Source: Neocallimastix sp. 'constans'
Lineage: Eukaryota
Reading direction: 5' to 3'
NCBI GenBank assembly: GCA_050613775.1
Contig: JBODTK010000133.1
Coordinates: forward strand, 248,001-312,000
DNA: 64,000 nucleotides
Part shown: positions 1 to 64,000 of the stretch, piece after piece
Layout of the letters: each line of letters opens with the position of its first letter
Numbering within the stretch: the first letter of the stretch is position 1
Translations under genes and position numbers: made by a program
The notes under the pieces: model-generated
Told to the model about the DNA's origin: nothing
Databases searched by the model: none
What the model saw: only the letters and a program-made list of their open reading frames with translations

Positions 1-2499
1 CCTTTTGGGCTTAAGAATGCCCCTGCTACATTCCAACATTTTATAAATGATGTTCTCAGTGATTACTTAGATGATTTTGTAATCTCTTACATTGATGACA
101 TTTTAATTTATTCTAATACTTTAGAAGAACATCATGTACATGTTAAGAAAGTTTTAAGAAAATTGTTAGAGAATCATTTAGTTGTTAAATTAGAAAAGTG
201 TGAATTTGATGTAACTGAAACTACCTTTCTTGGTTATGTTTTATCAAGAGATGGAATTAAAATGGATAAAGAAAAAGTTAAAGCAATTTTAGATTGGCCT
301 GTTCCTACAAACGTTAAAGAAATTCAATCGTTTATTGGACTTTGTAATTATTACAGAATTTTTATTAAAGACTTTGCGAAAATTGCAAATCCTCTCCACA
401 AATTAACTAGAAAAAATGTTCCTTTTAATTGGAGTTCTGAACAACAAAAAGCGTTTGATACTTTAAAAGAATTATTTACTACTGCTCCTATTTTGAAACA
501 TCCTGATAGCAACAAACAATTCATTGTTGAAACTGATGCTAGTAATTTTGCTGTTGGTGCAATTCTTTCTCAGGAATTTGATGGGCATTTGCATCCAATT
601 GCTTTTATTTCTACTAGCTTAACTAAATCCCAAAGAAATTACCCTATCTATGACAAAGAACTTCTTGCTATTAAAGTTGCATTGGAAGGATGGAGACATT
701 ACTTAGAAGGAGCTCGCCATCAGTTTATTATTTATACTGATCATAAGAATTTAACTTTCCCTCGAAAACCTGAACTTCTTTCCCAACGCCAAATTCGTTG
801 GTATGAATTCTTATCTAGATTTGATTTTAAACTAATTTACAGAGCTGGTAAAAAGTCAGGTAAACCAGATATTTTATCAAGACGTAGTGATTATTTATTT
901 GCTAGTGTTCGTCCTATTTCATGCGTTATTAATTCATGTAGTTTTAAGAATGATTCTTTAATCTCCTCTATTCATGATTCTCTAGCTAATGATGAATTCT
1001 ATTGCAAAATAACTGAATTTCTTAAAAATGATAAATCAAAAGATCCCCCTTTTAGTAAAATCGATAAATTTTCTCTTGACAAAAATGGTTATTTACTTTT
1101 TGAAAATTTAATTTATGTTCCCAATAAAATTAGAATAAGAGTTTTAGAACTCCATCATGACTCTATTTCTGCTGGTCATTTTGGAATTAATAAAACTATT
1201 GAACTTATTTCTCGTAATTTCTGGTGGCCTAAATTACAAAAAGATGTTAAAATGTTTATTAAATCTTGTGAAATTTGTTCAAAATCCAAAATCCCAAGAC
1301 ATAAGCCATATGGTTTACTTTCTCCACTTTCTACACCAAATAGAGCCTGGTCTGCTATCTCTATGGATTTTATTGTTGAACTTCCGAAATCCAAAGATAT
1401 GACCACTATAATGGTTGTTGTGGATCGCTTAACTAAAATGGCTCATTTTATACCTTTTAGATGTCTTCCTACTGCTTCTATTGCTGCTGATTCTTTCATT
1501 GCTAATATTTTTAAACTTCATGGTTTCCCCGATTCTATTATTTCTGATCGTGGTTCTCAGTTTACCTCTGATTTTTGGAATCGTCTTTGCTCTCTTTTAA
1601 ATATTAAGCATTCTTTTTCTACTGCTAATCACCCGCAGACTGATGGTCAAACGGAGAGGGTGAACTCGATATTGGAACAATATCTTCGTTGTTTCATTAA
1701 CGAAAAACAAAATAATTGGTTTGATTTATTACCTTTTGCAGAATTTTCTTATAATAATACTTTACAACAGTCAATAAATCAATCACCATTTTTTGCAAAT
1801 TATGGTTTTAATCCGAAATTTAATCCTGAAATTCCTTCAAATGAGAATCCGCATAGAGCTGAGAAAAGAATATTAAATATTAATGAAAACATTAAATTTT
1901 TAAAAGAAAACTTAGAGCAAGCAAAAAAGACTTATAAGAAATATGCAGATCTGAAAAGAATGGATTCTCCAGATTTTAAAGTAGGAAATAAAGTTTATCT
2001 TTTAAAGGGTAATACAACAAAGAAAAATAGAAAATTATCTGATCAACTAATAGGACCTTTTGAAATAATAAGAAAAGTTAGTGATTTAGCGTATGAACTT
2101 AAACTTCCTAATAATATGCGCTGTCACCCTGTATTCCATGTTTCGCTCCTCGAACCTTACCATGAAAATGAATTCCCAAACAGAAGAAATACTCGTAGAA
2201 GAAATATTAATCTTACTACGGATACAATTAATAGAAGTCCTGAAAGAATAATTAAAATGAAAACTTTTAACAATAAAAATCGTTACTTGATTAAATGGAA
2301 AGGATGCGATTCTAATGAAAATACTTGGATCGATGAAGATCAAATTTTTGATAAACAATTAATACAAGAATACTATAGAAAAGAAAAGAAGAATAAATCT
2401 TCGAATATTAATAATGAATTTTGCCAACTACCTGAAGATTCGAACGAGTACTATGTTAGGCATAAATATCAACCTTTTGTGATCGATCTTCCTTCCTAA
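1..2499 (+). CDS. pol: Ty3/Gypsy (chromovirus-type) pol, 5'-truncated by the window: RT, RNase H, integrase, chromodomain
   Basis: Frame open from base 1 (PFGLKNAPATFQ, YIDDILI); RNase H ETDAS/DKELLAI; integrase H-H-C-C, SMDFI, SDRGSQF, GQTERVN; GPF motif; chromodomain-like YLIKWKG..NTW. Confidence 0.95.
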   Translation, partial: PFGLKNAPATFQHFINDVLSDYLDDFVISYIDDILIYSNTLEEHHVHVKKVLRKLLENHLVVKLEKCEFDVTETTFLGYVLSRDGIKMDKEKVKAILDWPVPTNVKEIQSFIGLCNYYRIFIKDFAKIANPLHKLTRKNVPFNWSSEQQKAFDTLKELFTTAPILKHPDSNKQFIVETDASNFAVGAILSQEFDGHLHPIAFISTSLTKSQRNYPIYDKELLAIKVALEGWRHYLEGARHQFIIYTDHKNLTFPRKPELLSQRQIRWYEFLSRFDFKLIYRAGKKSGKPDILSRRSDYLFASVRPISCVINSCSFKNDSLISSIHDSLANDEFYCKITEFLKNDKSKDPPFSKIDKFSLDKNGYLLFENLIYVPNKIRIRVLELHHDSISAGHFGINKTIELISRNFWWPKLQKDVKMFIKSCEICSKSKIPRHKPYGLLSPLSTPNRAWSAISMDFIVELPKSKDMTTIMVVVDRLTKMAHFIPFRCLPTASIAADSFIANIFKLHGFPDSIISDRGSQFTSDFWNRLCSLLNIKHSFSTANHPQTDGQTERVNSILEQYLRCFINEKQNNWFDLLPFAEFSYNNTLQQSINQSPFFANYGFNPKFNPEIPSNENPHRAEKRILNINENIKFLKENLEQAKKTYKKYADLKRMDSPDFKVGNKVYLLKGNTTKKNRKLSDQLIGPFEIIRKVSDLAYELKLPNNMRCHPVFHVSLLEPYHENEFPNRRNTRRRNINLTTDTINRSPERIIKMKTFNNKNRYLIKWKGCDSNENTWIDEDQIFDKQLIQEYYRKEKKNKSSNINNEFCQLPEDSNEYYVRHKYQPFVIDLPS

Positions 2500-2536
2500 A
2501 GTTAATCTCGCAGGAGCTCGACTTAAAGGGCGAGAT

Positions 2537-3310
2537 TGTAAAGATATTATTAATATCTTTAAATAATTTTAATTAAATTTAATCATAAATTTAAGTAAAA
2601 TTAAAATAAATTTATTTGAAATCACGTGTATAAAATTATTGAAAATATTTTTAACATAATTTCGATTTTTTCCCAATCATACTAATAAATTAAAAATTTC
2701 TCTTGTGAAACTAGTATTTGAAAATCATTTCTTTTTATGTAATTTAATTTAAATAATAAGAGTTAAGGTTTTTTGCGAGATAAATTAACAACATGAAACC
2801 ATGCAATTAGTCATGTTGAAACTTGCGGCATTTTATGCTAAAATCATATTAAATAATTATGACAACTTTTATATTAATTTTAAATAGAAAATATAATAAG
2901 AATTTATTAATAATATTTAAATAATAAATAAATAATAAATGAGCTCGATTGAAATTGTTTATATTTATTTTAGTTATTAATTATAATTCTCTTTATTTAG
3001 TAATAGTTAATTATTTATTATTAGTTTAGGTTAGTATTGTTTTTAAATAAATAGTTAGATAATATAATTCAATAGGAATTATATATTATAAATGTAATAA
3101 GATAAAAATATAAATAGTTAACCAAATTTCATGTATTTTAATCGATGTAATTGTTATTTACGATTTATTGTTAATAACACTAATAATTAATAAAGATTAT
3201 TTTAAAATCTAAATATAATAAAACTTATTTGTTTATAAAACATTTTTGTGTTATTTAGTGTTATTATAATTTTTGACTTATAATCTATTTTTTAAATCAA
3301 AACTTTATAA
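2537..3310 (+). repeat. 3' LTR of the first element, truncated
   Basis: Starts TGTAAAGAT right after purine-rich AAAGGGCGAGAT; matches the reverse complement of 55200-56040 up to ~3310, where it meets the tail of the opposite-strand element. Confidence 0.85.
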
Positions 3311-3355
3311 ATAATAAAATAAAATTTAAAAACAAATTAATAAAAATAAAATTTC

Positions 3356-3395
<40 letters not shown>

Positions 3396-3416
3396 ATTAT
3401 TATTATTATTATCATT

Positions 3417-6400
3417 TTAGTTATAAGCTATTGAAATAGGTTTTCTTCCATTTTGTAAATATTGTAAATAAATATTTTGATTTCGGGGGTTATTTTCAAC
3501 TTCGTCTGAAGGAACCCAATTGTAAGCAGTTCTATATTTATACCTGATTCTGTATTCATATTGATTCTTTTTATAATTAGTTCTAAATCCTGAGATTTCA
3601 ATTATATCATTAACAGATTCATCATGAGTTCTTCTTTTTAAAAACTTTTGAGGCGTTGGAATAAAAGGTTCTAACTCCGAAACATGGAATATAGGATGAT
3701 GTTTTGGAAAAGGTGACCTTTTAATATCTATTTTATAATTATGATTATTCAGAACATCTAATACTTTATATGGTCCATATTTACAAGGAGCTAACTTTGA
3801 ACTATCTTCGATATTTAGTGATGGAGGAGCTTGTATCCAAACTAAATCATTTTCTTTAAATATTGGAGGTGGCATTCTCTTTTTATCTGCGTGTATTTTA
3901 TATAGTTCTTTTGACCTTAATAAAACATCTTTAATATGATTAAAGTTCATACTTAAGTCCTTAATAATTTTATTATTAGTATCAATATCAGGTAATAAGA
4001 AAAATTCATCCATAGATGGATGAAACCCATAATTAATAAAGAAGGGTGTTTCTTTTGTAGATTCATTAATGAAGTTATTATAAACAAATTCAGCAAGGTG
4101 AATCCATTCAATCCAATCATCATGATAATATGATCTTGAGTAAGCTCTTAAATATTGTTCAATAAAAGAATTACATCTTTCAACTTGACCAACTGTTTCA
4201 TGATGGTCAGTTGTAGCGATTTTTGATTTAATGTTTAAATATTCCATTACTTCTTTCCAAAGAGCGCTTGTAAATTGAGATCCTCTATCTGTATACAAAT
4301 CACAAGGCAATCCGTGTAGTTTAAATATATTTGTAATGAAAGCTTTGGCAGTTTGTTTGGCATCAGATATTTGTTTAAATGGAATTAAATGTATCATCTT
4401 AGAGAAACGATCAACAACTACCATAATAACGGTGTATCCTTTAGAATAAGGAAGACCACATAGGAAATCAATTTCGATAGACTTCCAAGGTCTATCGGGA
4501 GTATCTAAAGGTTGTAAAAGACCATATTTCCTATGTCTATTAACCTTGTTTCTTGCACAACATTCACAAGAATTAACATAACTTGTAACATCTTCATGTA
4601 TTTTTGGCCACCAAAAGTTTCTTGTAATTAGTTCTAAAGTTCTTCTTATACCAAGATGTCCAGAAGTGGGTTTTTCATGATATTTTTCTAAAATTTCTAA
4701 TCTAAGTGATTCAGGAATATAAATTAAATTGTTATATAATATAATATTATCTTTTATTTTAAATCTTTCCATTTTCCTAAATGGTTTATAAGCATAATTA
4801 TTTTTAACATTGTTTTCACTAAAGTATAATTTAATATCTTCAGCAGTAGCATCTTCTTTAATAGCATCAATAATTTTTTCTAGTAAATTACTCATAATTC
4901 CTATAAAACAGGGAACTTCTTTTACATTTTTAATATCTAATATATTTTCTGGTTTAATATCTTCGTTATTCTTCATATAGTCAGGTCTTCTTGAAAGACT
5001 ATCTGGTTTCCCATTTTTTGTTCCTTGTCTATATATAAGTTGGAAATCATATTCCTGAAAGAATAAGTGCCATCTATGCTGTCTTTGATTACCAACTTTT
5101 CCTCCTAAAGTATAGATTAAATTTCTATGGTCAGTATAGACAGTAATTTTATGTTTTGCACCAAGTAAAAGATGTCGCCAAGTTAAGAAAGAATCTCTAA
5201 TAGCTAATAACTCTTTTTCTGTAATGGTATAATTTATTTCGGAGCCTTGTAAACTTCTTGAAAAGTAAGCAACAGGATGTAATTTATTATTTTCATCTTT
5301 CTGAGATAAAACAGCACCTATAGCATAGTTACTTGCATCACATTCTACTATGAATGGTTTAGTTACATCTGGGTAATGCAGTACTGGAGAAGTAGTTAAT
5401 TTACTTTTTAATAATTTAAATGAATTTCCACAATTTGTATCCCAAATAAATTTTGTATTTTTTCTTGTTAAATTATGGAGAGGCTTAGCTATTTTTGCAA
5501 AATTTTTTACAAATCTCCTATAGTAATTACATAAGCCTAAAATCGTTGTACTTCTTTAATATTTTTCGGAGTTGGCCACTCTTCTATAGATTTAATTTTC
5601 TTTGGGTCAGTAGATACACCATCACCAGATAAAATGTAACCTAGGAATTCAACTTTTTCTTTATCGAATTCACATTTTTCTAATTTTGCGTATAAATTAT
5701 TATTAATTAAAGTTTGTAATACATTTCTTACTTGTTTGTGATGTTCTTCCAAATCCTCAGAATAAATTAAAATATCATCCAAATATAAAATAACACTTTT
5801 TTCCAAATAAGGTCTGAGTACAGAATTAATAAATGATTGAAAAGTGGCTGGGGCATTTTTCAACCCAAAAGGCATTACGAGATATTCGTAATGACCATAT
5901 TTAGTTCGAAAAGCTGTTTTATATTCATCCCCCTCTTTTATACGAATTAGGTTATAGGCAGATCTTAGATCTAATTTTGTGAAATATTTTGCACCTTTAA
6001 CCTTTTCAATAATATCATTAATAAGTGGAAGAGGATATGAATTTCTAATGGTAACAGCGTTTAACTTTTTGTAATCCACACACAATCTTAAAGAACCATC
6101 TTTCTTTTTTTGAAATAAGACAGGATAACCAGCTGGAGATTCAGAAGGTCTAATAAATCCCTTCTTTAAATTTTCTTCTATATATTCTTTTAAAACTTTA
6201 TTTTCTTCTTCAGATAATGGGTAGATAGGTCCGTAATGAAGAGAAGCATCCTTTTCTAAAACTATTTTACAGTCAGTTAAACGATGTGGCGGTAGTTTAT
6301 CTGCTTCTTTCTTACTAAATACAACAGCCAAATCTCGATATTGAAGCGGAATATTTTCGATTTTTATATCTTCAATATCTTCTTCATAATTTTCTTTATT

Positions 6401-7252
6401 TGTTAAAAATGAATAAATTAAATAATTATAGTTAAATTTATTATTAATTTTATATTTTTTATTTTGGTGATTGTTTTTTAATTTAAAAAATATTTTATTG
6501 GTTAAAAAATTAAATTTTTTATGAAGAAATTTTTTATATTTATTAAGTTTAAAATTTAATTTATTTTGATTAAAATTTTTGAAATTTTTTGAATTTTTTG
6601 TATAATTAAATTTTTTTATGAATTTATGTTTTAAAAAATAATTTTTTAAAAATCTTTTTATCACTGAATTAAACCGAGAATAATATTGTGGATTTTTATT
6701 AGTATTTTTATTAATTTTGTTATAAAAGTGAGAATTTAAATAAGAATATAGGAAGTTTTTATCATAGTCATAATGAATATTAAACTTCCTCATAAATTGG
6801 TTTCCAAAAAGTAGTTTTGTTGGGATACAATTCGAAATTAAAAATTTTTCTCTGAAATTTTTAAAATAAACTCTTTTATTTTCATTAATTTTGATTTGAA
6901 ATTTTAGCCAAACATAATTCTTTATCTGGGTTGTATCACCAGAAATTCCTTTGACTAAAATTTTTGATTTTAAATTATATTTTTTCAATTTTAATGTTTT
7001 TACTAATTCTTCTGTAATAAAATTACAGAAGGAGCCTGAATCTAACATCGATTCAGTTTTTAATTTATTATTATCATTTTTAATATTTTTTATATTATTT
7101 GAAAATGTTGTTGGAATATATGTATCAAATAAAAGGAAAGTTGAAGGTAATTTTTTATTTACTACATTATTAAATGTAGGAAAATTATAATGAAGAATTC
7201 TTGTGTTTTTTATTATATTGGACTTCTGTTGAAGTCCATTGTTTAGTTTTTT
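3417..7252 (-). pseudogene. pol: pol (protease, RT, RNase H, integrase) with one frameshift near 5537
   Basis: LDSGS, YLDDILI, HHETVGQVERCN; expected QRFLGLCNYY is broken by a missing T near 5540 and RNase H continues in another frame into the 3417-4976 ORF. Confidence 0.9.
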
Positions 7253-8319
7253 GTTTTATTATTATTGCTACTAGTTTTATTACTATTATAATTGTTATTA
7301 TTGTAATTATTATTATAATTACTTTTGTTATTATAATTGTTATTAGAATTATAATTTTTATCATGATTAATATGGGTACTAACGTGTTTTGAATGTTTAT
7401 TATTACTGCTTCTAAAAAGTTTTGAATTACCATTATTTGTTTTTATTTGATTTTTTGTTTTTAATGTATTTTCAAGTAAAATACATTTAGTATAAATAGT
7501 ACCAAGATCAACAGGGAATTCTTCCATTTCTTCAATTACTTCTTGGAATTTTGAATGTAACCCATTATAAAAAATTAAAACTAAGGCTTCTTCACTGAAT
7601 CCAAGACCATTCGAAAGAGTTCTAAATTGTTCAATATAATCATTTATTTTCCCATAATTATGTTTCAATTTTATTAATTGAATCTTAGCTAATTTTTTGC
7701 TTGCAACGTTGGAAAATGCTTTTCTTAATTCAGTAGTCAATTCAGAAAGAGTTTTTGGGTTAGTATCCTTGTACGTAGCTAGATACCAATTACGAGCGCC
7801 ATCCCTCAAACGGGATTTAATAAAGTTAATTTTGATATCTTCTGTAGCTTCTGAATTTGGATATGTTTTAAAAGTATCTTCACAAAGTTGACAGAATAGA
7901 TCAGTTTCTTTAGTATCTCCAGAGAAAAATCCAGGTTCAGGAACTTGTTGTAAACGGTTTGAAAAAGCATTCCTCATAATAACATCATTGTCATCATCAC
8001 GTCTAGTAGTGGTAGATACATTATCCTCTTGTGTTTGACTAGTAGAAGGAATATCATTTGTAGCAATATTTATATTTAACTTTTCATCTAAAATTTTTGT
8101 TAAATTAGATAATTGATTAATAATATTTTTATTATCTTTGTAAAGTGTATAAAGTTTTTTTTGTAAGTCCTTGTTATATTCATTAAAATCTTCTTTTAAT
8201 AAAAAACTATCATTAACAGAAGAAGCCAATTCGGATACAGTAACTTGGGCGTCAGACCTTAATTTATTAACTTCTGACATTGGAGCAATGTCAGCCCATA
8301 CATTATTGTAAAAAGACAT
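7243..8319 (-). CDS. gag: Retrotransposon Gag
   Basis: 358 aa ORF directly after LTR/PBS; PGFFSG, RLRDGARNW, YIEQFR..FYNGL capsid-like pattern. Confidence 0.85.
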   Translation of the reverse strand: MSFYNNVWADIAPMSEVNKLRSDAQVTVSELASSVNDSFLLKEDFNEYNKDLQKKLYTLYKDNKNIINQLSNLTKILDEKLNINIATNDIPSTSQTQEDNVSTTTRRDDDNDVIMRNAFSNRLQQVPEPGFFSGDTKETDLFCQLCEDTFKTYPNSEATEDIKINFIKSRLRDGARNWYLATYKDTNPKTLSELTTELRKAFSNVASKKLAKIQLIKLKHNYGKINDYIEQFRTLSNGLGFSEEALVLIFYNGLHSKFQEVIEEMEEFPVDLGTIYTKCILLENTLKTKNQIKTNNGNSKLFRSSNNKHSKHVSTHINHDKNYNSNNNYNNKSNYNNNYNNNNYNSNKTSSNNNKTKN

Positions 8320-9311
8320 ATTAAAGTAGTAACCAAAACTAGGGTAAGGTTATTGTTAAAATTAAGATATAAAATAGTTTTATGATTAATAACGTTACTA
8401 GGTTAATATGTTGAATTATATATTAATAATCCAACAATAATTAATTAATAATAATATAAAAATAATATAAGATAAATAGTTAAGTTATTTAAACACTTAA
8501 TATCTAAGAATATTTTAAATAATAATTTCTTTGAAGGATTTATGAAAATATTTATTTATTGAATTATTAGTATATAATTATTGTAAGTACAATAACCTTA
8601 CAAAGAACATAAAAGATAGATTTTTACATCTTTCTTTTATACTTTGTAAGTTACATAATAATAATATTTAATTATAAAATATTAATAATATAGTAATATG
8701 AATATTAATAAAATATTAAGATAATAACAATATCGATATGTTTAAAATATTTAATATAACTAAATAAATTTAATTTATAATTATATAATTAATTTGAATA
8801 ATTAAAAATAGTAGTTAATATATATGATGTAAACATATATATAAACATAATATAAATAAATACATGTGACGTCATATGTAGATAATTGAAATTATTAATA
8901 TAAATCTTATTTACTAATATTCTCAGAATTATTAGGCCTAAGATAATTCCTTAAATATTAAATAAGAATTTATATTAATTATTAATTATTTAAATATATA
9001 TATTATTTATAATTAAATAAATAATATTTGTTAACTATTGAAATGTAAATAACTGAAATTGAGATTTCAATTCAGTTATAATTTCAACAAATAAATAAAT
9101 ACAGCTAAAGTTCGCAATAATGGCAGTCATTATAAAATATTTTGTGGTAGACTCGGGGTTGACACTTAGATATTTAAAATCAAGCAGGGGGGGACGGGTA
9201 TTACCCTGCTTTGATTTTAAAAAAAAATAATTCTTGATTAAAAATTATTTATTTTTTTTTATTAATATAAAAGTTTTTTTATTTAAAGTACACACTTAAT
9301 TTTTAAGAAAT

Positions 9312-10155
9312 TGTTACAATATTTATATTTTTTTATAAATTTAAAGTATAATTAATTGTTTATAATTTAAGTAATTTTATAGAATTATTGAATTAATTTT
9401 ATATCAATAATTCATTTTTGTTTTAATTTTTATAAATATAATAATATAATATTCAAATATAATTTAATTAAAAATAATTATAAAATAAATATATAGAAAA
9501 TAGTTTTTACTATTTTCTTTGATATTTTTAAGTTAAATAAATTGTTTTTAAAGATTAATATAATAAATTTAATAATCTTTAATTATTTTAAATAATACTT
9601 GTAATTATTTTCAAAATAAAATAAAATTTTTATAATATTTAATTAATAAATTTGATAATATTTAAATAATAATTTTTATAATAAGTAAAAATTTTTAATA
9701 ATAATTTTTAATAATAAATTTAATTAATAATCTTAATAATTTTATAATAATATTTAATAGTTATAATATATAAATTTTTATAATAATATTTAATAATTTT
9801 AATAATTTTATAATATTAATAATTTATAATAATTTTTAGAATAATATTTAATTAATAATTTTAATAATTTTATAATAATTTTTATAATAATATTTAATTA
9901 ATATTTTTAATAATTTAGTATCTTAAAAGTATAATTTTAATATTTACAATTGTATTTTAATATATACATATATTTAATAATATAACAATAAAGTGATTAA
10001 TTAAAATTTATTTACATTATTTACAAATTAAAATTAATTTATATCAAAATAAATTAAATTTACAATGAGGTTTAGGTTATGAAGAATATAGGAAAGTACA
10101 ATTTAGTAAAGAATTATTAATAATAAAATAAAGGTTATTAATTCATTCTTTACCA
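9312..10155 (-). repeat. Solo LTR related to the 11012/19210 LTR family (left end tentative)
   Basis: Ends TTCTTTACCA like the 11849 and 20047 ends, followed by TTTG; TGTTACA at 9312 gives 844 bp, but the left flank is not TTTG. Confidence 0.6.
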
Positions 10156-10159
10156 TTTG

Positions 10160-11007
10160 TGGTACAAGATCTGAAGATTTTATTAATAAAATAATATATT
10201 CTAATAATAAGGAAAAATTTAAAATATTATTCTCTAATTCTAAACCTAAATTAATTAATAAACTACTCTAATTTTAGTCTAAACTATCCTAATCTAAAAG
10301 AATCTAAACTAAGTTAAAATAACTTAAACTAATATCTTAATCTAAACTATTCTAATCTAAACTAAACAATTTCTCTAAATCTATTACTATTTCTATAAAA
10401 TGTTTAATACAACTAATCTATTACTAAACTAATTTTATACTATACTTATCTTAATATTATACACTAAACACAAAAAACTATTAATTAAACACTTTTAAAA
10501 CATTAAATTTAGAAAAAACTATTTAATAAATTTTAATTTATTTTAAACTATTTAATTTATTATTTAACTTTTAGAAAATATTAAAAAAATAATATAATAA
10601 TAAAGTCGTAAGAAAAAAAGGGAGAGAACAAAAGTATTGTGTTACTTTGTTCTTTTTTATACTAATAAAATATTTATTTGATTGGATTAAAAATAAAAAT
10701 AAAAAAAAATTAATAATAAAAATTTAATAATAAAAATTTAATAATAAAAATATAATAATAAAAATATAATAAACTTAAATTTTCTAAATTATTAAAATAT
10801 TATATAAAAATTTTACAATATTAAATAATATAATTAATACATGATTTTTTAATACATCTAATTATTTTTATTTAACTTTATAATATTCTATAACTAATAT
10901 TTTAATATTCAATTTTTTATTATTTATTTATAATTGTTAATGATATTTTTTACTTTAATATTTTCTTTAAATAGTTTAATTTTTCTTTATTTAATTGTAC
11001 CGTAACA
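10160..11007 (+). repeat. Solo LTR flanked by TTTG on both sides
   Basis: TGGTAC...CGTAACA, 848 bp; TTTG at 10156-10159 and 11008-11011. Confidence 0.75.
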
Positions 11008-11872
11008 TTTGTGTTATGGTTCGGGTTTTATTAGAATTTTTATTTAATTATTTATTTTCAATATTCTTTTTGTCTACATTTTAATTATTGAAAAACTTCA
11101 CTTATTTATACTTTTTGAAAAAAAATAAATATGTAAAGCCTTTCTACATTTTATTATCATATTTAAAAAAAAATATTTACTATTACTAATTACTTAAAAT
11201 TTTATATTAATTTAAATTAACTAATTCATAAGTATTTTTATTTTAATAAATTTTGTTTATATAATTTTATATTATTTTTCATATACTAAAACTAAATTAT
11301 TTAATATATACGAAAAGTAACAAACAAAATTTAAAAAGATTTTACAGAAAAATAAAGTTATTTTAATCAAGAATGTTAATATAATATTCTTATATTTTAT
11401 ATAAAATAAATTTAAAAACTATAATATATTTAATATTTATTATTAATCAATTAAGATTTGATTTTATTTGTGGGGAATAAAAAAATATTAAATAATCAAT
11501 TTAAAAATAAAATAAAATACTAAAAAGAATACAAGTTTAATATTGATACAATATAATAATAATATAATAATATATTTGAAAATAAAAATAAAATATTAAT
11601 ATTGATAATAAACACTTTAATAAAATAATAAAATTTAAGGTAAATTATAGATATTGATATTAATAGTAAAAATATAGAATTATTGATAATATTTTAGAAA
11701 CTTTTAATAAAAATATAAAAAAAATATATTTAAAAAATATTTTAGTATAGAAAATATAGTAAAGTAATATTAAGTAAAGAATAATATAATGGATTCTAAA
11801 GTAAGTTGAAATTCTAATTAATAATCCATTATATGTTCGTTCTTTACCAAGATGCCCCCACTAAGACTCAAG

Positions 11873-14800
11873 CTAATCTATAGCTGAGTTATACTTTACT
11901 ATATTTTTCAAATGAACATTACGATTCATTTGAATCATAGTATTTGGGTCCGCAAGTGTTACGGTATTAAATTGTTTTTTTATTACTTTTAAAGGACCGA
12001 CAAAATAAGGTTCTAATTTAGAACGACTAAAATTTCGAACAAGAACTAAATCACCGATTCTTATGTTTTTGGAATTTTTCATGCTATTTTTTTCTTCCCT
12101 TCGATTGGCCCAATATTTACTTGCGTTCTTTACATTTTCAGCTGCTTCCATGGTCCACCTATAATGTGAGATAAATTTTTCTAAAAGAATTTCATCTGAA
12201 GATTTATTCACTCCTTGTGTAGGTCTAGCAGCAATGTCGAAAGGCGGTTGATCCTCACGACCATAAACTAATTCGAAGCTAGAATGTTTGGTTACAGTAT
12301 TCTTTGTAGTTCTAAGGGCCCACAAGGCTGAAGGTAATACCTCATCCCAGTCTTTATTTTCTTCACCAAGTAATCTCAATAATTTACCAATTTCTTTATT
12401 CCTATTTTCAACCAATCCATTACTTTCTGGGTGATAGGTAGTGGTAAATTTTACGTAAACATCATATAAGTCCAGGAATATTTTAGTCATATCCGATGTG
12501 AATTGAACGCCATTATCCGTTGTAATGACTTGAGGAACTCCATGTCTAGCGAAAACATTTATTAAAAACTTAATGATGTCCTTAGATGTAATATTTTCAG
12601 TAGGTTCAGCCTCCACCCACTTTGTGAAATAATCCACTGCAACAATGATATATTGGTTTTTATTACCAGTTTTTATTAAGGGACCAATAATATCAAGTCC
12701 AAGATGAGTAAAAGGGCCTTCAACTTCTGTTGGAATGTTTTCGGTTGGTTCTGGATATGGCTGAGGGCGATTTAACTGACATTTTTCGCATTTTGAAATT
12801 ATCCGTTTTATATCGTTGACCATATCATTCCAGTAGTAACTTTTTCTAAGTCTTTGATATGTTTTATAATAACCTTCATGGCCAACATGATGTGCTTCGA
12901 GAATTAATTTTAGTTTTTCATTTGTTTCGGTAACAAGTTTTCTATAATTATTTCCATCTATAAAATAATCTATACCATCAATCTTTGTAAATTTTTCTTC
13001 AATAAATTCTTTAATTACTTTAGAAAGTGAATCATTTTCATCATCTTTATTCGTTTTTATAGCTAATACCTTTTGTTCTTTATCGTTCTTCATTCTAGAT
13101 AAAGCGTCGGCTACTACATTCTTTTTACCTTGCTCATAGCGAATATCCACTTTTAGCATACTTGCAGTCAAACACCATCTTGTTTGTCGTGCATTATTCG
13201 GTTCCTTATTATTAAATAAACCTAGTAGAGGTTTGTGATCTGTAAAAACTATGGTTCTAAAGGGGCTTCCCATAATATAAGGTTTTAATTTAGTAATACA
13301 ATAATATAAAGCCGTTCCTTCCAAATCGGTTATTCCATAATTCTTTTCTGCTTTGGTTAAGCTACGGCTAATGAAATGAATCGGGTGTTCTATTTCCGAT
13401 TCGTCTTTCTGCAATAAAACTCCACCAATACCTTCATATGATGCATCTGTTCGAATAATGAATTCTTTGGAAAAATCAGGATATTTTAAAATAGGAGCAT
13501 TAATTAATTTTTCTTTTAATTTGGTAAAACTTTGTTTTTGTTCATTATTCCATTTATATTTTACGCCTTTTCTTAATAGCTTACAAAGAGGAGCTGAGGT
13601 TTGAGCATATTCATTTATAAAGTTCCTATAATATCCTACAGCACCTAAGAATGATCTTAACTCATGTATATTAGTGGGTTCTTTCCAGGCTTTAATTGCT
13701 TCAATTTTACTATTTTGAGGACTAAGACCCTTAGTAGAAATCTTGTGACCAAGAACTTCAACTTCCGTTTGCATAAAGTGACATTTTTCAATATTAATTT
13801 TTAATTTATGTTCCTTGAAGATTGCTAATACTTGTTTTATGTGTTGGATATGTTCTTCGACAGTTTTTGAATATATAAGTATATCATCAATAAAGTTGAA
13901 AACACATTTTCCGATTAAAGGAAATAAAATTCTATTCATTTCCCGTTGGAAGGTAGCCGGAGCTCCAGTTAATCCGAAAGGCATAACTTTGAATTGGTAG
14001 TGGCCAAATTTGGTTGTAAAACTGGTTATTTCAACACTTTCTTCGTCCATTAGGATTTGATGGTAACCTGAGTATAGATCCATAGTAGTAAAGATTTTGG
14101 CACCATCTAAACTGTCAAATATCTCGTCAATATATGGAAGGGCATAAGAGTCTTTTTCGGTTAGATCATTCACCTTGCGGTAGTCCACACACAATCTCCA
14201 TTTTCCATTAGCCTTTGGGACCACAACAACAGGTGAAGACCATTCTGAATAAGATGGTACAACTAGCTTTTTCTTAATAAGTTTAATTAGTTCTTCTTTA
14301 ATAATATCCGATTTAAATTTGGTTACCCTGTAACATCTTTGTTTAACAGGTTTTGCGTTCGCTTTCAAGTTAATCTTATGAGGTGCTAAGTCTGACGGGG
14401 TTAATTCTTCAGAAGATGTCGCTATAATGTCCAAGTTTTCTTCAAGTAATTTTACTATTACATCTTTATAATCTTTACAAAGACTTGCTAAAAATTTTTC
14501 ATCATGGATATACTCTTGCGGGGATAGACCTTCAAGTTTCTTTAATTCATTAGTTGTGTCTTCATCTTCAAGTATTTTCCTTACTATACATACTAATTTT
14601 TCTTCTTCTTGGAAATTATTATTAATAGGAGCTATAACGTCGATTAGTCCTTGAGAATTAAATTGACATAAACTATATCTTATAGGATGGATAAAAAGAT
14701 TGTGTTCTACTTGAGTTTGAAAATTAATCAACAAATCATAAAATGGGTCATCATCATCAATTATACGAAAATCTACTATCATTTTATAATCATTAATCTT

Positions 14801-15991
14801 AACAGGTATTCGTACAATGATTCCTTCTGAATACTCATCATTCTTAGTCGCTAAACGTATCCTTCCACGACTAATACCTACTTCTTCATAATTTCCAGGT
14901 AATTTCTCATAAAATTTTTTTGTGATAACATTGAGATTGCTACAAGAATCAATTAGTGCTTTACCAGGAATTTCATCTACTGTTACATCAACCATTGCAA
15001 TATCTTCTTCTGAGGTTTCCTTACTTTTGCTAATATAAGAGTGATCAATATTATTTACCAAAGTAGCAGCAGCAATAGTATTGTTTAATGCACCTATTAT
15101 TTTCTTTTCAGGTTTTTCTAATTTTAATCCTTGACTTACTTGACTTCTGACTTTTGGAGAAACATTGAGGAGCTGACCGAAACTAATATTACACTTGGTT
15201 TCATTCAAATCTTGTAAAACATTATATTCTTCCTGATCCTTACACATCTTGATGTTCCTAAGCGTTCTACTAATTGTTGCTTTTTCTTTAGGCTCTTGAA
15301 AATCTATGAGCTTCTGTAATGTAATATTCTCATGACCTTCGTCATTAAGCTTTTCAGGAACTTCAATAACTTCCATTTCATTGATTTGTTTTGTTTTAAT
15401 AATTTTATCGTTTTCATTATCGATTAATTTATTTAATCGTTGATGCATTTTATCACTAGTAGTACTGATGCTATTTCTTTGTTTTGAAGAATCCCGACTT
15501 TGCTTTTCTCTTATAGTAATATTATCCTCCCTTTCCTTCCTTTTTCCCTTGTTATTTCCAAAGTTAGCTCTTTCTTTATTCCGAATTTGTTTTTCTTTGG
15601 CTTTCTCAATATTTATATTAGGCTGCGCCATTATCGAAGGATGTAGTTGATTTTTATTTTTAACAATTATTCTATTTTCTATTTCCTTCTCTTTTATCTT
15701 TCTTATTGCAGGAGTTGTTATAGGGGTAGGATTATCTTTGAGACTTTTACGTTGTCTCTTTTCATTATTTTCACTAGTTTCATCGTTAGTCGTCAACTTC
15801 CTTTTTGTCGCACTAACTATAAATTCTACATCATTCTCATTATCGGATTCTTTGTGAGTTTCATTAGTATAGGAAGCATCTTCTTTTTCTTCCTTATTAT
15901 AATCATTTGTACTACTAGGAATGGATTTGTATTGTAATGAAGCTATTTTATTTTTATAGGGAGTGCTTCCTCTCCCTTTTAGTGGTTTAAA
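11873..15991 (-). CDS. pol: Pol (protease, RT, RNase H, integrase with GPY/F-type tail, no chromodomain), probably reached by -1 frameshift
   Basis: LIDSCS, FIDDILI, RTDAS, GLDIIGP, TDNGVQF, PYFVGP; frame open back to TTTAAAC at 15985-15991. Confidence 0.95.
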   Translation of the reverse strand, partial: FKPLKGRGSTPYKNKIASLQYKSIPSSTNDYNKEEKEDASYTNETHKESDNENDVEFIVSATKRKLTTNDETSENNEKRQRKSLKDNPTPITTPAIRKIKEKEIENRIIVKNKNQLHPSIMAQPNINIEKAKEKQIRNKERANFGNNKGKRKEREDNITIREKQSRDSSKQRNSISTTSDKMHQRLNKLIDNENDKIIKTKQINEMEVIEVPEKLNDEGHENITLQKLIDFQEPKEKATISRTLRNIKMCKDQEEYNVLQDLNETKCNISFGQLLNVSPKVRSQVSQGLKLEKPEKKIIGALNNTIAAATLVNNIDHSYISKSKETSEEDIAMVDVTVDEIPGKALIDSCSNLNVITKKFYEKLPGNYEEVGISRGRIRLATKNDEYSEGIIVRIPVKINDYKMIVDFRIIDDDDPFYDLLINFQTQVEHNLFIHPIRYSLCQFNSQGLIDVIAPINNNFQEEEKLVCIVRKILEDEDTTNELKKLEGLSPQEYIHDEKFLASLCKDYKDVIVKLLEENLDIIATSSEELTPSDLAPHKINLKANAKPVKQRCYRVTKFKSDIIKEELIKLIKKKLVVPSYSEWSSPVVVVPKANGKWRLCVDYRKVNDLTEKDSYALPYIDEIFDSLDGAKIFTTMDLYSGYHQILMDEESVEITSFTTKFGHYQFKVMPFGLTGAPATFQREMNRILFPLIGKCVFNFIDDILIYSKTVEEHIQHIKQVLAIFKEHKLKINIEKCHFMQTEVEVLGHKISTKGLSPQNSKIEAIKAWKEPTNIHELRSFLGAVGYYRNFINEYAQTSAPLCKLLRKGVKYKWNNEQKQSFTKLKEKLINAPILKYPDFSKEFIIRTDASYEGIGGVLLQKDESEIEHPIHFISRSLTKAEKNYGITDLEGTALYYCITKLKPYIMGSPFRTIVFTDHKPLLGLFNNKEPNNARQTRWCLTASMLKVDIRYEQGKKNVVADALSRMKNDKEQKVLAIKTNKDDENDSLSKVIKEFIEEKFTKIDGIDYFIDGNNYRKLVTETNEKLKLILEAHHVGHEGYYKTYQRLRKSYYWNDMVNDIKRIISKCEKCQLNRPQPYPEPTENIPTEVEGPFTHLGLDIIGPLIKTGNKNQYIIVAVDYFTKWVEAEPTENITSKDIIKFLINVFARHGVPQVITTDNGVQFTSDMTKIFLDLYDVYVKFTTTYHPESNGLVENRNKEIGKLLRLLGEENKDWDEVLPSALWALRTTKNTVTKHSSFELVYGREDQPPFDIAARPTQGVNKSSDEILLEKFISHYRWTMEAAENVKNASKYWANRREEKNSMKNSKNIRIGDLVLVRNFSRSKLEPYFVGPLKVIKKQFNTVTLADPNTMIQMNRNVHLKNIVKYNSAID

Positions 15992-16911
15992 GATTTTCCA
16001 CTATATAACCGTTTCTTATTTTCTTGAATAATTGCATTTAACTTAGGACAATTATACTGCAAATGTCCTGGATCGCTACAATAAAAACAGGCTTTAATGG
16101 TAAGATTTTTCATTTTTTTTGTTAAGTCCTCCAATTCGTAATCTTTATTTCTTTTTGGGCTTCTAACTTCATAATTCTCTCTTACTACCTTTCTGTTGTT
16201 TTGATAATTATTCCTGATATTTATTCTTGGGTTGACAATTTCAGTTGAGTACTCTTTTGAGGGTCTCAAATTCATTACTCTATCAACTTTTTCGGCAATG
16301 TCAAACGCCCGATTTAAAGAAATGTCATCCTTAAGGGAGACCTTTTTCCAAGCTTCTTCATTGTTCCTAAGAGCATCAATATAATCGAGAACACTGACTC
16401 GCTTCTTTCTTTTCTTATCTAATTTCAAATATATGGATCGGAAACGAGTATTAAAGTCTTTTACTCGCTCATTTCTTTTAATTCTTAAAGCACGGAGCTC
16501 ACGAAGTAACATATTCTGGTCTTCTTTAAGACCATAAAAAGTTTCTATTGCTTCTACAATTTCCTTTAAGGAAGGATATTCATCTTTTTTCTTTTCTTCT
16601 GAATCAGATTCTTCTTCTTCTTCGTCCTCACTTTCTGATTCAGAATCGGTACTGTAACTTTCAATTAAATCCTGGATAACTTCGCGAGGCTCTCCAGTAG
16701 ACGTGAGTAAGCAGGCGGTAAAAATCTTTTTGGGATCAGTAACTTCCTCAAGTTTTATCCATAATCGGATTTCTGATTCCCAAGATTTGATATCGAGATT
16801 TTCCTTTGAAATTTTCTCGATATCTTTTAATTCTTTTTTTAATTCTTTAAAATTGATTTTATTTTCAGCCATTTGAAAATTTAAAAATGGTATTAATGCT
16901 ATGATATCCAA
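15979..16911 (-). CDS. gag: Gag with zinc knuckle
   Basis: 310 aa ORF with CFYCSDPGHLQYNC (CX2CX4HX4C). Confidence 0.93.
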   Translation of the reverse strand: MDIIALIPFLNFQMAENKINFKELKKELKDIEKISKENLDIKSWESEIRLWIKLEEVTDPKKIFTACLLTSTGEPREVIQDLIESYSTDSESESEDEEEEESDSEEKKKDEYPSLKEIVEAIETFYGLKEDQNMLLRELRALRIKRNERVKDFNTRFRSIYLKLDKKRKKRVSVLDYIDALRNNEEAWKKVSLKDDISLNRAFDIAEKVDRVMNLRPSKEYSTEIVNPRINIRNNYQNNRKVVRENYEVRSPKRNKDYELEDLTKKMKNLTIKACFYCSDPGHLQYNCPKLNAIIQENKKRLYSGKSLNH

Positions 16912-18139
16912 TTTAAAAATATGTTTACTTTAAAAATATATTTAATAACAAAAAAAAAAAAATAAATTTATCTTTGTTTTATAATAATATAATTATGGAC
17001 TCAGAAAACCCTCTGACAATCCAATTCTTTATTCCAATAATAATTCAGACTCAGAATCTCTCTCTGAAAATCTGATAAATTAATTCAGACTCGAAAACAC
17101 CCTTCGAAAATCTGAAACTAAAAAAAAAATAAATTCAGACTCAAAAACGCAATTTGAAAATCTGAAGCTTTTTATTATGAATTTTAATGTTTATTATATT
17201 CTCTTAAGCATTAATACACAAAATATGTATATCTTAATTTTTTTTTTTTAAATTTATTTGTAGTAATAACTTCTTTATTTAATTTTATTTAATATATTTA
17301 TTTCCTTTATTAAAATAATTAATATAACATAAAGCAAATTGTATAAATACTTAAATAATAATAATAATGTATATTTATTTTTATTTTTATTTCTTTTTTG
17401 TATATATTTATTATTCTATTAATTCTTTGTTATAACATTTAATAAAATATTAAATAAAAAGTTAAAATACAAGCCAAACTATATAGTGTTGAACCATCAA
17501 ATATATAGCTTGTTAACCCTTCTTACAATAAGTCCCCTTAGCTCTTTATTGATAAGTTGATAATGTCGATTGTTAATTATTAAGAAACTTAATAAAAAGA
17601 AGGTAGCAATATTAAATTCTTTTTAATTTGGCTAACTTATATTGTTAGTAATAAAGAAGATAATAACGTATCCTTCCCAGTATCAACAAGATCAAAACAA
17701 TAAAGTATTATGTGTGGGTGTTCAACTATCCCGCGTAGAGAGTTGTAAGACAGCTTATTTATATTTTTCTTTTTAATTAAAATTTAATTAATTATATAAC
17801 GAATAATAGAAAATTTAACACACACAAAAAAAAATATTTCAATTATAAAAATTTCAATAAAAAAAATTTAATTATATAAAATTATAAAAATAATACACTT
17901 ATTTGATAAATAATAATAATAATCTAATTTTATATATTCTATATATATATATATTGTACATGTATATATTAAAAAAAAATAAAATAAACTGATAAACATA
18001 AAAAAATTACAATTTATTATTTAGAATTATAAAAAAAAAATTTATTTATAAAATTTATTCTTATTAAAAAAAATTAAAAATTTGTACAACAAAAAAAAAA
18101 TTTTTTTTTGCTTATTATTTTAATATTTATCATTAATTA

Positions 18140-18185
<46 letters not shown>

Positions 18186-18228
18186 TATATAAATCTATAT
18201 CTATGATAATACTATTGGTTAAAAAAAA

Positions 18229-18271
<43 letters not shown>

Positions 18272-18854
18272 TTTGTTCTACACTAAAGAAAAATTTAATT
18301 TATTATTTATAAAAAAAAATTTATTAATGAAATATTTATTATTTTAATAAAAGGAAAAAAAATATATATATTTTTATTTTATTGCAAAAAAAAAAAATAA
18401 TAATAATAATAATAATAGGAGAACAAATTTATAAAAGCCTAAAATAAAAATAAAAAAAACTATATATTTTAACGTCACTTCGCAAGAATGACCAGGGTTT
18501 TATCAGGGATCGAACCTGACCCACCTCTTATTTTCTGCGCGAGTGAACAAACTATCACCTGTTGAAGTGTGTAGTTGCCTTCAGCGTGAAGGTTTTATAG
18601 TTCTAGGGCGTATTTGCCTAATTGTCAAGGATTTGTTCCTTGAGATACTCGCGTTTACAATCTACAAAACCTTGCAAAATTGTAAATAAGAGTTTATGAA
18701 ATTAATATCCTGCAAGCTAACACTGTCTTACTCGAATATTAACTTCGTAAATTTGTTAACTTTTTATTATTTTTTTTTTTATTATTATTTTTTATCTATA
18801 ATCTATAATTAAATAAAGTTACTACAAAAACTAAAGTTTTCCAAAGTTTTCCAA

Positions 18855-18902
<48 letters not shown>

Positions 18903-19184
18903 ATAACTTTTATTATTATTAATATTAATATTAAATTATTAATTATTATTATTTAACAAAACTTATGGATAATCTGATAGTATACCCTGTCTGACGTGCA
19001 GCTTGCCTCTTCACGGCGTCATGCCACGCGGGTACCACGGCTACTGTATTCAATATAAAATACAGCAGTCCAGAGCCTACTAGCCCAATTACTATGTAGG
19101 TTAAACTTAGCCCGGAAATCTATATCCAAGGCTTTGTTAAATAATTTAATTAATAAATAATATTAAATTTTATTTTTCTAATAT

Positions 19185-19202
19185 TCCCCGATATCTCCAC
19201 CA
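19185..19202 (-). promoter_or_regulatory. Primer binding site complementary to a tRNA 3' end, probably tRNA-Ala
   Basis: Minus strand TGGTGGAGATATCGGGGA, 7 nt inside the 5' LTR; plus strand ends TCTCCACCA as in tRNA-Ala. Confidence 0.75.
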
Positions 19203-20063
19203 TAAATTATGTTATGGTTCGGGTTTTATTAGAATTTTTATTTAATTATTTATTTTCAATATTCTTTTTGTCTACATTTTAATTATTGAAAAACTTCACT
19301 TATTTATACTTTTTGAAAAAAAATAAATATGTAAAGCCTTTCTACATTTTATTATCATATTTAAAAAAAAATATTTACTATTACTAATTACTTAAAATTT
19401 TATATTAATTTAAATTAACTAATTCATAAGTATTTTTATTTTAATAAATTTTGTTTATATAATTTTATATTATTTTTCATATACTAAAACTAAATTATTT
19501 AATATATACGAAAAGTAACAAACAAAATTTAAAAAGATTTTACAGAAAAATAAAGTTATTTTAATCAAGAATGTTAATATAATATTCTTATATTTTATAT
19601 AAAATAAATTTAAAAACTATAATATATTTAATATTTATTATTAATCAATTAAGATTTGATTTTATTTGTGGGGAATAAAAAAATATTAAATAATCAATTT
19701 AAAAATAAAATAAAATACTAAAAAGAATACAAGTTTAATATTGATACAATATAATAATAATATAATAATATATTTGAAAATAAAAATAAAATATTAATAT
19801 TGATAATAAACACTTTAATAAAATAATAAAATTTAAGGTAAATTATAGATATTGATATTAATAGTAAAAATATAGAATTATTGATAATATTTTAGAAACT
19901 TTTAATAAAAATATAAAAAAAATATATTTAAAAAATATTTTAGTATAGAAAATATAGTAAAGTAATATTAAGTAAAGAATAATATAATGGATTCTAAAGT
20001 AAGTTGAAATTCTAATTAATAATCCATTATATGTTCGTTCTTTACCATTTGTTTTTAGAAATG

Positions 20064-20137
20064 GCTCGCGTAGCCTAATCGGATAGGGCGTCAGACTTCT
20101 AATCTGAAGATTGCGGGTTCAAGTCCCGCCGTGAGTG
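20064..20137 (+). tRNA. tRNA-Arg(UCU): tRNA-Arg, anticodon TCT, no intron
   Basis: Acceptor GCTCGCG/CGTGAGT plus G; anticodon arm TCAGA-CTTCTAA-TCTGA; T arm GCGGG-TTCAAGT-CCCGC. Confidence 0.97.
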
Positions 20138-20179
20138 TTTAAATTTTATTTTGAAAGTATTAATTTTTATTAAATAATA

Positions 20180-23100
20180 TGTAATAATAATAAATAAGTA
20201 ATTGAATAACAAATAATTGAAAGAATAAATAATTTTATAATTAAATAATTTATAAATAATAATACTAATAAATAATAAATAATAAATAATAAATAAATAA
20301 TAAAAAATAATAAATAATTTAATTATAATAATTTATTAAATAATAAATGATAAATATTTGAATATTAAAAAAATTTAGTAATAAATGAATGAATGGATAT
20401 ATAAGTATGTAAATAAAATATTCAATGAGATCAATGTATGAATAAATAGGATATAAATAAATCACCAATATTATATATTTATATATCTAATATTTCATGA
20501 TTCATCACTTTTTATTAAGAGTTGATATACAACTCAAAAGTTCGATGTACTTTTGTTGGGATTTATTTATTAAATTTATTAATTTATTATTTATTTATTT
20601 ATTTAATTTTATATAAAAACTACATATATTTAAAAAAGACTATTTAACAACTTTCTTATTCTTTTAATTACAAACTAACTTAACATAATATAACTTTTAA
20701 ACAACAACGACGACTACACGACTAGCCCATCTCTTAATTCAGAGAAATGCTTTATTTTTATGTTATTTAGTTATAATTAACTATTTAATTAATTGTTCTT
20801 GTGATTAGAATAAACTATTAATAATTATTATTTAAGGAAATATTTAATAACTATATAAATATAAATATAAAATAATAAGAATACAATTAAAACATTGATT
20901 TATGCTATAAAATTTATTATTAATTATAAATATAATTAATATATAGAAATCAAGCCATATATTGAAATTGTTGTAAAATCATTAGATTTAAATTTGATTT
21001 ATGACATTAATTTATGTTTGAATAATAAAACTAATTTTATATTAATTAAGGTTTGAATATTTCATTTTATATCATTCGTCCCACCTTAAGATACAACTAT
21101 ACATTAGTTGTATTAAATTTTATAATATTTTTAAGGTGTACTGGTCGTTCTAAGCATGTATGTGTATTAGGATCCATTAATTGAACTGTATTAAATTTCT
21201 TTTTAACTACTTGATAAGGTCCAACAAAATAAGGGTCTAATTTATATCTCGAAAATTTTTTTACTTTGACTAACTCGCCAATTTTTATTTCATTTTGTTC
21301 TTTGTTGCATATTTTTCTGTAGTATTTGGAAATTCATTTTTCATGATAATTTTTCTAGAATTATCTCGGTCTTTAATGTATTCTTCTGTATTTAAATTTA
21401 TAAAATGGTCCTCTAAAATTTCTTTCTTAAATTCACTAATTTCTTTGTTATCTTTAGTATTAATTTCATTTTGTTTTTGTTCTATTTCATTTGCACTTTC
21501 ATTACTACTAGAATCTTTATGATTTATAGCATTAACTTGGTAATTATTATTGTTATTATATGTATCTATTTTATTTTCTAATATTTTATTCATATATAAT
21601 ATTATATTATTGAAAACTTGGTATAATTGATTTTGCAATTGACATAAATCCTGAGTTTTATGTTTTTCATCCATAAAAGCACCTCTTTCATTATATTGTA
21701 ATATATAAGAATTTATATTGTTCAATATATTATTATTATACTCAATGATATTGGATCTTAATTGAATTAATTGATTTAAAAATTTTTTTAATTTATTTTG
21801 ATTTATTTCTTGTATATGTCTATTACAATTTGTATTACTTTTCATATTATTATTATATTCTAATATATTATCAAATGAATTTGTTAATTTATTTCTATAT
21901 ATATTTTGATTATAATAAATTTTATTATCTTTGATGTCTCCAGAATTTATTGAATTTATGGAATTTTTCATGATATTAGGATTTTCTATATACCTTGCTT
22001 TTTCCCTCAAAATTTTTAAATTTGAAATAATTTTGAAATTTTCAATTTTATTGTCAAAATTAATTTTTGGAATTTTTGCATTAGAAATTTTTAACTTTTC
22101 TGATTTATTAAAATTTTTACTTTTTATAATGTCCTTCTTTCTTAAGTCCTTATTCTTTCCCTCCTGAGATGCTACTTCCTTTTTCTTAGATATTTCTTTT
22201 ATACTATTTTCTTCACTATTCTTATTAGGTCTAATAAAATTGATACCACACGAATTCATTTCAATAGCTTGGTTCTCAACGATAGGAGCAATGATATCAA
22301 AGTTTTCAACTGAAGTAAAACGACACAACGATCTTAACATCGGATGAATGAAAAGGTAATTATCAGCAATTGATTTAAGTCCTAATAAGAAATCAAAGTA
22401 AATATCTTTATGATCAATAACACAGAAATCTGCTGAGAAAGTATAATTATTAATTGAAACTTTTAGTCGAACCACAATAGCATTCGCAATAGTACTATCC
22501 CCAAGAGCTTCATAAATTCTTCCTCTACATATATTAACTTGTTCATAGGTACCAGGTAGACTATTAATATAAGTAGTACTCACTAGATTCAAATTACTTC
22601 CAGAATCTATGAGTAATCTTCCTTCGGTATCATCTACCGATGCATTTACGATTCCCAAGTCGTCACTATGAAATTTTGTATTTTTGATCATATCCTGATT
22701 ATTTTCTTCTTCCATAATAATAAAAGATTTCATGGCATCCAAAGAGCTAACAAATTTAATTTTTTCTAATTTTAAATTTTTTGTTAATTCAGACCTTAAT
22801 TTAGGACATATATCTAAGATTTGACCAAAAGTAATGTTGCATTTGGTATTGGCTAAATCTTTAATAATTTCATACGGTTCCATATTGGTTAATTTAGCTA
22901 GATTTATGTGACGTTCTGGTTTTGTGTTACCTTCCTGTTCATTAAATTTTAATTTTGTTTCTTCAATGTCCACTTTCTTATTAATTACAGTTCCTTGTGA
23001 ATTATTAATATTTGAATTTTTGAAATTATTTCTATTTTTGTTATTCAACTGGTCTTCACGTAATGATTTGTTAACATAATTATTACTTTCTTTATTAATT

Positions 23101-24065
23101 TTATTTTTATTTTTAATTTCTTCATCTTTGTTTAATTTATTATCATTAATAACATGATTATTATTATTGTTTAAATCTGGAGAAGATTTATTTATTTTAA
23201 TGCTCTCATTAAAGGTAATCGTCTTTAAATTCTTTCTAACTTTAGGTTTTAGTATTTTCCTTTTAGATAAATCAACTTCTTCTTCTACTTCATCTTTTTC
23301 TTCTTCATCTTTTTGGAAAATATCACTTCTATTAGTTGTATTCGCTTTAGCTTTCCTAATTTCCGTTCCAGCATCTAAAGAAAACTCCTTTCTTTTGGCA
23401 GCATCAACAAAATATTTCTTCTTCTCAGGAACGTTATTGGAATTTAAGGGAGAACGTTCACTCCCTCTTAGTAGTTTAAACGTTCGTTTGAGACATTAGC
23501 AGAACCACTTGATTCTTCATTTAGCATTCTTTGGTATTTCAAATATTCAAAGTGATTAAATTTTGGACAATTGTATTTCTTGTGACCTTCTTCGTTACAA
23601 AAATAGCACATCTGTACTCTATATTTACCTTTATTTCCATCATTATTCAAATTATTATTTTTGAAATTATTATCACGTGATTCGTGAGTGACTGGTTTAT
23701 TATTAAAAATTTTGTTATTATGTGAATTAAATTTTTGGTTGTAAGAAGAATTTTCATTAGAGTTAATAGTTCTTTTTCCACATTCATTTTCAACTTCATC
23801 AATTAATTCAGCTGTAGAAAAAGCTTTTGCTAGACTAATTCTTTTTCCTGCAAGTTTAACACCTTTCCATGCTTCTTTCTTGTTAAAAATTGACTTCAAA
23901 TAATCAGAAACAGAAATGCATCTACGATCATCTTCATCGAGTTTATTATATAATTCCTTATATTCTTTATTAAATTCCTTTATATTTCCTCTGGTAGATA
24001 TTGCCATATTTTTAAGTTTATCAATGATGTCTTCTGGATCCATATATAAGTCATGAAATTTTATT
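20180..24065 (-). mobile_element. Internally deleted Gypsy relative of the 11-20 kb element: partial gag (23468-24043), protease ORF (21285-23480), integrase tail, PPT and probable 3' LTR (~20180-21074)
   Basis: CYFCNEEGHKKYNC knuckle; KCNITFGQILD and LLIDSGS shared with the neighbour; no RT or RNase H; KLDPYFVGPY remnant near 21220-21245; PPT AAGGTGGGACGAA; LTR far end tentative. Confidence 0.8.
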
Positions 24066-24760
24066 ATTTTGAATATTTTATATCTTGTTTATTTTTAATT
24101 TTTACTTACTTACTTATTAAATTTTATTTTTATTTTTAATTTTATTTTTTAAAAAACAAAAACTAAATCATATATAAAATGTTAGTTATTTCGAATTTAT
24201 AAATTGATAAATTCATAATTTATTTTATGTAATACAAATTTTAATTAGAATTAGTTATTTTTATTTATTAATAATTTAGTCTATTAAACAAAATATTTAA
24301 AAAAAAATAGTTACACGATAATATTATTATAACTATTTAAGATGAATCCAGTGATTCCTAGTAGTCATTATTTATTATTGGATAAGCAATTATCATTAGA
24401 TACTATTTTGGATAATATGTATAATCAAATATGTATCTTTAAAAAATCATAAATTATATAAATCGGGAGATATTAATTTTGAATTAGAATTTAGATTAAG
24501 AAATAAATACATCAATATTGATATTAATGATTTTGTTAAATGTATGAGTTGTCAACATCACGAGTATTTATTCAAAGAAAATAAAACGACAAGATACAGA
24601 ATTATATGCGAATCAAGCTATCCAGCCAACATAAACGAAGATCAGGATATAAATCTAGAAAAATGAAGAAGAAAATAAAAAAGGAAAAGAAAAGGAAGAA
24701 GAAAACAAAGAAAATAAAAAGATTTCGAAGCTTTATACATATGTCGATACCAATTCAGAA
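24066..24760 (+). pseudogene. Duplicate of 62875-63582: upstream region and 5' part of the capping enzyme-like gene (ATG 24342), frameshifted and cut by an LTR
   Basis: Near-identical sequence; extra A in two A-runs; ends at TGTTAAG 24761. Confidence 0.9.
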
Positions 24761-26463
24761 TGTTAAGATTTTGATATAATTTTTAATTTAAATTTAAATA
24801 AAATAATATGTTTTAATAAAAATATTCACTAAGTCGATATGTCTATATAGTAATATACTATATAGATATATAATAATAATAATAAATATTTAAATGTTTA
24901 GTTTAATGAAAATTTATTTATAATAAACTTTGATAATTAGAATTATCAAATTAATTTGATTTTAAATTTATTGATTTTATTTAATAAAATATCTATAATA
25001 TATTACTATTAAGGTAATTTTACAATAACCTTACAAAGAACATAAAAGATAGATTTTTACATCTTTCTTTTATACTTTGTAAGTTACATAATAATAATAT
25101 TTAATTATAAGATAGTAATAATATAGTAATATAAATAATAATAAAATATAAGGATAAATTTAATTATATTATTAATTTGAATAATTGAATTTAATATAGA
25201 TATGTTGTAAACATATATAAAAACGGGGAGAGCGCGTTTCGGAACCGCACGTGAATAGATATAAGCCACATGTTTTTTGAGATGGCGTATTATATATAAA
25301 TTTTTTTATATAAATAAATAATTAAATAATAATTAAATAAATATTTTATTTTATAATAATTTCATAATTTAATATATATTTGATAATAAAAAATAAAAAT
25401 ATAAAAAAATAAAAAAATAAAAAAAATAAAAAAATAAAAAAATAAAAAAAATAAAAAAATAAAAAAAATTAAAAATAAAAAAAAAATAAAAAAAATAAAA
25501 AAGATTAAAAAAATAAAATACAAAAAAAATAAAATAAAATATTTTCATTTTTATTTATAAAAATTTATAAAAAAAATAATATAAGCCACATTCCGAAATG
25601 AAAATTTATGTAAAAATATTTAAAGCCACATTCCGAAACGCACCACCCCCTATAAAAACATAATATAAATAAAATACACGTGACGTCAAATGTATCATTG
25701 AAATTAATTATTAATATAAACCTTATTTATTAATATTCTCAGAATTATTAGGCCTAAGATAACCCTTTAAATATTAAACAAGAATTTATATTAATTATTA
25801 ATTATTTAAATATATATATTATTTATAATTAAATAAATAATATTTTTAATTATTGAAATGTAAATAACTGAAATTGAGATTTCAATTCAGTTATAATTTC
25901 AACAACGCCCTCCCATAAAAATCGGATTCAAGACGATTTTTGTGTAACGATATGGAGGTCTAAATTTTTATTAAAAAAATTTTGAAATTTCATAAAAAAA
26001 ATTTTTTAATTTCAAAGGAAGAAGGTCACTTGAGTCCTTTTAAATTTTTATAAAAAACCCCATTTCAAGTGACCATTTCATTGAAATTTTGAAATTTCTA
26101 AAATTTAGTAAAATTAAAATTTAGTTAATAAAATTGATGGTTGTGAATATAATGGTACCATTTTTGAATGAATTTGATTTAGAATTTTTGAAATTGAAAT
26201 TTTGAAATTTAATTTCAATTAACTTCTTAATTTGTTGCATTAAATTTTAAAAAAAATGAAAATTATAATAATTTATAAAATTTTGATTATGTCGAATTAT
26301 AAATTGATTGTTAATAGTGTAATATAGCTATATTTTTTGAATTTTTGAATTTTGAAATTTTGAAATTGAAATTTCATTTTAGAAATATTGAAAAATTAAA
26401 ATTAACTAAAAAAATAGATAATAATAAAGTAAAAGTTAAATTAATAATAAAAAATAAATTTTC

Positions 26464-26509
<46 letters not shown>

Positions 26510-27470
26510 ATTTTTTTTTTTTTAATTTAATTATATGCAATCGAAGTAAATTTCCTTCCATTCTTTAAATATAATAAATAAATCTCTTGATTTCTTGGGT
26601 TATTTTCAACTTCTTCTGAAGGAACCCAATCATATGAATTTTTATATTTATACCTTACACGATATTCATAACATTTTTTCTTATAATTGGTCCTAAATCC
26701 TGCTATTTCTATAATATCCTTAATAGATTCATTATGAGATCTTCTTTTTCTATATTCTGGAGGAGTAGGAATGAAAGGCTCGAGCTTGGATATATGGAAT
26801 ATTGGATGGTGTTTAGGGAAAGGAGATCTTTTTAAATCTATTTTATAATTATTATTATCTAAAGTTTCAAGTACTTTATAAGGTCCGTACTTACAAGGTG
26901 ATAATTTAGAATAATCTTCGATATTAAGAGAAGGAGGAGTTTGAACCCATACTAAGTCACCTTCTTTAAAAACAGGAGGTTCTAATCTTTTCTTATCAGC
27001 ATGCCTTTTATATAATTCTTTGGAACGTAGTAAGACGTCTTTAATGTGATTAAAACTAGTATTTACATTTTTTATATATTTAAAATTAGTATCCATTTGA
27101 GGTAATAAAAAGAATTCGTCCATGGAAGGATGGAACCCATAATTTATAAAGAAAGGAGTTTCCTTAGTAGATTCGTTAACCGAATTATTATATGCAAATT
27201 CTACAAGGTAGATCCAATCTATCCAGTCATCATGATAATAAGCTCTTGAATAAGCCCTAAGATATTGTTCAATAAAAGAGTTACACCTTTCAACTTGTCC
27301 GATGGTTTCATGATGATCTGTGGTAGCTATATTATTTTTAATTTTTAATAAGTGCATAAATTCATTCCAAAGAGCACTTGTAAATTGTGATCCTCTGTCT
27401 GTATAAATATCTTGAGGTAAACCATGTAGTTTAAAGATATTATTCATAAAAGCCTTAGCAGTTTGATTGA
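24761..27470 (-). mobile_element. 3' fragment of a Gypsy element: integrase C-terminal ORF 26527-27447, 3' UTR, PPT and 3' LTR 24761-25904
   Basis: Protein closely resembles 3417-4976; PPT ATGGGAGGGCGT abuts TGTTGAAA; LTR resembles 8354-9089. Confidence 0.9.
25225..25650. mobile_element. Mutator-like MITE inserted in the LTR
   Basis: Ends GGGGAGAGCGCGTTTCGGAA / TTCCGAAACGCACCACCCCC; 9-bp TSD TATAAAAAC (25216-25224, 25651-25659); absent from the related LTR at ~8840. Confidence 0.9.
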
Positions 27471-28043
27471 ATATAAATCAAATACCAATTTTTTTTTATT
27501 ATTTAATATGGATAGATCTTTACAGTAACAACCCTAAGTTATAAATAAAAAAGATTACAATTATATTTTTTTACTATATGAAAACTATCATATTGAATTT
27601 AATATCTTCCAATAATATATATTTTTTTTAAAACAATTATTCATATTATGAAAATACTTTATCATATTACATATATAAATATCTTTATAATTTTCATTGT
27701 AATAAAGATATTGATATTTTATTACTAAAATATAATAATTATTAAAATATTTATTAAATGAACATTCTGAATCAATATTAAAAATTATTATTTTAAACAT
27801 TAAATATATTGTATATTAAAATAATTATTTTCTTTAAATTGATTGTCTGTTATTTGTGTTATGGGTCTTATATATAATTATTATTCCATTATTACTTATA
27901 ATTATTATTGGATTTAATAATAATTAATAATAATTTATCAATTATTTTGTAATTATTTATTTTTATATATAGTGGATTCTATATTATTTATTTAAATATA
28001 ATTATTAAAGTTATAATATAAAATAATTGTAATACCAAGGAAA

Positions 28044-28860
28044 TTAAAATATATAAAAATAAATATAAAGATATAATAAAAATACAAATAAATAAAATAC
28101 ATTTATTTTTATTTTATATTTTAATATAAATTTAATGACATAAGAAATACATAAACTTATAAATATAGCAATAATAAATTTTAATAAATTTATAAAACCG
28201 AAAAAGAAATCACTATCTGAAGGACCTTCAGGTGGCATTCCACAATAATTCTCTACTTTCCAAGTTTTTAAATCTGTTATTAATCCACAATGTTTTGATC
28301 CACAATCTTTATCTTTTTTACATATATCACCTATTGCCTTATCTAAAAATTAAAAGATTAATATAAATATCAGCACAAAATTCAGTTGGATTTTCTTCAT
28401 TAAAAATGCAAAATCCATCCATACATTTATTAGTTAAACATTGTGAATCAGAAGTACATTTATAAGAGATAATAATATCATGTCCACCAGATATATTATA
28501 TAATAATTCGGTTGATTTTAATTGATCATATCTATAAGATTCGCTAATATATCTTTTTACATTATCATTTTCATCTGGAATTTCGACAAAATGAGGTAAA
28601 GCCTCACGGTTTACTTCAACACAAATATTATTTTTACAATAATAACTAAGATTAACATTATTTTTAATTTTTAATACTTCTTTTTTCTTTAAAGTTTTAT
28701 TTTTGTCAAAAGTATATATAAAATTTTTACACCTTTCATAATCAGTAATATTATCATAAGTATAATAAATTTTATTATTTAATTTATAAGAATATGTAAT
28801 TCTAATATTAATAATAAAAATTAATATTATTAATATATAATATTTTAAATGTTTATACAT
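28044..28860 (-). pseudogene. Cys-rich secreted or membrane-anchored host protein of unknown function, frameshift near 28340
   Basis: Signal peptide-like start; CTSDSQCLTNKCMDGFC; second repeat CKKDKDCGSKHC in another frame, followed by a hydrophobic C-terminal segment. Confidence 0.6.
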
Positions 28861-29269
28861 TGTATTTTTATAATTTTAGAACTAAAAAAATATATATATT
28901 TATTTATTTAAAAAATATTATGTTTTTGAAAATAAGGGGGTGTGTCATTTCGAAAATTTTTATTACATAAATTTGTATTTTGTTGTAGTGCATTTCGGAA
29001 AACATGGCGTATTATAATGTAATAAATAAATAAATGAATAAATAAATTATAAATGAATAAATAAATTTTTAAATAATAATAAAAATAATTAAGACAAATG
29101 TTTATTATGACTAAATAAATTTTTTTAGAAAATTAAATAAAAATATATATATAAATATATAATTACTACATATATAAAATAATTATATTTTTTTTATTTT
29201 ATTTTAAATATTATTAATTATTATTAATACATTAATACCTTGTTTATATTATCAACAGAAAATACAGAT

Positions 29270-29770
29270 TGAATAAAATAAAATAAAATGAAATAAAATA
29301 AAATAAAATAAATAGTAGAAACATAAATATAAGTACAGATTGAATAAAATAAAATAAAATAAAATAAAATAAAATAAAATAAAATAAAATAAAATAAAAT
29401 AAAATAAAATAAAATAAAATAAAATAAAATAAAATAAAATAAAATAAAATAAAATAAAATAAAATAAAATAAAATAAAATAAAATAAAATAAAATAAAAT
29501 AAAATAAAATAAAATAAAATAAATAGTAGAAACATAAATATAAGTACAGATTGAATAAAATAAAATAAAATAAAATAAAATAAAATAAAATAAAATAAAA
29601 TAAAATAAAATAAAATAAAATAAAATAAAATAAATAGTAGAAACATAAATATAAGTACAGATTGAATAAAATAAAATAAAATAAAATAAAATAAAATAAA
29701 ATAAAATAAAATAAAATAAAATAAAATAAAATAAAATAAAATAAAATAAAATAAAATAAAATAAAATAAA
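29270..29770. repeat. (AAAAT)n microsatellite punctuated three times by AGTAGAAACATAAATATAAGTACAGATTG
   Basis: Read directly from sequence. Confidence 0.95.
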
Positions 29771-30555
29771 AAAAAATATAATAATTATTTTATATATATA
29801 GGAATCTTATATATTTTAATTTTTTTTCATTTATTTTTCTAAAAAAAAAAAATTTAGTTATAATAACGTTTGTCTTTTAATTATTATATTTTATTATAGT
29901 AAATAAAAAAATTTAAATGAAAAGTAAATAATTTTAATTATTTATAATTCATATTTTCATAAACGATATATATATATATTAATTTAAATGATATAAGAAT
30001 TAAAAATTAAAACAATAAGAGTTGAATAATTGATCCTATTAAAATAATTAATTATTTGCATAGTAATATTTATAATGTTTGATCAATATGAATCAATTAT
30101 TATTAAAATATAATAATAACAGTTATAATTTTAATAAAATAATAAAAATCTTTTATTGAATTTAATATTTTTAATAACATAATTAATTATGAAAAGTATA
30201 TTGATATTAATAAAATTTATAATAATATAATATTGATATTGATATTAATAAAATTTATAATTATATAATAATGATATTGATATTAATAAAATTTATAATT
30301 ATATAATATTGATATTGATATTAATAAAATTTTAACTAGTATCAAATAAATCGGTTTTAGTTATAAATTACATAATAAAAATAACTAAAAGATAATTTCT
30401 ATTAAGATTATTAAATAAACACAATAGGTAAATAAAGTTGTATTTTTCTAGCATTTTTTTAAATTAAGATTATTTAATTATTATTTAAACGATTATAAAT
30501 ATAAATTTAATAAATAAATTTTTATTTTTCTAGCATTTTTTTAAATTAAGATTAT

Positions 30556-31991
30556 TTATTTTAAATTAATATTTATATCGTTTAAATCAATTAAACATTC
30601 TTTCCATAATTTAATTAATTCATTTCTGTTGCATCCATTATAAAATAAATTTATTTCCTTACTTTTGTAATTTTCAATTAACATTTTAATTTCATCAGTT
30701 GCACTAAATATTTTTTGCTTTTTTTTCCAATTTCCTTTAGTTCTCCTTTGATAATCATTATAAGATAAGTTTTCTTCTTCTTTTAATATATATATTAATT
30801 TATAAAATAAAGGTTTATTTGGAAATATATTATTTAAGTAGCTATTATAAGATTCTGATGCATTGTTTGTTAAATGCTCTATATTTTCATAATAATTCCA
30901 ATTATTAACATTATACTTAAGTAAATAATTTTTATTAAAATATTCTAAAAATTGTAGAAAATTATTATACTGTTTTTTTGACAAATTCTTTTTATTATAA
31001 TATAAATATCAAATATAAAGTTAGGGTTTATAAACGGTAAGTTCGAAATAGCTTTATAATAAATATATACATCATTATTATTCTTCACTTCATGATAACA
31101 TAATATATTTTTTTGTTTTTCTAATGATCTTTTGTAATGCCAAACACAATATTTAATATTTATATTGGGAAAAACTTTTTTTGCGGCATTAGATATACCT
31201 TGTTCAAAATCACAATGAAAATTAATTGTAGTAATTAATGTATTACTCCTAAATTTATTTGCATTTTTTTTTATTTCTTTAAATAATGTTTCATATGTAG
31301 ATTGTTTTTTATTTTTTAATATAGAAATGGAAGTAGTGTAAAACATATTAAATTCCCCAACATAAGTTCTTGTTATAAATAACTGATAACTAAATTTCGG
31401 TGCTGCATAAAATGTACCGTCCTCAAATATATTTTTATGATAATTCGAAAATAAATATGCTTGGAATGGTGATTGAAAGATTATTAGATCAGTATTTTTA
31501 AATATCATAAAATTTTAATTTCTTTTAATTTTATAATATTCTGATTCAATGGGAATATCATCAAAAATTTTTATGTTTGGAGGAAATTGTTTATTTATAT
31601 TTCTTATTATTTGGGATCTAATTGTATTATATTCGGGACATATAAGTCCCATTTCTTGAGAAACGGCATTAAATATATGTTTAGGTTTTATATCCATAGG
31701 AATTGAATTTTTCTTAATTTCTTCCTTAATTTTATGCTTTGCTACTGATATAGACACATCAATTTCTTTTTCGAGATGGTTATGTAAACTTTCATATTTT
31801 AAAACCTCCTTTTTATCATTTAAAATAATTAAAGATTAACATTTATTTAAAGTCTTATATTCAGTGCATCTATAAATTTTTGATTTATCTTTCCTTTGAA
31901 ATGAAAAATTAAATTTGTGTTTTTTATTAATAATAATTTGTTCATTTCCTCGATTTGTTTCACTTATTTCAATTTCTATATTGTCTTCCAT
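30556..31991 (-). pseudogene. MULE transposase with N-terminal FLYWCH/WRKY-like zinc finger, disrupted
   Basis: YRC..C..HNH; DGTF, DFE, CVWH, TNNASESYN; two stops and a frameshift near 30980. Confidence 0.9.
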
Positions 31992-33269
31992 TAATAATTA
32001 AAACTTTTCAATAAAATATTTTAATAAATATACTTTTAAATGCTTTGAAACTTTTTTTTTTTTTAATATTTAAAATAATAAACCTTTTTTTAATTAATTA
32101 TATAATTATTTAATTATTTATTATTTCTTTTATTTACTATTTTATTTATTTATTTTTATTTTTATTTTCTATTTTTATTTTATTTTATTTTTTTTATTTT
32201 TTAATGCTTAAAAAATAAATTTTTATTTATTTTTATTTTATTTTTTAAGCATCAAAAAATAAAATGTTTATTTATTTTTATTTTATTTTTCAATGTTTAA
32301 AAAAAAGTTTTCTTATTTCTTATTTTTATTTTATTTTTTAAGCATTAAAAATAAAATGTTCATTTATTTTTTATTTTATTTTTAATGTTAAATAGAAATA
32401 CCTAACCTAATTATTATTTATTGAAGTGTTGTATTTCGCCAAAAGTTGAATTTCGTCCAGTTGAATTTCGCCAAATTCTTGGTGGCTTATAAAATTTCGT
32501 CATAAAATATCACCACATTTATTATTCACGCCATATTATGAATATATGGCTTTTTAAAAATTGTAGAAAAAAGCCACAAAAATATGATACAATTAGATAT
32601 ACGCCCCACGTAAGATTACGTGTTTGAAAATTTTTGAGAATTGTAATTTTATTTATTTAATTAATTAATTATTATTCATTAAATTTTTAATAAAATTAAG
32701 TGGCTTAAAATTAAAAATATTTAAGCCATATAACAAAATACAAATTTTTGTAGTAAAAATTTTCGAAATGCTCCCCTGAAAATAATATTATAAATTTATT
32801 TTATATTATTTAATATATTATATATACAATTTAAAAATATATTTAAGATAAATTTATAAAATATATTTATTTTATAAAAAGCCACTTTTGAATTTTTTTA
32901 AAATTTATAATATAATAAATATATTTTATAAGAAATATTTTATTCCTATTTAAATTTTATTTCAAAATTAATGGTAATTTTAATATTTATTAATTATTAT
33001 TATTTTTTAAAATATATAAAATTTTTATAAAAATCTAATAAAAACAAAAAATGGACAACGTTTTATAAAATATAATAGTTTTTAATTTTAAATAAATTAT
33101 ACTTATAATTTAAAATATTTATATTTTTTATTATATATAATTATATAATTATATATATTTTTATTTTAATATTTAAAAAATAATATAATTTATTTTTATA
33201 AAATGATTTTTTATAATTTAATTTAAAAAACAAAAAAAAAAAAATAATTTATTATATAAATTACTCAAA

Positions 33270-35903
33270 ATGAAATCATTATTTATTACTGTAATTATTT
33301 TATTAATAAATTACAGTTTTTGTTCTAATGATAAAGGTAAATATCTTGAATTAAATAAAACTGAAGAAGGAGCATATTTAGTTGCTAAAAGTTGCACAGA
33401 AGTATATATTTGTAGCAAACATAGTAAGAAATATATATTATTTGCGATGATATTTTAGATGGATGTTTTTATAGAGATGAAAAATTAGACAATGAAATTA
33501 ATATTGATGATGGTGATTTTAATAATCCTGATAAATGTTCAATAAAAAGATATGCTACCATTTCAACTGAGTCTTGCTATATGTCAAGTACTGGAGAAAT
33601 TAAAACTAAAGGTAAATTTAATTTATTTGAAGTACCTTATTATGATATTGATATTAAAAATAATCGTGTTTTGACTGAATGGGGATGGTGTGCATATTCA
33701 TATGAAACTATCGATGCTAATTAGATGTCATTTCTTGATAAAAAATTAAAACTTAATCAAATTAATATTCCAGGAACACATGATACAGGAATATATGATA
33801 TTGGAAAAGTTTGGAAAAGTTCTACTGAAAATAACAAAATAATAGATGGATCATTTTTTGCATCAGTAAAATCTTTAACTGCACAAACTCAAGATTTAAA
33901 TATTAAAGATCAATTAAAAAATGGAATTAGATATTTAGATATAAGATTACATTTAGATGCTAAAGACGAACCACCTTATCTTTATCATGGATATTTCGCT
34001 TGTTATGATAGTAATACTGAAGATTATCTCTATCTTAAAAATGTTCTTAAATATTGTATTTATTTCTTAGTTGATCATAAAGATGAAACAATTATTCTTC
34101 ATTTAAAAAGGGAAGGAATTAAAGATGAAATTACAAATAATGATATAGCTAAATTAATTGAATCAATTGCTAAAGAAAAATATAATAAAGAAAAAAGATA
34201 TTTAGATTATTTTTATATTCCTGATGATATTGATAACGAATATACTAACAAATATATGCCAACTCTTGAAGAAACAAAAGGTAGAATAGTTTTTTTATCA
34301 AGATCTTCATTTTATTATACTGATAAAACTATTAAACCAACAAATAAAAAAACATAAAAAAATGAACCCAAGTATCCAATAGGATTTTTAAGAAATGTAG
34401 CTGATAAAACAAAATGTTCTTCTATTCCTGTTCCTGTTATATTTTCTAGTAAATATGAAATTTGTGAGCCAGAAATAAAAGGTAATTTCCGTTGTCAAGA
34501 TGACTATAATCTTAATAAAAATTTGAAATGGTTAATAGTAGAAAATATGTTATTGGAAGAAAGTGAATTTAATAATAAAAATAATGATTTAGTACATTCA
34601 TTAAATTTTATGAATATAGCTTTTACAGCTTTTAATTATATTACAACTTCAGCAACATATATGAATAAAAAACTAACTAAATTTCTTCAAGATTATTCAG
34701 TTCCAAATGAATGGTTTATTTTAGATTTTCCATCTATAAATGTTATTCGTGAAATTTATAATTCTAATTTTGGTAAAAATAAACCAGTTTATAAACCAAG
34801 TGCTTATATTGATCTTGATGTAATTAATAAAAAAAATAAAGAAAGTAATTTTAGCTTTGTTTTTCTACTCTTGGTATTGTTTGTGATTTTGGTAATTATG
34901 ATTCACATCATGATTTAAAACGAAGAGATGTTATGAATAATGAAAATAACAAAGAAACAATGATATGTCTTCAACGTATAATAAATACTGACGAACAAGG
35001 AAATCCTCAAGATATAATAAAAACTAATTATAAATGTATTGATAATGATTTGAATAAATGGTATGTTAAACAAAATAATGATGATGAAAAAATATACTCT
35101 ATTATTTCATTATATGATAATAAATGTTTAAATTACTCTGGTGATATATTATACGTCGAAAATGTAAAGAAAATAATATATATGAAAAATTCACTTTTAA
35201 AGATAATATTATATATTCGCAATTTGATACAACAAAATGCTTTAATAATTTTGATATTTACCCTACGTCTATTAAACCTAAATCATATGAAAATTTAACT
35301 TGTTCTACTAATTTTGCTAGACTTGGAATTAAATGTTGTTCTAATTCGGATACTCAAGTTAAATATGTTGATGAAGTTGGTAATTGGAGTGTAGAAAATG
35401 GTGAGCTTTGTGGTATTGGTTACGAGAGATGTTCATGGAGTATTTTAGGTTACCCATGTTGTTCTCTATATCCAACTGTCGTTTATACTGATGAAAATGG
35501 TTCTTGGGGTTATGAAGATGGTCAATGGTGTGGTATTGGAGAAATTACACATGATTCTAAAGTACGTATTAAAAACAAAATGACTCAAGAATGTCTTATA
35601 ACTAATCTACATTCAGATAACACTATAGTTTTATTAGGTGATTGTAATCATAGTATATGGACTTATGAAAAGGATCAACTTATTTTAGATGCTACTAAAA
35701 AATGTTTATATACTATGAATTCCCAAAATGCAAGAATGACGGATTGTAATGAAGGAGATAATCAAATAAATCATCATATACATTTTAAGATAGTTGATAA
35801 TAAATACATTTGTATTAAAAATAATGTAGATCCCTACGATTATTGTTTGAATGGAAAATCTTTGAACTTTGAAACATGTAAGAACGAATTTTCTGAATGG
35901 TAT
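33270..35903 (+). pseudogene. Secreted PI-PLC X-domain protein with ricin-B-like domains and two fungal dockerin (CBM10-type) domains, disrupted
   Basis: Signal peptide; IPGTHD, QLKNGIRYLDIR, LYHG, ETIILHLKRE; dockerins at 35301-35540 (CC..VKYVDEVGNWSVENGELCGI; LGYPCC..VVYTDENGSWGYEDGQWCGI); several stops and frameshifts. Confidence 0.85.
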
Positions 35904-36452
35904 TGTAACGAAATCTTCATGTTGAGGTTCATATTAGAAAAGGAGTGTGAACATTAAATAAATAGATAAATTAACTAATTACTAAATTACACTAAAAGAA
36001 TTTATTATTACACATTATAAATTTTATTTAAAGAACTATTATTAAAAATATTTATTATTTATAAATTATATAATTATTTTATTGTTAAAAATACTTTATT
36101 AATATTAATATTTATTTTAATAACAATATGGGAAACCTTTCAATTATTATTCCTATTTCATTATCACTACTATTTCTACTATTTCTTTCCTCAGAAAGGC
36201 CCCCTCATATAAAATATGGATCATACATTTATTTTATACTATTTAATTACATTATTAGATCCAATCATTTAATTAATAAATTACATAAATTTAATACTTA
36301 AAATTATAAAATATAATATAAAAAAAAATTATTACATAGAATATAAGAAAATTATTAATAGTAAAAAATATAATAATATATTTTTATATAATAAATTATT
36401 AAAAATTTAATTAAAAATAACATTATTATTCTATTCTTTATCATTCAGTTAG

Positions 36453-39400
36453 TGTAACAGATACATGGAAACTTCAAGCCTATCCAATGATAGTTCTTTG
36501 GTTACGTAACGTATCTCTAAACAGCTAGCAATTTCGGCTAATCAAATAAAATCTTTTGTTAATTTCGTACATTAAATTCTATTATTTTATAATTAATTAT
36601 ATAGTTAAATACTTAGTTAAATATATTTTATTTAATGATTAGTAAACTAAGTTAAATTAAATTATTTACCAATCATAATATTATTGACATGTATAAATAA
36701 TAATTGAACTTGTAACTGTAACGCACTAGCGTTACTATTAACGTAAATTGTTGTTATAAATATTAATATTAATAAATAAAATATAATTATTAAATAAAAA
36801 TATATTACTCAGTGTAAGCCAAGTAACTGATAACGAATAGAGTTATAAAGTGCTGTGCTATATTCTAGTGTAATAGAAAATAATAATTATAAAATTTAAT
36901 TAAGTTAGTGTTTATTATTAACAACTCGAATAGAGAGGTGTTAAGTTATCTTAGCCTTTAAATTTAATTGTTATTCGTTATTTTAGTTAATAATAAACTT
37001 ACCTTTTACAATAGTAACGCTTTATAACTAAATAGCTGATAATAATTAAATAAAAAATTTAAACGCTAAGTAATAATTTAATAGATAGAATAGCTAGTTT
37101 TATAAAATAAAAATTAATACTTAAATATTAGATCATAGTTTACTTATTTTTCTTTGTTTACCTTTTAATTGTATAACTTAGAAAATTTTTGATACAAAAT
37201 TTTACGCCACAATACGTAGCAGAAGAAGCCACGAAAATTTTAGTTTAAAAAAAAAAAAAAAAAAAATTTTCGGCTTCAAAATAAAATTTTGATCAAAAAT
37301 TTAAAAATTTAAATTTTTTTAAAATTTCGAATATCCGAAATTTAATTTATTAATAATTTAATTATAAATCATTATTTAATTTAAATTTTTAAAATTTTTG
37401 GTGGTACCAATTTTTAATTAATAAAAATTCCGTACTTTACCAAATAAAACTCGCTTTTGCTTAGTAGGGGGTCATTTTTTATACAAAATTAATGTATATA
37501 GTGACTCGGGAAGCGAAAGAAGAAATTTTTAAATAATAATTTATTTAAATTATTAATTTTTATTCATTTAATTTTTCAAAAAAAATATTTTCTTTTATTT
37601 TTATTTATTATTTTTATTTTTATTTTTTTTATTATTTAAAAAAAAATTAAGTGGATAAATTAATATCAACTAAATAAATTCAATTAAGTGAACGAACTAT
37701 AATTGTTTAAATAAATATTAATAAGTGAATATATAATTAAGAATTAAATAAATATCAATAAAAGTAAATGGATAAAAAAGGGAAAAATACCAAAGCACCC
37801 GAAAACACCAGGAAAACCACGAGGAATGGTTCCCTAAAGAGCTCGGTGGGTAGTGTGGCCGCGGAGAGTAGTCCTACGCCTGTGGAGGCACCTCCATCTC
37901 GACGCCAAAATACAGGAGACAAGAAAGTGACTAGTACTCCTGAAAAGCCAGCTGCTTCTAAACCTAAACCAGCTGCGGCGCCTGAGAAGAGTCAACCCGA
38001 GGCTAGTAAACCTGAAATTAGCAAGCCAGGGACTAACCAAGGAGAAAGTTCAAGCAAAAATGTTAATGCTGGAGCGATGGACTTTGCTGCTTTGCTGAGT
38101 AATCAGATGGAGGTTTTAAGAACATTATAATAAGCACTCAGCAACAGACGGCTGCGATGATAGAACAGATACAAAATCAAAGTGAAATGAGATTCGCTAA
38201 AATTGAAGCTGAACTTAGCAACTTTATCCCTGTTGTGGACCAACGATTTGGAGAAGTTGAGAGGCGTGTGGATGAAGAGGAAACTAGTAGCCAGGTTAGC
38301 GTGCTAGAGCTTCAGAAGGTGCAAGCTTACTTGAATCAGCAGATTGCTGAAAGCAAGGAGAAAGAAGCCGCTGTTAAGGAAGAAATCAAAAAGACTGAAA
38401 CCTATCTGGATGCGGACCAGATAAAAGGAAAACAAATACAACAAGACCTAGAGGATAAAGGTCAAAAGTTGTACAAGATTGAGGAATTCTTGGATGCGAA
38501 CCAAGTAAGGGATAAAGTACACTTAAATGAGCTTGAAGAAAAAATCGAGAAGCTAATGGCCATTAACCAAGTACAGCAACAAGAGATCGAACGATTGGGT
38601 AAGTTGGCTTGGAATGCTCAGAATAAGGAGCAGGCATCGACGAGCAAACCTTTCCTACTATACATAGATACTAAAGAAGCAAGATACGGTAGCAATCACC
38701 ACCCCACGCCGCCTATATTGACCAGAAGCGCGATGGAAGATGTGATTATGACCGACGCGTACCCCGTGGAGTACGAACGAGACATCCCAATGTTCAATGG
38801 TGAAACTGGGGATGTAGAATCATTTATTGACAGGTTAAAGAGGTACTTTGGTAGACACCAGAAGTATTGCCAAAACGAGCCCACGGCTATGTTGTACTTT
38901 ATTGAGGATCACTTACAAGGAACTGTTAAGAAGTGGTACCAAATGGACGAAGTATTCAAACAACGAGATGACCCACAACCTCAAAGGTTGATGGACAGAT
39001 TGCTGAAGGAATTTAAAAGCGAAAGAACATTGGAAGAAGTTAAAACAGCAATGCTTAAACTTAGGCACGATTGGGGTAAAGCCTACGAATACCTATCAGA
39101 ATTCAATAGGTTAGGTAGAATACTTCATCTAACGGATGAAACCAAAGGGCTACTACTCGTACAACAAGTTAGGCCCTCGGTTCGTGAAGCCTTTTATGAT
39201 CTACCTGCAGAAAAACAAACCTTAGAAGATTACGTGACTTGTCTAAGGAGATCTGATACATTCCCCACGGATTACAAAGACGATTACTTAGAAAGATACG
39301 AATACAACTGCGAGAGGAAGATAGCCGTCATGGCCCTACTTGGAATGATGGACCCACGAAGACCCTCCAAGGATATTGAAGCCAAAAGAAGGAGGAACAG

Positions 39401-42400
39401 CGACAATCGCCGAGGCGATAAAAGAGATTTCAGTAGGAAAGAGCCTACTAAACAAATTAATTACGACAAAAATAAAAAAGATGGATATAACCACAATAGT
39501 GGTAAAGATTTCGGTACGAGACCAAGCGAAAAACAAAACTATTATAAGGACTCACGTACCAGCAGTAATAATCCAATTCCCAAGACAGCACTTCTGATGC
39601 AAGATGGGTCTGAGTGCGAAGAATTCGTGCCAGAGGCCAAGATAAGTAATCTTCGTACCAAAGAGGGGCTCCAAGATTTAAATGTGCTGTACGATACTGG
39701 ATCACAGATCAACATGATCCATCCGCAGTTAGCTAAGGAGATGGGACTCAAGACAGAAGACCGTCCCTTAACGTTCACTACTGCCGCTGGTAAAGTGCTG
39801 ATACCACAGGTTACGGAGGAGTTCAAGATTAAGATTAAGCTGGTCGAAGAGCGTACTGGTAAAGTCAAATGGTATGATTTTAATACAAGATGCAGGCTAG
39901 CCGAGGCTATGCCGAGAACGATCATTCTGGGATCAAGATTTATGGATAGACACTTAATCTATAGGAAGATCGACGTCCATGATCAACAGCCTAAGGTATA
40001 TAAAATAGATGGTGAAAGACCAGGGCTACCAGATGTAGATTCACCAGAAGAGTGTGTAGGTGAAAGCATTTACATGGTGCAACTCCCAGAAGAAAGAGAA
40101 GAAGCTGTGCAAAAAGAGATTCAACCTACAGCGAGAATTACAAAAATTATAAATCAGGTTATTGATAACCAGAAGTTGAAGGACACGGTGTATGAATTAA
40201 CGAGGCAATATTACCGTGATAGAGGAATTGAATATACAATGGATTACTACGATTACTTAGTGGATTACGACAAATGGGCAGATTGGTTCAAGGTACAGAA
40301 AACTAAAAATCTAAAGGAGAGTGAAATTAATAAAAACCCTACGGAAAGTAGTGCACAAAAAGATAGCCAGACAAAAGATCATCTAGCCATAATCACGCAA
40401 GAGGATTCGGTAGTTGAAACAATCAGAAAAGTGGGACTTGAGAAGCTATTGTCGATAGGCGAAATTATAGATAAGTAATATGGAGACTTAACGGAAGCTT
40501 TTAACGAAGAAATCGCTGAGACATTACCAGAACACAGGCCGTATGATTGTAAAATAGAACTAGAGCCTGATGCACCACTTTATAAAGGAGCTATCTACCC
40601 AACGAGTCCTAAAGAAGAGAAAGCACTTAAAGAATATATTGATGAAAATTTAGCTAAGGGGTTTATAAGAAGATCAGAATCTCCGGCGGGTTACCCTGTA
40701 TTGTTCGTGCCGAAGAAATCAGGTGAGCTACGACTTTGCATGGATTATCGCAAGCTGAACCAATGGACCAAACGCAACGCCTATCCGATCCCAAGAATTA
40801 GTGCAGTGTTCGAAGCTATGAAAGGAGCTGTCGTGTTCTCCAAGTTCGACCTTAAATCTGTCTATAACTTGGTACGAATTCGAGAAGGTGACGAGTACAA
40901 GACAGCCTTCAACACTAAGTTTGGACACTTCGAGCATTTGGTAATGCCTTTTGGTCTAACCAATGCGCCAGCGGTGTTCCAAAGCTTCGTGAATGATGTC
41001 TTCAGCGAGGATATCGGGAAGTACTGTCAAGTCTACCTTGATGACATTGTCGTATATTCCAAAACTTTGGAGGAACATGTAGAGCATGTTCGAACGATTT
41101 TAAAGAAGCTGATACAACATAAACTCGTAGCTAAGATGTCTAAATGTTAGCTACATAAGCTAAAGATTTCATTTATAGGATATGTGGTCAGCAAGGATAG
41201 TGTAGAGACTGACCCGGAAAAGATCAAGGCCGTGGCAGAATGGCCACAACCAGAAAATGTCAAGCAGATGCAAAGCTTCTTAGGCTTTTGCAATTATTAC
41301 AGAAATTTTATTAAGAACTTTTCAGAAATAGCCAAACCGCTATTCAAAATGACTTCAAAGAAAGAGAAATTCGAATGGAACGAAGAAGGATTGGCCGCGT
41401 TTCACAAGCTAAAGGAAATGCTTACCTCTCCGCCAGTGCTAGCTTACCCTGACCACGAGAAACAGTTCTTCGTTGAATGTGATGCTAGTAATTACGCGAT
41501 AGGAGGTGTGCTGTCACAGAAAGGAGACGATGGTACTCTTCATCCCATATATTATTATTCCAAGACACTCAGCAAGGATGAAGTAAATTATTCGATTACA
41601 GAGAAAGAACTATTAGCCATTAAGACAGCTTTTACAGAATGGCGACACTTGCTTCAAGGTGCAAAGCATAAGATTATTGTTTATAGTGACCACAGAAATC
41701 TGTTGTTTGCTACCAAACCACAATTACTAACTCCTAGGCAAATTAGATGGCAAGAACTATTCGCCACATACTGGTTTGAAATAGTTTACAGACCTGGGAA
41801 GAAAAATGGTAAAGCTGACGCCCTCTCAAGAGTTGAGACAGAGAAAACTGAGGGTAAAGAATTCGATAAAGATAGCCTATTAAAACCCGATCAATTGGTA
41901 GGATTTGACGATGTAGATGGAGAGGCTGCTTATTTAGCCTTAGCTACCAATTTCGTGGATGATATCAAGCAGGCCTACCGACAGGATAAAATGGCCCAAG
42001 AAATTATCAAAGATTTAGCAGAAGATACCAGAAATAATTATAACAAGAAACATTGGCTAGAAGTAGATGGCCTTCCGGTTAGAAAGGAAAACCCTGAACA
42101 AATTTATGTGCCCACAACGTTCAGGAAAACAATTATTCAACTAAACCATGACTCGGAGTACGCACGACACTTAGGAATTGATAAGACTTCGGATCTAGTA
42201 TCTAGGAATTTCTACTGGCCGAAGATGAGAAAGGATATATAAGGCTACGTGAAAGCTTGTAGAACCTGCGCTACCAAGAAGGATGATCGCCATAAAGAAT
42301 ATGGTACTGCGGTAAGAGTTCCGGTTGCGGACTTACCCTGGCAAGAGGTACAATTAGACTTTGTAACGGATCTGCCAGTAAAGAGTAGAGTAAGGACCGA

Positions 42401-44027
42401 TAACGGTTATGTTTGGGAAACGAAGAGAGCAGGCTGTATCTTGGTATGCTGCGATAAGTTAACCATGATGATACACCTGATAGGATTTAAACATGTGCCC
42501 AACGCTAACGAGACTGCTGACGCATTCCTAAAGGAAATTTACAGGTTGCATGGATTCCCTAAGGTGGTTACAACTGATAGAGGAGTGCAATTCACTAGTC
42601 AGGTATGGAAGGAGCTACTTGAGTTCTTCGGAACAAGAGTAAACCATGCTACCACCAGTCACCATGAGACAGTAGGCCAAGTGGAAAGGAACAATGCCTA
42701 CGTAGAGACTTATTTGCGGTGCTTTGTAGGAACCTACGATGATGACAGTTGGATGGACTACTTGTTTTTAGCAGAGTTCTACTATAACAACGCAATCCAC
42801 GCTTCTACCCAACAATCTCCTTTCCTTACTTTATATAATTACCAAGTACACAACTCCCCTACGACAGCCGACTTAGCGCACTCGTTAGGTGAAGCTAAAA
42901 TGATCGATAGTTTTGCGCATAACTTGGGAAACCTAAAGCACATTTTAGAAATCGCCCAAACAAGATACCTGGATAATATGGATAGGACCCGTACAGATAA
43001 TTACCCCAGTTATAGGTTGTTAGATAAAGTATGGCTAAGGAAACCAGAAAATTATGACGCGTTGCCATTCTACAAACTTGCAACAAGAAAATTCGGATCA
43101 TTCAAGGTAGTTGGTGTCGACGAAGTAAAGAAGAATTACAGGTTAGATATAAGTCGCTCACCCTTCCCAAATATGTACCCAGTGATCCATGTGAGTGAAT
43201 TGGAACCATTCTACAAACTACTTAAGACCTTAGTGCCGGCTCCTGCAGGAAACCAAAAGATAATCCATATCCTTGGATCTAGGAAACACCAAGGACATTA
43301 TCAATATCTGGTTGCGTACCAGAACGACAAACAAGAGTGGGTTAACGCCGACATGATCGACGACAATCCTCACTACGCTGAATTGCTGGAGGATTACCAA
43401 GATTTTAGTTACAGCCAGTTCATTGCTAGCGTCGTCAACCATTAGTAGCTTGCTCCTTGGGAGAGGCCTTGTAACAGATACATGGTAACTTCAAGCCTAT
43501 CCAATGATAGTTCTTTGGTTACGTAACGTATCTCTAAACATCTAGCAATTTCGGCTAATCAAATAAAATCTTTTGTTAATTTCGTACATTAAATTCTATT
43601 ATTTTATAATTAATTATATAGTTAAATACTTAGTTAAATATATTTTATTTAATGATTAGTAAACTAAGTTAAATTAAATTATTTACCAATCATAATATTA
43701 TTGACATGTATAAATAATAATTGAACTTGTAACTGTAACGCACTAGAATTACTATTAACGTAAATTGTTGTTATAAATATTAATATTAATAAATAAAATA
43801 TAATTATTAAATAAAAATATATTACTCAGTGTAAGCCAAGTAACTGATAACGAATAGAGTTATAAAGTGCTGTGCTATATTCTAGTGTAATAGAAAATAA
43901 TAATTATAAAATTTAATTAAGTTAGTGTTTATTATTAACAACTCGAATAGAGAGGTGTTAAGTTATCTTAGCCTTTAAATTTAATTGTTATTCGTTATTT
44001 TAGTTAATAATAAACTTACCTTTTACA
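36453..44027 (+). mobile_element. Ty3/Gypsy retrotransposon with 558-bp LTRs (36453-37010, 43470-44027)
   Basis: TGTAACAG...TTTTACA direct repeats; PPT GGGAGAGGCCT; no matching TSD seen. Confidence 0.95.
37768..43445 (+). pseudogene. gag-pol with a frameshift near 38130 and in-frame stops at 40476, 41148 and 42240
   Basis: LYDTGS, YLDDIVV, ECDAS, TDRGVQF, HHETVGQVERNN, degenerate chromodomain-like tail; ORFs 38157, 40701, 41184 and 42249 share a frame. Confidence 0.93.
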
Positions 44028-44109
44028 CTATGTAAAAGGTACGTTTATTATTAATTGTAGAAAGAATTAATTATTAATATAATTAAATATTTTTAATTAA
44101 TTCTTTACA

Positions 44110-45689
44110 TGTAAAAGGTAAGTTTATTAACTAAAATAACGAATAACAATTAAAATTAAATGTTAAGATAATAACTGAATTTCAATTTCAATTTCAATAA
44201 TTCAGTTATTTGAATTTCAATATTAATAATTAATAATATAATAATTATTATTAAAATATTTAGTAAATAGTCTAGGCCAACTAATTACTAAATATTATTA
44301 ACATATTGAAATTAATATATATTAAATAATGATATAAAACAAATATGTGTAGTAACATATTTGTATATTTAATAATAATTATTAAATATTAAATTTATAT
44401 CTTTTTGATAATAATTATTTTATTTTATTTTATTTCAATATATATTATTATAATTATAATAATTATAATACTTTAATTCATATAAAATTTATATAGTTCT
44501 ATATATTAGAATAATTAATATATTACCTATTTCATATAAATTAAATTATTTATATTAGAAATAGAGAACTCTCTTGTAAATTTTTAGGAATTAGAATTAT
44601 TATTTTAATTGTACGAATATTATAATTTTATTAATAAAATTTACTAAACTACCATTATTTAAAACCCACTGCTTATAAATTATTGCACATAAAAGTCCCG
44701 TATATCAATAATGTAAACACGTGATTGTCATTAAATTAATTTCTACATATTATATTTTAATTATAAAATATAATATTTAGCTAATATTATATTCTTATAT
44801 TTTATTTATATTAAATATTTATATTATTATCTTACTTTATATTATCAATATCAAACTTAATATTAATACTATTACATATTCATATTAATAATTAATATTT
44901 TAATAATTAATTATTTTATATAAATACATGTTTAAATCTTTTGATTAATCCTTTGTAGGATTATTGTAATTTAAATTATAGTAATAATTATATAAAATAA
45001 TAATGTAATAAAATATTATTAAGATTAAATAAAATTTATATTTTGAATAAGAGAACTTAATTATAAAATTTACTAATAACAATATGTTTTAAATAAGAGT
45101 ATAATTAAATTATTAATTAATTACTATAATTTGGCATCTTGACCTAATCGTTAAGGCCAAATTATCTAAAAACTTTAACATTAAAGGCTAAGATAACTTA
45201 ACACCTCTCTATTCGAGTTGTTAATAATAAACACTAACTTAATTAAATTTTATAATTATTATTTTCTATTACACTAGAATATAGCACAGCACTTTATAAC
45301 TCTATTCGTTATCAGTTACTTGGCTTACACTGAGTAATATATTTTTATTTAATAATTATATTTTATTTATTAATATTAATATTTATAACAACAATTTACG
45401 TTAATAGTAATTCTAGTGCGTTACAGTTACAAGTTCAATTATTATTTATACATGTCAATAATATTATGATTGGTAAATAATTTAATTTAACTTAGTTTAC
45501 TAACCACTAAATAAAATATATTTAACTAAGTATTTAACTATATAATTAATTATAAAATAATAGAATTTAATGTACGAAATTAACAAAAGATTTTATTTGA
45601 TTAGCCGAAATTGCTAGCTGTTTAGAGATACGTTACGTAACCAAAGAACTATCATTGGATAGGCTTGAAGTTACCATGTATCTGTTACA
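44110..45689 (-). repeat. Inverted copy of the 558-bp LTR, split by another LTR
   Basis: Reverse complement of 43470-44027 in two parts, 44110-44160 and 45181-45689. Confidence 0.92.
44161..45180. repeat. Solo LTR, 1020 bp
   Basis: TGTTAAGA...CTTTAACA with 5-bp TSD TTAAA. Confidence 0.9.
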
Positions 45690-46000
45690 TGAAACTTTAT
45701 GTAATAATTCTATTAAGAACTAACTCAAAATAGAATTATTGACTACAACTTAACGACTAATTCATTAAGTTGAGAAAATAAAATAAGATAAATTTTTTTT
45801 TTACCTTTAGAGTTTATTATAAAATTAATTATAATAATAACACGAGAAGTAAGAGAAGAATTATTTGTATAAATTTGATTTTAAAATATGTTTTTTGAAT
45901 AAAATATTTTATTAATTTATTATAATTAAAAATATAAAATTGTTACTATTATAACTATGTTTTTATAATAATAACTCTTGATTTCTCAAACCAACTTTAG

Positions 46001-46579
46001 TATAATTATTTTAGAGAAAACAAAATAAATTACGATGAAAATGAATACGGCTTTATTGTGGATAGTAATAGCGTTAAATTAGATACTAATGACATACAAA
46101 CTATTCTTGAAGAGGTAACAATAACCGGAACGAAAGGGATCACAAAAATAGAAACATATAATGACAATGATCAATATATAATCAACGTTACTGGTACCAA
46201 TCTGGATCCCTTGTTCAATAACAAATATATAGATCCTGAACTTTCATATTATCTAGTTTATAGTAATTCTAATGAGATAAGCTTTGATCAAAGAAAGCAA
46301 AATATTTTTAATCAATTAAAAAGAATTGTTGATAATGGTTCGAAAAACTACAATTACAAACATATAAGATTACTAACCAATTTTATGTGTCGAAATAATA
46401 AACTAAATCCAATGTCTCGTTTTGGTATGAACATCAATGAATATTCCTTTATTTCCCGATTGTCCTTTGAATATCCATATAAAATACTTCATGATGTCAT
46501 TTACGATATTGAGGATAATCTAACATCTGTATCCGCAAAATTAATTACAGGAATATATGATACAGAAAACAAATTATAA
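46001..46579 (+). pseudogene. rpb1: C-terminal fragment of a divergent RNA polymerase largest subunit (RPB1-like, probably viral)
   Basis: GTKGI..VTGTNL; NYKHIRLLTNFMC..MSRFGMN..RLSFE..DNLTSVSAKLITG matches the conserved RPB1 C-terminal region; no heptad CTD. Confidence 0.8.
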
Positions 46580-47019
46580 TCAAATGTATTTCTTTATAAT
46601 TTATATATATATATATTTTTTTTTTAAAAAAAAAAAAAACTATCTTACAGAGCAACATAATAGTTTGGTGATAATTTATTTTAATTATTTAAAGTAGTTT
46701 AATTAATAAACCAATTATTTAATAAAAACTTGAAATTTTAAAAATAAATTAAAGAAAAATTCGTATATAAAATAGATTTTTTACAAAATTATTGAATTAG
46801 ATTTACTCAATTAATAAATATTTTGATAAAAGGAAAGTCAATATTTTTAATAAATTAATACGATGATAAAATATACAAATATAACGCTCTTGAAGTTTCG
46901 AACCTAATTAGTTATAAGTAACGTCTTAGTTAATTATTAACATAGATATTTTACTTTTTCTTGATTTTCTTGACAGTATAATGGCTTTCTTAATAAGATA
47001 AATTTAACTATTAATAGTA

Positions 47020-47174
47020 AAGTTTAATATTAATATACAATGGTAACGTTTAATATTAAAGTTTAATATTAATATTTAATGGTAACGTTTAATATTAAAG
47101 TTTAATATTAATATTTAATGGTAACGTTTAATATTAATGTTTAATATTAATATTTAATGTAAACGTTTAATATT
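47020..47174. repeat. 39-bp tandem repeat, about 4 copies
   Basis: TGGTAACGTTTAATATTAAAGTTTAATATTAATATTTAA at 47041, 47080 and 47119 with partial flanking copies. Confidence 0.9.
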
Positions 47175-47790
47175 ATAACAAATATTATAATAAATATAAT
47201 AACACTCAAAAAAAACAAAAAAATTATTTTATTTTTTATTTATTATTTTTTTTTTTTTTATTCTAATTATTTTATTAATTACATTTATTATAATACTATA
47301 AGCCGCAAGGGTTGATATAGTATTAATATTAAAAAAAGTTTTATTAAAAAATTAAGTTTTATTAACTAAAAAATTAAAATAAAAAACACAAAGAGAAGAT
47401 TATTTTTTAATAAGAATTTTACTCATATTTATATTTTTTTCAAAAGTTAAAGTTATTAAAAAATAAAAATAAAAGTTTCTAAAAAGTTCTTAAAAATCGA
47501 AAAATTTAGAAAAAATATAAAACAATAGAATTAAGAATTTAATAGAATAAATTTTAATTAATTAAACACAAGAATTATCAAGAAATTCTAGTAATTTCTT
47601 GAACTATTAAGAATCTTCTAGATATTTTTTTTAGAATAAAACTATAAAATAATAATAAATGTGAATCGAACCCTAAGTAGTTTGATTCATAGTATTAGTT
47701 ACTAACAACTATACCAGAAATAATATTTTTTAAATTTAATTATTTGTTTTAAAACTTTATTGAAAAATAATACTAAATATTAAAATAATA

Positions 47791-47829
47791 TGTTAAGATA
47801 ATAACTGAAATTATCTAAAAACTTTAACA
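47791..47829. mobile_element. 39-bp ends-only derivative of the 44161-45180 LTR family
   Basis: TGTTAAGATAATAACTGAA joined to ATTATCTAAAAACTTTAACA; TSD TAATA on both sides. Confidence 0.85.
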
Positions 47830-48048
47830 TAATAAAATAATTGTAATTATTGATTCTGTTATAAATATAAATACTTATTTATATTTATTGAATGTTTTTA
47901 TTGATTTTTAAAAAATTTTAAAAAATATAAAAAAATAAATATAATAATTATACAATAGAAATTATTTAAAATTAAAATAAAATATCAATATATTTATTAT
48001 TGTTGACCTTGAAATTAGTTGAAGAAAACTAATAGCTATATTTTATTT

Positions 48049-50780
48049 TTATATTAAATCGGCAATATCATTACTATAACACTTTAATAAATTTTTAAAA
48101 CCCGTTCTTATCAAATTTCTATAATAATAATTATAATCAATCTTAGGCTTAATGATAGTTTGATCATGAGCGTGTTCTTCGCAGATTTTGTTGTACAAAT
48201 CCATTGACATCATTTTATTTCCTACATAGTTATTATTCGAATTAAAGGTGAAGGTTGTAGTGTCGAAAACAAAGTAATCTACCTTGTCACCATACTTGTA
48301 GTTCAATTGGTGTTTTTTGTGATTATTAACAAACAACAAAACCTTATTGTTTTTATCGATATATTTGCGACCCACACTTAATTTCATTACCATATCACTT
48401 GGGACATTTCCTGATTTTAAATCTGATATCATCTTCAAAACTTTTTCCCTTATGTAGTTCTTCGGATAGTCATAGAGTATCATATAAATAAATATCTTAT
48501 AATAATCCCTAATAAATATACATGTATTTTTCTTTATTATATCAATACCCTTTATATACAATTTCGAATTATTAGCTAGAAGACCTACATAATTTTTTTG
48601 GATATAATAATCATTCGTGAAAAGGTATTTTCGTATTTTAAATGCATCTCTTCCGGCAAAAGATTAGTGACCATTTCAGCTGCATCGATACTGTCCTTTA
48701 TAAATTTATCCTTTTTATTTTTATTACTATCCATAGGATTATTGTTACCTTTTTTCTGGAGATCATCATTAGCATTATTTCCAAGCGTAGGGCATTGTCC
48801 TTTATTATTTTTTTCGTTATTTTTATTTTTATTACAATTATTACTGTTATCTCCGTGTTTATCTATGTCATGGCCATTACTTTTACAATTTTTATATTCA
48901 ATAAGACATGAATCGGTATCCCCATAGATCACTCTAAAATTAGTTTTTTCATGCAAGATATCAATCGCTTTGTTTAAATAATTTCTTCCCATACCTGTGG
49001 TACATTCAGCACCAGGTAAAAAACTTAAATATTCTAATAGCTTAGAACCGAGACAACCGTAAATGGAGTTAGTCTGGATTTTAAGTGCATACTGTTTTTT
49101 ATCATATATAATGTAATCTGAACCCTGGGCGTTTTTCATATAATTTTTATAGCGTACACGCTCCGTTAATAATACTTTCATTATACGAGGTAAAATACCC
49201 TCATGATATTTTGTAAAATAATAAATTTTATTATTTCCAATATCGATGGTGTGATAAGAATTCTGAGTGTAATTTTTTATATCTTTCTTGTTAATTATCG
49301 TAGTGTAGCATATGTTATGAGTGATGATTACACTTGGATATAAACTGGTGAAATCAAGCATAGTGCAATAGTTGTAAACTCCGAGTTCCGGGTATATGAC
49401 GGTAGCGCCCTGATAATCACTCGTTTTGGTGGAATTCTTGTCAATGAAGATGTCGTTGTCATAGCAAAACTTGTACAGCAAGTTAGTTAGTTTCTTGCTT
49501 TGGCCGGACTTATCGACCTCATCGATACGGATTCTAGATATCTTGGCTACTTCTATCAATTGGATCCACTGGTGCGAAACCTTGAATATTTCGAGAGTTA
49601 AGATGGAATCCATTATACAATAAACGGCTACCTTTTTTAACGCTTCCTCGGTGTTTTCATGGATTAGATAAAACATATCTTTGTACAGCAAATCAATTTT
49701 TCGCTTTTTTAACAACTTTTCCGAAACATAATTTAAGCTGGATGATGGTAAATTCAACGATTTGGCATATTTATATATATCGATGGCTAAACGACCTGGA
49801 GTATATATCTCAAACTCGTCATTCCACAATTCATTGAACTCTGTTATTTTATTGACGATACGACTTGCAGAAAAGCACGTCGAAGATTCATTACTTATTA
49901 AATATATCCCAATTCTCTGCATCATATACATATAATAAAAGCCAAACGTATTGTATCCAATAATGAGATCAGGATCATGAATTCTTATCTGATTAAAGAA
50001 TTCACACAACAACTCATACTCTGTTTCCACAAATATTATTTCATATTCTTCATTAAATGTATTTGCTTTTGTATTATTTTCTTCTTTCTTTCTATCCATC
50101 CTCTTAATAAATTCTTCGATTTCTTCATAATTTTCATACTTGTTTTTTCTTTCTTCGTTTTCCTTTTTTCTATTTTCAATATCTATTTTAGTTTGTGTCT
50201 CCAGACTTGAACTATTGTATATTAAATTTCTAAAATTATTGTATCTATTTCGATTAGAAGATTTCAAGCTATTATTACTTTTCAAGATCGACATGTATTT
50301 TTGGTATTTATTGAAATTTCTATTCCTACTAATATCTTGGCTTTCAATAGAACTGGATATATTCGAAGGTGTTCTATCCATCCCGTTCAAATCCAGAAAT
50401 CTATTTTTATATTTATTATCATCCATAATGCTATTTTTATGGTTGTCATCAATTCTGCTATTTTTATTATCGTCTACACTTTTATTGTTATTGTCATCCA
50501 TACAATTATTGTTATTATTATTATTAGCATTATTAAAATGTTCTTTTTTCTTTAAATATGTCTTAATTGACGTCTGAATTAAATTGACATTTTTCTTTTT
50601 TTCCTAAGATGCTTTCAATACAGGAGTGGAATTTCGGTGAGTCCTTTTAATTTCTGATGGCATATCAAATATACTTCCGGTCACTTCACTTTTGAATTTT
50701 TCAATATCAACGAATGAAATAAATCTGGGATCGATATCACTAAGATTTTCATGATTAATAATTTCGGTATCCTTTATTTG
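48049..50780 (-). pseudogene. polB: Family B DNA polymerase (not protein-primed type, probably viral); N-terminus cut off, TAG at 50604-50606, frameshift near 48595
   Basis: DPDLIIGYN, YCIMD, YQGATV..DFTSLYPS, KQYALKIQTNSIYG, YGDTDS; KKNY..KGID restored by adding one A. Confidence 0.93.
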
Positions 50781-50882
50781 CTACAATCATTATTGAATAC
50801 TTAATTTGATATTTAATTAGAAATTAAAATATATTATTATGAAATATATATAAAATATAGATTAATAATAATAGTTAATAAT

Positions 50883-53800
50883 TGTAAAGATGTGATTATC
50901 CCAATCACATTTTAAATTAAAAATTTTTCTTGTGTAATTCAAAAATGTAAATTATTCTTTGATTTATAAAATAATAAACAAAGTAAATAAATCATATGAA
51001 CTAAATTTTTGAATTATATTCTTTAAGCCACAAGATAAATTTTTAATGTAATAATTTTTATAAAATTTAATTCTGAGAAAATTATTGTTGTAAAATAATT
51101 TAAATGAATTAATTAAAGTTTAAAACAAAATAAATTAATAATTTATTTTGTGAAAATTAAGTTTCAAAATTTAATCATGACTCCTTTAACATTGTTTTTA
51201 AATCGAAAATAAATAAAGACTTTACTTATAATATTAAAATAATAAATAAATAATAAATGTACTTAATTTTAATTATTTAGTATTTAGTTTAATTAATAAT
51301 TATATTTTTCTAAATTTAGCTATAGTTTATAAATTTATTATTTAATAAAATTCATTAGGATAGTTTTATATTAAAATATATGTAATTTAAATAAAATAAT
51401 ATATTATCAATGTATTTAGGAAAAGTATAAATAGAAGATACTTTTCACATTTTTTCTCGATGTAATTGTTATTTTAACGAATAACTATTAAATATTAATA
51501 AAATATATTTTAATAAAAAAATTTTTAATAAAATAAAATTTATTGTATTTTGTTATTGTAATCTATTTTTGTGTTTTCTTTTACAATAACAATTACCTTT
51601 TATTTTAAAAAATACGTTGCAATAACAGAATCCGCAAGCTGAAGATTTTTTTGGTCTACCGCCGGTCAAGAGTTTTTATTCAGAGCTAACCATTTTGGAA
51701 TCAATAATTGGACTGTAATCGAGGACCACAATTCAGGGCTTTAATGAACATTGTATCTAGTAATACAGACTAAAAACAAGTGAGAAAACTCCTTCTAATA
51801 ACCAGAAAAAAAAAATAATTATTCAAAATTAATAAGCCATTTATAAAAAATTAGTTTACTCGACCGTCACCATACATAATTGGATAGAGACCTGGTCGAC
51901 TTTACTAATATAATTATAAAGTTATTAATTTTGAGAAAACAAAACAAAACAAAGCAAAAAATAAATAAATAAATAATTAAATATTAAATTTTCTTAAATT
52001 GGAAGACTTAGAAAGACTCTTTGAAACATTATCCTTGGAAGAGATAATGGAGAATCACGAAGAAAACAATGCATTTGGTGTAATTAATAAGCCGCCATCA
52101 TTTACTGGAAGAAAATGCGACCTTGAGGGATTCCTTACAAGGGCAGAACTAGCAATGGAATCCCGACCAAATCAATTTAATAACGATGCAGCAAGAGTAA
52201 GATTCCTAATGTCTTACATGCTTGGGAAACCTTTGGAATGGGTCTCTTGCTTGCGTAGAAATAATAGCCCATTACTTAACTCATACGATGACTTCGTGAA
52301 AGAGTTAAAATCAAACTTCGGTGATTATACCAGCGAATCCATTGTTGCCAATAGTAAGCTGTGTAGTATTTACCAGAAGAAGAATGGGCACGTATTTGAA
52401 TATATTTCAGAATTCCAAAGGATCGCTCAATATTCTGACTTTAATGAAAGTGCAAAAATATATATGTTCATTAGAGGATTAAAACAACCTTTAAGAGAGA
52501 AACTTGCTTTAATCGATCCAAATCCTAGATCTCTTGATAGGTTAACTACTACAGTATTAAATATAGAAAGCTTAATTAGAAGAAACGAAAAGGTAGAATT
52601 TTTTAGTAATACTGCTGCGCATAACGATCCAATGGACATCGATCTTTACCGTATAAAAAGAGGTCCCAACGAGAGAAAATATACTTACCGTCCAATAAAG
52701 TATAAAGAAGAAAAGAGAGATTATTCAGAAGAAAGAAAGAAGGGCGTTTGTTTCCTATGTAAGCAACCTGGACATCTTAAATTCAATTGTCCAAATAAGA
52801 TAAAGCCAAAAAACTTAAGGTTAATTATGAAGGGAAAAGATACCGATGATAGTGTTATGGGTAACTTTTCAAATATGCGTAGAATAAGAAGACTTACTGA
52901 ACAAGAAGAACTTGTAATGATGAGAGAAGTTACTTGTGAAGACAAAAATCAACAAAAAACAAATATTTTAGATTTTTTTATCAAGACTAATGAGATTGAA
53001 GAAAGAAAGGTTAAGGTTCTTATTGACTCTGGATCCGACTTAAATTTTATCCATCCGGAGGTCGTAAAGAAACTTGGTATTAAGACCGAAAGGATCAACA
53101 AGTCTTTTAGCGTCTCAGGACTTGGATATGGAATCGCTAATGTCACTAAAGAAACTGAAAAATGTATTCTACGTTATAAGAACCACTTAGAAATTATTCA
53201 ATTTTATGTTCTCCGAATCCCAGATGTAGATGTGATTCTAGGACTACCTTGGATTGATAAGCACAGTCCAAGTAATTACCATGATGCTAAGAAAATCGCT
53301 TTTAGTTCTGGTTTTTGTGCTCACCATTGTAATAATGGAAAAAGAAGAAGAAGCAAAAGAAAAAGGACTACTAAGAGAAATAAGATGGCTATTCTTGAAC
53401 AAGAACTTAAAGTAACTGATGAAGAAAAAAGGGAAGAACCATCCTGTTCAAGATCCACTATAAAATACTATTCTGACTCCGAATCCGAACCCGAACCATA
53501 TTTCAAAGGACGAGTTGTTCGAACTATAAATGATGAATCCGATAGTGATTATGATTTAGATGATAATTTTATGTACGATAGTATTAGTGAAAGTGAATTA
53601 GAAAAAAGTTTAGATTGTGAAAATAATAGTGATAGTATAGTTAAAAATGACTCATGTAATAATATTAATTCATGTAATAATATTAATGTTTCATGTAAAA
53701 AGTTTAAATCTTGTAACGAAAATGAAAATTTAAATAAAAATCAAAATTCGGTCACCGTACCAATCATCTATTTAGATTATAAAGAAGTGTTTAATGAAAA

Positions 53801-54950
53801 AAATTGTAGTGTGTTACCTCCACATAGAGTATATGATTGTGAGATAAATTTAAAAGATAATTCAATTTTATTTTATGGTCCTTTGTATCCTTTGACGGAA
53901 TTAGAGCGTGAAGAATTAAAGAAACAATTAAAGGAATTATTAGATAAAGGATTCATTAGAAAATCCACTTCTCCTGCTGGTGCTCCAGTTCTCTTTGTTA
54001 GAAAAAAAGATGGTACATTACGTTTAGTTATTGATTATAGAAAGTTAAATGAAATGACGATACGTAATTCATATCCTTTACCTTTAATTAGTGAACTACT
54101 TGATAGAGTTAAAGGTGCTAAAATATTTACGAAACTAGATTTAAAATCTGCATATAATCTAGTCCGTATTAAAGAAGGCGATGAATATAAAACTGCCTTT
54201 AGAACCAGATATGGGCATTTTGAATTCTTAGTTATGCCTTTCGGACTAAAGAATGCACCTGCTACTTTTCAGCACTTTATCAATGATGTTCTCAGTGATT
54301 ATTTAGATGATTTTGTCATTTCTTATATTGATGATATTCTTATCTTTTCCAATAATATCGAAGAGCATCACAAACATGTTAAAAAGGTATTAAAAAGATT
54401 ACTTGAAAATAATTTAGTTGTGAAATTGGAAAAATGTGAATTTGATAAATCGGAAACCACTTTCCTTGGCTATGTAATTTCGAAAGATGGATTAAAAATG
54501 GATAATGAAAAAGTTAAAGCAATTTTAGAATGGCCTTCTCCAACAAACGTTAAGGAAGTCCAATCGTTCATCGGTCTTTGCAATTATTATCGTCTTTTCA
54601 TAAAAGATTTTGCTAAAATCGCAAATCCTATTCACAAACTCACTAGAAAAAATGTTGAATTTGTTTGGGGTAAAGATCAACAAGACGCTTTCGATAAGTT
54701 AAAGCATTTATTTACTTCTGCTCCTATCTTAAGAAATCCCGACAGTGATAAACCTTTTATAGTTGAAACTGATGCTAGTAACTTTGCTGTTGGAGCTGTA
54801 TTATCTCAAGAATTTGAAGGTAAATTACATCCTGTTGCATTTCTCTCGAAAAGTTTAACTAAATGTCAGAGGAATTACCAAATTTATGATAAAGAATTGT
54901 TAGCAATCAAATTAGCTCTTGAAGAATGGCGACATTACTTAGAAGGTGCT
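50883..54950 (+). mobile_element. Gypsy element: 5' LTR 50883-51585 and gag-pol, truncated in RNase H
   Basis: TGTAAAGA...TTTTACA LTR; ORF breaks at WRHYLEGA; pol closely resembles bases 1-720. Confidence 0.93.
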
Positions 54951-54974
54951 ATCATTATTGAATACTTAATTTGA
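51999..54974 (+). CDS. Single-frame Gag-protease-RT-partial RNase H polyprotein
   Basis: CFLCKQPGHLKFNC, LIDSGS, YIDDILI, ETDAS. Confidence 0.92.
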   Translation: MEDLERLFETLSLEEIMENHEENNAFGVINKPPSFTGRKCDLEGFLTRAELAMESRPNQFNNDAARVRFLMSYMLGKPLEWVSCLRRNNSPLLNSYDDFVKELKSNFGDYTSESIVANSKLCSIYQKKNGHVFEYISEFQRIAQYSDFNESAKIYMFIRGLKQPLREKLALIDPNPRSLDRLTTTVLNIESLIRRNEKVEFFSNTAAHNDPMDIDLYRIKRGPNERKYTYRPIKYKEEKRDYSEERKKGVCFLCKQPGHLKFNCPNKIKPKNLRLIMKGKDTDDSVMGNFSNMRRIRRLTEQEELVMMREVTCEDKNQQKTNILDFFIKTNEIEERKVKVLIDSGSDLNFIHPEVVKKLGIKTERINKSFSVSGLGYGIANVTKETEKCILRYKNHLEIIQFYVLRIPDVDVILGLPWIDKHSPSNYHDAKKIAFSSGFCAHHCNNGKRRRSKRKRTTKRNKMAILEQELKVTDEEKREEPSCSRSTIKYYSDSESEPEPYFKGRVVRTINDESDSDYDLDDNFMYDSISESELEKSLDCENNSDSIVKNDSCNNINSCNNINVSCKKFKSCNENENLNKNQNSVTVPIIYLDYKEVFNEKNCSVLPPHRVYDCEINLKDNSILFYGPLYPLTELEREELKKQLKELLDKGFIRKSTSPAGAPVLFVRKKDGTLRLVIDYRKLNEMTIRNSYPLPLISELLDRVKGAKIFTKLDLKSAYNLVRIKEGDEYKTAFRTRYGHFEFLVMPFGLKNAPATFQHFINDVLSDYLDDFVISYIDDILIFSNNIEEHHKHVKKVLKRLLENNLVVKLEKCEFDKSETTFLGYVISKDGLKMDNEKVKAILEWPSPTNVKEVQSFIGLCNYYRLFIKDFAKIANPIHKLTRKNVEFVWGKDQQDAFDKLKHLFTSAPILRNPDSDKPFIVETDASNFAVGAVLSQEFEGKLHPVAFLSKSLTKCQRNYQIYDKELLAIKLALEEWRHYLEGAIIIEYLI

Positions 54975-55199
54975 TATTTAATTAGAAATTAAAATATATT
55001 ATTATGAAATATATATAAAATATAGATTAATAATAATAGTTAATAATTATATAATAAAATAATGTAAATAAAATAAATGATGTAAAATAGTTGAATTCAT
55101 TGAAAATTTTTATTGATATTCCTGAAATAATAACCATATAAATTAAAAAATAAATAACAATTAAAAGTAAAATTATTAATTACATTTAATTTAATTTGG

Positions 55200-56040
55200 T
55201 GTAATTTTATTTGTTTTATTTATTATAATTGTTATTATTAATAAATTTGTTTTTTTTTTTACGTTTTTATAAAGTTTTGATTTAAAAAATAGATTATAAG
55301 TCAAAAATTATAATAACACTAAATAACACAAAATTGTTTTATAAACAACTAAGTTTTATTATATTTAGATTTTAAAATAATCTTTATTAATTATTAGTGT
55401 TATTAACAATAAATCGTTAATAACAATTACATCGATTAAAATACATGAAATTTGGTTAACTATTTATATTTTTATCTTATTACATTTAGAATATATAATT
55501 CCTATTGAATTATATTATCTAACTATTTATTTAAAAACAATACTAACCTAAACTAATAATAAATAATTAACTATTACTAAATAAAGAGAATTATAATTAA
55601 TAACTAAAATAAATATAATCAATTCTAATTGAGTTCATTTATTATTTATTTATTATTTAAATATTATTAGTAAATTTATTATATATTTTCTATTTTAAAA
55701 TAATATAAAAGTTGTCATAATTATTTAATATAAATTTAGCATAAAATGCCGTAAGTTTCAACATGACTAATTGCATAGTTTCATGTTGTTAATTTATCTT
55801 GTAAAAAACCTTAACTCTTATTATTTAAATTAAATTACATAAAAAGAAATGATTTTCAATTACTAGTTTCACAAGAGAAATTTTTAATTTATTAATATGA
55901 TTGGGAAGAAGTCGAAGTTTTGTTTAAAATTATTTGCAATAATTTTATACACGTGATTTTTAATAGATTTATTTCAATTTTACTTAAATTTATGATTAAA
56001 TTTAATTAAAATTTATAAAGATATTAATAATATCTTTACA
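55200..56040 (-). repeat. Solo LTR of the same family as the 2537 LTR
   Basis: Reverse-complement match; TG...CA ends; flanks do not form a TSD. Confidence 0.85.
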
Positions 56041-56389
56041 GTTTTATTATTATTTATTTTATATACATATACTTCTTTATTTAAAATATTAATTAATGAT
56101 TTTTTTTTAATTCTTGTTGATTTTTATTGATTATTCTTTTAATTTTTAAAAGTATATTTAATAATATTACAAGTAAATATTTCAATAATAATTTTAAAAC
56201 AGACAAATTTAATAACTAGCAATTTAATTGAATAAATATTATTTTTTTTTTTAAAATGAAAATTAATTTATAAAATAATAGATACATATATATCATTAAA
56301 TATATAAATTTTATATTATTGGTTTCTTCAGAAGAAAGAAAGAAGTTCTAAATAACCATCATCCGATAATTTATTTCTTAATTGTACTT

Positions 56390-57970
56390 TTGAAATATGA
56401 TGAAAGTAAACAAACTAAATCGTACAAACTATTGAATAAATATTTCGAAGAAAATAATATAAGAACATCGGATGGATATAATAATATTTATGATGAAATA
56501 AAAGAAAACAAAATAAACGAAATAAATGAGAAACTTGGTAATATAAATATCGATGGGAATGATAATTCAAAAAATAAACGAATAAAGACGGATATTATTG
56601 ATATTATTTAGAGTTGCATTGATGAGTATGGGGAACGTGAAGTTAATATGGCAAAATTAATGACGATTAAAAAGTACTTCAGTAAAGCTGTAATAAATAG
56701 CAAAATTATTTCCAAAATATTTATCGTTCTAAATCTTGGTTATCTGGTATTCAGTGATAACGAATGGTATAAGTTTTCGTATGAACGTAACGGATGGGAA
56801 AAGCTAAGTATTTACAATCTCGCCAAAGAAGTCAATCTTCACTTAGTGAATGAATTAAAAGAGCTCTGCTTGGAATACCACTACTCACTCGAAGGACTTA
56901 CCAATAAAATATTATCGTTTTTGAACAAAAACGGTATTACTCATAACAACTTGGATCAATTCGAAACATTCTTCTACACCGAAAATTTTATTTATCGAAT
57001 AAATAAAAACTACGTTCTAAGATTCGAAGATTGCGTCTACGACTTCAATAAGAAATCATCACGTCCTGGTCGCCCAAGCGATTTCTGTTTGAAATCAACC
57101 AATTACAAGTACTACAGCGAGCACAGGGGTAAGATAGCAGAGGTCAAACAATTTCTTAAAGATATTTTTGTAGAGGATGAATTGATTAAATATGTGGTGA
57201 AGATTTTAGCTTCGACGCTTACCTTAGGTAATATATTACGTTCGATTGTATTTTTTATTGGCTCGGGTCGAAATGGGAAAACCACCTTCACGAACATGCT
57301 ACATCTTGCTTTAGGGGATTATGCTGCCACTCCAAATGTTTCCTTATTTTTAGGAAAGTCGGTAACCGCCGATAAACCGAGTCCACATATGATAGACCTT
57401 AATAATTCAAGAGTCGCCATATGTGAGGAACCTGACGGTCGCTCGATTAATATTACTGGTAACACAAAGGCCATTACCGGTAATGTTGGCTACATTAAAT
57501 CCAGATCTTTATACAAGGATCTTCAAACCGTGTATGTGGATCTATTACCGATTATCAATACCAATGATAAATTGACCATTTCAAACTTGGATAACGCATT
57601 AATTGATCGTATTTTGGTGATTCCATTTACTCAACGATTTGTCAATAAAAAGAATATTTCCATTCTAACTTCCACTCAAAACATCAACAATCCTTCTGTA
57701 AAGCATGCCAATCCAACATGGCAAGGACCGAAAATTCAAGCTTATGCCGAGGCTCTTATCCATTTGCTGATTCAGAATTATCAGGAAGATTACACTACCC
57801 TAGAAATTCCTTCAATGGTCATTGAAGCTACCAAGTCATTTATTATGCGTAGTGATCATATAGCCAGATTCCTAGAAAAAGATATAACTGGTGAAAATGA
57901 TAACTATGCTATTTCAATCGATGAGTGCTATTCCCGCTATAATATTATTATGTTATATTATATAACATAA
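56390..57970 (+). pseudogene. D5-like primase-helicase, SF3 helicase part; in-frame TAG at 56609, primase domain not seen
   Basis: GSGRNGKTT, RVAICEEPD, INTN, DRILVIPF; D5_N-like F..CVYDF..RPGRPSDFC; both ORFs share a frame. Confidence 0.9.
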
Positions 57971-58409
57971 TAATATTTAATAAAATATTAATATAATTTG
58001 AAATATTTAAATATTATTTAAACTCTATACTTTTTTATAGCAATAAAATTTTATTTGTTTTGATTTATTAATTCCTAGTAATAACTTAAGTATACTTTTA
58101 TAGTAAATATTTATTTAATGTAAAATTAACAAGAGTTTAAATTTTTTTATATATTTTATAATTAATATTATATAAAACTATGAATTATAATTTTTTTTTA
58201 AAAATTTAAATGAATTTATTTTACTTTCTTTTTTATTTATTCATATTTTTTAAAAACTTTTTGAAATATTTTATTCATATATTTATATAAATATATCTTT
58301 TTTAGTATACAGTTTATATAAGTAAATAAATAAATGTAATTTTAGAATCATTAATAACAGTGTAATGTTTTTTTTTTTTTAAAAAAATATTTTAATTTAT
58401 AAAATATTG

Positions 58410-58443
<34 letters not shown>

Positions 58444-58526
58444 AAAAAATTTATTTAGTTAAAGCAAAGCTTTATTTAATTCAAAATATAATTATTCAAT
58501 TTTATAATTTATTATAAAAGTTTTAT

Positions 58527-61500
58527 TTATTCGTAAATTTTAGTATGTAAACTAATAGACTCCAAGTAGGAATTCATGATGTTAAAACTATTTGATATTG
58601 AAAGTGTTTTTGTTGATGTATCACAACAAGTGTCTTTTGTACCTAATGAATGACATACATTACAATATTTTATTTCTGTAAGGTCAGTGTTATTTTTAAA
58701 CATATCTTGTAGGATGGCATTAGCCCTATGAGCTATTAATGCGTCTCTTTCCATTTCTCCAATACGTAATCCACTATTTTGTGATTTACCTTCCGTAGGC
58801 TGTTTACTTATTGCATTAACATTTCCGAGAATACGATAAAACATTTTTTCTTCGACTTGATGCTGTAATGCTGTGTAATAGCAAACTCCAACAAAGGCTT
58901 CTCCTATGAATTTACCGGTGATGGAATCCACCATTTTTTCCATGATCGGAATAACGCTATCAATGTAGTTGGCTTCAAAATTTTTGATATCATTGCTCTC
59001 AATGGATGCATCGAAAAACGTTCCAAAACGTTGAGGATCCATCACCATACATTTTCCAACAAACATTTCAATTAAATGTCCTACTGTCACACGAGAAGGA
59101 AAGGCGTGTGGATTAACAATAATATCGGGAATAATTCCAAATTCGGTGCGTGGGTTTAATTGCTCTGGCATAATAGATCCAATTACTCCCTTCTAGGCAT
59201 ATCTACTTGCAAATTTATTGCCTTGTTACGGTTTATACAAATGACGAATTTCAACACAACAATAGCAAATATCATCCTCAACAAAGGTAGTACAATGATC
59301 CACATAAACCAGTCTTTTAAATATATTTTCGATATCTCTGACTTCATTTTTAGTAAAATTATATATACGGAAAAGTGGTTCATTACTATAAAACGAATTT
59401 CTAGCAATCAATGTATTTGGTTTAGGTAATCCATTTTCATAATTTGAATTGATATTAATCAAGATTTCATCTTGGATGCTGTAGGAAATATATTGATATC
59501 GATATTTTATATTAGCGAACATACCATTCTCAATACTAGTTTCATTGAATATTACACTGTCTTCTTGATTATTTCCAAATGCCATAATAGCGACGACTGC
59601 ATTCTGTCCATTAAATATATGGTAATTGTTGTTTTTCGTAATCAGGATGGATTGATCTCTTTCAATTTCAATATTGGACAACTCATTAATACTCTTTCTA
59701 AACTCTTCATTATCTAGATTAACTTTTTCTCAAATTTTGAATAAATTTATTTCAATTCATTATCTTTATCGAAAGTACCGCTGGAAGATTCTATATTTTT
59801 ATTATGATGTTCGTATTCCGGTTCTTGGTATTGTTTATTTTCATCGTTTCTTTCTTCAACATTTTTACAAAATTTGTTGCATAATCCATTATCATCATTA
59901 TTGTGACTTGAATCGGTATCTATCTCATTCTTTAAATTTTCATTATCGTCAGACTCCATATTCTTAAATAATTCCATAATTATCTCCGAATTAATATCGA
60001 TAGCCTCATTTCCACTCTTGGTCCGATTTATAAAAAACGTCAAAGATTCAAAATGGAATAATCATCTTGATAAGATTGCTTCTAACTTAGTCATGCAGAA
60101 TGGCTTCTGAGCGTTAATTAATTTTCTAGAATTATCATTAAAGTTAAAAATTGTACTATCATTAGACATACATTGTTTCGTCATACCGGCTTGAAATGTA
60201 AGTCGAGAAACATGATTATTACCTGGAAATGGTGATAACGCACTGATTAATCCAAAAATAAAATTTGGGTCGAGTTCTTCATATTCGAAATCGCTATTAC
60301 TTATATACTCAGCAACGTCAATAAATCTAATACCAAAGACAATATTACCTTTCCGAACTCTTAGAGGTCTTACAATTCTTCCTTCATCAGTGAAAAGGTA
60401 ATAAGCTACTTCATCAAATATGCAGCTAATAAAAGGATATCTTAATTTTAGATCTCTGTAAGTAAATTCGGCCAAGTTGCAGGTAGTGAAACTTATGAAT
60501 CTAGAATTCAATAATACTGGATATTCTCTTTTATCACTTTGTTTGTTCTCTTTAAAGTCATTATAATGAGGAGAATCATAAAGTACTGACGATAAGTAGG
60601 ATAAATCCATAGTAAAATCAGGAGCAATCAATACCGATAGTCCAAAATACTTCACTAGCCCTACATCCTTAGACTCTGGTGTTTCAAAGGGACAAAAGTA
60701 GCCGTATTGGTAGGACAAACGTAACTCCAAATTTTCACTTTCCGTATTAATTGGTATCTGTACTCTTCGAATATGCGATAACTTATCGTAATAAGACCGT
60801 TTGCTTAGCGTTTGAACAGCTATGGAAGAATATTCACAAAAATAAGACCTAATCGTACCGGATTTGACCATGTTATATAAAGTTAAATTCAAATTGGATA
60901 CAAAACTACTCGTGTCTAATTTTTTATTTTTTCTATCCATTCCAAAATATTTTATTTTTCGGTGTATGGAACAGGGGAAACAATCAATCCGATTACTAAA
61001 GTAAGACTTACTACTATTAAAATCTAAGAACACTCTCGCCATGCATAAATAGGTGTAAAATTTGGTGTTTATATCGTCATAGGAAGAACGATCACAATGT
61101 AAAGAATCTGGTGTGAGATAACTGTCGATCATGCCATTGATAATGCTAATGATTTCTTCTTTGGATTCCTTTCGATGAGATAAGATGGATTCTAGAGTGG
61201 TTTCTGGAGAAGAATCTGAAATCATTATTTCTATATTCTCAGGAATGTTTTTCCCAATGACATTTTCTATAATAATCTGTTTAATTTCACTCAATGAAAA
61301 TTCCGGCTTTAAATAACGAAGCACATACACTAACGAGATACTCTGCTTTTCGTGCGATTTAATTCCTTTAACACGTAATAACTGGAAAAATAAGGAATAA
61401 TAAAAGCGAATGTCTAAAAGAACGTGTCTTTTCATTTTCGTCAACTTTCTACGACAATCCTTACTCAAAAAAGTATAGTAGAAATCAAATTTTGTATGCT

Positions 61501-61978
61501 CATTACTAAAATTTTTTATAGATTTCTCATCCTTTCCCTTATTCAACACTTTTCTTACATATTCAATATACTTATAATCCGTAAACATTTCAGGCGATTG
61601 AAATTTTCCTTCCTTATTACATTCTTTATATTCAATACAATCATTTTTATAGATGAAAATGGGAGTACAAAATAACTCCTGAGAAATAATTATTTTTTCT
61701 ATTCCTTCGACGATAAACACACCATCTATCGGCGCTGGTATTTGTATTTCAAAAGAGTCATGCACTAAAGAAATAAAATAGGTTTTTTTCTGAATCATCA
61801 AATGATCGTATTTCACTTCAGGGATAATAATGTCTAAAGGATTCAATTCCGGTTTTATTTGTTCAAGAAATAACTTGATATCAAAAAGCTTCTTTATAAA
61901 TAGTTTATCAAGATTAGCATAGACGCCATATTTATCAATAAACCATTTCATATAATCGATATTCTCTTTATCAACCAT
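58527..61978 (-). pseudogene. rpb2: Divergent RNA polymerase second-largest subunit (RPB2-like, probably viral), with stops and a frameshift
   Basis: GVFIVEGIEK, LSHIRR, CPFETPE..GLVK, GNNQEDS, GNKFASRYA*KG, PDIIVNPHAFPSR, QPTEGK, GLRIGEMERD, C-terminal CxxC. Confidence 0.95.
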
Positions 61979-62603
61979 GTCTTCTTGGAATGATTTCTTT
62001 GTTAAAAATTCTAAATTAATTTCTCATATATATAATCAGTTGAGAAACACACAGTATATTCCACCAGTAGAAAATGTATTTAAAATATTTTCTTTTATTG
62101 ATTTAGAAAAAGTTAAAGTAGTTATTGTTGGGGATGAACCTTATGATAATGAAAATGAAATAAGCGATATTGCTATTGCCACTAAAAAAACAAATATTTT
62201 ACCTCCCAAACTTTTGAGAAATATTTACACCAATTTAGAAAATCATGTCAAGGCTTATAAACCAATATCCAATCACCACTTGGATCGATGGCTTGACAAA
62301 GGGATATTCTTATGTAATTTTTGTTTTACTCGTCCACGTTTCCAATCTACTCCTAAGAGTTATTATTTATTATGGGAACCATTTATTAACAATTTGGTAG
62401 AATACATTTCTAATGATCATCCAGTAGTGTTCATACTATTTGATTCGATAGATTCATCCCTTCGTAAATCCATTAATGAGAGTAAATGTTCGGTTGTAAC
62501 TATTCCTCATCCTATTAAAAAGTATTATCAATTCAAAAATTCAAACTGTTTTGTTAAGGCTCAACAACTTGCTTGTAACCTTGGATATACTTTTAAGTGG
62601 TAA
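61977..62603 (+). CDS. ung: Uracil-DNA glycosylase, family 1-like, divergent
   Basis: PPVENVF, VKVVIVGDEPY, LRNIY, WLDKGIFLCN, VVFILF, PHP. Confidence 0.85.
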   Translation: MSSWNDFFVKNSKLISHIYNQLRNTQYIPPVENVFKIFSFIDLEKVKVVIVGDEPYDNENEISDIAIATKKTNILPPKLLRNIYTNLENHVKAYKPISNHHLDRWLDKGIFLCNFCFTRPRFQSTPKSYYLLWEPFINNLVEYISNDHPVVFILFDSIDSSLRKSINESKCSVVTIPHPIKKYYQFKNSNCFVKAQQLACNLGYTFKW

Positions 62604-63165
62604 CTTTGGTATAACTAAATTTAAATTTTACTTTAATTTCGATTTTATTAATGATTAATAAATACATAGCATTTGATTTATTCAATAAAATTTTATTAAA
62701 ATGGCAGGAATATTTTCATATAGTATTTTTTAATAATATTAAAGATTTTTAAAATATTATAATAAATTTCGAAATTAAAAAAAAAAAATATTAAATATGT
62801 TTTTAAATTAAATATTTTATTAAAAAATTAATAATATGTATATTCTATTTTCTTCAATGACAGTATTATATTTGATTTTGAATATTTTATATCTTGTTTA
62901 TTTTTAACTTTTACCTACTTACTTATTAAATTTTATTTTTATTTTTAATTTTACTTTTTAAAAAACAAAAACTAAATCATATATAAAACGTTAGTTATTT
63001 CGAATTTATAAATTGATAAATTCATAATTTATTTTATGTAATACAAATTTTAATTAGAATTAGTTATTTTTATTTATTAATAATTTAGTCTACTCAAATA
63101 GTATCTATTAAACAAAATATTTAAAAAAAAATAGTTACACGATAATATTATTATAACTATTTAAG

Positions 63166-64000
63166 ATGAATCCAGTGATTCCTAGTAGTCATTATTTATT
63201 ATTGGATAAGCAATTATCATTAGATACTATTTTGGATAATATGTATAATCAAATATGTATCTTTAAAAATCATAAATTATATAAATCGGGAGATATTAAT
63301 TTTGAATTAGAATTTAGATTAAGAAATAAATACATCAATATTGATATTAATGATTTTGTTAAATGTATGAGTTGTCAACATCACGAGTATTTATTCAAAG
63401 AAAATAAAACGACAAGATACAGAATTATATGCGAATCAAGCTATCCAGCCAACATAAACGAAGATCAGGATATAAATCTAGAAAATGAAGAAGAAAATAA
63501 AAAAGGAAAAGAAAAGGAAGAAGAAAACAAAGAAAATAAAAAGATTTCGAAGCTTTATACATATGTCGATACCAATTCAGAAAAGGAAATCACCGAAACG
63601 CTAAATGGAAAAGTTGAATTCACCAAAAAAATGACTTTGATGACGGCTTATTATTTCGTTTATAAAATTGTACTTAGTATTGAAACCAATCTAGATGTCA
63701 GCGACATAGTAAGTTTTCTAGACAACGGTTTGGTTGAAACAGAAACAGAAAATGGTTATAATAAAAAAATTAAATCTAATAAGGGGCTAAATATTTTACA
63801 ATTCATTACTCCAACTATAAAATATAGAAAATCATATATTCTTCACAAGGATGTACGGATTGATGTAACGAAGTATGAGGATAAAAGCCAATTCGATATT
63901 GATTTCTCAAGAAATATTAATCGTGAAAGAAGTGATATGATAAACATTGTACATGATATTATGTTATTACTTGATTGTTCTAATTTTGTATTAGATTATT
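63166..64000 (+). CDS. Putative viral mRNA capping enzyme, N-terminal RNA triphosphatase (tunnel-metalloenzyme) domain; runs off the window
   Basis: My translation is open from ATG 63166 to the end: FELEFRL, KIVLSIE, KYRKSY, VRIDVT, FDIDF in the order expected for ExExR, LSxE, KxRxS, RIDxT and ExE. Confidence 0.7.
   Translation, partial: MNPVIPSSHYLLLDKQLSLDTILDNMYNQICIFKNHKLYKSGDINFELEFRLRNKYINIDINDFVKCMSCQHHEYLFKENKTTRYRIICESSYPANINEDQDINLENEEENKKGKEKEEENKENKKISKLYTYVDTNSEKEITETLNGKVEFTKKMTLMTAYYFVYKIVLSIETNLDVSDIVSFLDNGLVETETENGYNKKIKSNKGLNILQFITPTIKYRKSYILHKDVRIDVTKYEDKSQFDIDFSRNINRERSDMINIVHDIMLLLDCSNFVLDY

Follow-up and report, generated by a model that had tools for sequence, protein, structure and literature searches.

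Capsid-less clusters of genes related to nucleocytoplasmic large DNA viruses (NCLDV) have been of open nature since they were reported from a moss in 2014, and those of fungi have been treated as fossils or pseudogenes. One such cluster lies in a 64,000-nucleotide stretch of Neocallimastix sp. 'constans' (contig JBODTK010000133.1, positions 248,001 to 312,000; hereafter the window) and raises the question of what kind of element left it there. Pfam searches and comparison with relatives placed all six genes of the initial annotation where it had put them: RP1c, family B DNA polymerase (PolB), D5 helicase, RPB2, uracil-DNA glycosylase (UDG) and the 5′ part of a capping enzyme. No introns interrupt the alignment of the genes to full-length relatives, as had been described, and four of the six are broken. 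No match to a capsid, A32 packaging ATPase or VLTF3 family was found in Pfam among 16 window ORFs, in agreement with the earlier reading.

The cluster begins with RP1c (45985..46579, + strand), in which an RNA_pol_Rpb1_5 domain (PF04998, E 4.5e-7) spans 46001-46576. This C-terminal domain had been taken for the end of an RPB1 gene; the domain is present, but the gene is most likely a separate RP1c that has lost its 5′ part; RP1c encodes the C-terminal section of an RNA polymerase large subunit split over two genes. One stop lies at 45998-46000, and a contig of run X14 matches 45985-46394 before diverging leftwards into other letters. RP1c follows POL in the published gene order (Gong Fig. S2, PMC7017919); RP1n and an SNF2 helicase are expected to its left, where the window copy is cut, and RP1n, SNF2 and RPB5 are absent from the window, RPB5 also being absent from the gut-fungal gene lists of Gong et al. 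(PMC7017919). The PolB pseudogene (48049..50774, - strand), identified by Pfam, relatives, reads and phylogeny, has DNA_pol_B and exonuclease matches at 48588-50603 (9e-50 and 2e-13) and at 48052-48663 (1e-8). It lacks the first ~208 codons and carries a stop at 50604-50606, a frameshift near 48592 and an Asp-to-Tyr change in the second exonuclease motif.

The D5-like SF3 helicase pseudogene (56318..57945, + strand) contains a D5_N domain at 56612-57967 (E 1e-9), and its best PDB matches are vaccinia D5, MPXV E5 and ASFV C962R (E 3e-5 to 9e-5). Its start is damaged, a stop interrupts it at 56609-56611 and the last ~50 codons are gone; close relatives begin just upstream of the window frame. 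No AEP primase match was found in a 694-aa gut-fungal relative (P0249), and such a domain is present in a distant 942-aa D5 match. RPB2 (58527..61978, - strand) is likewise a pseudogene, with Rpb2 domains 3, 6 and 7 at 58530-62023, three in-frame stops (60062, 59226 and 59193) and one frameshift near 59740. The family-1 UDG (61977..62603, + strand) is an open frame of 208 aa (Pfam E 5e-5; E 4e-19 against E. coli Ung) with the motif GDEPY where E. coli has GQDPY, and a single CATG is shared by its start codon and the likely start of RPB2. The intergenic DNA has a host-like GC content of 9-14%.

At the right edge, an ORF from 63166 (63166..64000, + strand) runs off the window end and represents the 5′ part, with the triphosphatase domain, of a triphosphatase-guanylyltransferase-methyltransferase capping enzyme; beyond 64000, the remainder of this gene followed by a chitin-binding gene would be expected. 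The ORF itself matched nothing in Pfam; it is 93% identical over 276 residues to relatives of 812-838 aa that bear ExExR, KTDG, mRNA_cap_C and methyltransferase features. AlphaFold modelled the enzyme poorly (pLDDT 41), and the Foldseek matches of that model to vaccinia D1 serve as a lead only. A second, frameshifted capping gene fragment with upstream DNA lies at 24058..24760 (+ strand; 96.7% identical to 62865-63582), outside the range first annotated, where it abuts a Ty3 gag frame. Read mapping covered 45600-51200, the lesions of RPB2, D5 and the capping gene being known from the window sequence.

Interleaving with host LTR elements had also been proposed, and Ty3 pieces do break up the cluster. 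A truncated Ty3 retroelement (50786..55048, + strand; gag-pol ORF 51981-54974), flanked by a perfect 98-bp duplication (50786-50883 and 54951-55048), occupies the place that the PolB 5′ end and a DnaJ-like gene hold in the published order of other copies. A likely solo LTR follows at 55227..56040 (- strand), with 94% identity to 2537-3353, a stretch next to another Ty3 element, and an inverted LTR copy marks the left cluster edge (45175..45689, - strand; 99% to 43470-43984 and 36453-36967). Between the converging ends of RP1c and PolB sits an AT-rich tandem array of a 39-bp unit (3 x 13) at 47011..47175 (TRF, 4.2 copies, 95% matches). The array is part of the element; in a high-depth sibling copy it is joined straight to 47870 (joint 47135 to 47870; depth 432 in X1 and 16 in X14), and the 734-bp stretch missing from that sibling, 47136..47869, is likely an inserted host repeat.

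The cluster is a broken copy of the fundsalphavirus group, so that the suggestion of a possibly undescribed lineage does not hold: Gong, Zhang and Han (2020; PMC7017919) described the group with an identical gene order, which in the window runs from right to left as capping/MTase, UDG, RPB2, D5, a gap, POL and RP1c. Hosts, clade, the order MTase-UDG-RPB2-D5-POL-RP1c, stops and frameshifts, and retroelement neighbours are all shared with the published copies, and nine PolB matches lie on eight contigs equal in size to loci of Gong et al. In maximum-likelihood phylogenies (IQ-TREE), the window PolB falls within a six-row gut-fungal clade (support 100/100) nested in a 15-row clade (99/98) that includes Pithovirus LCDPAC01, the best named viral match (32%), and union with two Pol delta rows was rejected (p-AU 2e-9), as predicted for a gene apart from cellular polymerases. 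The locus thus combines a PolB in the fungal NCLDV-like clade near Pithovirus with flanking D5, RPB2, RP1c and SAM methyltransferase genes in an endogenous, damaged state. Of the Nucleocytoviricota set it holds PolB, D5 helicase, RNA polymerase subunits and a capping enzyme, with no primase found fused to D5. The polymerase is of the PF00136 + PF03104 type, its best solved relatives being Pol delta, and not a protein-primed PolB with terminal protein.

That the element is integrated, decaying and Nucleocytoviricota-related in Neocallimastigomycota is borne out by the lesions, the tree and the recurrence of the same damaged PolB on long host contigs. Two Neocallimastix contigs, 732 and 477 kb long, have this PolB, one with a single-residue difference, and on both of them gene callers splice it to the same Ty3 leader; we therefore consider the integration real; the same lesions are also present in short-read metagenome proteins. 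Relative to the sibling, PolB shows 17 changed and 6 silent codons (25 differences among those listed), and its depth is below 1 across most of its length in RNA run X23. We rejected a C-to-T bias in the decay: the three RPB2 stops do face R, Q and Q, but the listed changes are unpolarised and CpG is not depleted.

As a locus, the cluster adds one more fossil to a family published in 2020; its relatives matter more. The sibling is ~97% identical and lacks the PolB frameshift, and its depth in two DNA runs is about 10-14 times the background (430-469 in X1 vs 40-51 at 11 of 13 other listed joints; 357-380 in X4 vs 16-31 at 12 of 13), contig depth being a rough measure. No high-depth contig crossed RP1c in X1 and X4, where the filter may hide one. 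In another subfamily, PolB is full-length in all six members (1032-1033 aa) and the capping enzyme in all seven (801-812 aa), and the longest contigs measure 42,285-42,490 bp in three of the former and four of the latter; the 42-kb unit, its topology and its gene content are estimates read from these contig sizes. An N. californiae contig of 40,310 bp has its genes in circularly permuted order (PMC7017919). Fundsalphaviruses were published as molecular fossils, whereas intact high-depth and 42-kb relatives occur here; the recurring 42.3-42.5 kb contigs and the intact tenfold-depth sibling are new to the published record. The published 'SAM' gene corresponds here to a full three-domain capping enzyme, and D5 here has no detectable primase domain. 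Elsewhere, IMG/VR held no DNA of close relatives when searched with RPB2, the PolB alignment, the capping alignment or the tandem repeat, nor did GTDB; JGI metagenomes contained one 3.4-kb locus with a full PolB of 1111 aa, and the sister PolB P0181 matched only distant viruses (23-38%). Six metatranscriptomes contain 0.11-0.14 of the words and do not enter the argument.

Given full-length relatives on 42-kb contigs, a tenfold-depth sibling and the lack of any published gut-fungal capsid gene, the family may, judging from sequence, persist as a small cytoplasmic replicon, possibly a capsid-less plasmid, rather than as fossils only. The capsid-less replicon suggested at first as an alternative gains some backing from the intact relatives. 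We think it probable that the cluster, a broken chromosomal copy of a pithovirus-related element, derives from a ~42-kb replicon that would copy and transcribe itself in the cytoplasm and likely still exists intact. Such an element would transcribe itself with RP1n, RP1c and RPB2, together with the SNF2-like helicase known from published copies, cap its RNA with its own three-domain enzyme and replicate with PolB, D5 helicase and UDG; since a primase domain went undetected, priming would come from elsewhere. A kit of this kind would be useful outside the nucleus. Published copies list no integrase or transposase (PMC7017919), so chromosomal entry would likely be accidental, after which copies would fall silent, decay without selection and be struck by Ty3 elements, as in the window.

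The element could instead be purely chromosomal at present, in tandem or dispersed copies, with the 42-kb contigs and tenfold depth being collapsed near-identical repeats, which yield an identical depth signal. Intact-looking copies are also chromosomal, as a 3.8-Mb contig with a near-full PolB model (P0002) and a 308-kb contig with two copies of RPB2 indicate; RPB2 reaches its full length of 1177 aa in 7 of the 15 members listed, on contigs between 20 and 453 kb, and N. californiae has 26 copies by PolB (PMC7017919). We nevertheless regard this as unlikely: integrase and transposase are missing from the gene lists, subfamilies at 50-60% identity retain full-length genes, and a nuclear element would scarcely need its own RNA polymerase and capping enzyme, as was argued for the moss relatives (PMC4083422). 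Quite unlikely, in our view, is a virion-forming pithovirus-like source whose capsid gene is too divergent to recognise or whose core segment alone was repeatedly inserted. Pithovirus-like genomes retain a capsid gene and lack A32 (PMC6401483), which makes the missing A32 uninformative; known genes fill about half of the 42 kb by our own estimate, leaving space for a divergent capsid gene; a chitin-binding gene, which could serve cell-wall attachment, is present in 8 of the 10 N. californiae rows extending to RP1n or the methyltransferase; and Gong et al. infer transmission across species (PMC7017919). Against this, gut fungi are absent among the fungal rows of their capsid tree (PMC7017919), the capsid matches of Myers et al. 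lie in three other phyla, and the moss relatives likewise lack capsid and ATPase (PMC4083422). Divergent host paralogues or a chimeric join to foreign DNA are very improbable and already largely refuted: Pol delta is the best PDB sequence match of an intact PolB relative and the intergenic GC resembles the host, but few viral PolBs are in the PDB, and the AU test, the intronless cluster with its conserved order and the lesions shared by two long contigs and short-read metagenome proteins all argue otherwise.

The cytoplasmic replicon that we favour has several points of comparison. The moss Physcomitrella patens has NCLDV-like regions (Maumus et al. 2014, PMC4083422), nested in fundsalphaviruses according to Gong et al., that share a compact, silent core with split RPB1, RPB2, UDG, PolB and D5 and no capsid or packaging ATPase, but span ~13 kb, include RPB5, TFIIS and FLAP and are known as inactive copies only; what kind of donor they came from was left undecided by the authors. 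Pithovirus-like viruses such as Pithovirus LCDPAC01 share the supported PolB clade and the lack of A32, but their genomes, which include a capsid gene, run to hundreds of kb (PMC6401483); the gut-fungal clade sits on a long branch, and a direct sister relation goes beyond what the tree shows. Yeast virus-like elements (pGKL-type cytosolic plasmids) are also capsid-less, and the RNA polymerase, capping enzyme and helicase that they encode themselves are of Nucleocytoviricota origin (PMC13348850). Compared by description, they are linear DNAs with terminal inverted repeats and use a protein-primed PolB, whereas the fundsalphavirus element has a delta-like PolB and D5 helicase and about three times their length. 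Mycodnaviridae (PMC13533422) are likewise giant-virus DNA in zoosporic fungi, but were found in other phyla, by way of their capsid genes, and the main text is silent on gut fungi and pithoviruses; gut fungi are also unmentioned in the main texts of PMC12344493 and a preprint (10.1101/2025.04.19.649669).

More tentatively, and with doubt prevailing, fundsalphaviruses may be living, capsid-less, multicopy cytoplasmic plasmids of ~42 kb that derive from pithovirus-like giant viruses and pass to the next generation in zoospores, bringing their own transcription apparatus and perhaps chitin-binding cargo, with decaying copies shed into chromosomes. If so, no smaller Nucleocytoviricota-derived replicon would retain PolB together with RNA polymerase; the moss elements without a capsid would be explained, and there would be a model for the unknown donor of yeast killer-plasmid transcription genes. 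A free replicon would be a new way of life among descendants of giant viruses and might, we suggest, serve as a native vector in fungi that resist engineering. With full-length genes on contigs of a recurring 42-kb size and a sibling at tenfold depth, the question can be put to the test in culturable rumen fungi. A by-eye search for a promoter motif of the yeast-element type supports no claim. A Zancudomyces fundsalphavirus locus adjoins a zymocin-alpha-type chitinase (PMC7017919).

Six virus-type genes lie in the window between 45985 and 64000, and the set that the initial annotation had read there, comprising an RPB1 C-terminus (RP1c, one half of a split RNA-polymerase large subunit), PolB, a D5 helicase, RPB2, and UDG, was recovered by Pfam matches to Rpb1 domain 5, PolB and exonuclease, D5_N, Rpb2 domains 3, 6, and 7, and UDG. 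The last ORF of the cluster, described as capping enzyme-like, had no family match; its assignment draws on relatives of 799-838 aa, which carry ExExR, KTDG, and glycine-rich motifs (which we take to mark triphosphatase, guanylyltransferase, and methyltransferase, respectively) and scored against methyltransferase families and against mRNA_cap_C at E-values of 5e-5 to 0.03, below the cut-off. The N-terminal part of a homologue was nearest in the Atlas to Nucleocytoviricota clusters and capping enzymes.

Among 196 PolB matches, the closest came from Neocallimastix, Piromyces, Anaeromyces, or metagenomes, and the best named virus was Pithovirus LCDPAC01 (32%). Such elements, first suggested to be a possibly undescribed lineage, had already been named fundsalphaviruses by Gong, Zhang and Han in 2020, who place the group in five gut fungi and next to Pithovirus (PMC7017919, as available in part); the term has single-paper use in the literature searched. 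Nine PolB matches fall on eight contigs equal in size to those of Fig. S2 of that paper, and the window gene order, read backwards, is the published gut-fungal order (ChtBD1, MTase, UDG, RPB2, D5, DnaJ, POL, RP1c, helicase, RP1n), as taken from machine-read figure text whose rows may be slightly off. We built a PolB tree on 28 rows, selected from 59, over 656 columns, with Pol delta recognised by its C-terminal zinc-finger domain and no Pol zeta rows. The window fell within a gut-fungal clade (100/100) nested in a clade with pithovirus (99/98); forcing it onto the two Pol delta rows cost 118 log units (p-AU 2e-9). RPB2 placement was taken from the published tree (PMC7017919). By all features tested, the element is a fundsalphavirus member, and the locus, known in kind, is almost certainly a decayed copy. 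Two D5 relatives (P0256 and P0264) belong to chytrids that the 2020 host list lacks, namely Gaertneriomyces sp. and Lobulomyces angularis, and further ones sit on contigs of 21-47 kb. In a 17-kb IMG/VR locus (L025), RPB5 and glycosyltransferases come after PolB, which makes the neighbourhood pithovirus-like.

The claimed decay is evident in four genes. PolB lacks its first ~208 codons and has one stop, an Asp-to-Tyr change in an exonuclease motif, and one frameshift; RPB2 has three stops and one frameshift; D5 has a damaged start, one stop, and a lost end; and the cut in RP1c lies at 45985, the point at which the contig of a relative continues with different sequence. The UDG frame is open, as is the capping frame up to the window end. 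Host LTR elements are interleaved as described: between PolB and D5 stand a likely solo LTR and a truncated Ty3 retroelement with a perfect 98-bp repeat on either side. In one RNA run (raw reads, from a strain that may lack the locus), depth was <1 across most of PolB and did not exceed ~1 at RP1c.

DNA sequencing runs X1 and X4 both hold a sibling PolB ~97% identical to that of the window, without the frameshift and a 734-bp insert (49 differences in 1,949 bases in X4). Among 25 differences listed between window and sibling (40 of 152 rows), 17 codons are changed and 6 silent, a ratio that would be near the expectation for unselected change. Sibling contigs have word depths of 430-469 in X1 and 357-380 in X4, compared with 40-51 for 11 of 13 other listed joints and 16-31 for 12 of 13, respectively (15 of 99 joints listed); word depth, which is not copy number, suggests 10-14 near-identical copies per genome. 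No high-depth contig over RP1c was found in either run. In a second subfamily, with PolB 76-84% identical to that of Piromyces finnis, the longest contigs, one per protein, measure 11,565, 42,473, 42,285, 42,490, 28,339, and 36,808 bp for six full-length PolB variants; those for seven full-length capping variants measure 42,490, 42,416, 42,473, 39,579, 42,384, 27,066, and 28,339 bp. Three sizes are common to both lists, and the two genes therefore likely lie on the same molecules. Of the 83 RPB2 members in a third subfamily, 15 are listed, and 7 of these are 1177 aa long. Together with a published 40,310-bp contig whose genes stand in circularly permuted order, these contigs point to a circular or tandem unit of ~42 kb. 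The novelty lies in this indirect evidence for a living form of 42 kb; the literature searched, with most subscription journals and preprint supplements outside it, held no report of intact or extrachromosomal fundsalphaviruses. Separately, among runs X14, X21, and X22, whose kinds are guessed, one run of a sample had 0.46 of words and two of the same sample almost none.

On balance, we think it probable that the element is a free replicon that integrates accidentally into chromosomes. Its own RNA polymerase, capping enzyme, and UDG would suit cytoplasmic replication, as Maumus et al. argued for moss relatives, reported in the accessible text to be without capsid, ATPase, and integrase (PMC4083422). 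No primase domain was detected in gut-fungal D5, which would leave priming to the host or to the polymerase of the element itself. At 61976-61979, a single CATG palindrome is shared, head-to-head, by the likely start codons of RPB2 and UDG, so each promoter would lie within the other gene. Like yeast virus-like elements, the element carries a transcription kit of its own and is not known to form a particle; unlike them, it has a different polymerase type, which places it outside that group and upholds the view that yeast linear plasmids do not fit (PMC13348850, as available in part).

A purely chromosomal repeat is improbable, and a virion-forming virus appears slightly less probable still. 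A capsid gene is likely absent from gut-fungal elements: no gut fungus stands among the fungi of the published capsid tree in the portion available (PMC7017919), and of the 141 fungi treated by Myers et al., the 17 with capsid genes belong to three other phyla (PMC13533422, as available in part). Pithovirus-like genomes lack A32 but retain a capsid gene (PMC6401483, as available in part). Fig. S2 of PMC7017919, in its accessible part, shows a ChtBD1 (chitin-binding) gene recurring in gut fungi beside RP1n (the N-terminal half) or the capping gene, and a Zancudomyces locus abutting a LysM-ChtBD1-GH18 zymocin-alpha-type gene.

Integration in the host genome, as claimed, is borne out by Neocallimastix contigs of 732,543 and 477,459 bp, in whose gene models the same damaged PolB is joined to the same exons, borrowed from the Ty3 leader; one is a single residue off the window, and the other may come from the very assembly that holds the window. 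Short-read metagenome proteins stop at the same frameshift, and a chimeric join at the cluster therefore seems unlikely from these sequences; host genes or a chimera are scarcely credible as an explanation of the whole.

The host side of the window holds Ty3 elements, a tRNA-Arg(TCT) gene (20064-20137), a broken MULE transposase (30556-31835), and a broken gene for a secreted PI-PLC with ricin and double CBM10 domains (33222-35957). One Ty3 element (36453-44035; GC 41%, which is high) has LTRs 99% identical and three in-frame stops in gag-pol, and a third, inverted copy of its LTR lies at 45175-45689. Because PI-PLC also adjoins two other fundsalphavirus loci, with CBM10 in one (PMC7017919 Fig. 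S2, as accessible), this neighbourhood may be recurrent.

What the first reader, a model, noticed from the sequence alone, without database searches (positions are those of the whole stretch)
63166..64000. Capping enzyme-like ORF missed by the ORF track
Seen: 278 open codons up to the window edge with ordered RNA-triphosphatase-like motifs. Known: large cytoplasmic DNA viruses often fuse triphosphatase, guanylyltransferase and methyltransferase. Inference: the element capped its own transcripts, suggesting cytoplasmic transcription. The visible part is undisrupted, unlike most neighbours.
Basis: partly seen in the sequence, partly recalled or inferred. Interest (0 to 1): 0.7.

Follow-up and report, generated by a model that had tools for sequence, protein, structure and literature searches.

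The report
Fossil capping enzyme, capsid-less fungal element
This is the front part of a viral mRNA-capping gene in a decayed, pithovirus-related insert in the genome of an anaerobic gut fungus; this copy is likely dead and the insert type is already published, but its many intact relatives hint at a small, possibly capsid-less element that would make its own capped mRNA.

Summary
The ORF is real: 278 codons without a stop from the ATG at 63166 to the window edge. It is the RNA-triphosphatase end of a three-domain NCLDV-type capping enzyme. A 93%-identical full-length relative carries KTDG and a SAM motif, and its model matches vaccinia D1 and pithovirus/marseillevirus capping enzymes. Tunnel-enzyme catalytic residues line up in order across 50 distant relatives. 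The gene ends the block Rpb1c–PolB–D5–Rpb2–UDG–capping enzyme, the published order of 'fundsalphaviruses' in anaerobic gut fungi (Gong 2020), where it was labelled only a SAM methyltransferase. 'Undisrupted' means little. At the neighbours' break density, 278 clean codons are a coin toss. A glutamate found in 42 of 42 relatives is aspartate here, and the two nearest proxies for the unseen part stop before the methyltransferase. This copy is a likely dead fossil. The lead worth following lies in the relatives: 44 full-length copies in fungal assemblies, mostly on short contigs, repeated ~42 kb contig lengths, one circularly permuted 40 kb contig, and no capsid or packaging hit in these hosts in Gong's trees. 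That points to a ~40 kb capsid-less, self-transcribing element, unproven because I could not get its DNA.

The parts
63166..64000 (+). 5' 278 codons of a trifunctional mRNA capping enzyme (RNA triphosphatase domain and start of the linker); runs off the window; carries E244D and Y72H against its family
61977..62603 (+). Uracil-DNA glycosylase, full length (208 aa); its ATG overlaps the divergent Rpb2 ATG by 2 bases
58527..61978 (-). RNA polymerase second-largest subunit (Rpb2-like), broken into at least four pieces
56333..57970 (+). D5 primase-helicase; one internal stop and a lost 3' end against a 595-aa relative
50757..55051 (+). Ty3/Gypsy-like retrotransposon block between PolB and D5, bounded by a ~100-130 nt direct repeat; gag-pol frame 51981-54974
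   Evidence: the Ty3 label is my reading of the translated motifs, not a family search
48049..50774 (-). Family B DNA polymerase; one stop, one frameshift, first ~208 codons absent from the window
46001..46579 (+). C-terminal fragment of the largest RNA polymerase subunit (Rpb1 domain 5)
24058..24760 (+). Second, partial copy of the capping gene's upstream spacer and first ~139 codons, 96.7% identical, with two 1-nt insertions in the coding part
33725..35957 (+). Host gene region (PI-PLC X domain, CBM10 dockerin, ricin-B lectin) showing that the block sits in fungal chromosomal DNA

Best explanation
The ORF is the predicted RNA-triphosphatase end of a three-domain viral mRNA capping enzyme, in a decayed pithovirus-related insert (fundsalphavirus) in the chromosome of an anaerobic gut fungus, and this copy is likely inactive. 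In the intact element the enzyme would remove the gamma-phosphate from transcripts made by the element's own RNA polymerase in a metal-dependent tunnel, transfer GMP through the KTDG lysine, and methylate guanine N7, so that messages made outside the nucleus can be translated. Shown: the ORF, the neighbours and their breaks, the domain layout and motifs of the relatives, the gene order. Inferred: enzyme activity, cytoplasmic site, inactivity of this copy, and what lies beyond 64000.
For: Full-length relatives of 799-964 aa carry ELEFR, KxDG and LLDIGxGxGxD in order; P0015 (838 aa) is 93% identical over all 278 residues. Its model (mean pLDDT 63) hits vaccinia D1 at E 3.5e-24 over ~800 columns; nine of the ten best viral hits are pithovirus, marseillevirus or Solumvirus capping enzymes, TM 0.43-0.49. 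In 50 distant compact capping enzymes (of 52 aligned; 2 dropped for no KxDG in range) the columns of window E47, E49, R86, K155, E173, R221, D244, D246 hold E 46, E 48, R 48, K 50, E 49, R 49, E 48, E 49, the residue types and order listed for yeast Cet1 in PMC2699512 (passages). A profile of those 52 hits three prokaryotic proteins with its N-terminal 150 positions (3sy3 E 1.7e-4, 1yem E 1e-3, 2dc4 E 0.01), which I recall as CYTH tunnel proteins. The window's PolB nests among PolBs from contigs with the species and lengths that Gong lists as fundsalphaviruses. Gene order matches Gong's Fig. S2 and consecutive accessions on a 34,666-bp N. constans contig. Decay: D244 where 42 of 42 relatives have E; P(no break in 278 codons) 0.47-0.57 at 6-8 breaks per ~2,960 neighbouring codons; proxies P0042 and P0009 keep KTDG but end before the methyltransferase.
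Against: The tunnel fold was not seen directly: both models are unreliable in this domain (pLDDT 40), the window-only model had no Foldseek match at E<=0.001 and best Z 4.2 to unrelated folds, and the VIA alignments of the full-length model start at residue 264. Pfam finds no triphosphatase family for the ORF or among the first 25 families listed for 43 relatives; the Atlas match to PF02940 is weak (score 0.91-0.92, recognition 1658). I could not read the DNA beyond 64000; the two proxies disagree with each other downstream (88% identical), so at least one is another locus or a chimera. That E-to-D at this site kills activity is recalled from vaccinia/yeast work, not read here.
Confidence: 0.88

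Rival explanations
1. This copy is a domesticated or still functional gene, kept intact while its neighbours decayed.
For: 278 open codons; UDG next door is also full length; identical D5 fragment on three contigs suggests an inherited locus.
Against: Open length expected about half the time; two departures at >=90% conserved columns, one a motif glutamate; nearest proxies truncated; depth 0-0.16 over 63168-63735 in two RNA-seq runs, though without proof that those strains carry the locus.
Confidence: 0.07
2. The window's block is a dead chromosomal copy of a still active ~40 kb capsid-less element that replicates and transcribes itself in gut fungi. This is compatible with the best explanation and concerns the source, not this copy.
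For: 44 of 81 named records are full length with all three motifs; 30 of 44 lie on contigs under 100 kb against 11 of 37 partial ones. Four of seven Logan members have longest contigs of 42.38-42.49 kb. One 40,310-bp contig in Gong's Fig. S2 has the gene order circularly permuted. Two PolBs lie 18 accessions apart on one 70,640-bp contig. None of the 14 fundsalphavirus hosts appears among fungal hits in Gong's capsid and A32 trees.
Against: No element DNA was obtained. Short contigs also arise from unresolved repeats; 14 of 44 full-length copies sit on contigs over 100 kb. Records are not independent and lists were capped at 15 per cluster. Pithoviruses themselves lack a usual capsid (recalled), so missing capsid hits do not prove the absence of particles.
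Confidence: 0.35
3. The block is an integrated yeast-type linear killer plasmid (pGKL2-like), which also encodes RNA polymerase, helicase and a capping enzyme.
For: Same transcription gene set (PMC4405056 passages); chitin-binding domains recur beside these elements and one Zancudomyces contig has a zymocin-alpha-like chitinase next to PolB.
Against: Those plasmids use a protein-primed polymerase and no D5 primase; here PolB matches DNA_pol_B and its exonuclease domain and sits beside D5 and UDG, and Gong's trees place the genes with pitho-like viruses.
Confidence: 0.03
4. Contaminating viral DNA misassembled into a fungal contig.
For: AT-rich, repeat-rich sequence is hard to assemble.
Against: A retrotransposon block interrupts the viral genes, stops and frameshifts are scattered through them, a partial copy lies 39 kb away, and a sister locus with 97.7% identical PolB occurs in another assembly.
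Confidence: 0.02

Closest known systems
Fundsalphaviruses (Gong, Zhang and Han 2020, PMC7017919; main text through the methods and six of seven parts of the supplement read)
   Same: Host group, PolB clade, and order AdoMet_MTase-UDG-RPB2-D5-POL-RP1c; stops, frameshifts and nearby retrotransposons.
   Different: The paper calls this gene SAM/AdoMet methyltransferase; 'capping', 'triphosphatase', 'guanylyl', 'circular', 'tandem' and 'plasmid' do not occur in its main text and 'capping' not in its supplement. It does not discuss unit size or intact copies.
Trifunctional capping enzymes of Pimascovirales (Pithovirus, Orpheovirus, Marseilleviridae) and vaccinia D1
   Same: Triphosphatase, guanylyltransferase with OB fold, and N7 methyltransferase in one chain.
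   Different: 12-16% identity; the window's lineage has E-x-D in the second acidic motif instead of E-x-E, and this copy has D-x-D; low-complexity insertions in the triphosphatase domain.
Yeast linear cytoplasmic plasmids (pGKL2 type; PMC4405056 passages)
   Same: RNA polymerase subunits, D11-like helicase and capping enzyme without a capsid module.
   Different: They use protein-primed PolB; this element has an RNA-primed-type PolB, D5 and UDG.
Mriyaviruses (PMC11253617 passages)
   Same: 35-45 kb NCLDV relatives, the size suggested for the intact unit here.
   Different: They keep capsid and packaging ATPase and lack DNA and RNA polymerases: the mirror image.
Mycodnaviridae (PMC13533422; search listing and a term search)
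   Same: NCLDV elements in zoosporic fungi.
   Different: A different clade; the paper's text has no mention of Neocallimastix, Piromyces or pithoviruses.

Membership tests
Trifunctional NCLDV capping enzyme | N-terminal metal-dependent triphosphatase with two acidic motifs and ordered R/K/E residues | tested here: met
   Eight catalytic-type columns align with 46-50 of 50 distant relatives; hhalign joins window residues 211-278 to that family. In this copy the second motif reads D-x-D.
Trifunctional NCLDV capping enzyme | Triphosphate tunnel fold by structure | tested here: inconclusive
   Models under pLDDT 50 in this domain; no match; only an indirect profile link and a weak Atlas hit.
Trifunctional NCLDV capping enzyme | KxDG guanylyltransferase downstream in the same frame | tested here: inconclusive
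   Beyond the window edge; present in the 93-98% identical relatives P0015, P0041, P0042.
Trifunctional NCLDV capping enzyme | C-terminal cap N7 methyltransferase in the same frame | tested here: inconclusive
   Met in P0015 (Z 20.2, rmsd 2.9, 218 aligned to 1ri1); absent in frame in proxies P0041, P0042, P0009; not readable for this copy.
Trifunctional NCLDV capping enzyme | Enzyme activity | not testable with these tools
   Needs assays.
Fundsalphavirus (Gong 2020) | PolB groups with the listed fungal sequences | tested here: met
   Nested with support 99-100 among PolBs of contigs matching Gong's species and lengths (281,989; 107,189; 42,401; 127,315; 168,386; 246,453 bp); quick FastTree, 28 of the PolB records held, no pithovirus sequence included.
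Fundsalphavirus (Gong 2020) | Linked D5, RPB2, RPB1, SAM methyltransferase, UDG | tested here: met
   D5, Rpb2, Rpb1c, UDG and the gene bearing the methyltransferase lie in the published order.
Fundsalphavirus (Gong 2020) | Linked SNF2 helicase, RPB1 N-terminus, RPB5 | tested here: inconclusive
   No such ORF among frames of 45 aa or more at 43400-58600; the block is cut off at Rpb1c and may continue beyond 64000.
Yeast linear cytoplasmic plasmids | Protein-primed PolB, no D5 primase | tested here: not met
   DNA_pol_B plus exonuclease domain next to D5.
Virion-forming Nucleocytoviricota | Major capsid protein and A32 packaging ATPase | not testable with these tools
   No intact element DNA obtained; none in the visible block; none for these hosts in Gong's Figs S9-S10 as text.

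The most novel reading that the evidence does not exclude
Fundsalphaviruses of anaerobic gut fungi are not only fossils of a giant virus: they are living ~40 kb, ~18-gene capsid-less replicons that keep a pithovirus-type replication and transcription kit (RNA-primed PolB, D5, UDG, RNA polymerase, helicase, capping enzyme) plus chitin-binding cargo, persist in many variants per host, and now and then integrate and decay as here. They would be the smallest self-transcribing Nucleocytoviricota derivative and a second, independent route to the killer-plasmid way of life.
Probability: 0.33. Interest if true: 0.82.

Novelty: new member of a known kind. Interest (0 to 1): 0.45.

Why it matters
For the ORF alone: it corrects a published label, since the gene mapped as a SAM methyltransferase is a full three-step capping enzyme, which strengthens the case that these fungal elements transcribed in the cytoplasm. 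If the novel reading holds, cultured gut fungi already carry a minimal giant-virus transcription system on a ~40 kb replicon. That makes testable how far a nucleocytovirus can shrink and whether it can live without particles, and it supplies many natural single-chain capping enzymes of about 800-950 aa.

Tried and rejected
No whole genome is held for the window, so the gene could not be extended. Eight scans of viral contigs and two of genome contigs gave no relative; two of metagenome contigs gave one 1,317-bp contig. No match in plasmids. phmmer of the ORF against PDB sequences: 0 hits. The window-only fold gave no usable match, Trypanosoma Cet1 at rank 10 with E 1.5 being noise level. RNA runs X23 and X24 show no depth over the viral genes but have no positive control; X15 and X17 are contigs from RNA libraries, not shown to be transcripts, and their habitat labels were not used. 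An idea that Gong's MCOG01000112 locus (PI-PLC and CBM10 beside POL) is this locus's orthologue was dropped: its POL falls in Gong's other gut-fungal clade. The reported Cas8b, intein and transposase Pfam hits are low-complexity noise. Five look-ups of earlier scan findings returned nothing. Ten paper searches found only Gong 2020 on these elements; 'fundsalphavirus' occurs in 1 paper of the library; subscription journals and bioRxiv supplements were not seen, so a later description may exist. The vaccinia D1 structure paper was not held. The capping-enzyme tree is the quick version; the careful search did not finish. No complex prediction was run.

Full report
Observation. Frame +1 is open from ATG 63166 to the window edge, 278 codons. 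The other five frames hold 15-41 stops and the chance of such a run at this composition is about 3e-13. The frame has no stop inside the window, so ordinary ORF lists skip it. The gene is real.

Setting. The window is AT-rich, full of retrotransposon-like gag-pol frames, and carries a CBM10 dockerin gene. Relatives with names come from Neocallimastix, Piromyces and Anaeromyces. A protein identical to the window's PolB over the whole query is annotated in a Neocallimastix record on a 733-kb contig. From 46001 to 64000 lie Rpb1 C-terminus (+), PolB (-), a retrotransposon block, D5 primase-helicase (+), Rpb2 (-), UDG (+) and this gene (+).

What the protein is. Pfam and PDB sequence searches of the ORF alone give nothing. 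Longer homologs do: six at E<=0.01, 44 with a profile. The full-length ones carry ELEFR, then AKTDG, PNDG and KIKT, then LLDIGxGxGGD. P0015 (838 aa) is 93% identical to all 278 residues. Its model matches vaccinia D1 at E 3.5e-24 over about 800 columns and, among viral models, pithovirus and marseillevirus capping enzymes best. The confident parts are the guanylyltransferase and the N7 methyltransferase (Z 15.7 to human guanylyltransferase, Z 20.2 to Encephalitozoon methyltransferase). The triphosphatase domain folded poorly in both jobs and matched nothing by itself. Sequence fills that gap. A profile search of 1.84 billion representatives gave 1,092 hits at E<=0.001, 150 listed. I aligned 52 of those, chosen as distant and 587-808 aa long; 50 had KxDG in range. 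In them the columns of window E47, E49, R86, K155, E173, R221, D244 and D246 hold the expected E, E, R, K, E, R, E, E in 46-50 of 50; R231 and S223 are not conserved (13 and 16 of 50). This is the type and order of essential residues listed for yeast Cet1 (PMC2699512, passages). hhalign links the two families from window residue 211 onward, not before. The profile of the 52 hits mRNA guanylyltransferases at E 2e-32, cap methyltransferases at E 3e-14 and, with its first 170 positions, three prokaryotic proteins that I recall as CYTH tunnel enzymes (E 1.7e-4 to 0.01); 2 of 52 match PF02940.

Is this copy alive? Probably not. PolB has a stop, a frameshift and no first 208 codons; D5 has a stop and a lost end; Rpb2 is in at least four pieces; UDG is whole. 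At 6-8 breaks in about 2,960 codons, 278 clean codons have probability 0.47-0.57. Of 86 columns conserved at 90% or more, the window departs at two: H72 (Y in 35 of 36) and D244 (E in 42 of 42). D244 lies in the second acidic motif; in the wider set 113 records read E there and 2 read D, the window and P0042 (counting only true motif matches). P0042 is otherwise identical to window residues 156-278 but for a two-residue gap, continues through KTDG and ends near residue 526; P0009, from a contig whose PolB gene model is 97.7% identical to the one matching the window, ends near residue 475. Neither reaches the methyltransferase, but they differ from each other, so this is suggestive only. Two RNA-seq runs show depth 0-0.16 over the first 570 bases of the gene, with no control for strain. 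A second partial copy at 24058-24760 has two frameshifts and no coding substitutions, a recent duplication.

What is known. Gong et al. 2020 (PMC7017919; main text through the methods and supplement parts 1-3 and 5-7 read, figures as extracted text) described PolB-defined, pithovirus-related 'fundsalphaviruses' in 14 fungi, with 26 copies in N. californiae. Their Fig. S2 shows AdoMet_MTase-UDG-RPB2-D5-POL-RP1c-helicase-RP1n, the window's order. The window's PolB nests among PolBs on contigs of the species and lengths they list. They never call the gene a capping enzyme. [quoted passage not shown]

The lead beyond the window. I copied 81 named records of this family. Forty-four are full length with all three motifs; 30 of these lie on contigs under 100 kb, against 11 of 37 partial ones (Fisher p 0.0008). 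The caveats are real: only the longest contig is given, lists stop at 15 per cluster, records are related, and repeats also break contigs. Most full-length copies belong to a sister lineage about 48% identical to the window's; the window's lineage has one full-length named record, on a 34,666-bp contig where PolB, D5, UDG and capping enzyme have accessions ending 511, 512, 514 and 515. A third lineage is known from seven Logan/ENA proteins on 30 contigs, with longest contigs 42,490, 42,473, 42,416, 42,384, 39,579, 28,339 and 27,066 bp; its host and gene content are unknown. One 70,640-bp contig holds two PolBs 18 accessions apart, which suggests, if accessions follow position, a unit of about 18 genes. 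Gong's 40,310-bp contig starts with POL and ends with D5, a circular permutation. None of the 14 host species appears among fungal hits in their capsid and A32 trees, though those trees may not show every hit. Chitin-binding domains recur beside the element, and one Zancudomyces contig has LysM, ChtBD1 and a zymocin-alpha-like chitinase next to POL. In two RNA libraries, contigs cover D5; of 15 amino-acid differences listed for X15, 9 match the intact allele and 6 do not, so they come from sister copies and are not shown to be transcripts. Together this fits a ~40 kb capsid-less replicon, but recent tandem integrations of a small virus fit too, and every attempt to fetch element DNA failed. 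I give it one chance in three.

Verdict. Observation confirmed, interpretation supported, locus ordinary and likely dead. Interest 0.45, carried by the relatives rather than by this ORF.

Noticed in passing
window 24058-24760 (+): Partial duplicate of the capping gene's 5' end and upstream spacer, 39 kb from the main block, with two 1-nt insertions.
   Followed up: yes
window 61976-61979: The ATGs of Rpb2 (-) and UDG (+) overlap in CATG, leaving no intergenic room; each promoter would lie inside the other gene if both starts are real.
   Followed up: no
window 62578-63184 (run X15): One contig joins the end of UDG to the start of the capping gene, skipping 605 bases; a sister copy may lack the AT-rich spacer.
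   Followed up: no
window 59747-60043 (-): Rpb2 carries an N/D/E-rich low-complexity stretch; PolB and the capping enzyme have similar insertions, varying between lineages.
   Followed up: no
window 43470-43984 and 45175-45689: 515-nt inverted repeat, 99% complementary, also matching 36500-36967: likely LTR copies of the retrotransposon at 37768-43445, one inverted, at the left edge of the viral block.
   Followed up: partly
window 46966-47199: 13/39-nt AT-rich tandem array between Rpb1c and PolB.
   Followed up: no
L001 3-604: A metallophosphoesterase-like frame (DMHG, LGDWFD, LGNHD; my reading) runs into the C-terminal half of a 60%-identical capping gene: a rearranged copy or chimera.
   Followed up: no
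P0227: A 595-aa D5 of this lineage is filed under a Methanosphaera metagenome bin on a 12-kb contig, likely a binning contaminant.
   Followed up: no
P0299-P0399: A large unnamed family of compact three-domain capping enzymes, many 610-720 aa, shorter than vaccinia D1; source unknown.
   Followed up: partly
window 61977-62603: The UDG reads GDEPY where family-1 enzymes have GQDPY (recalled); the intact relative P0210 has the same, so it is a lineage trait.
   Followed up: no
window 30556-31835 (-): Broken MULE transposase.
   Followed up: partly
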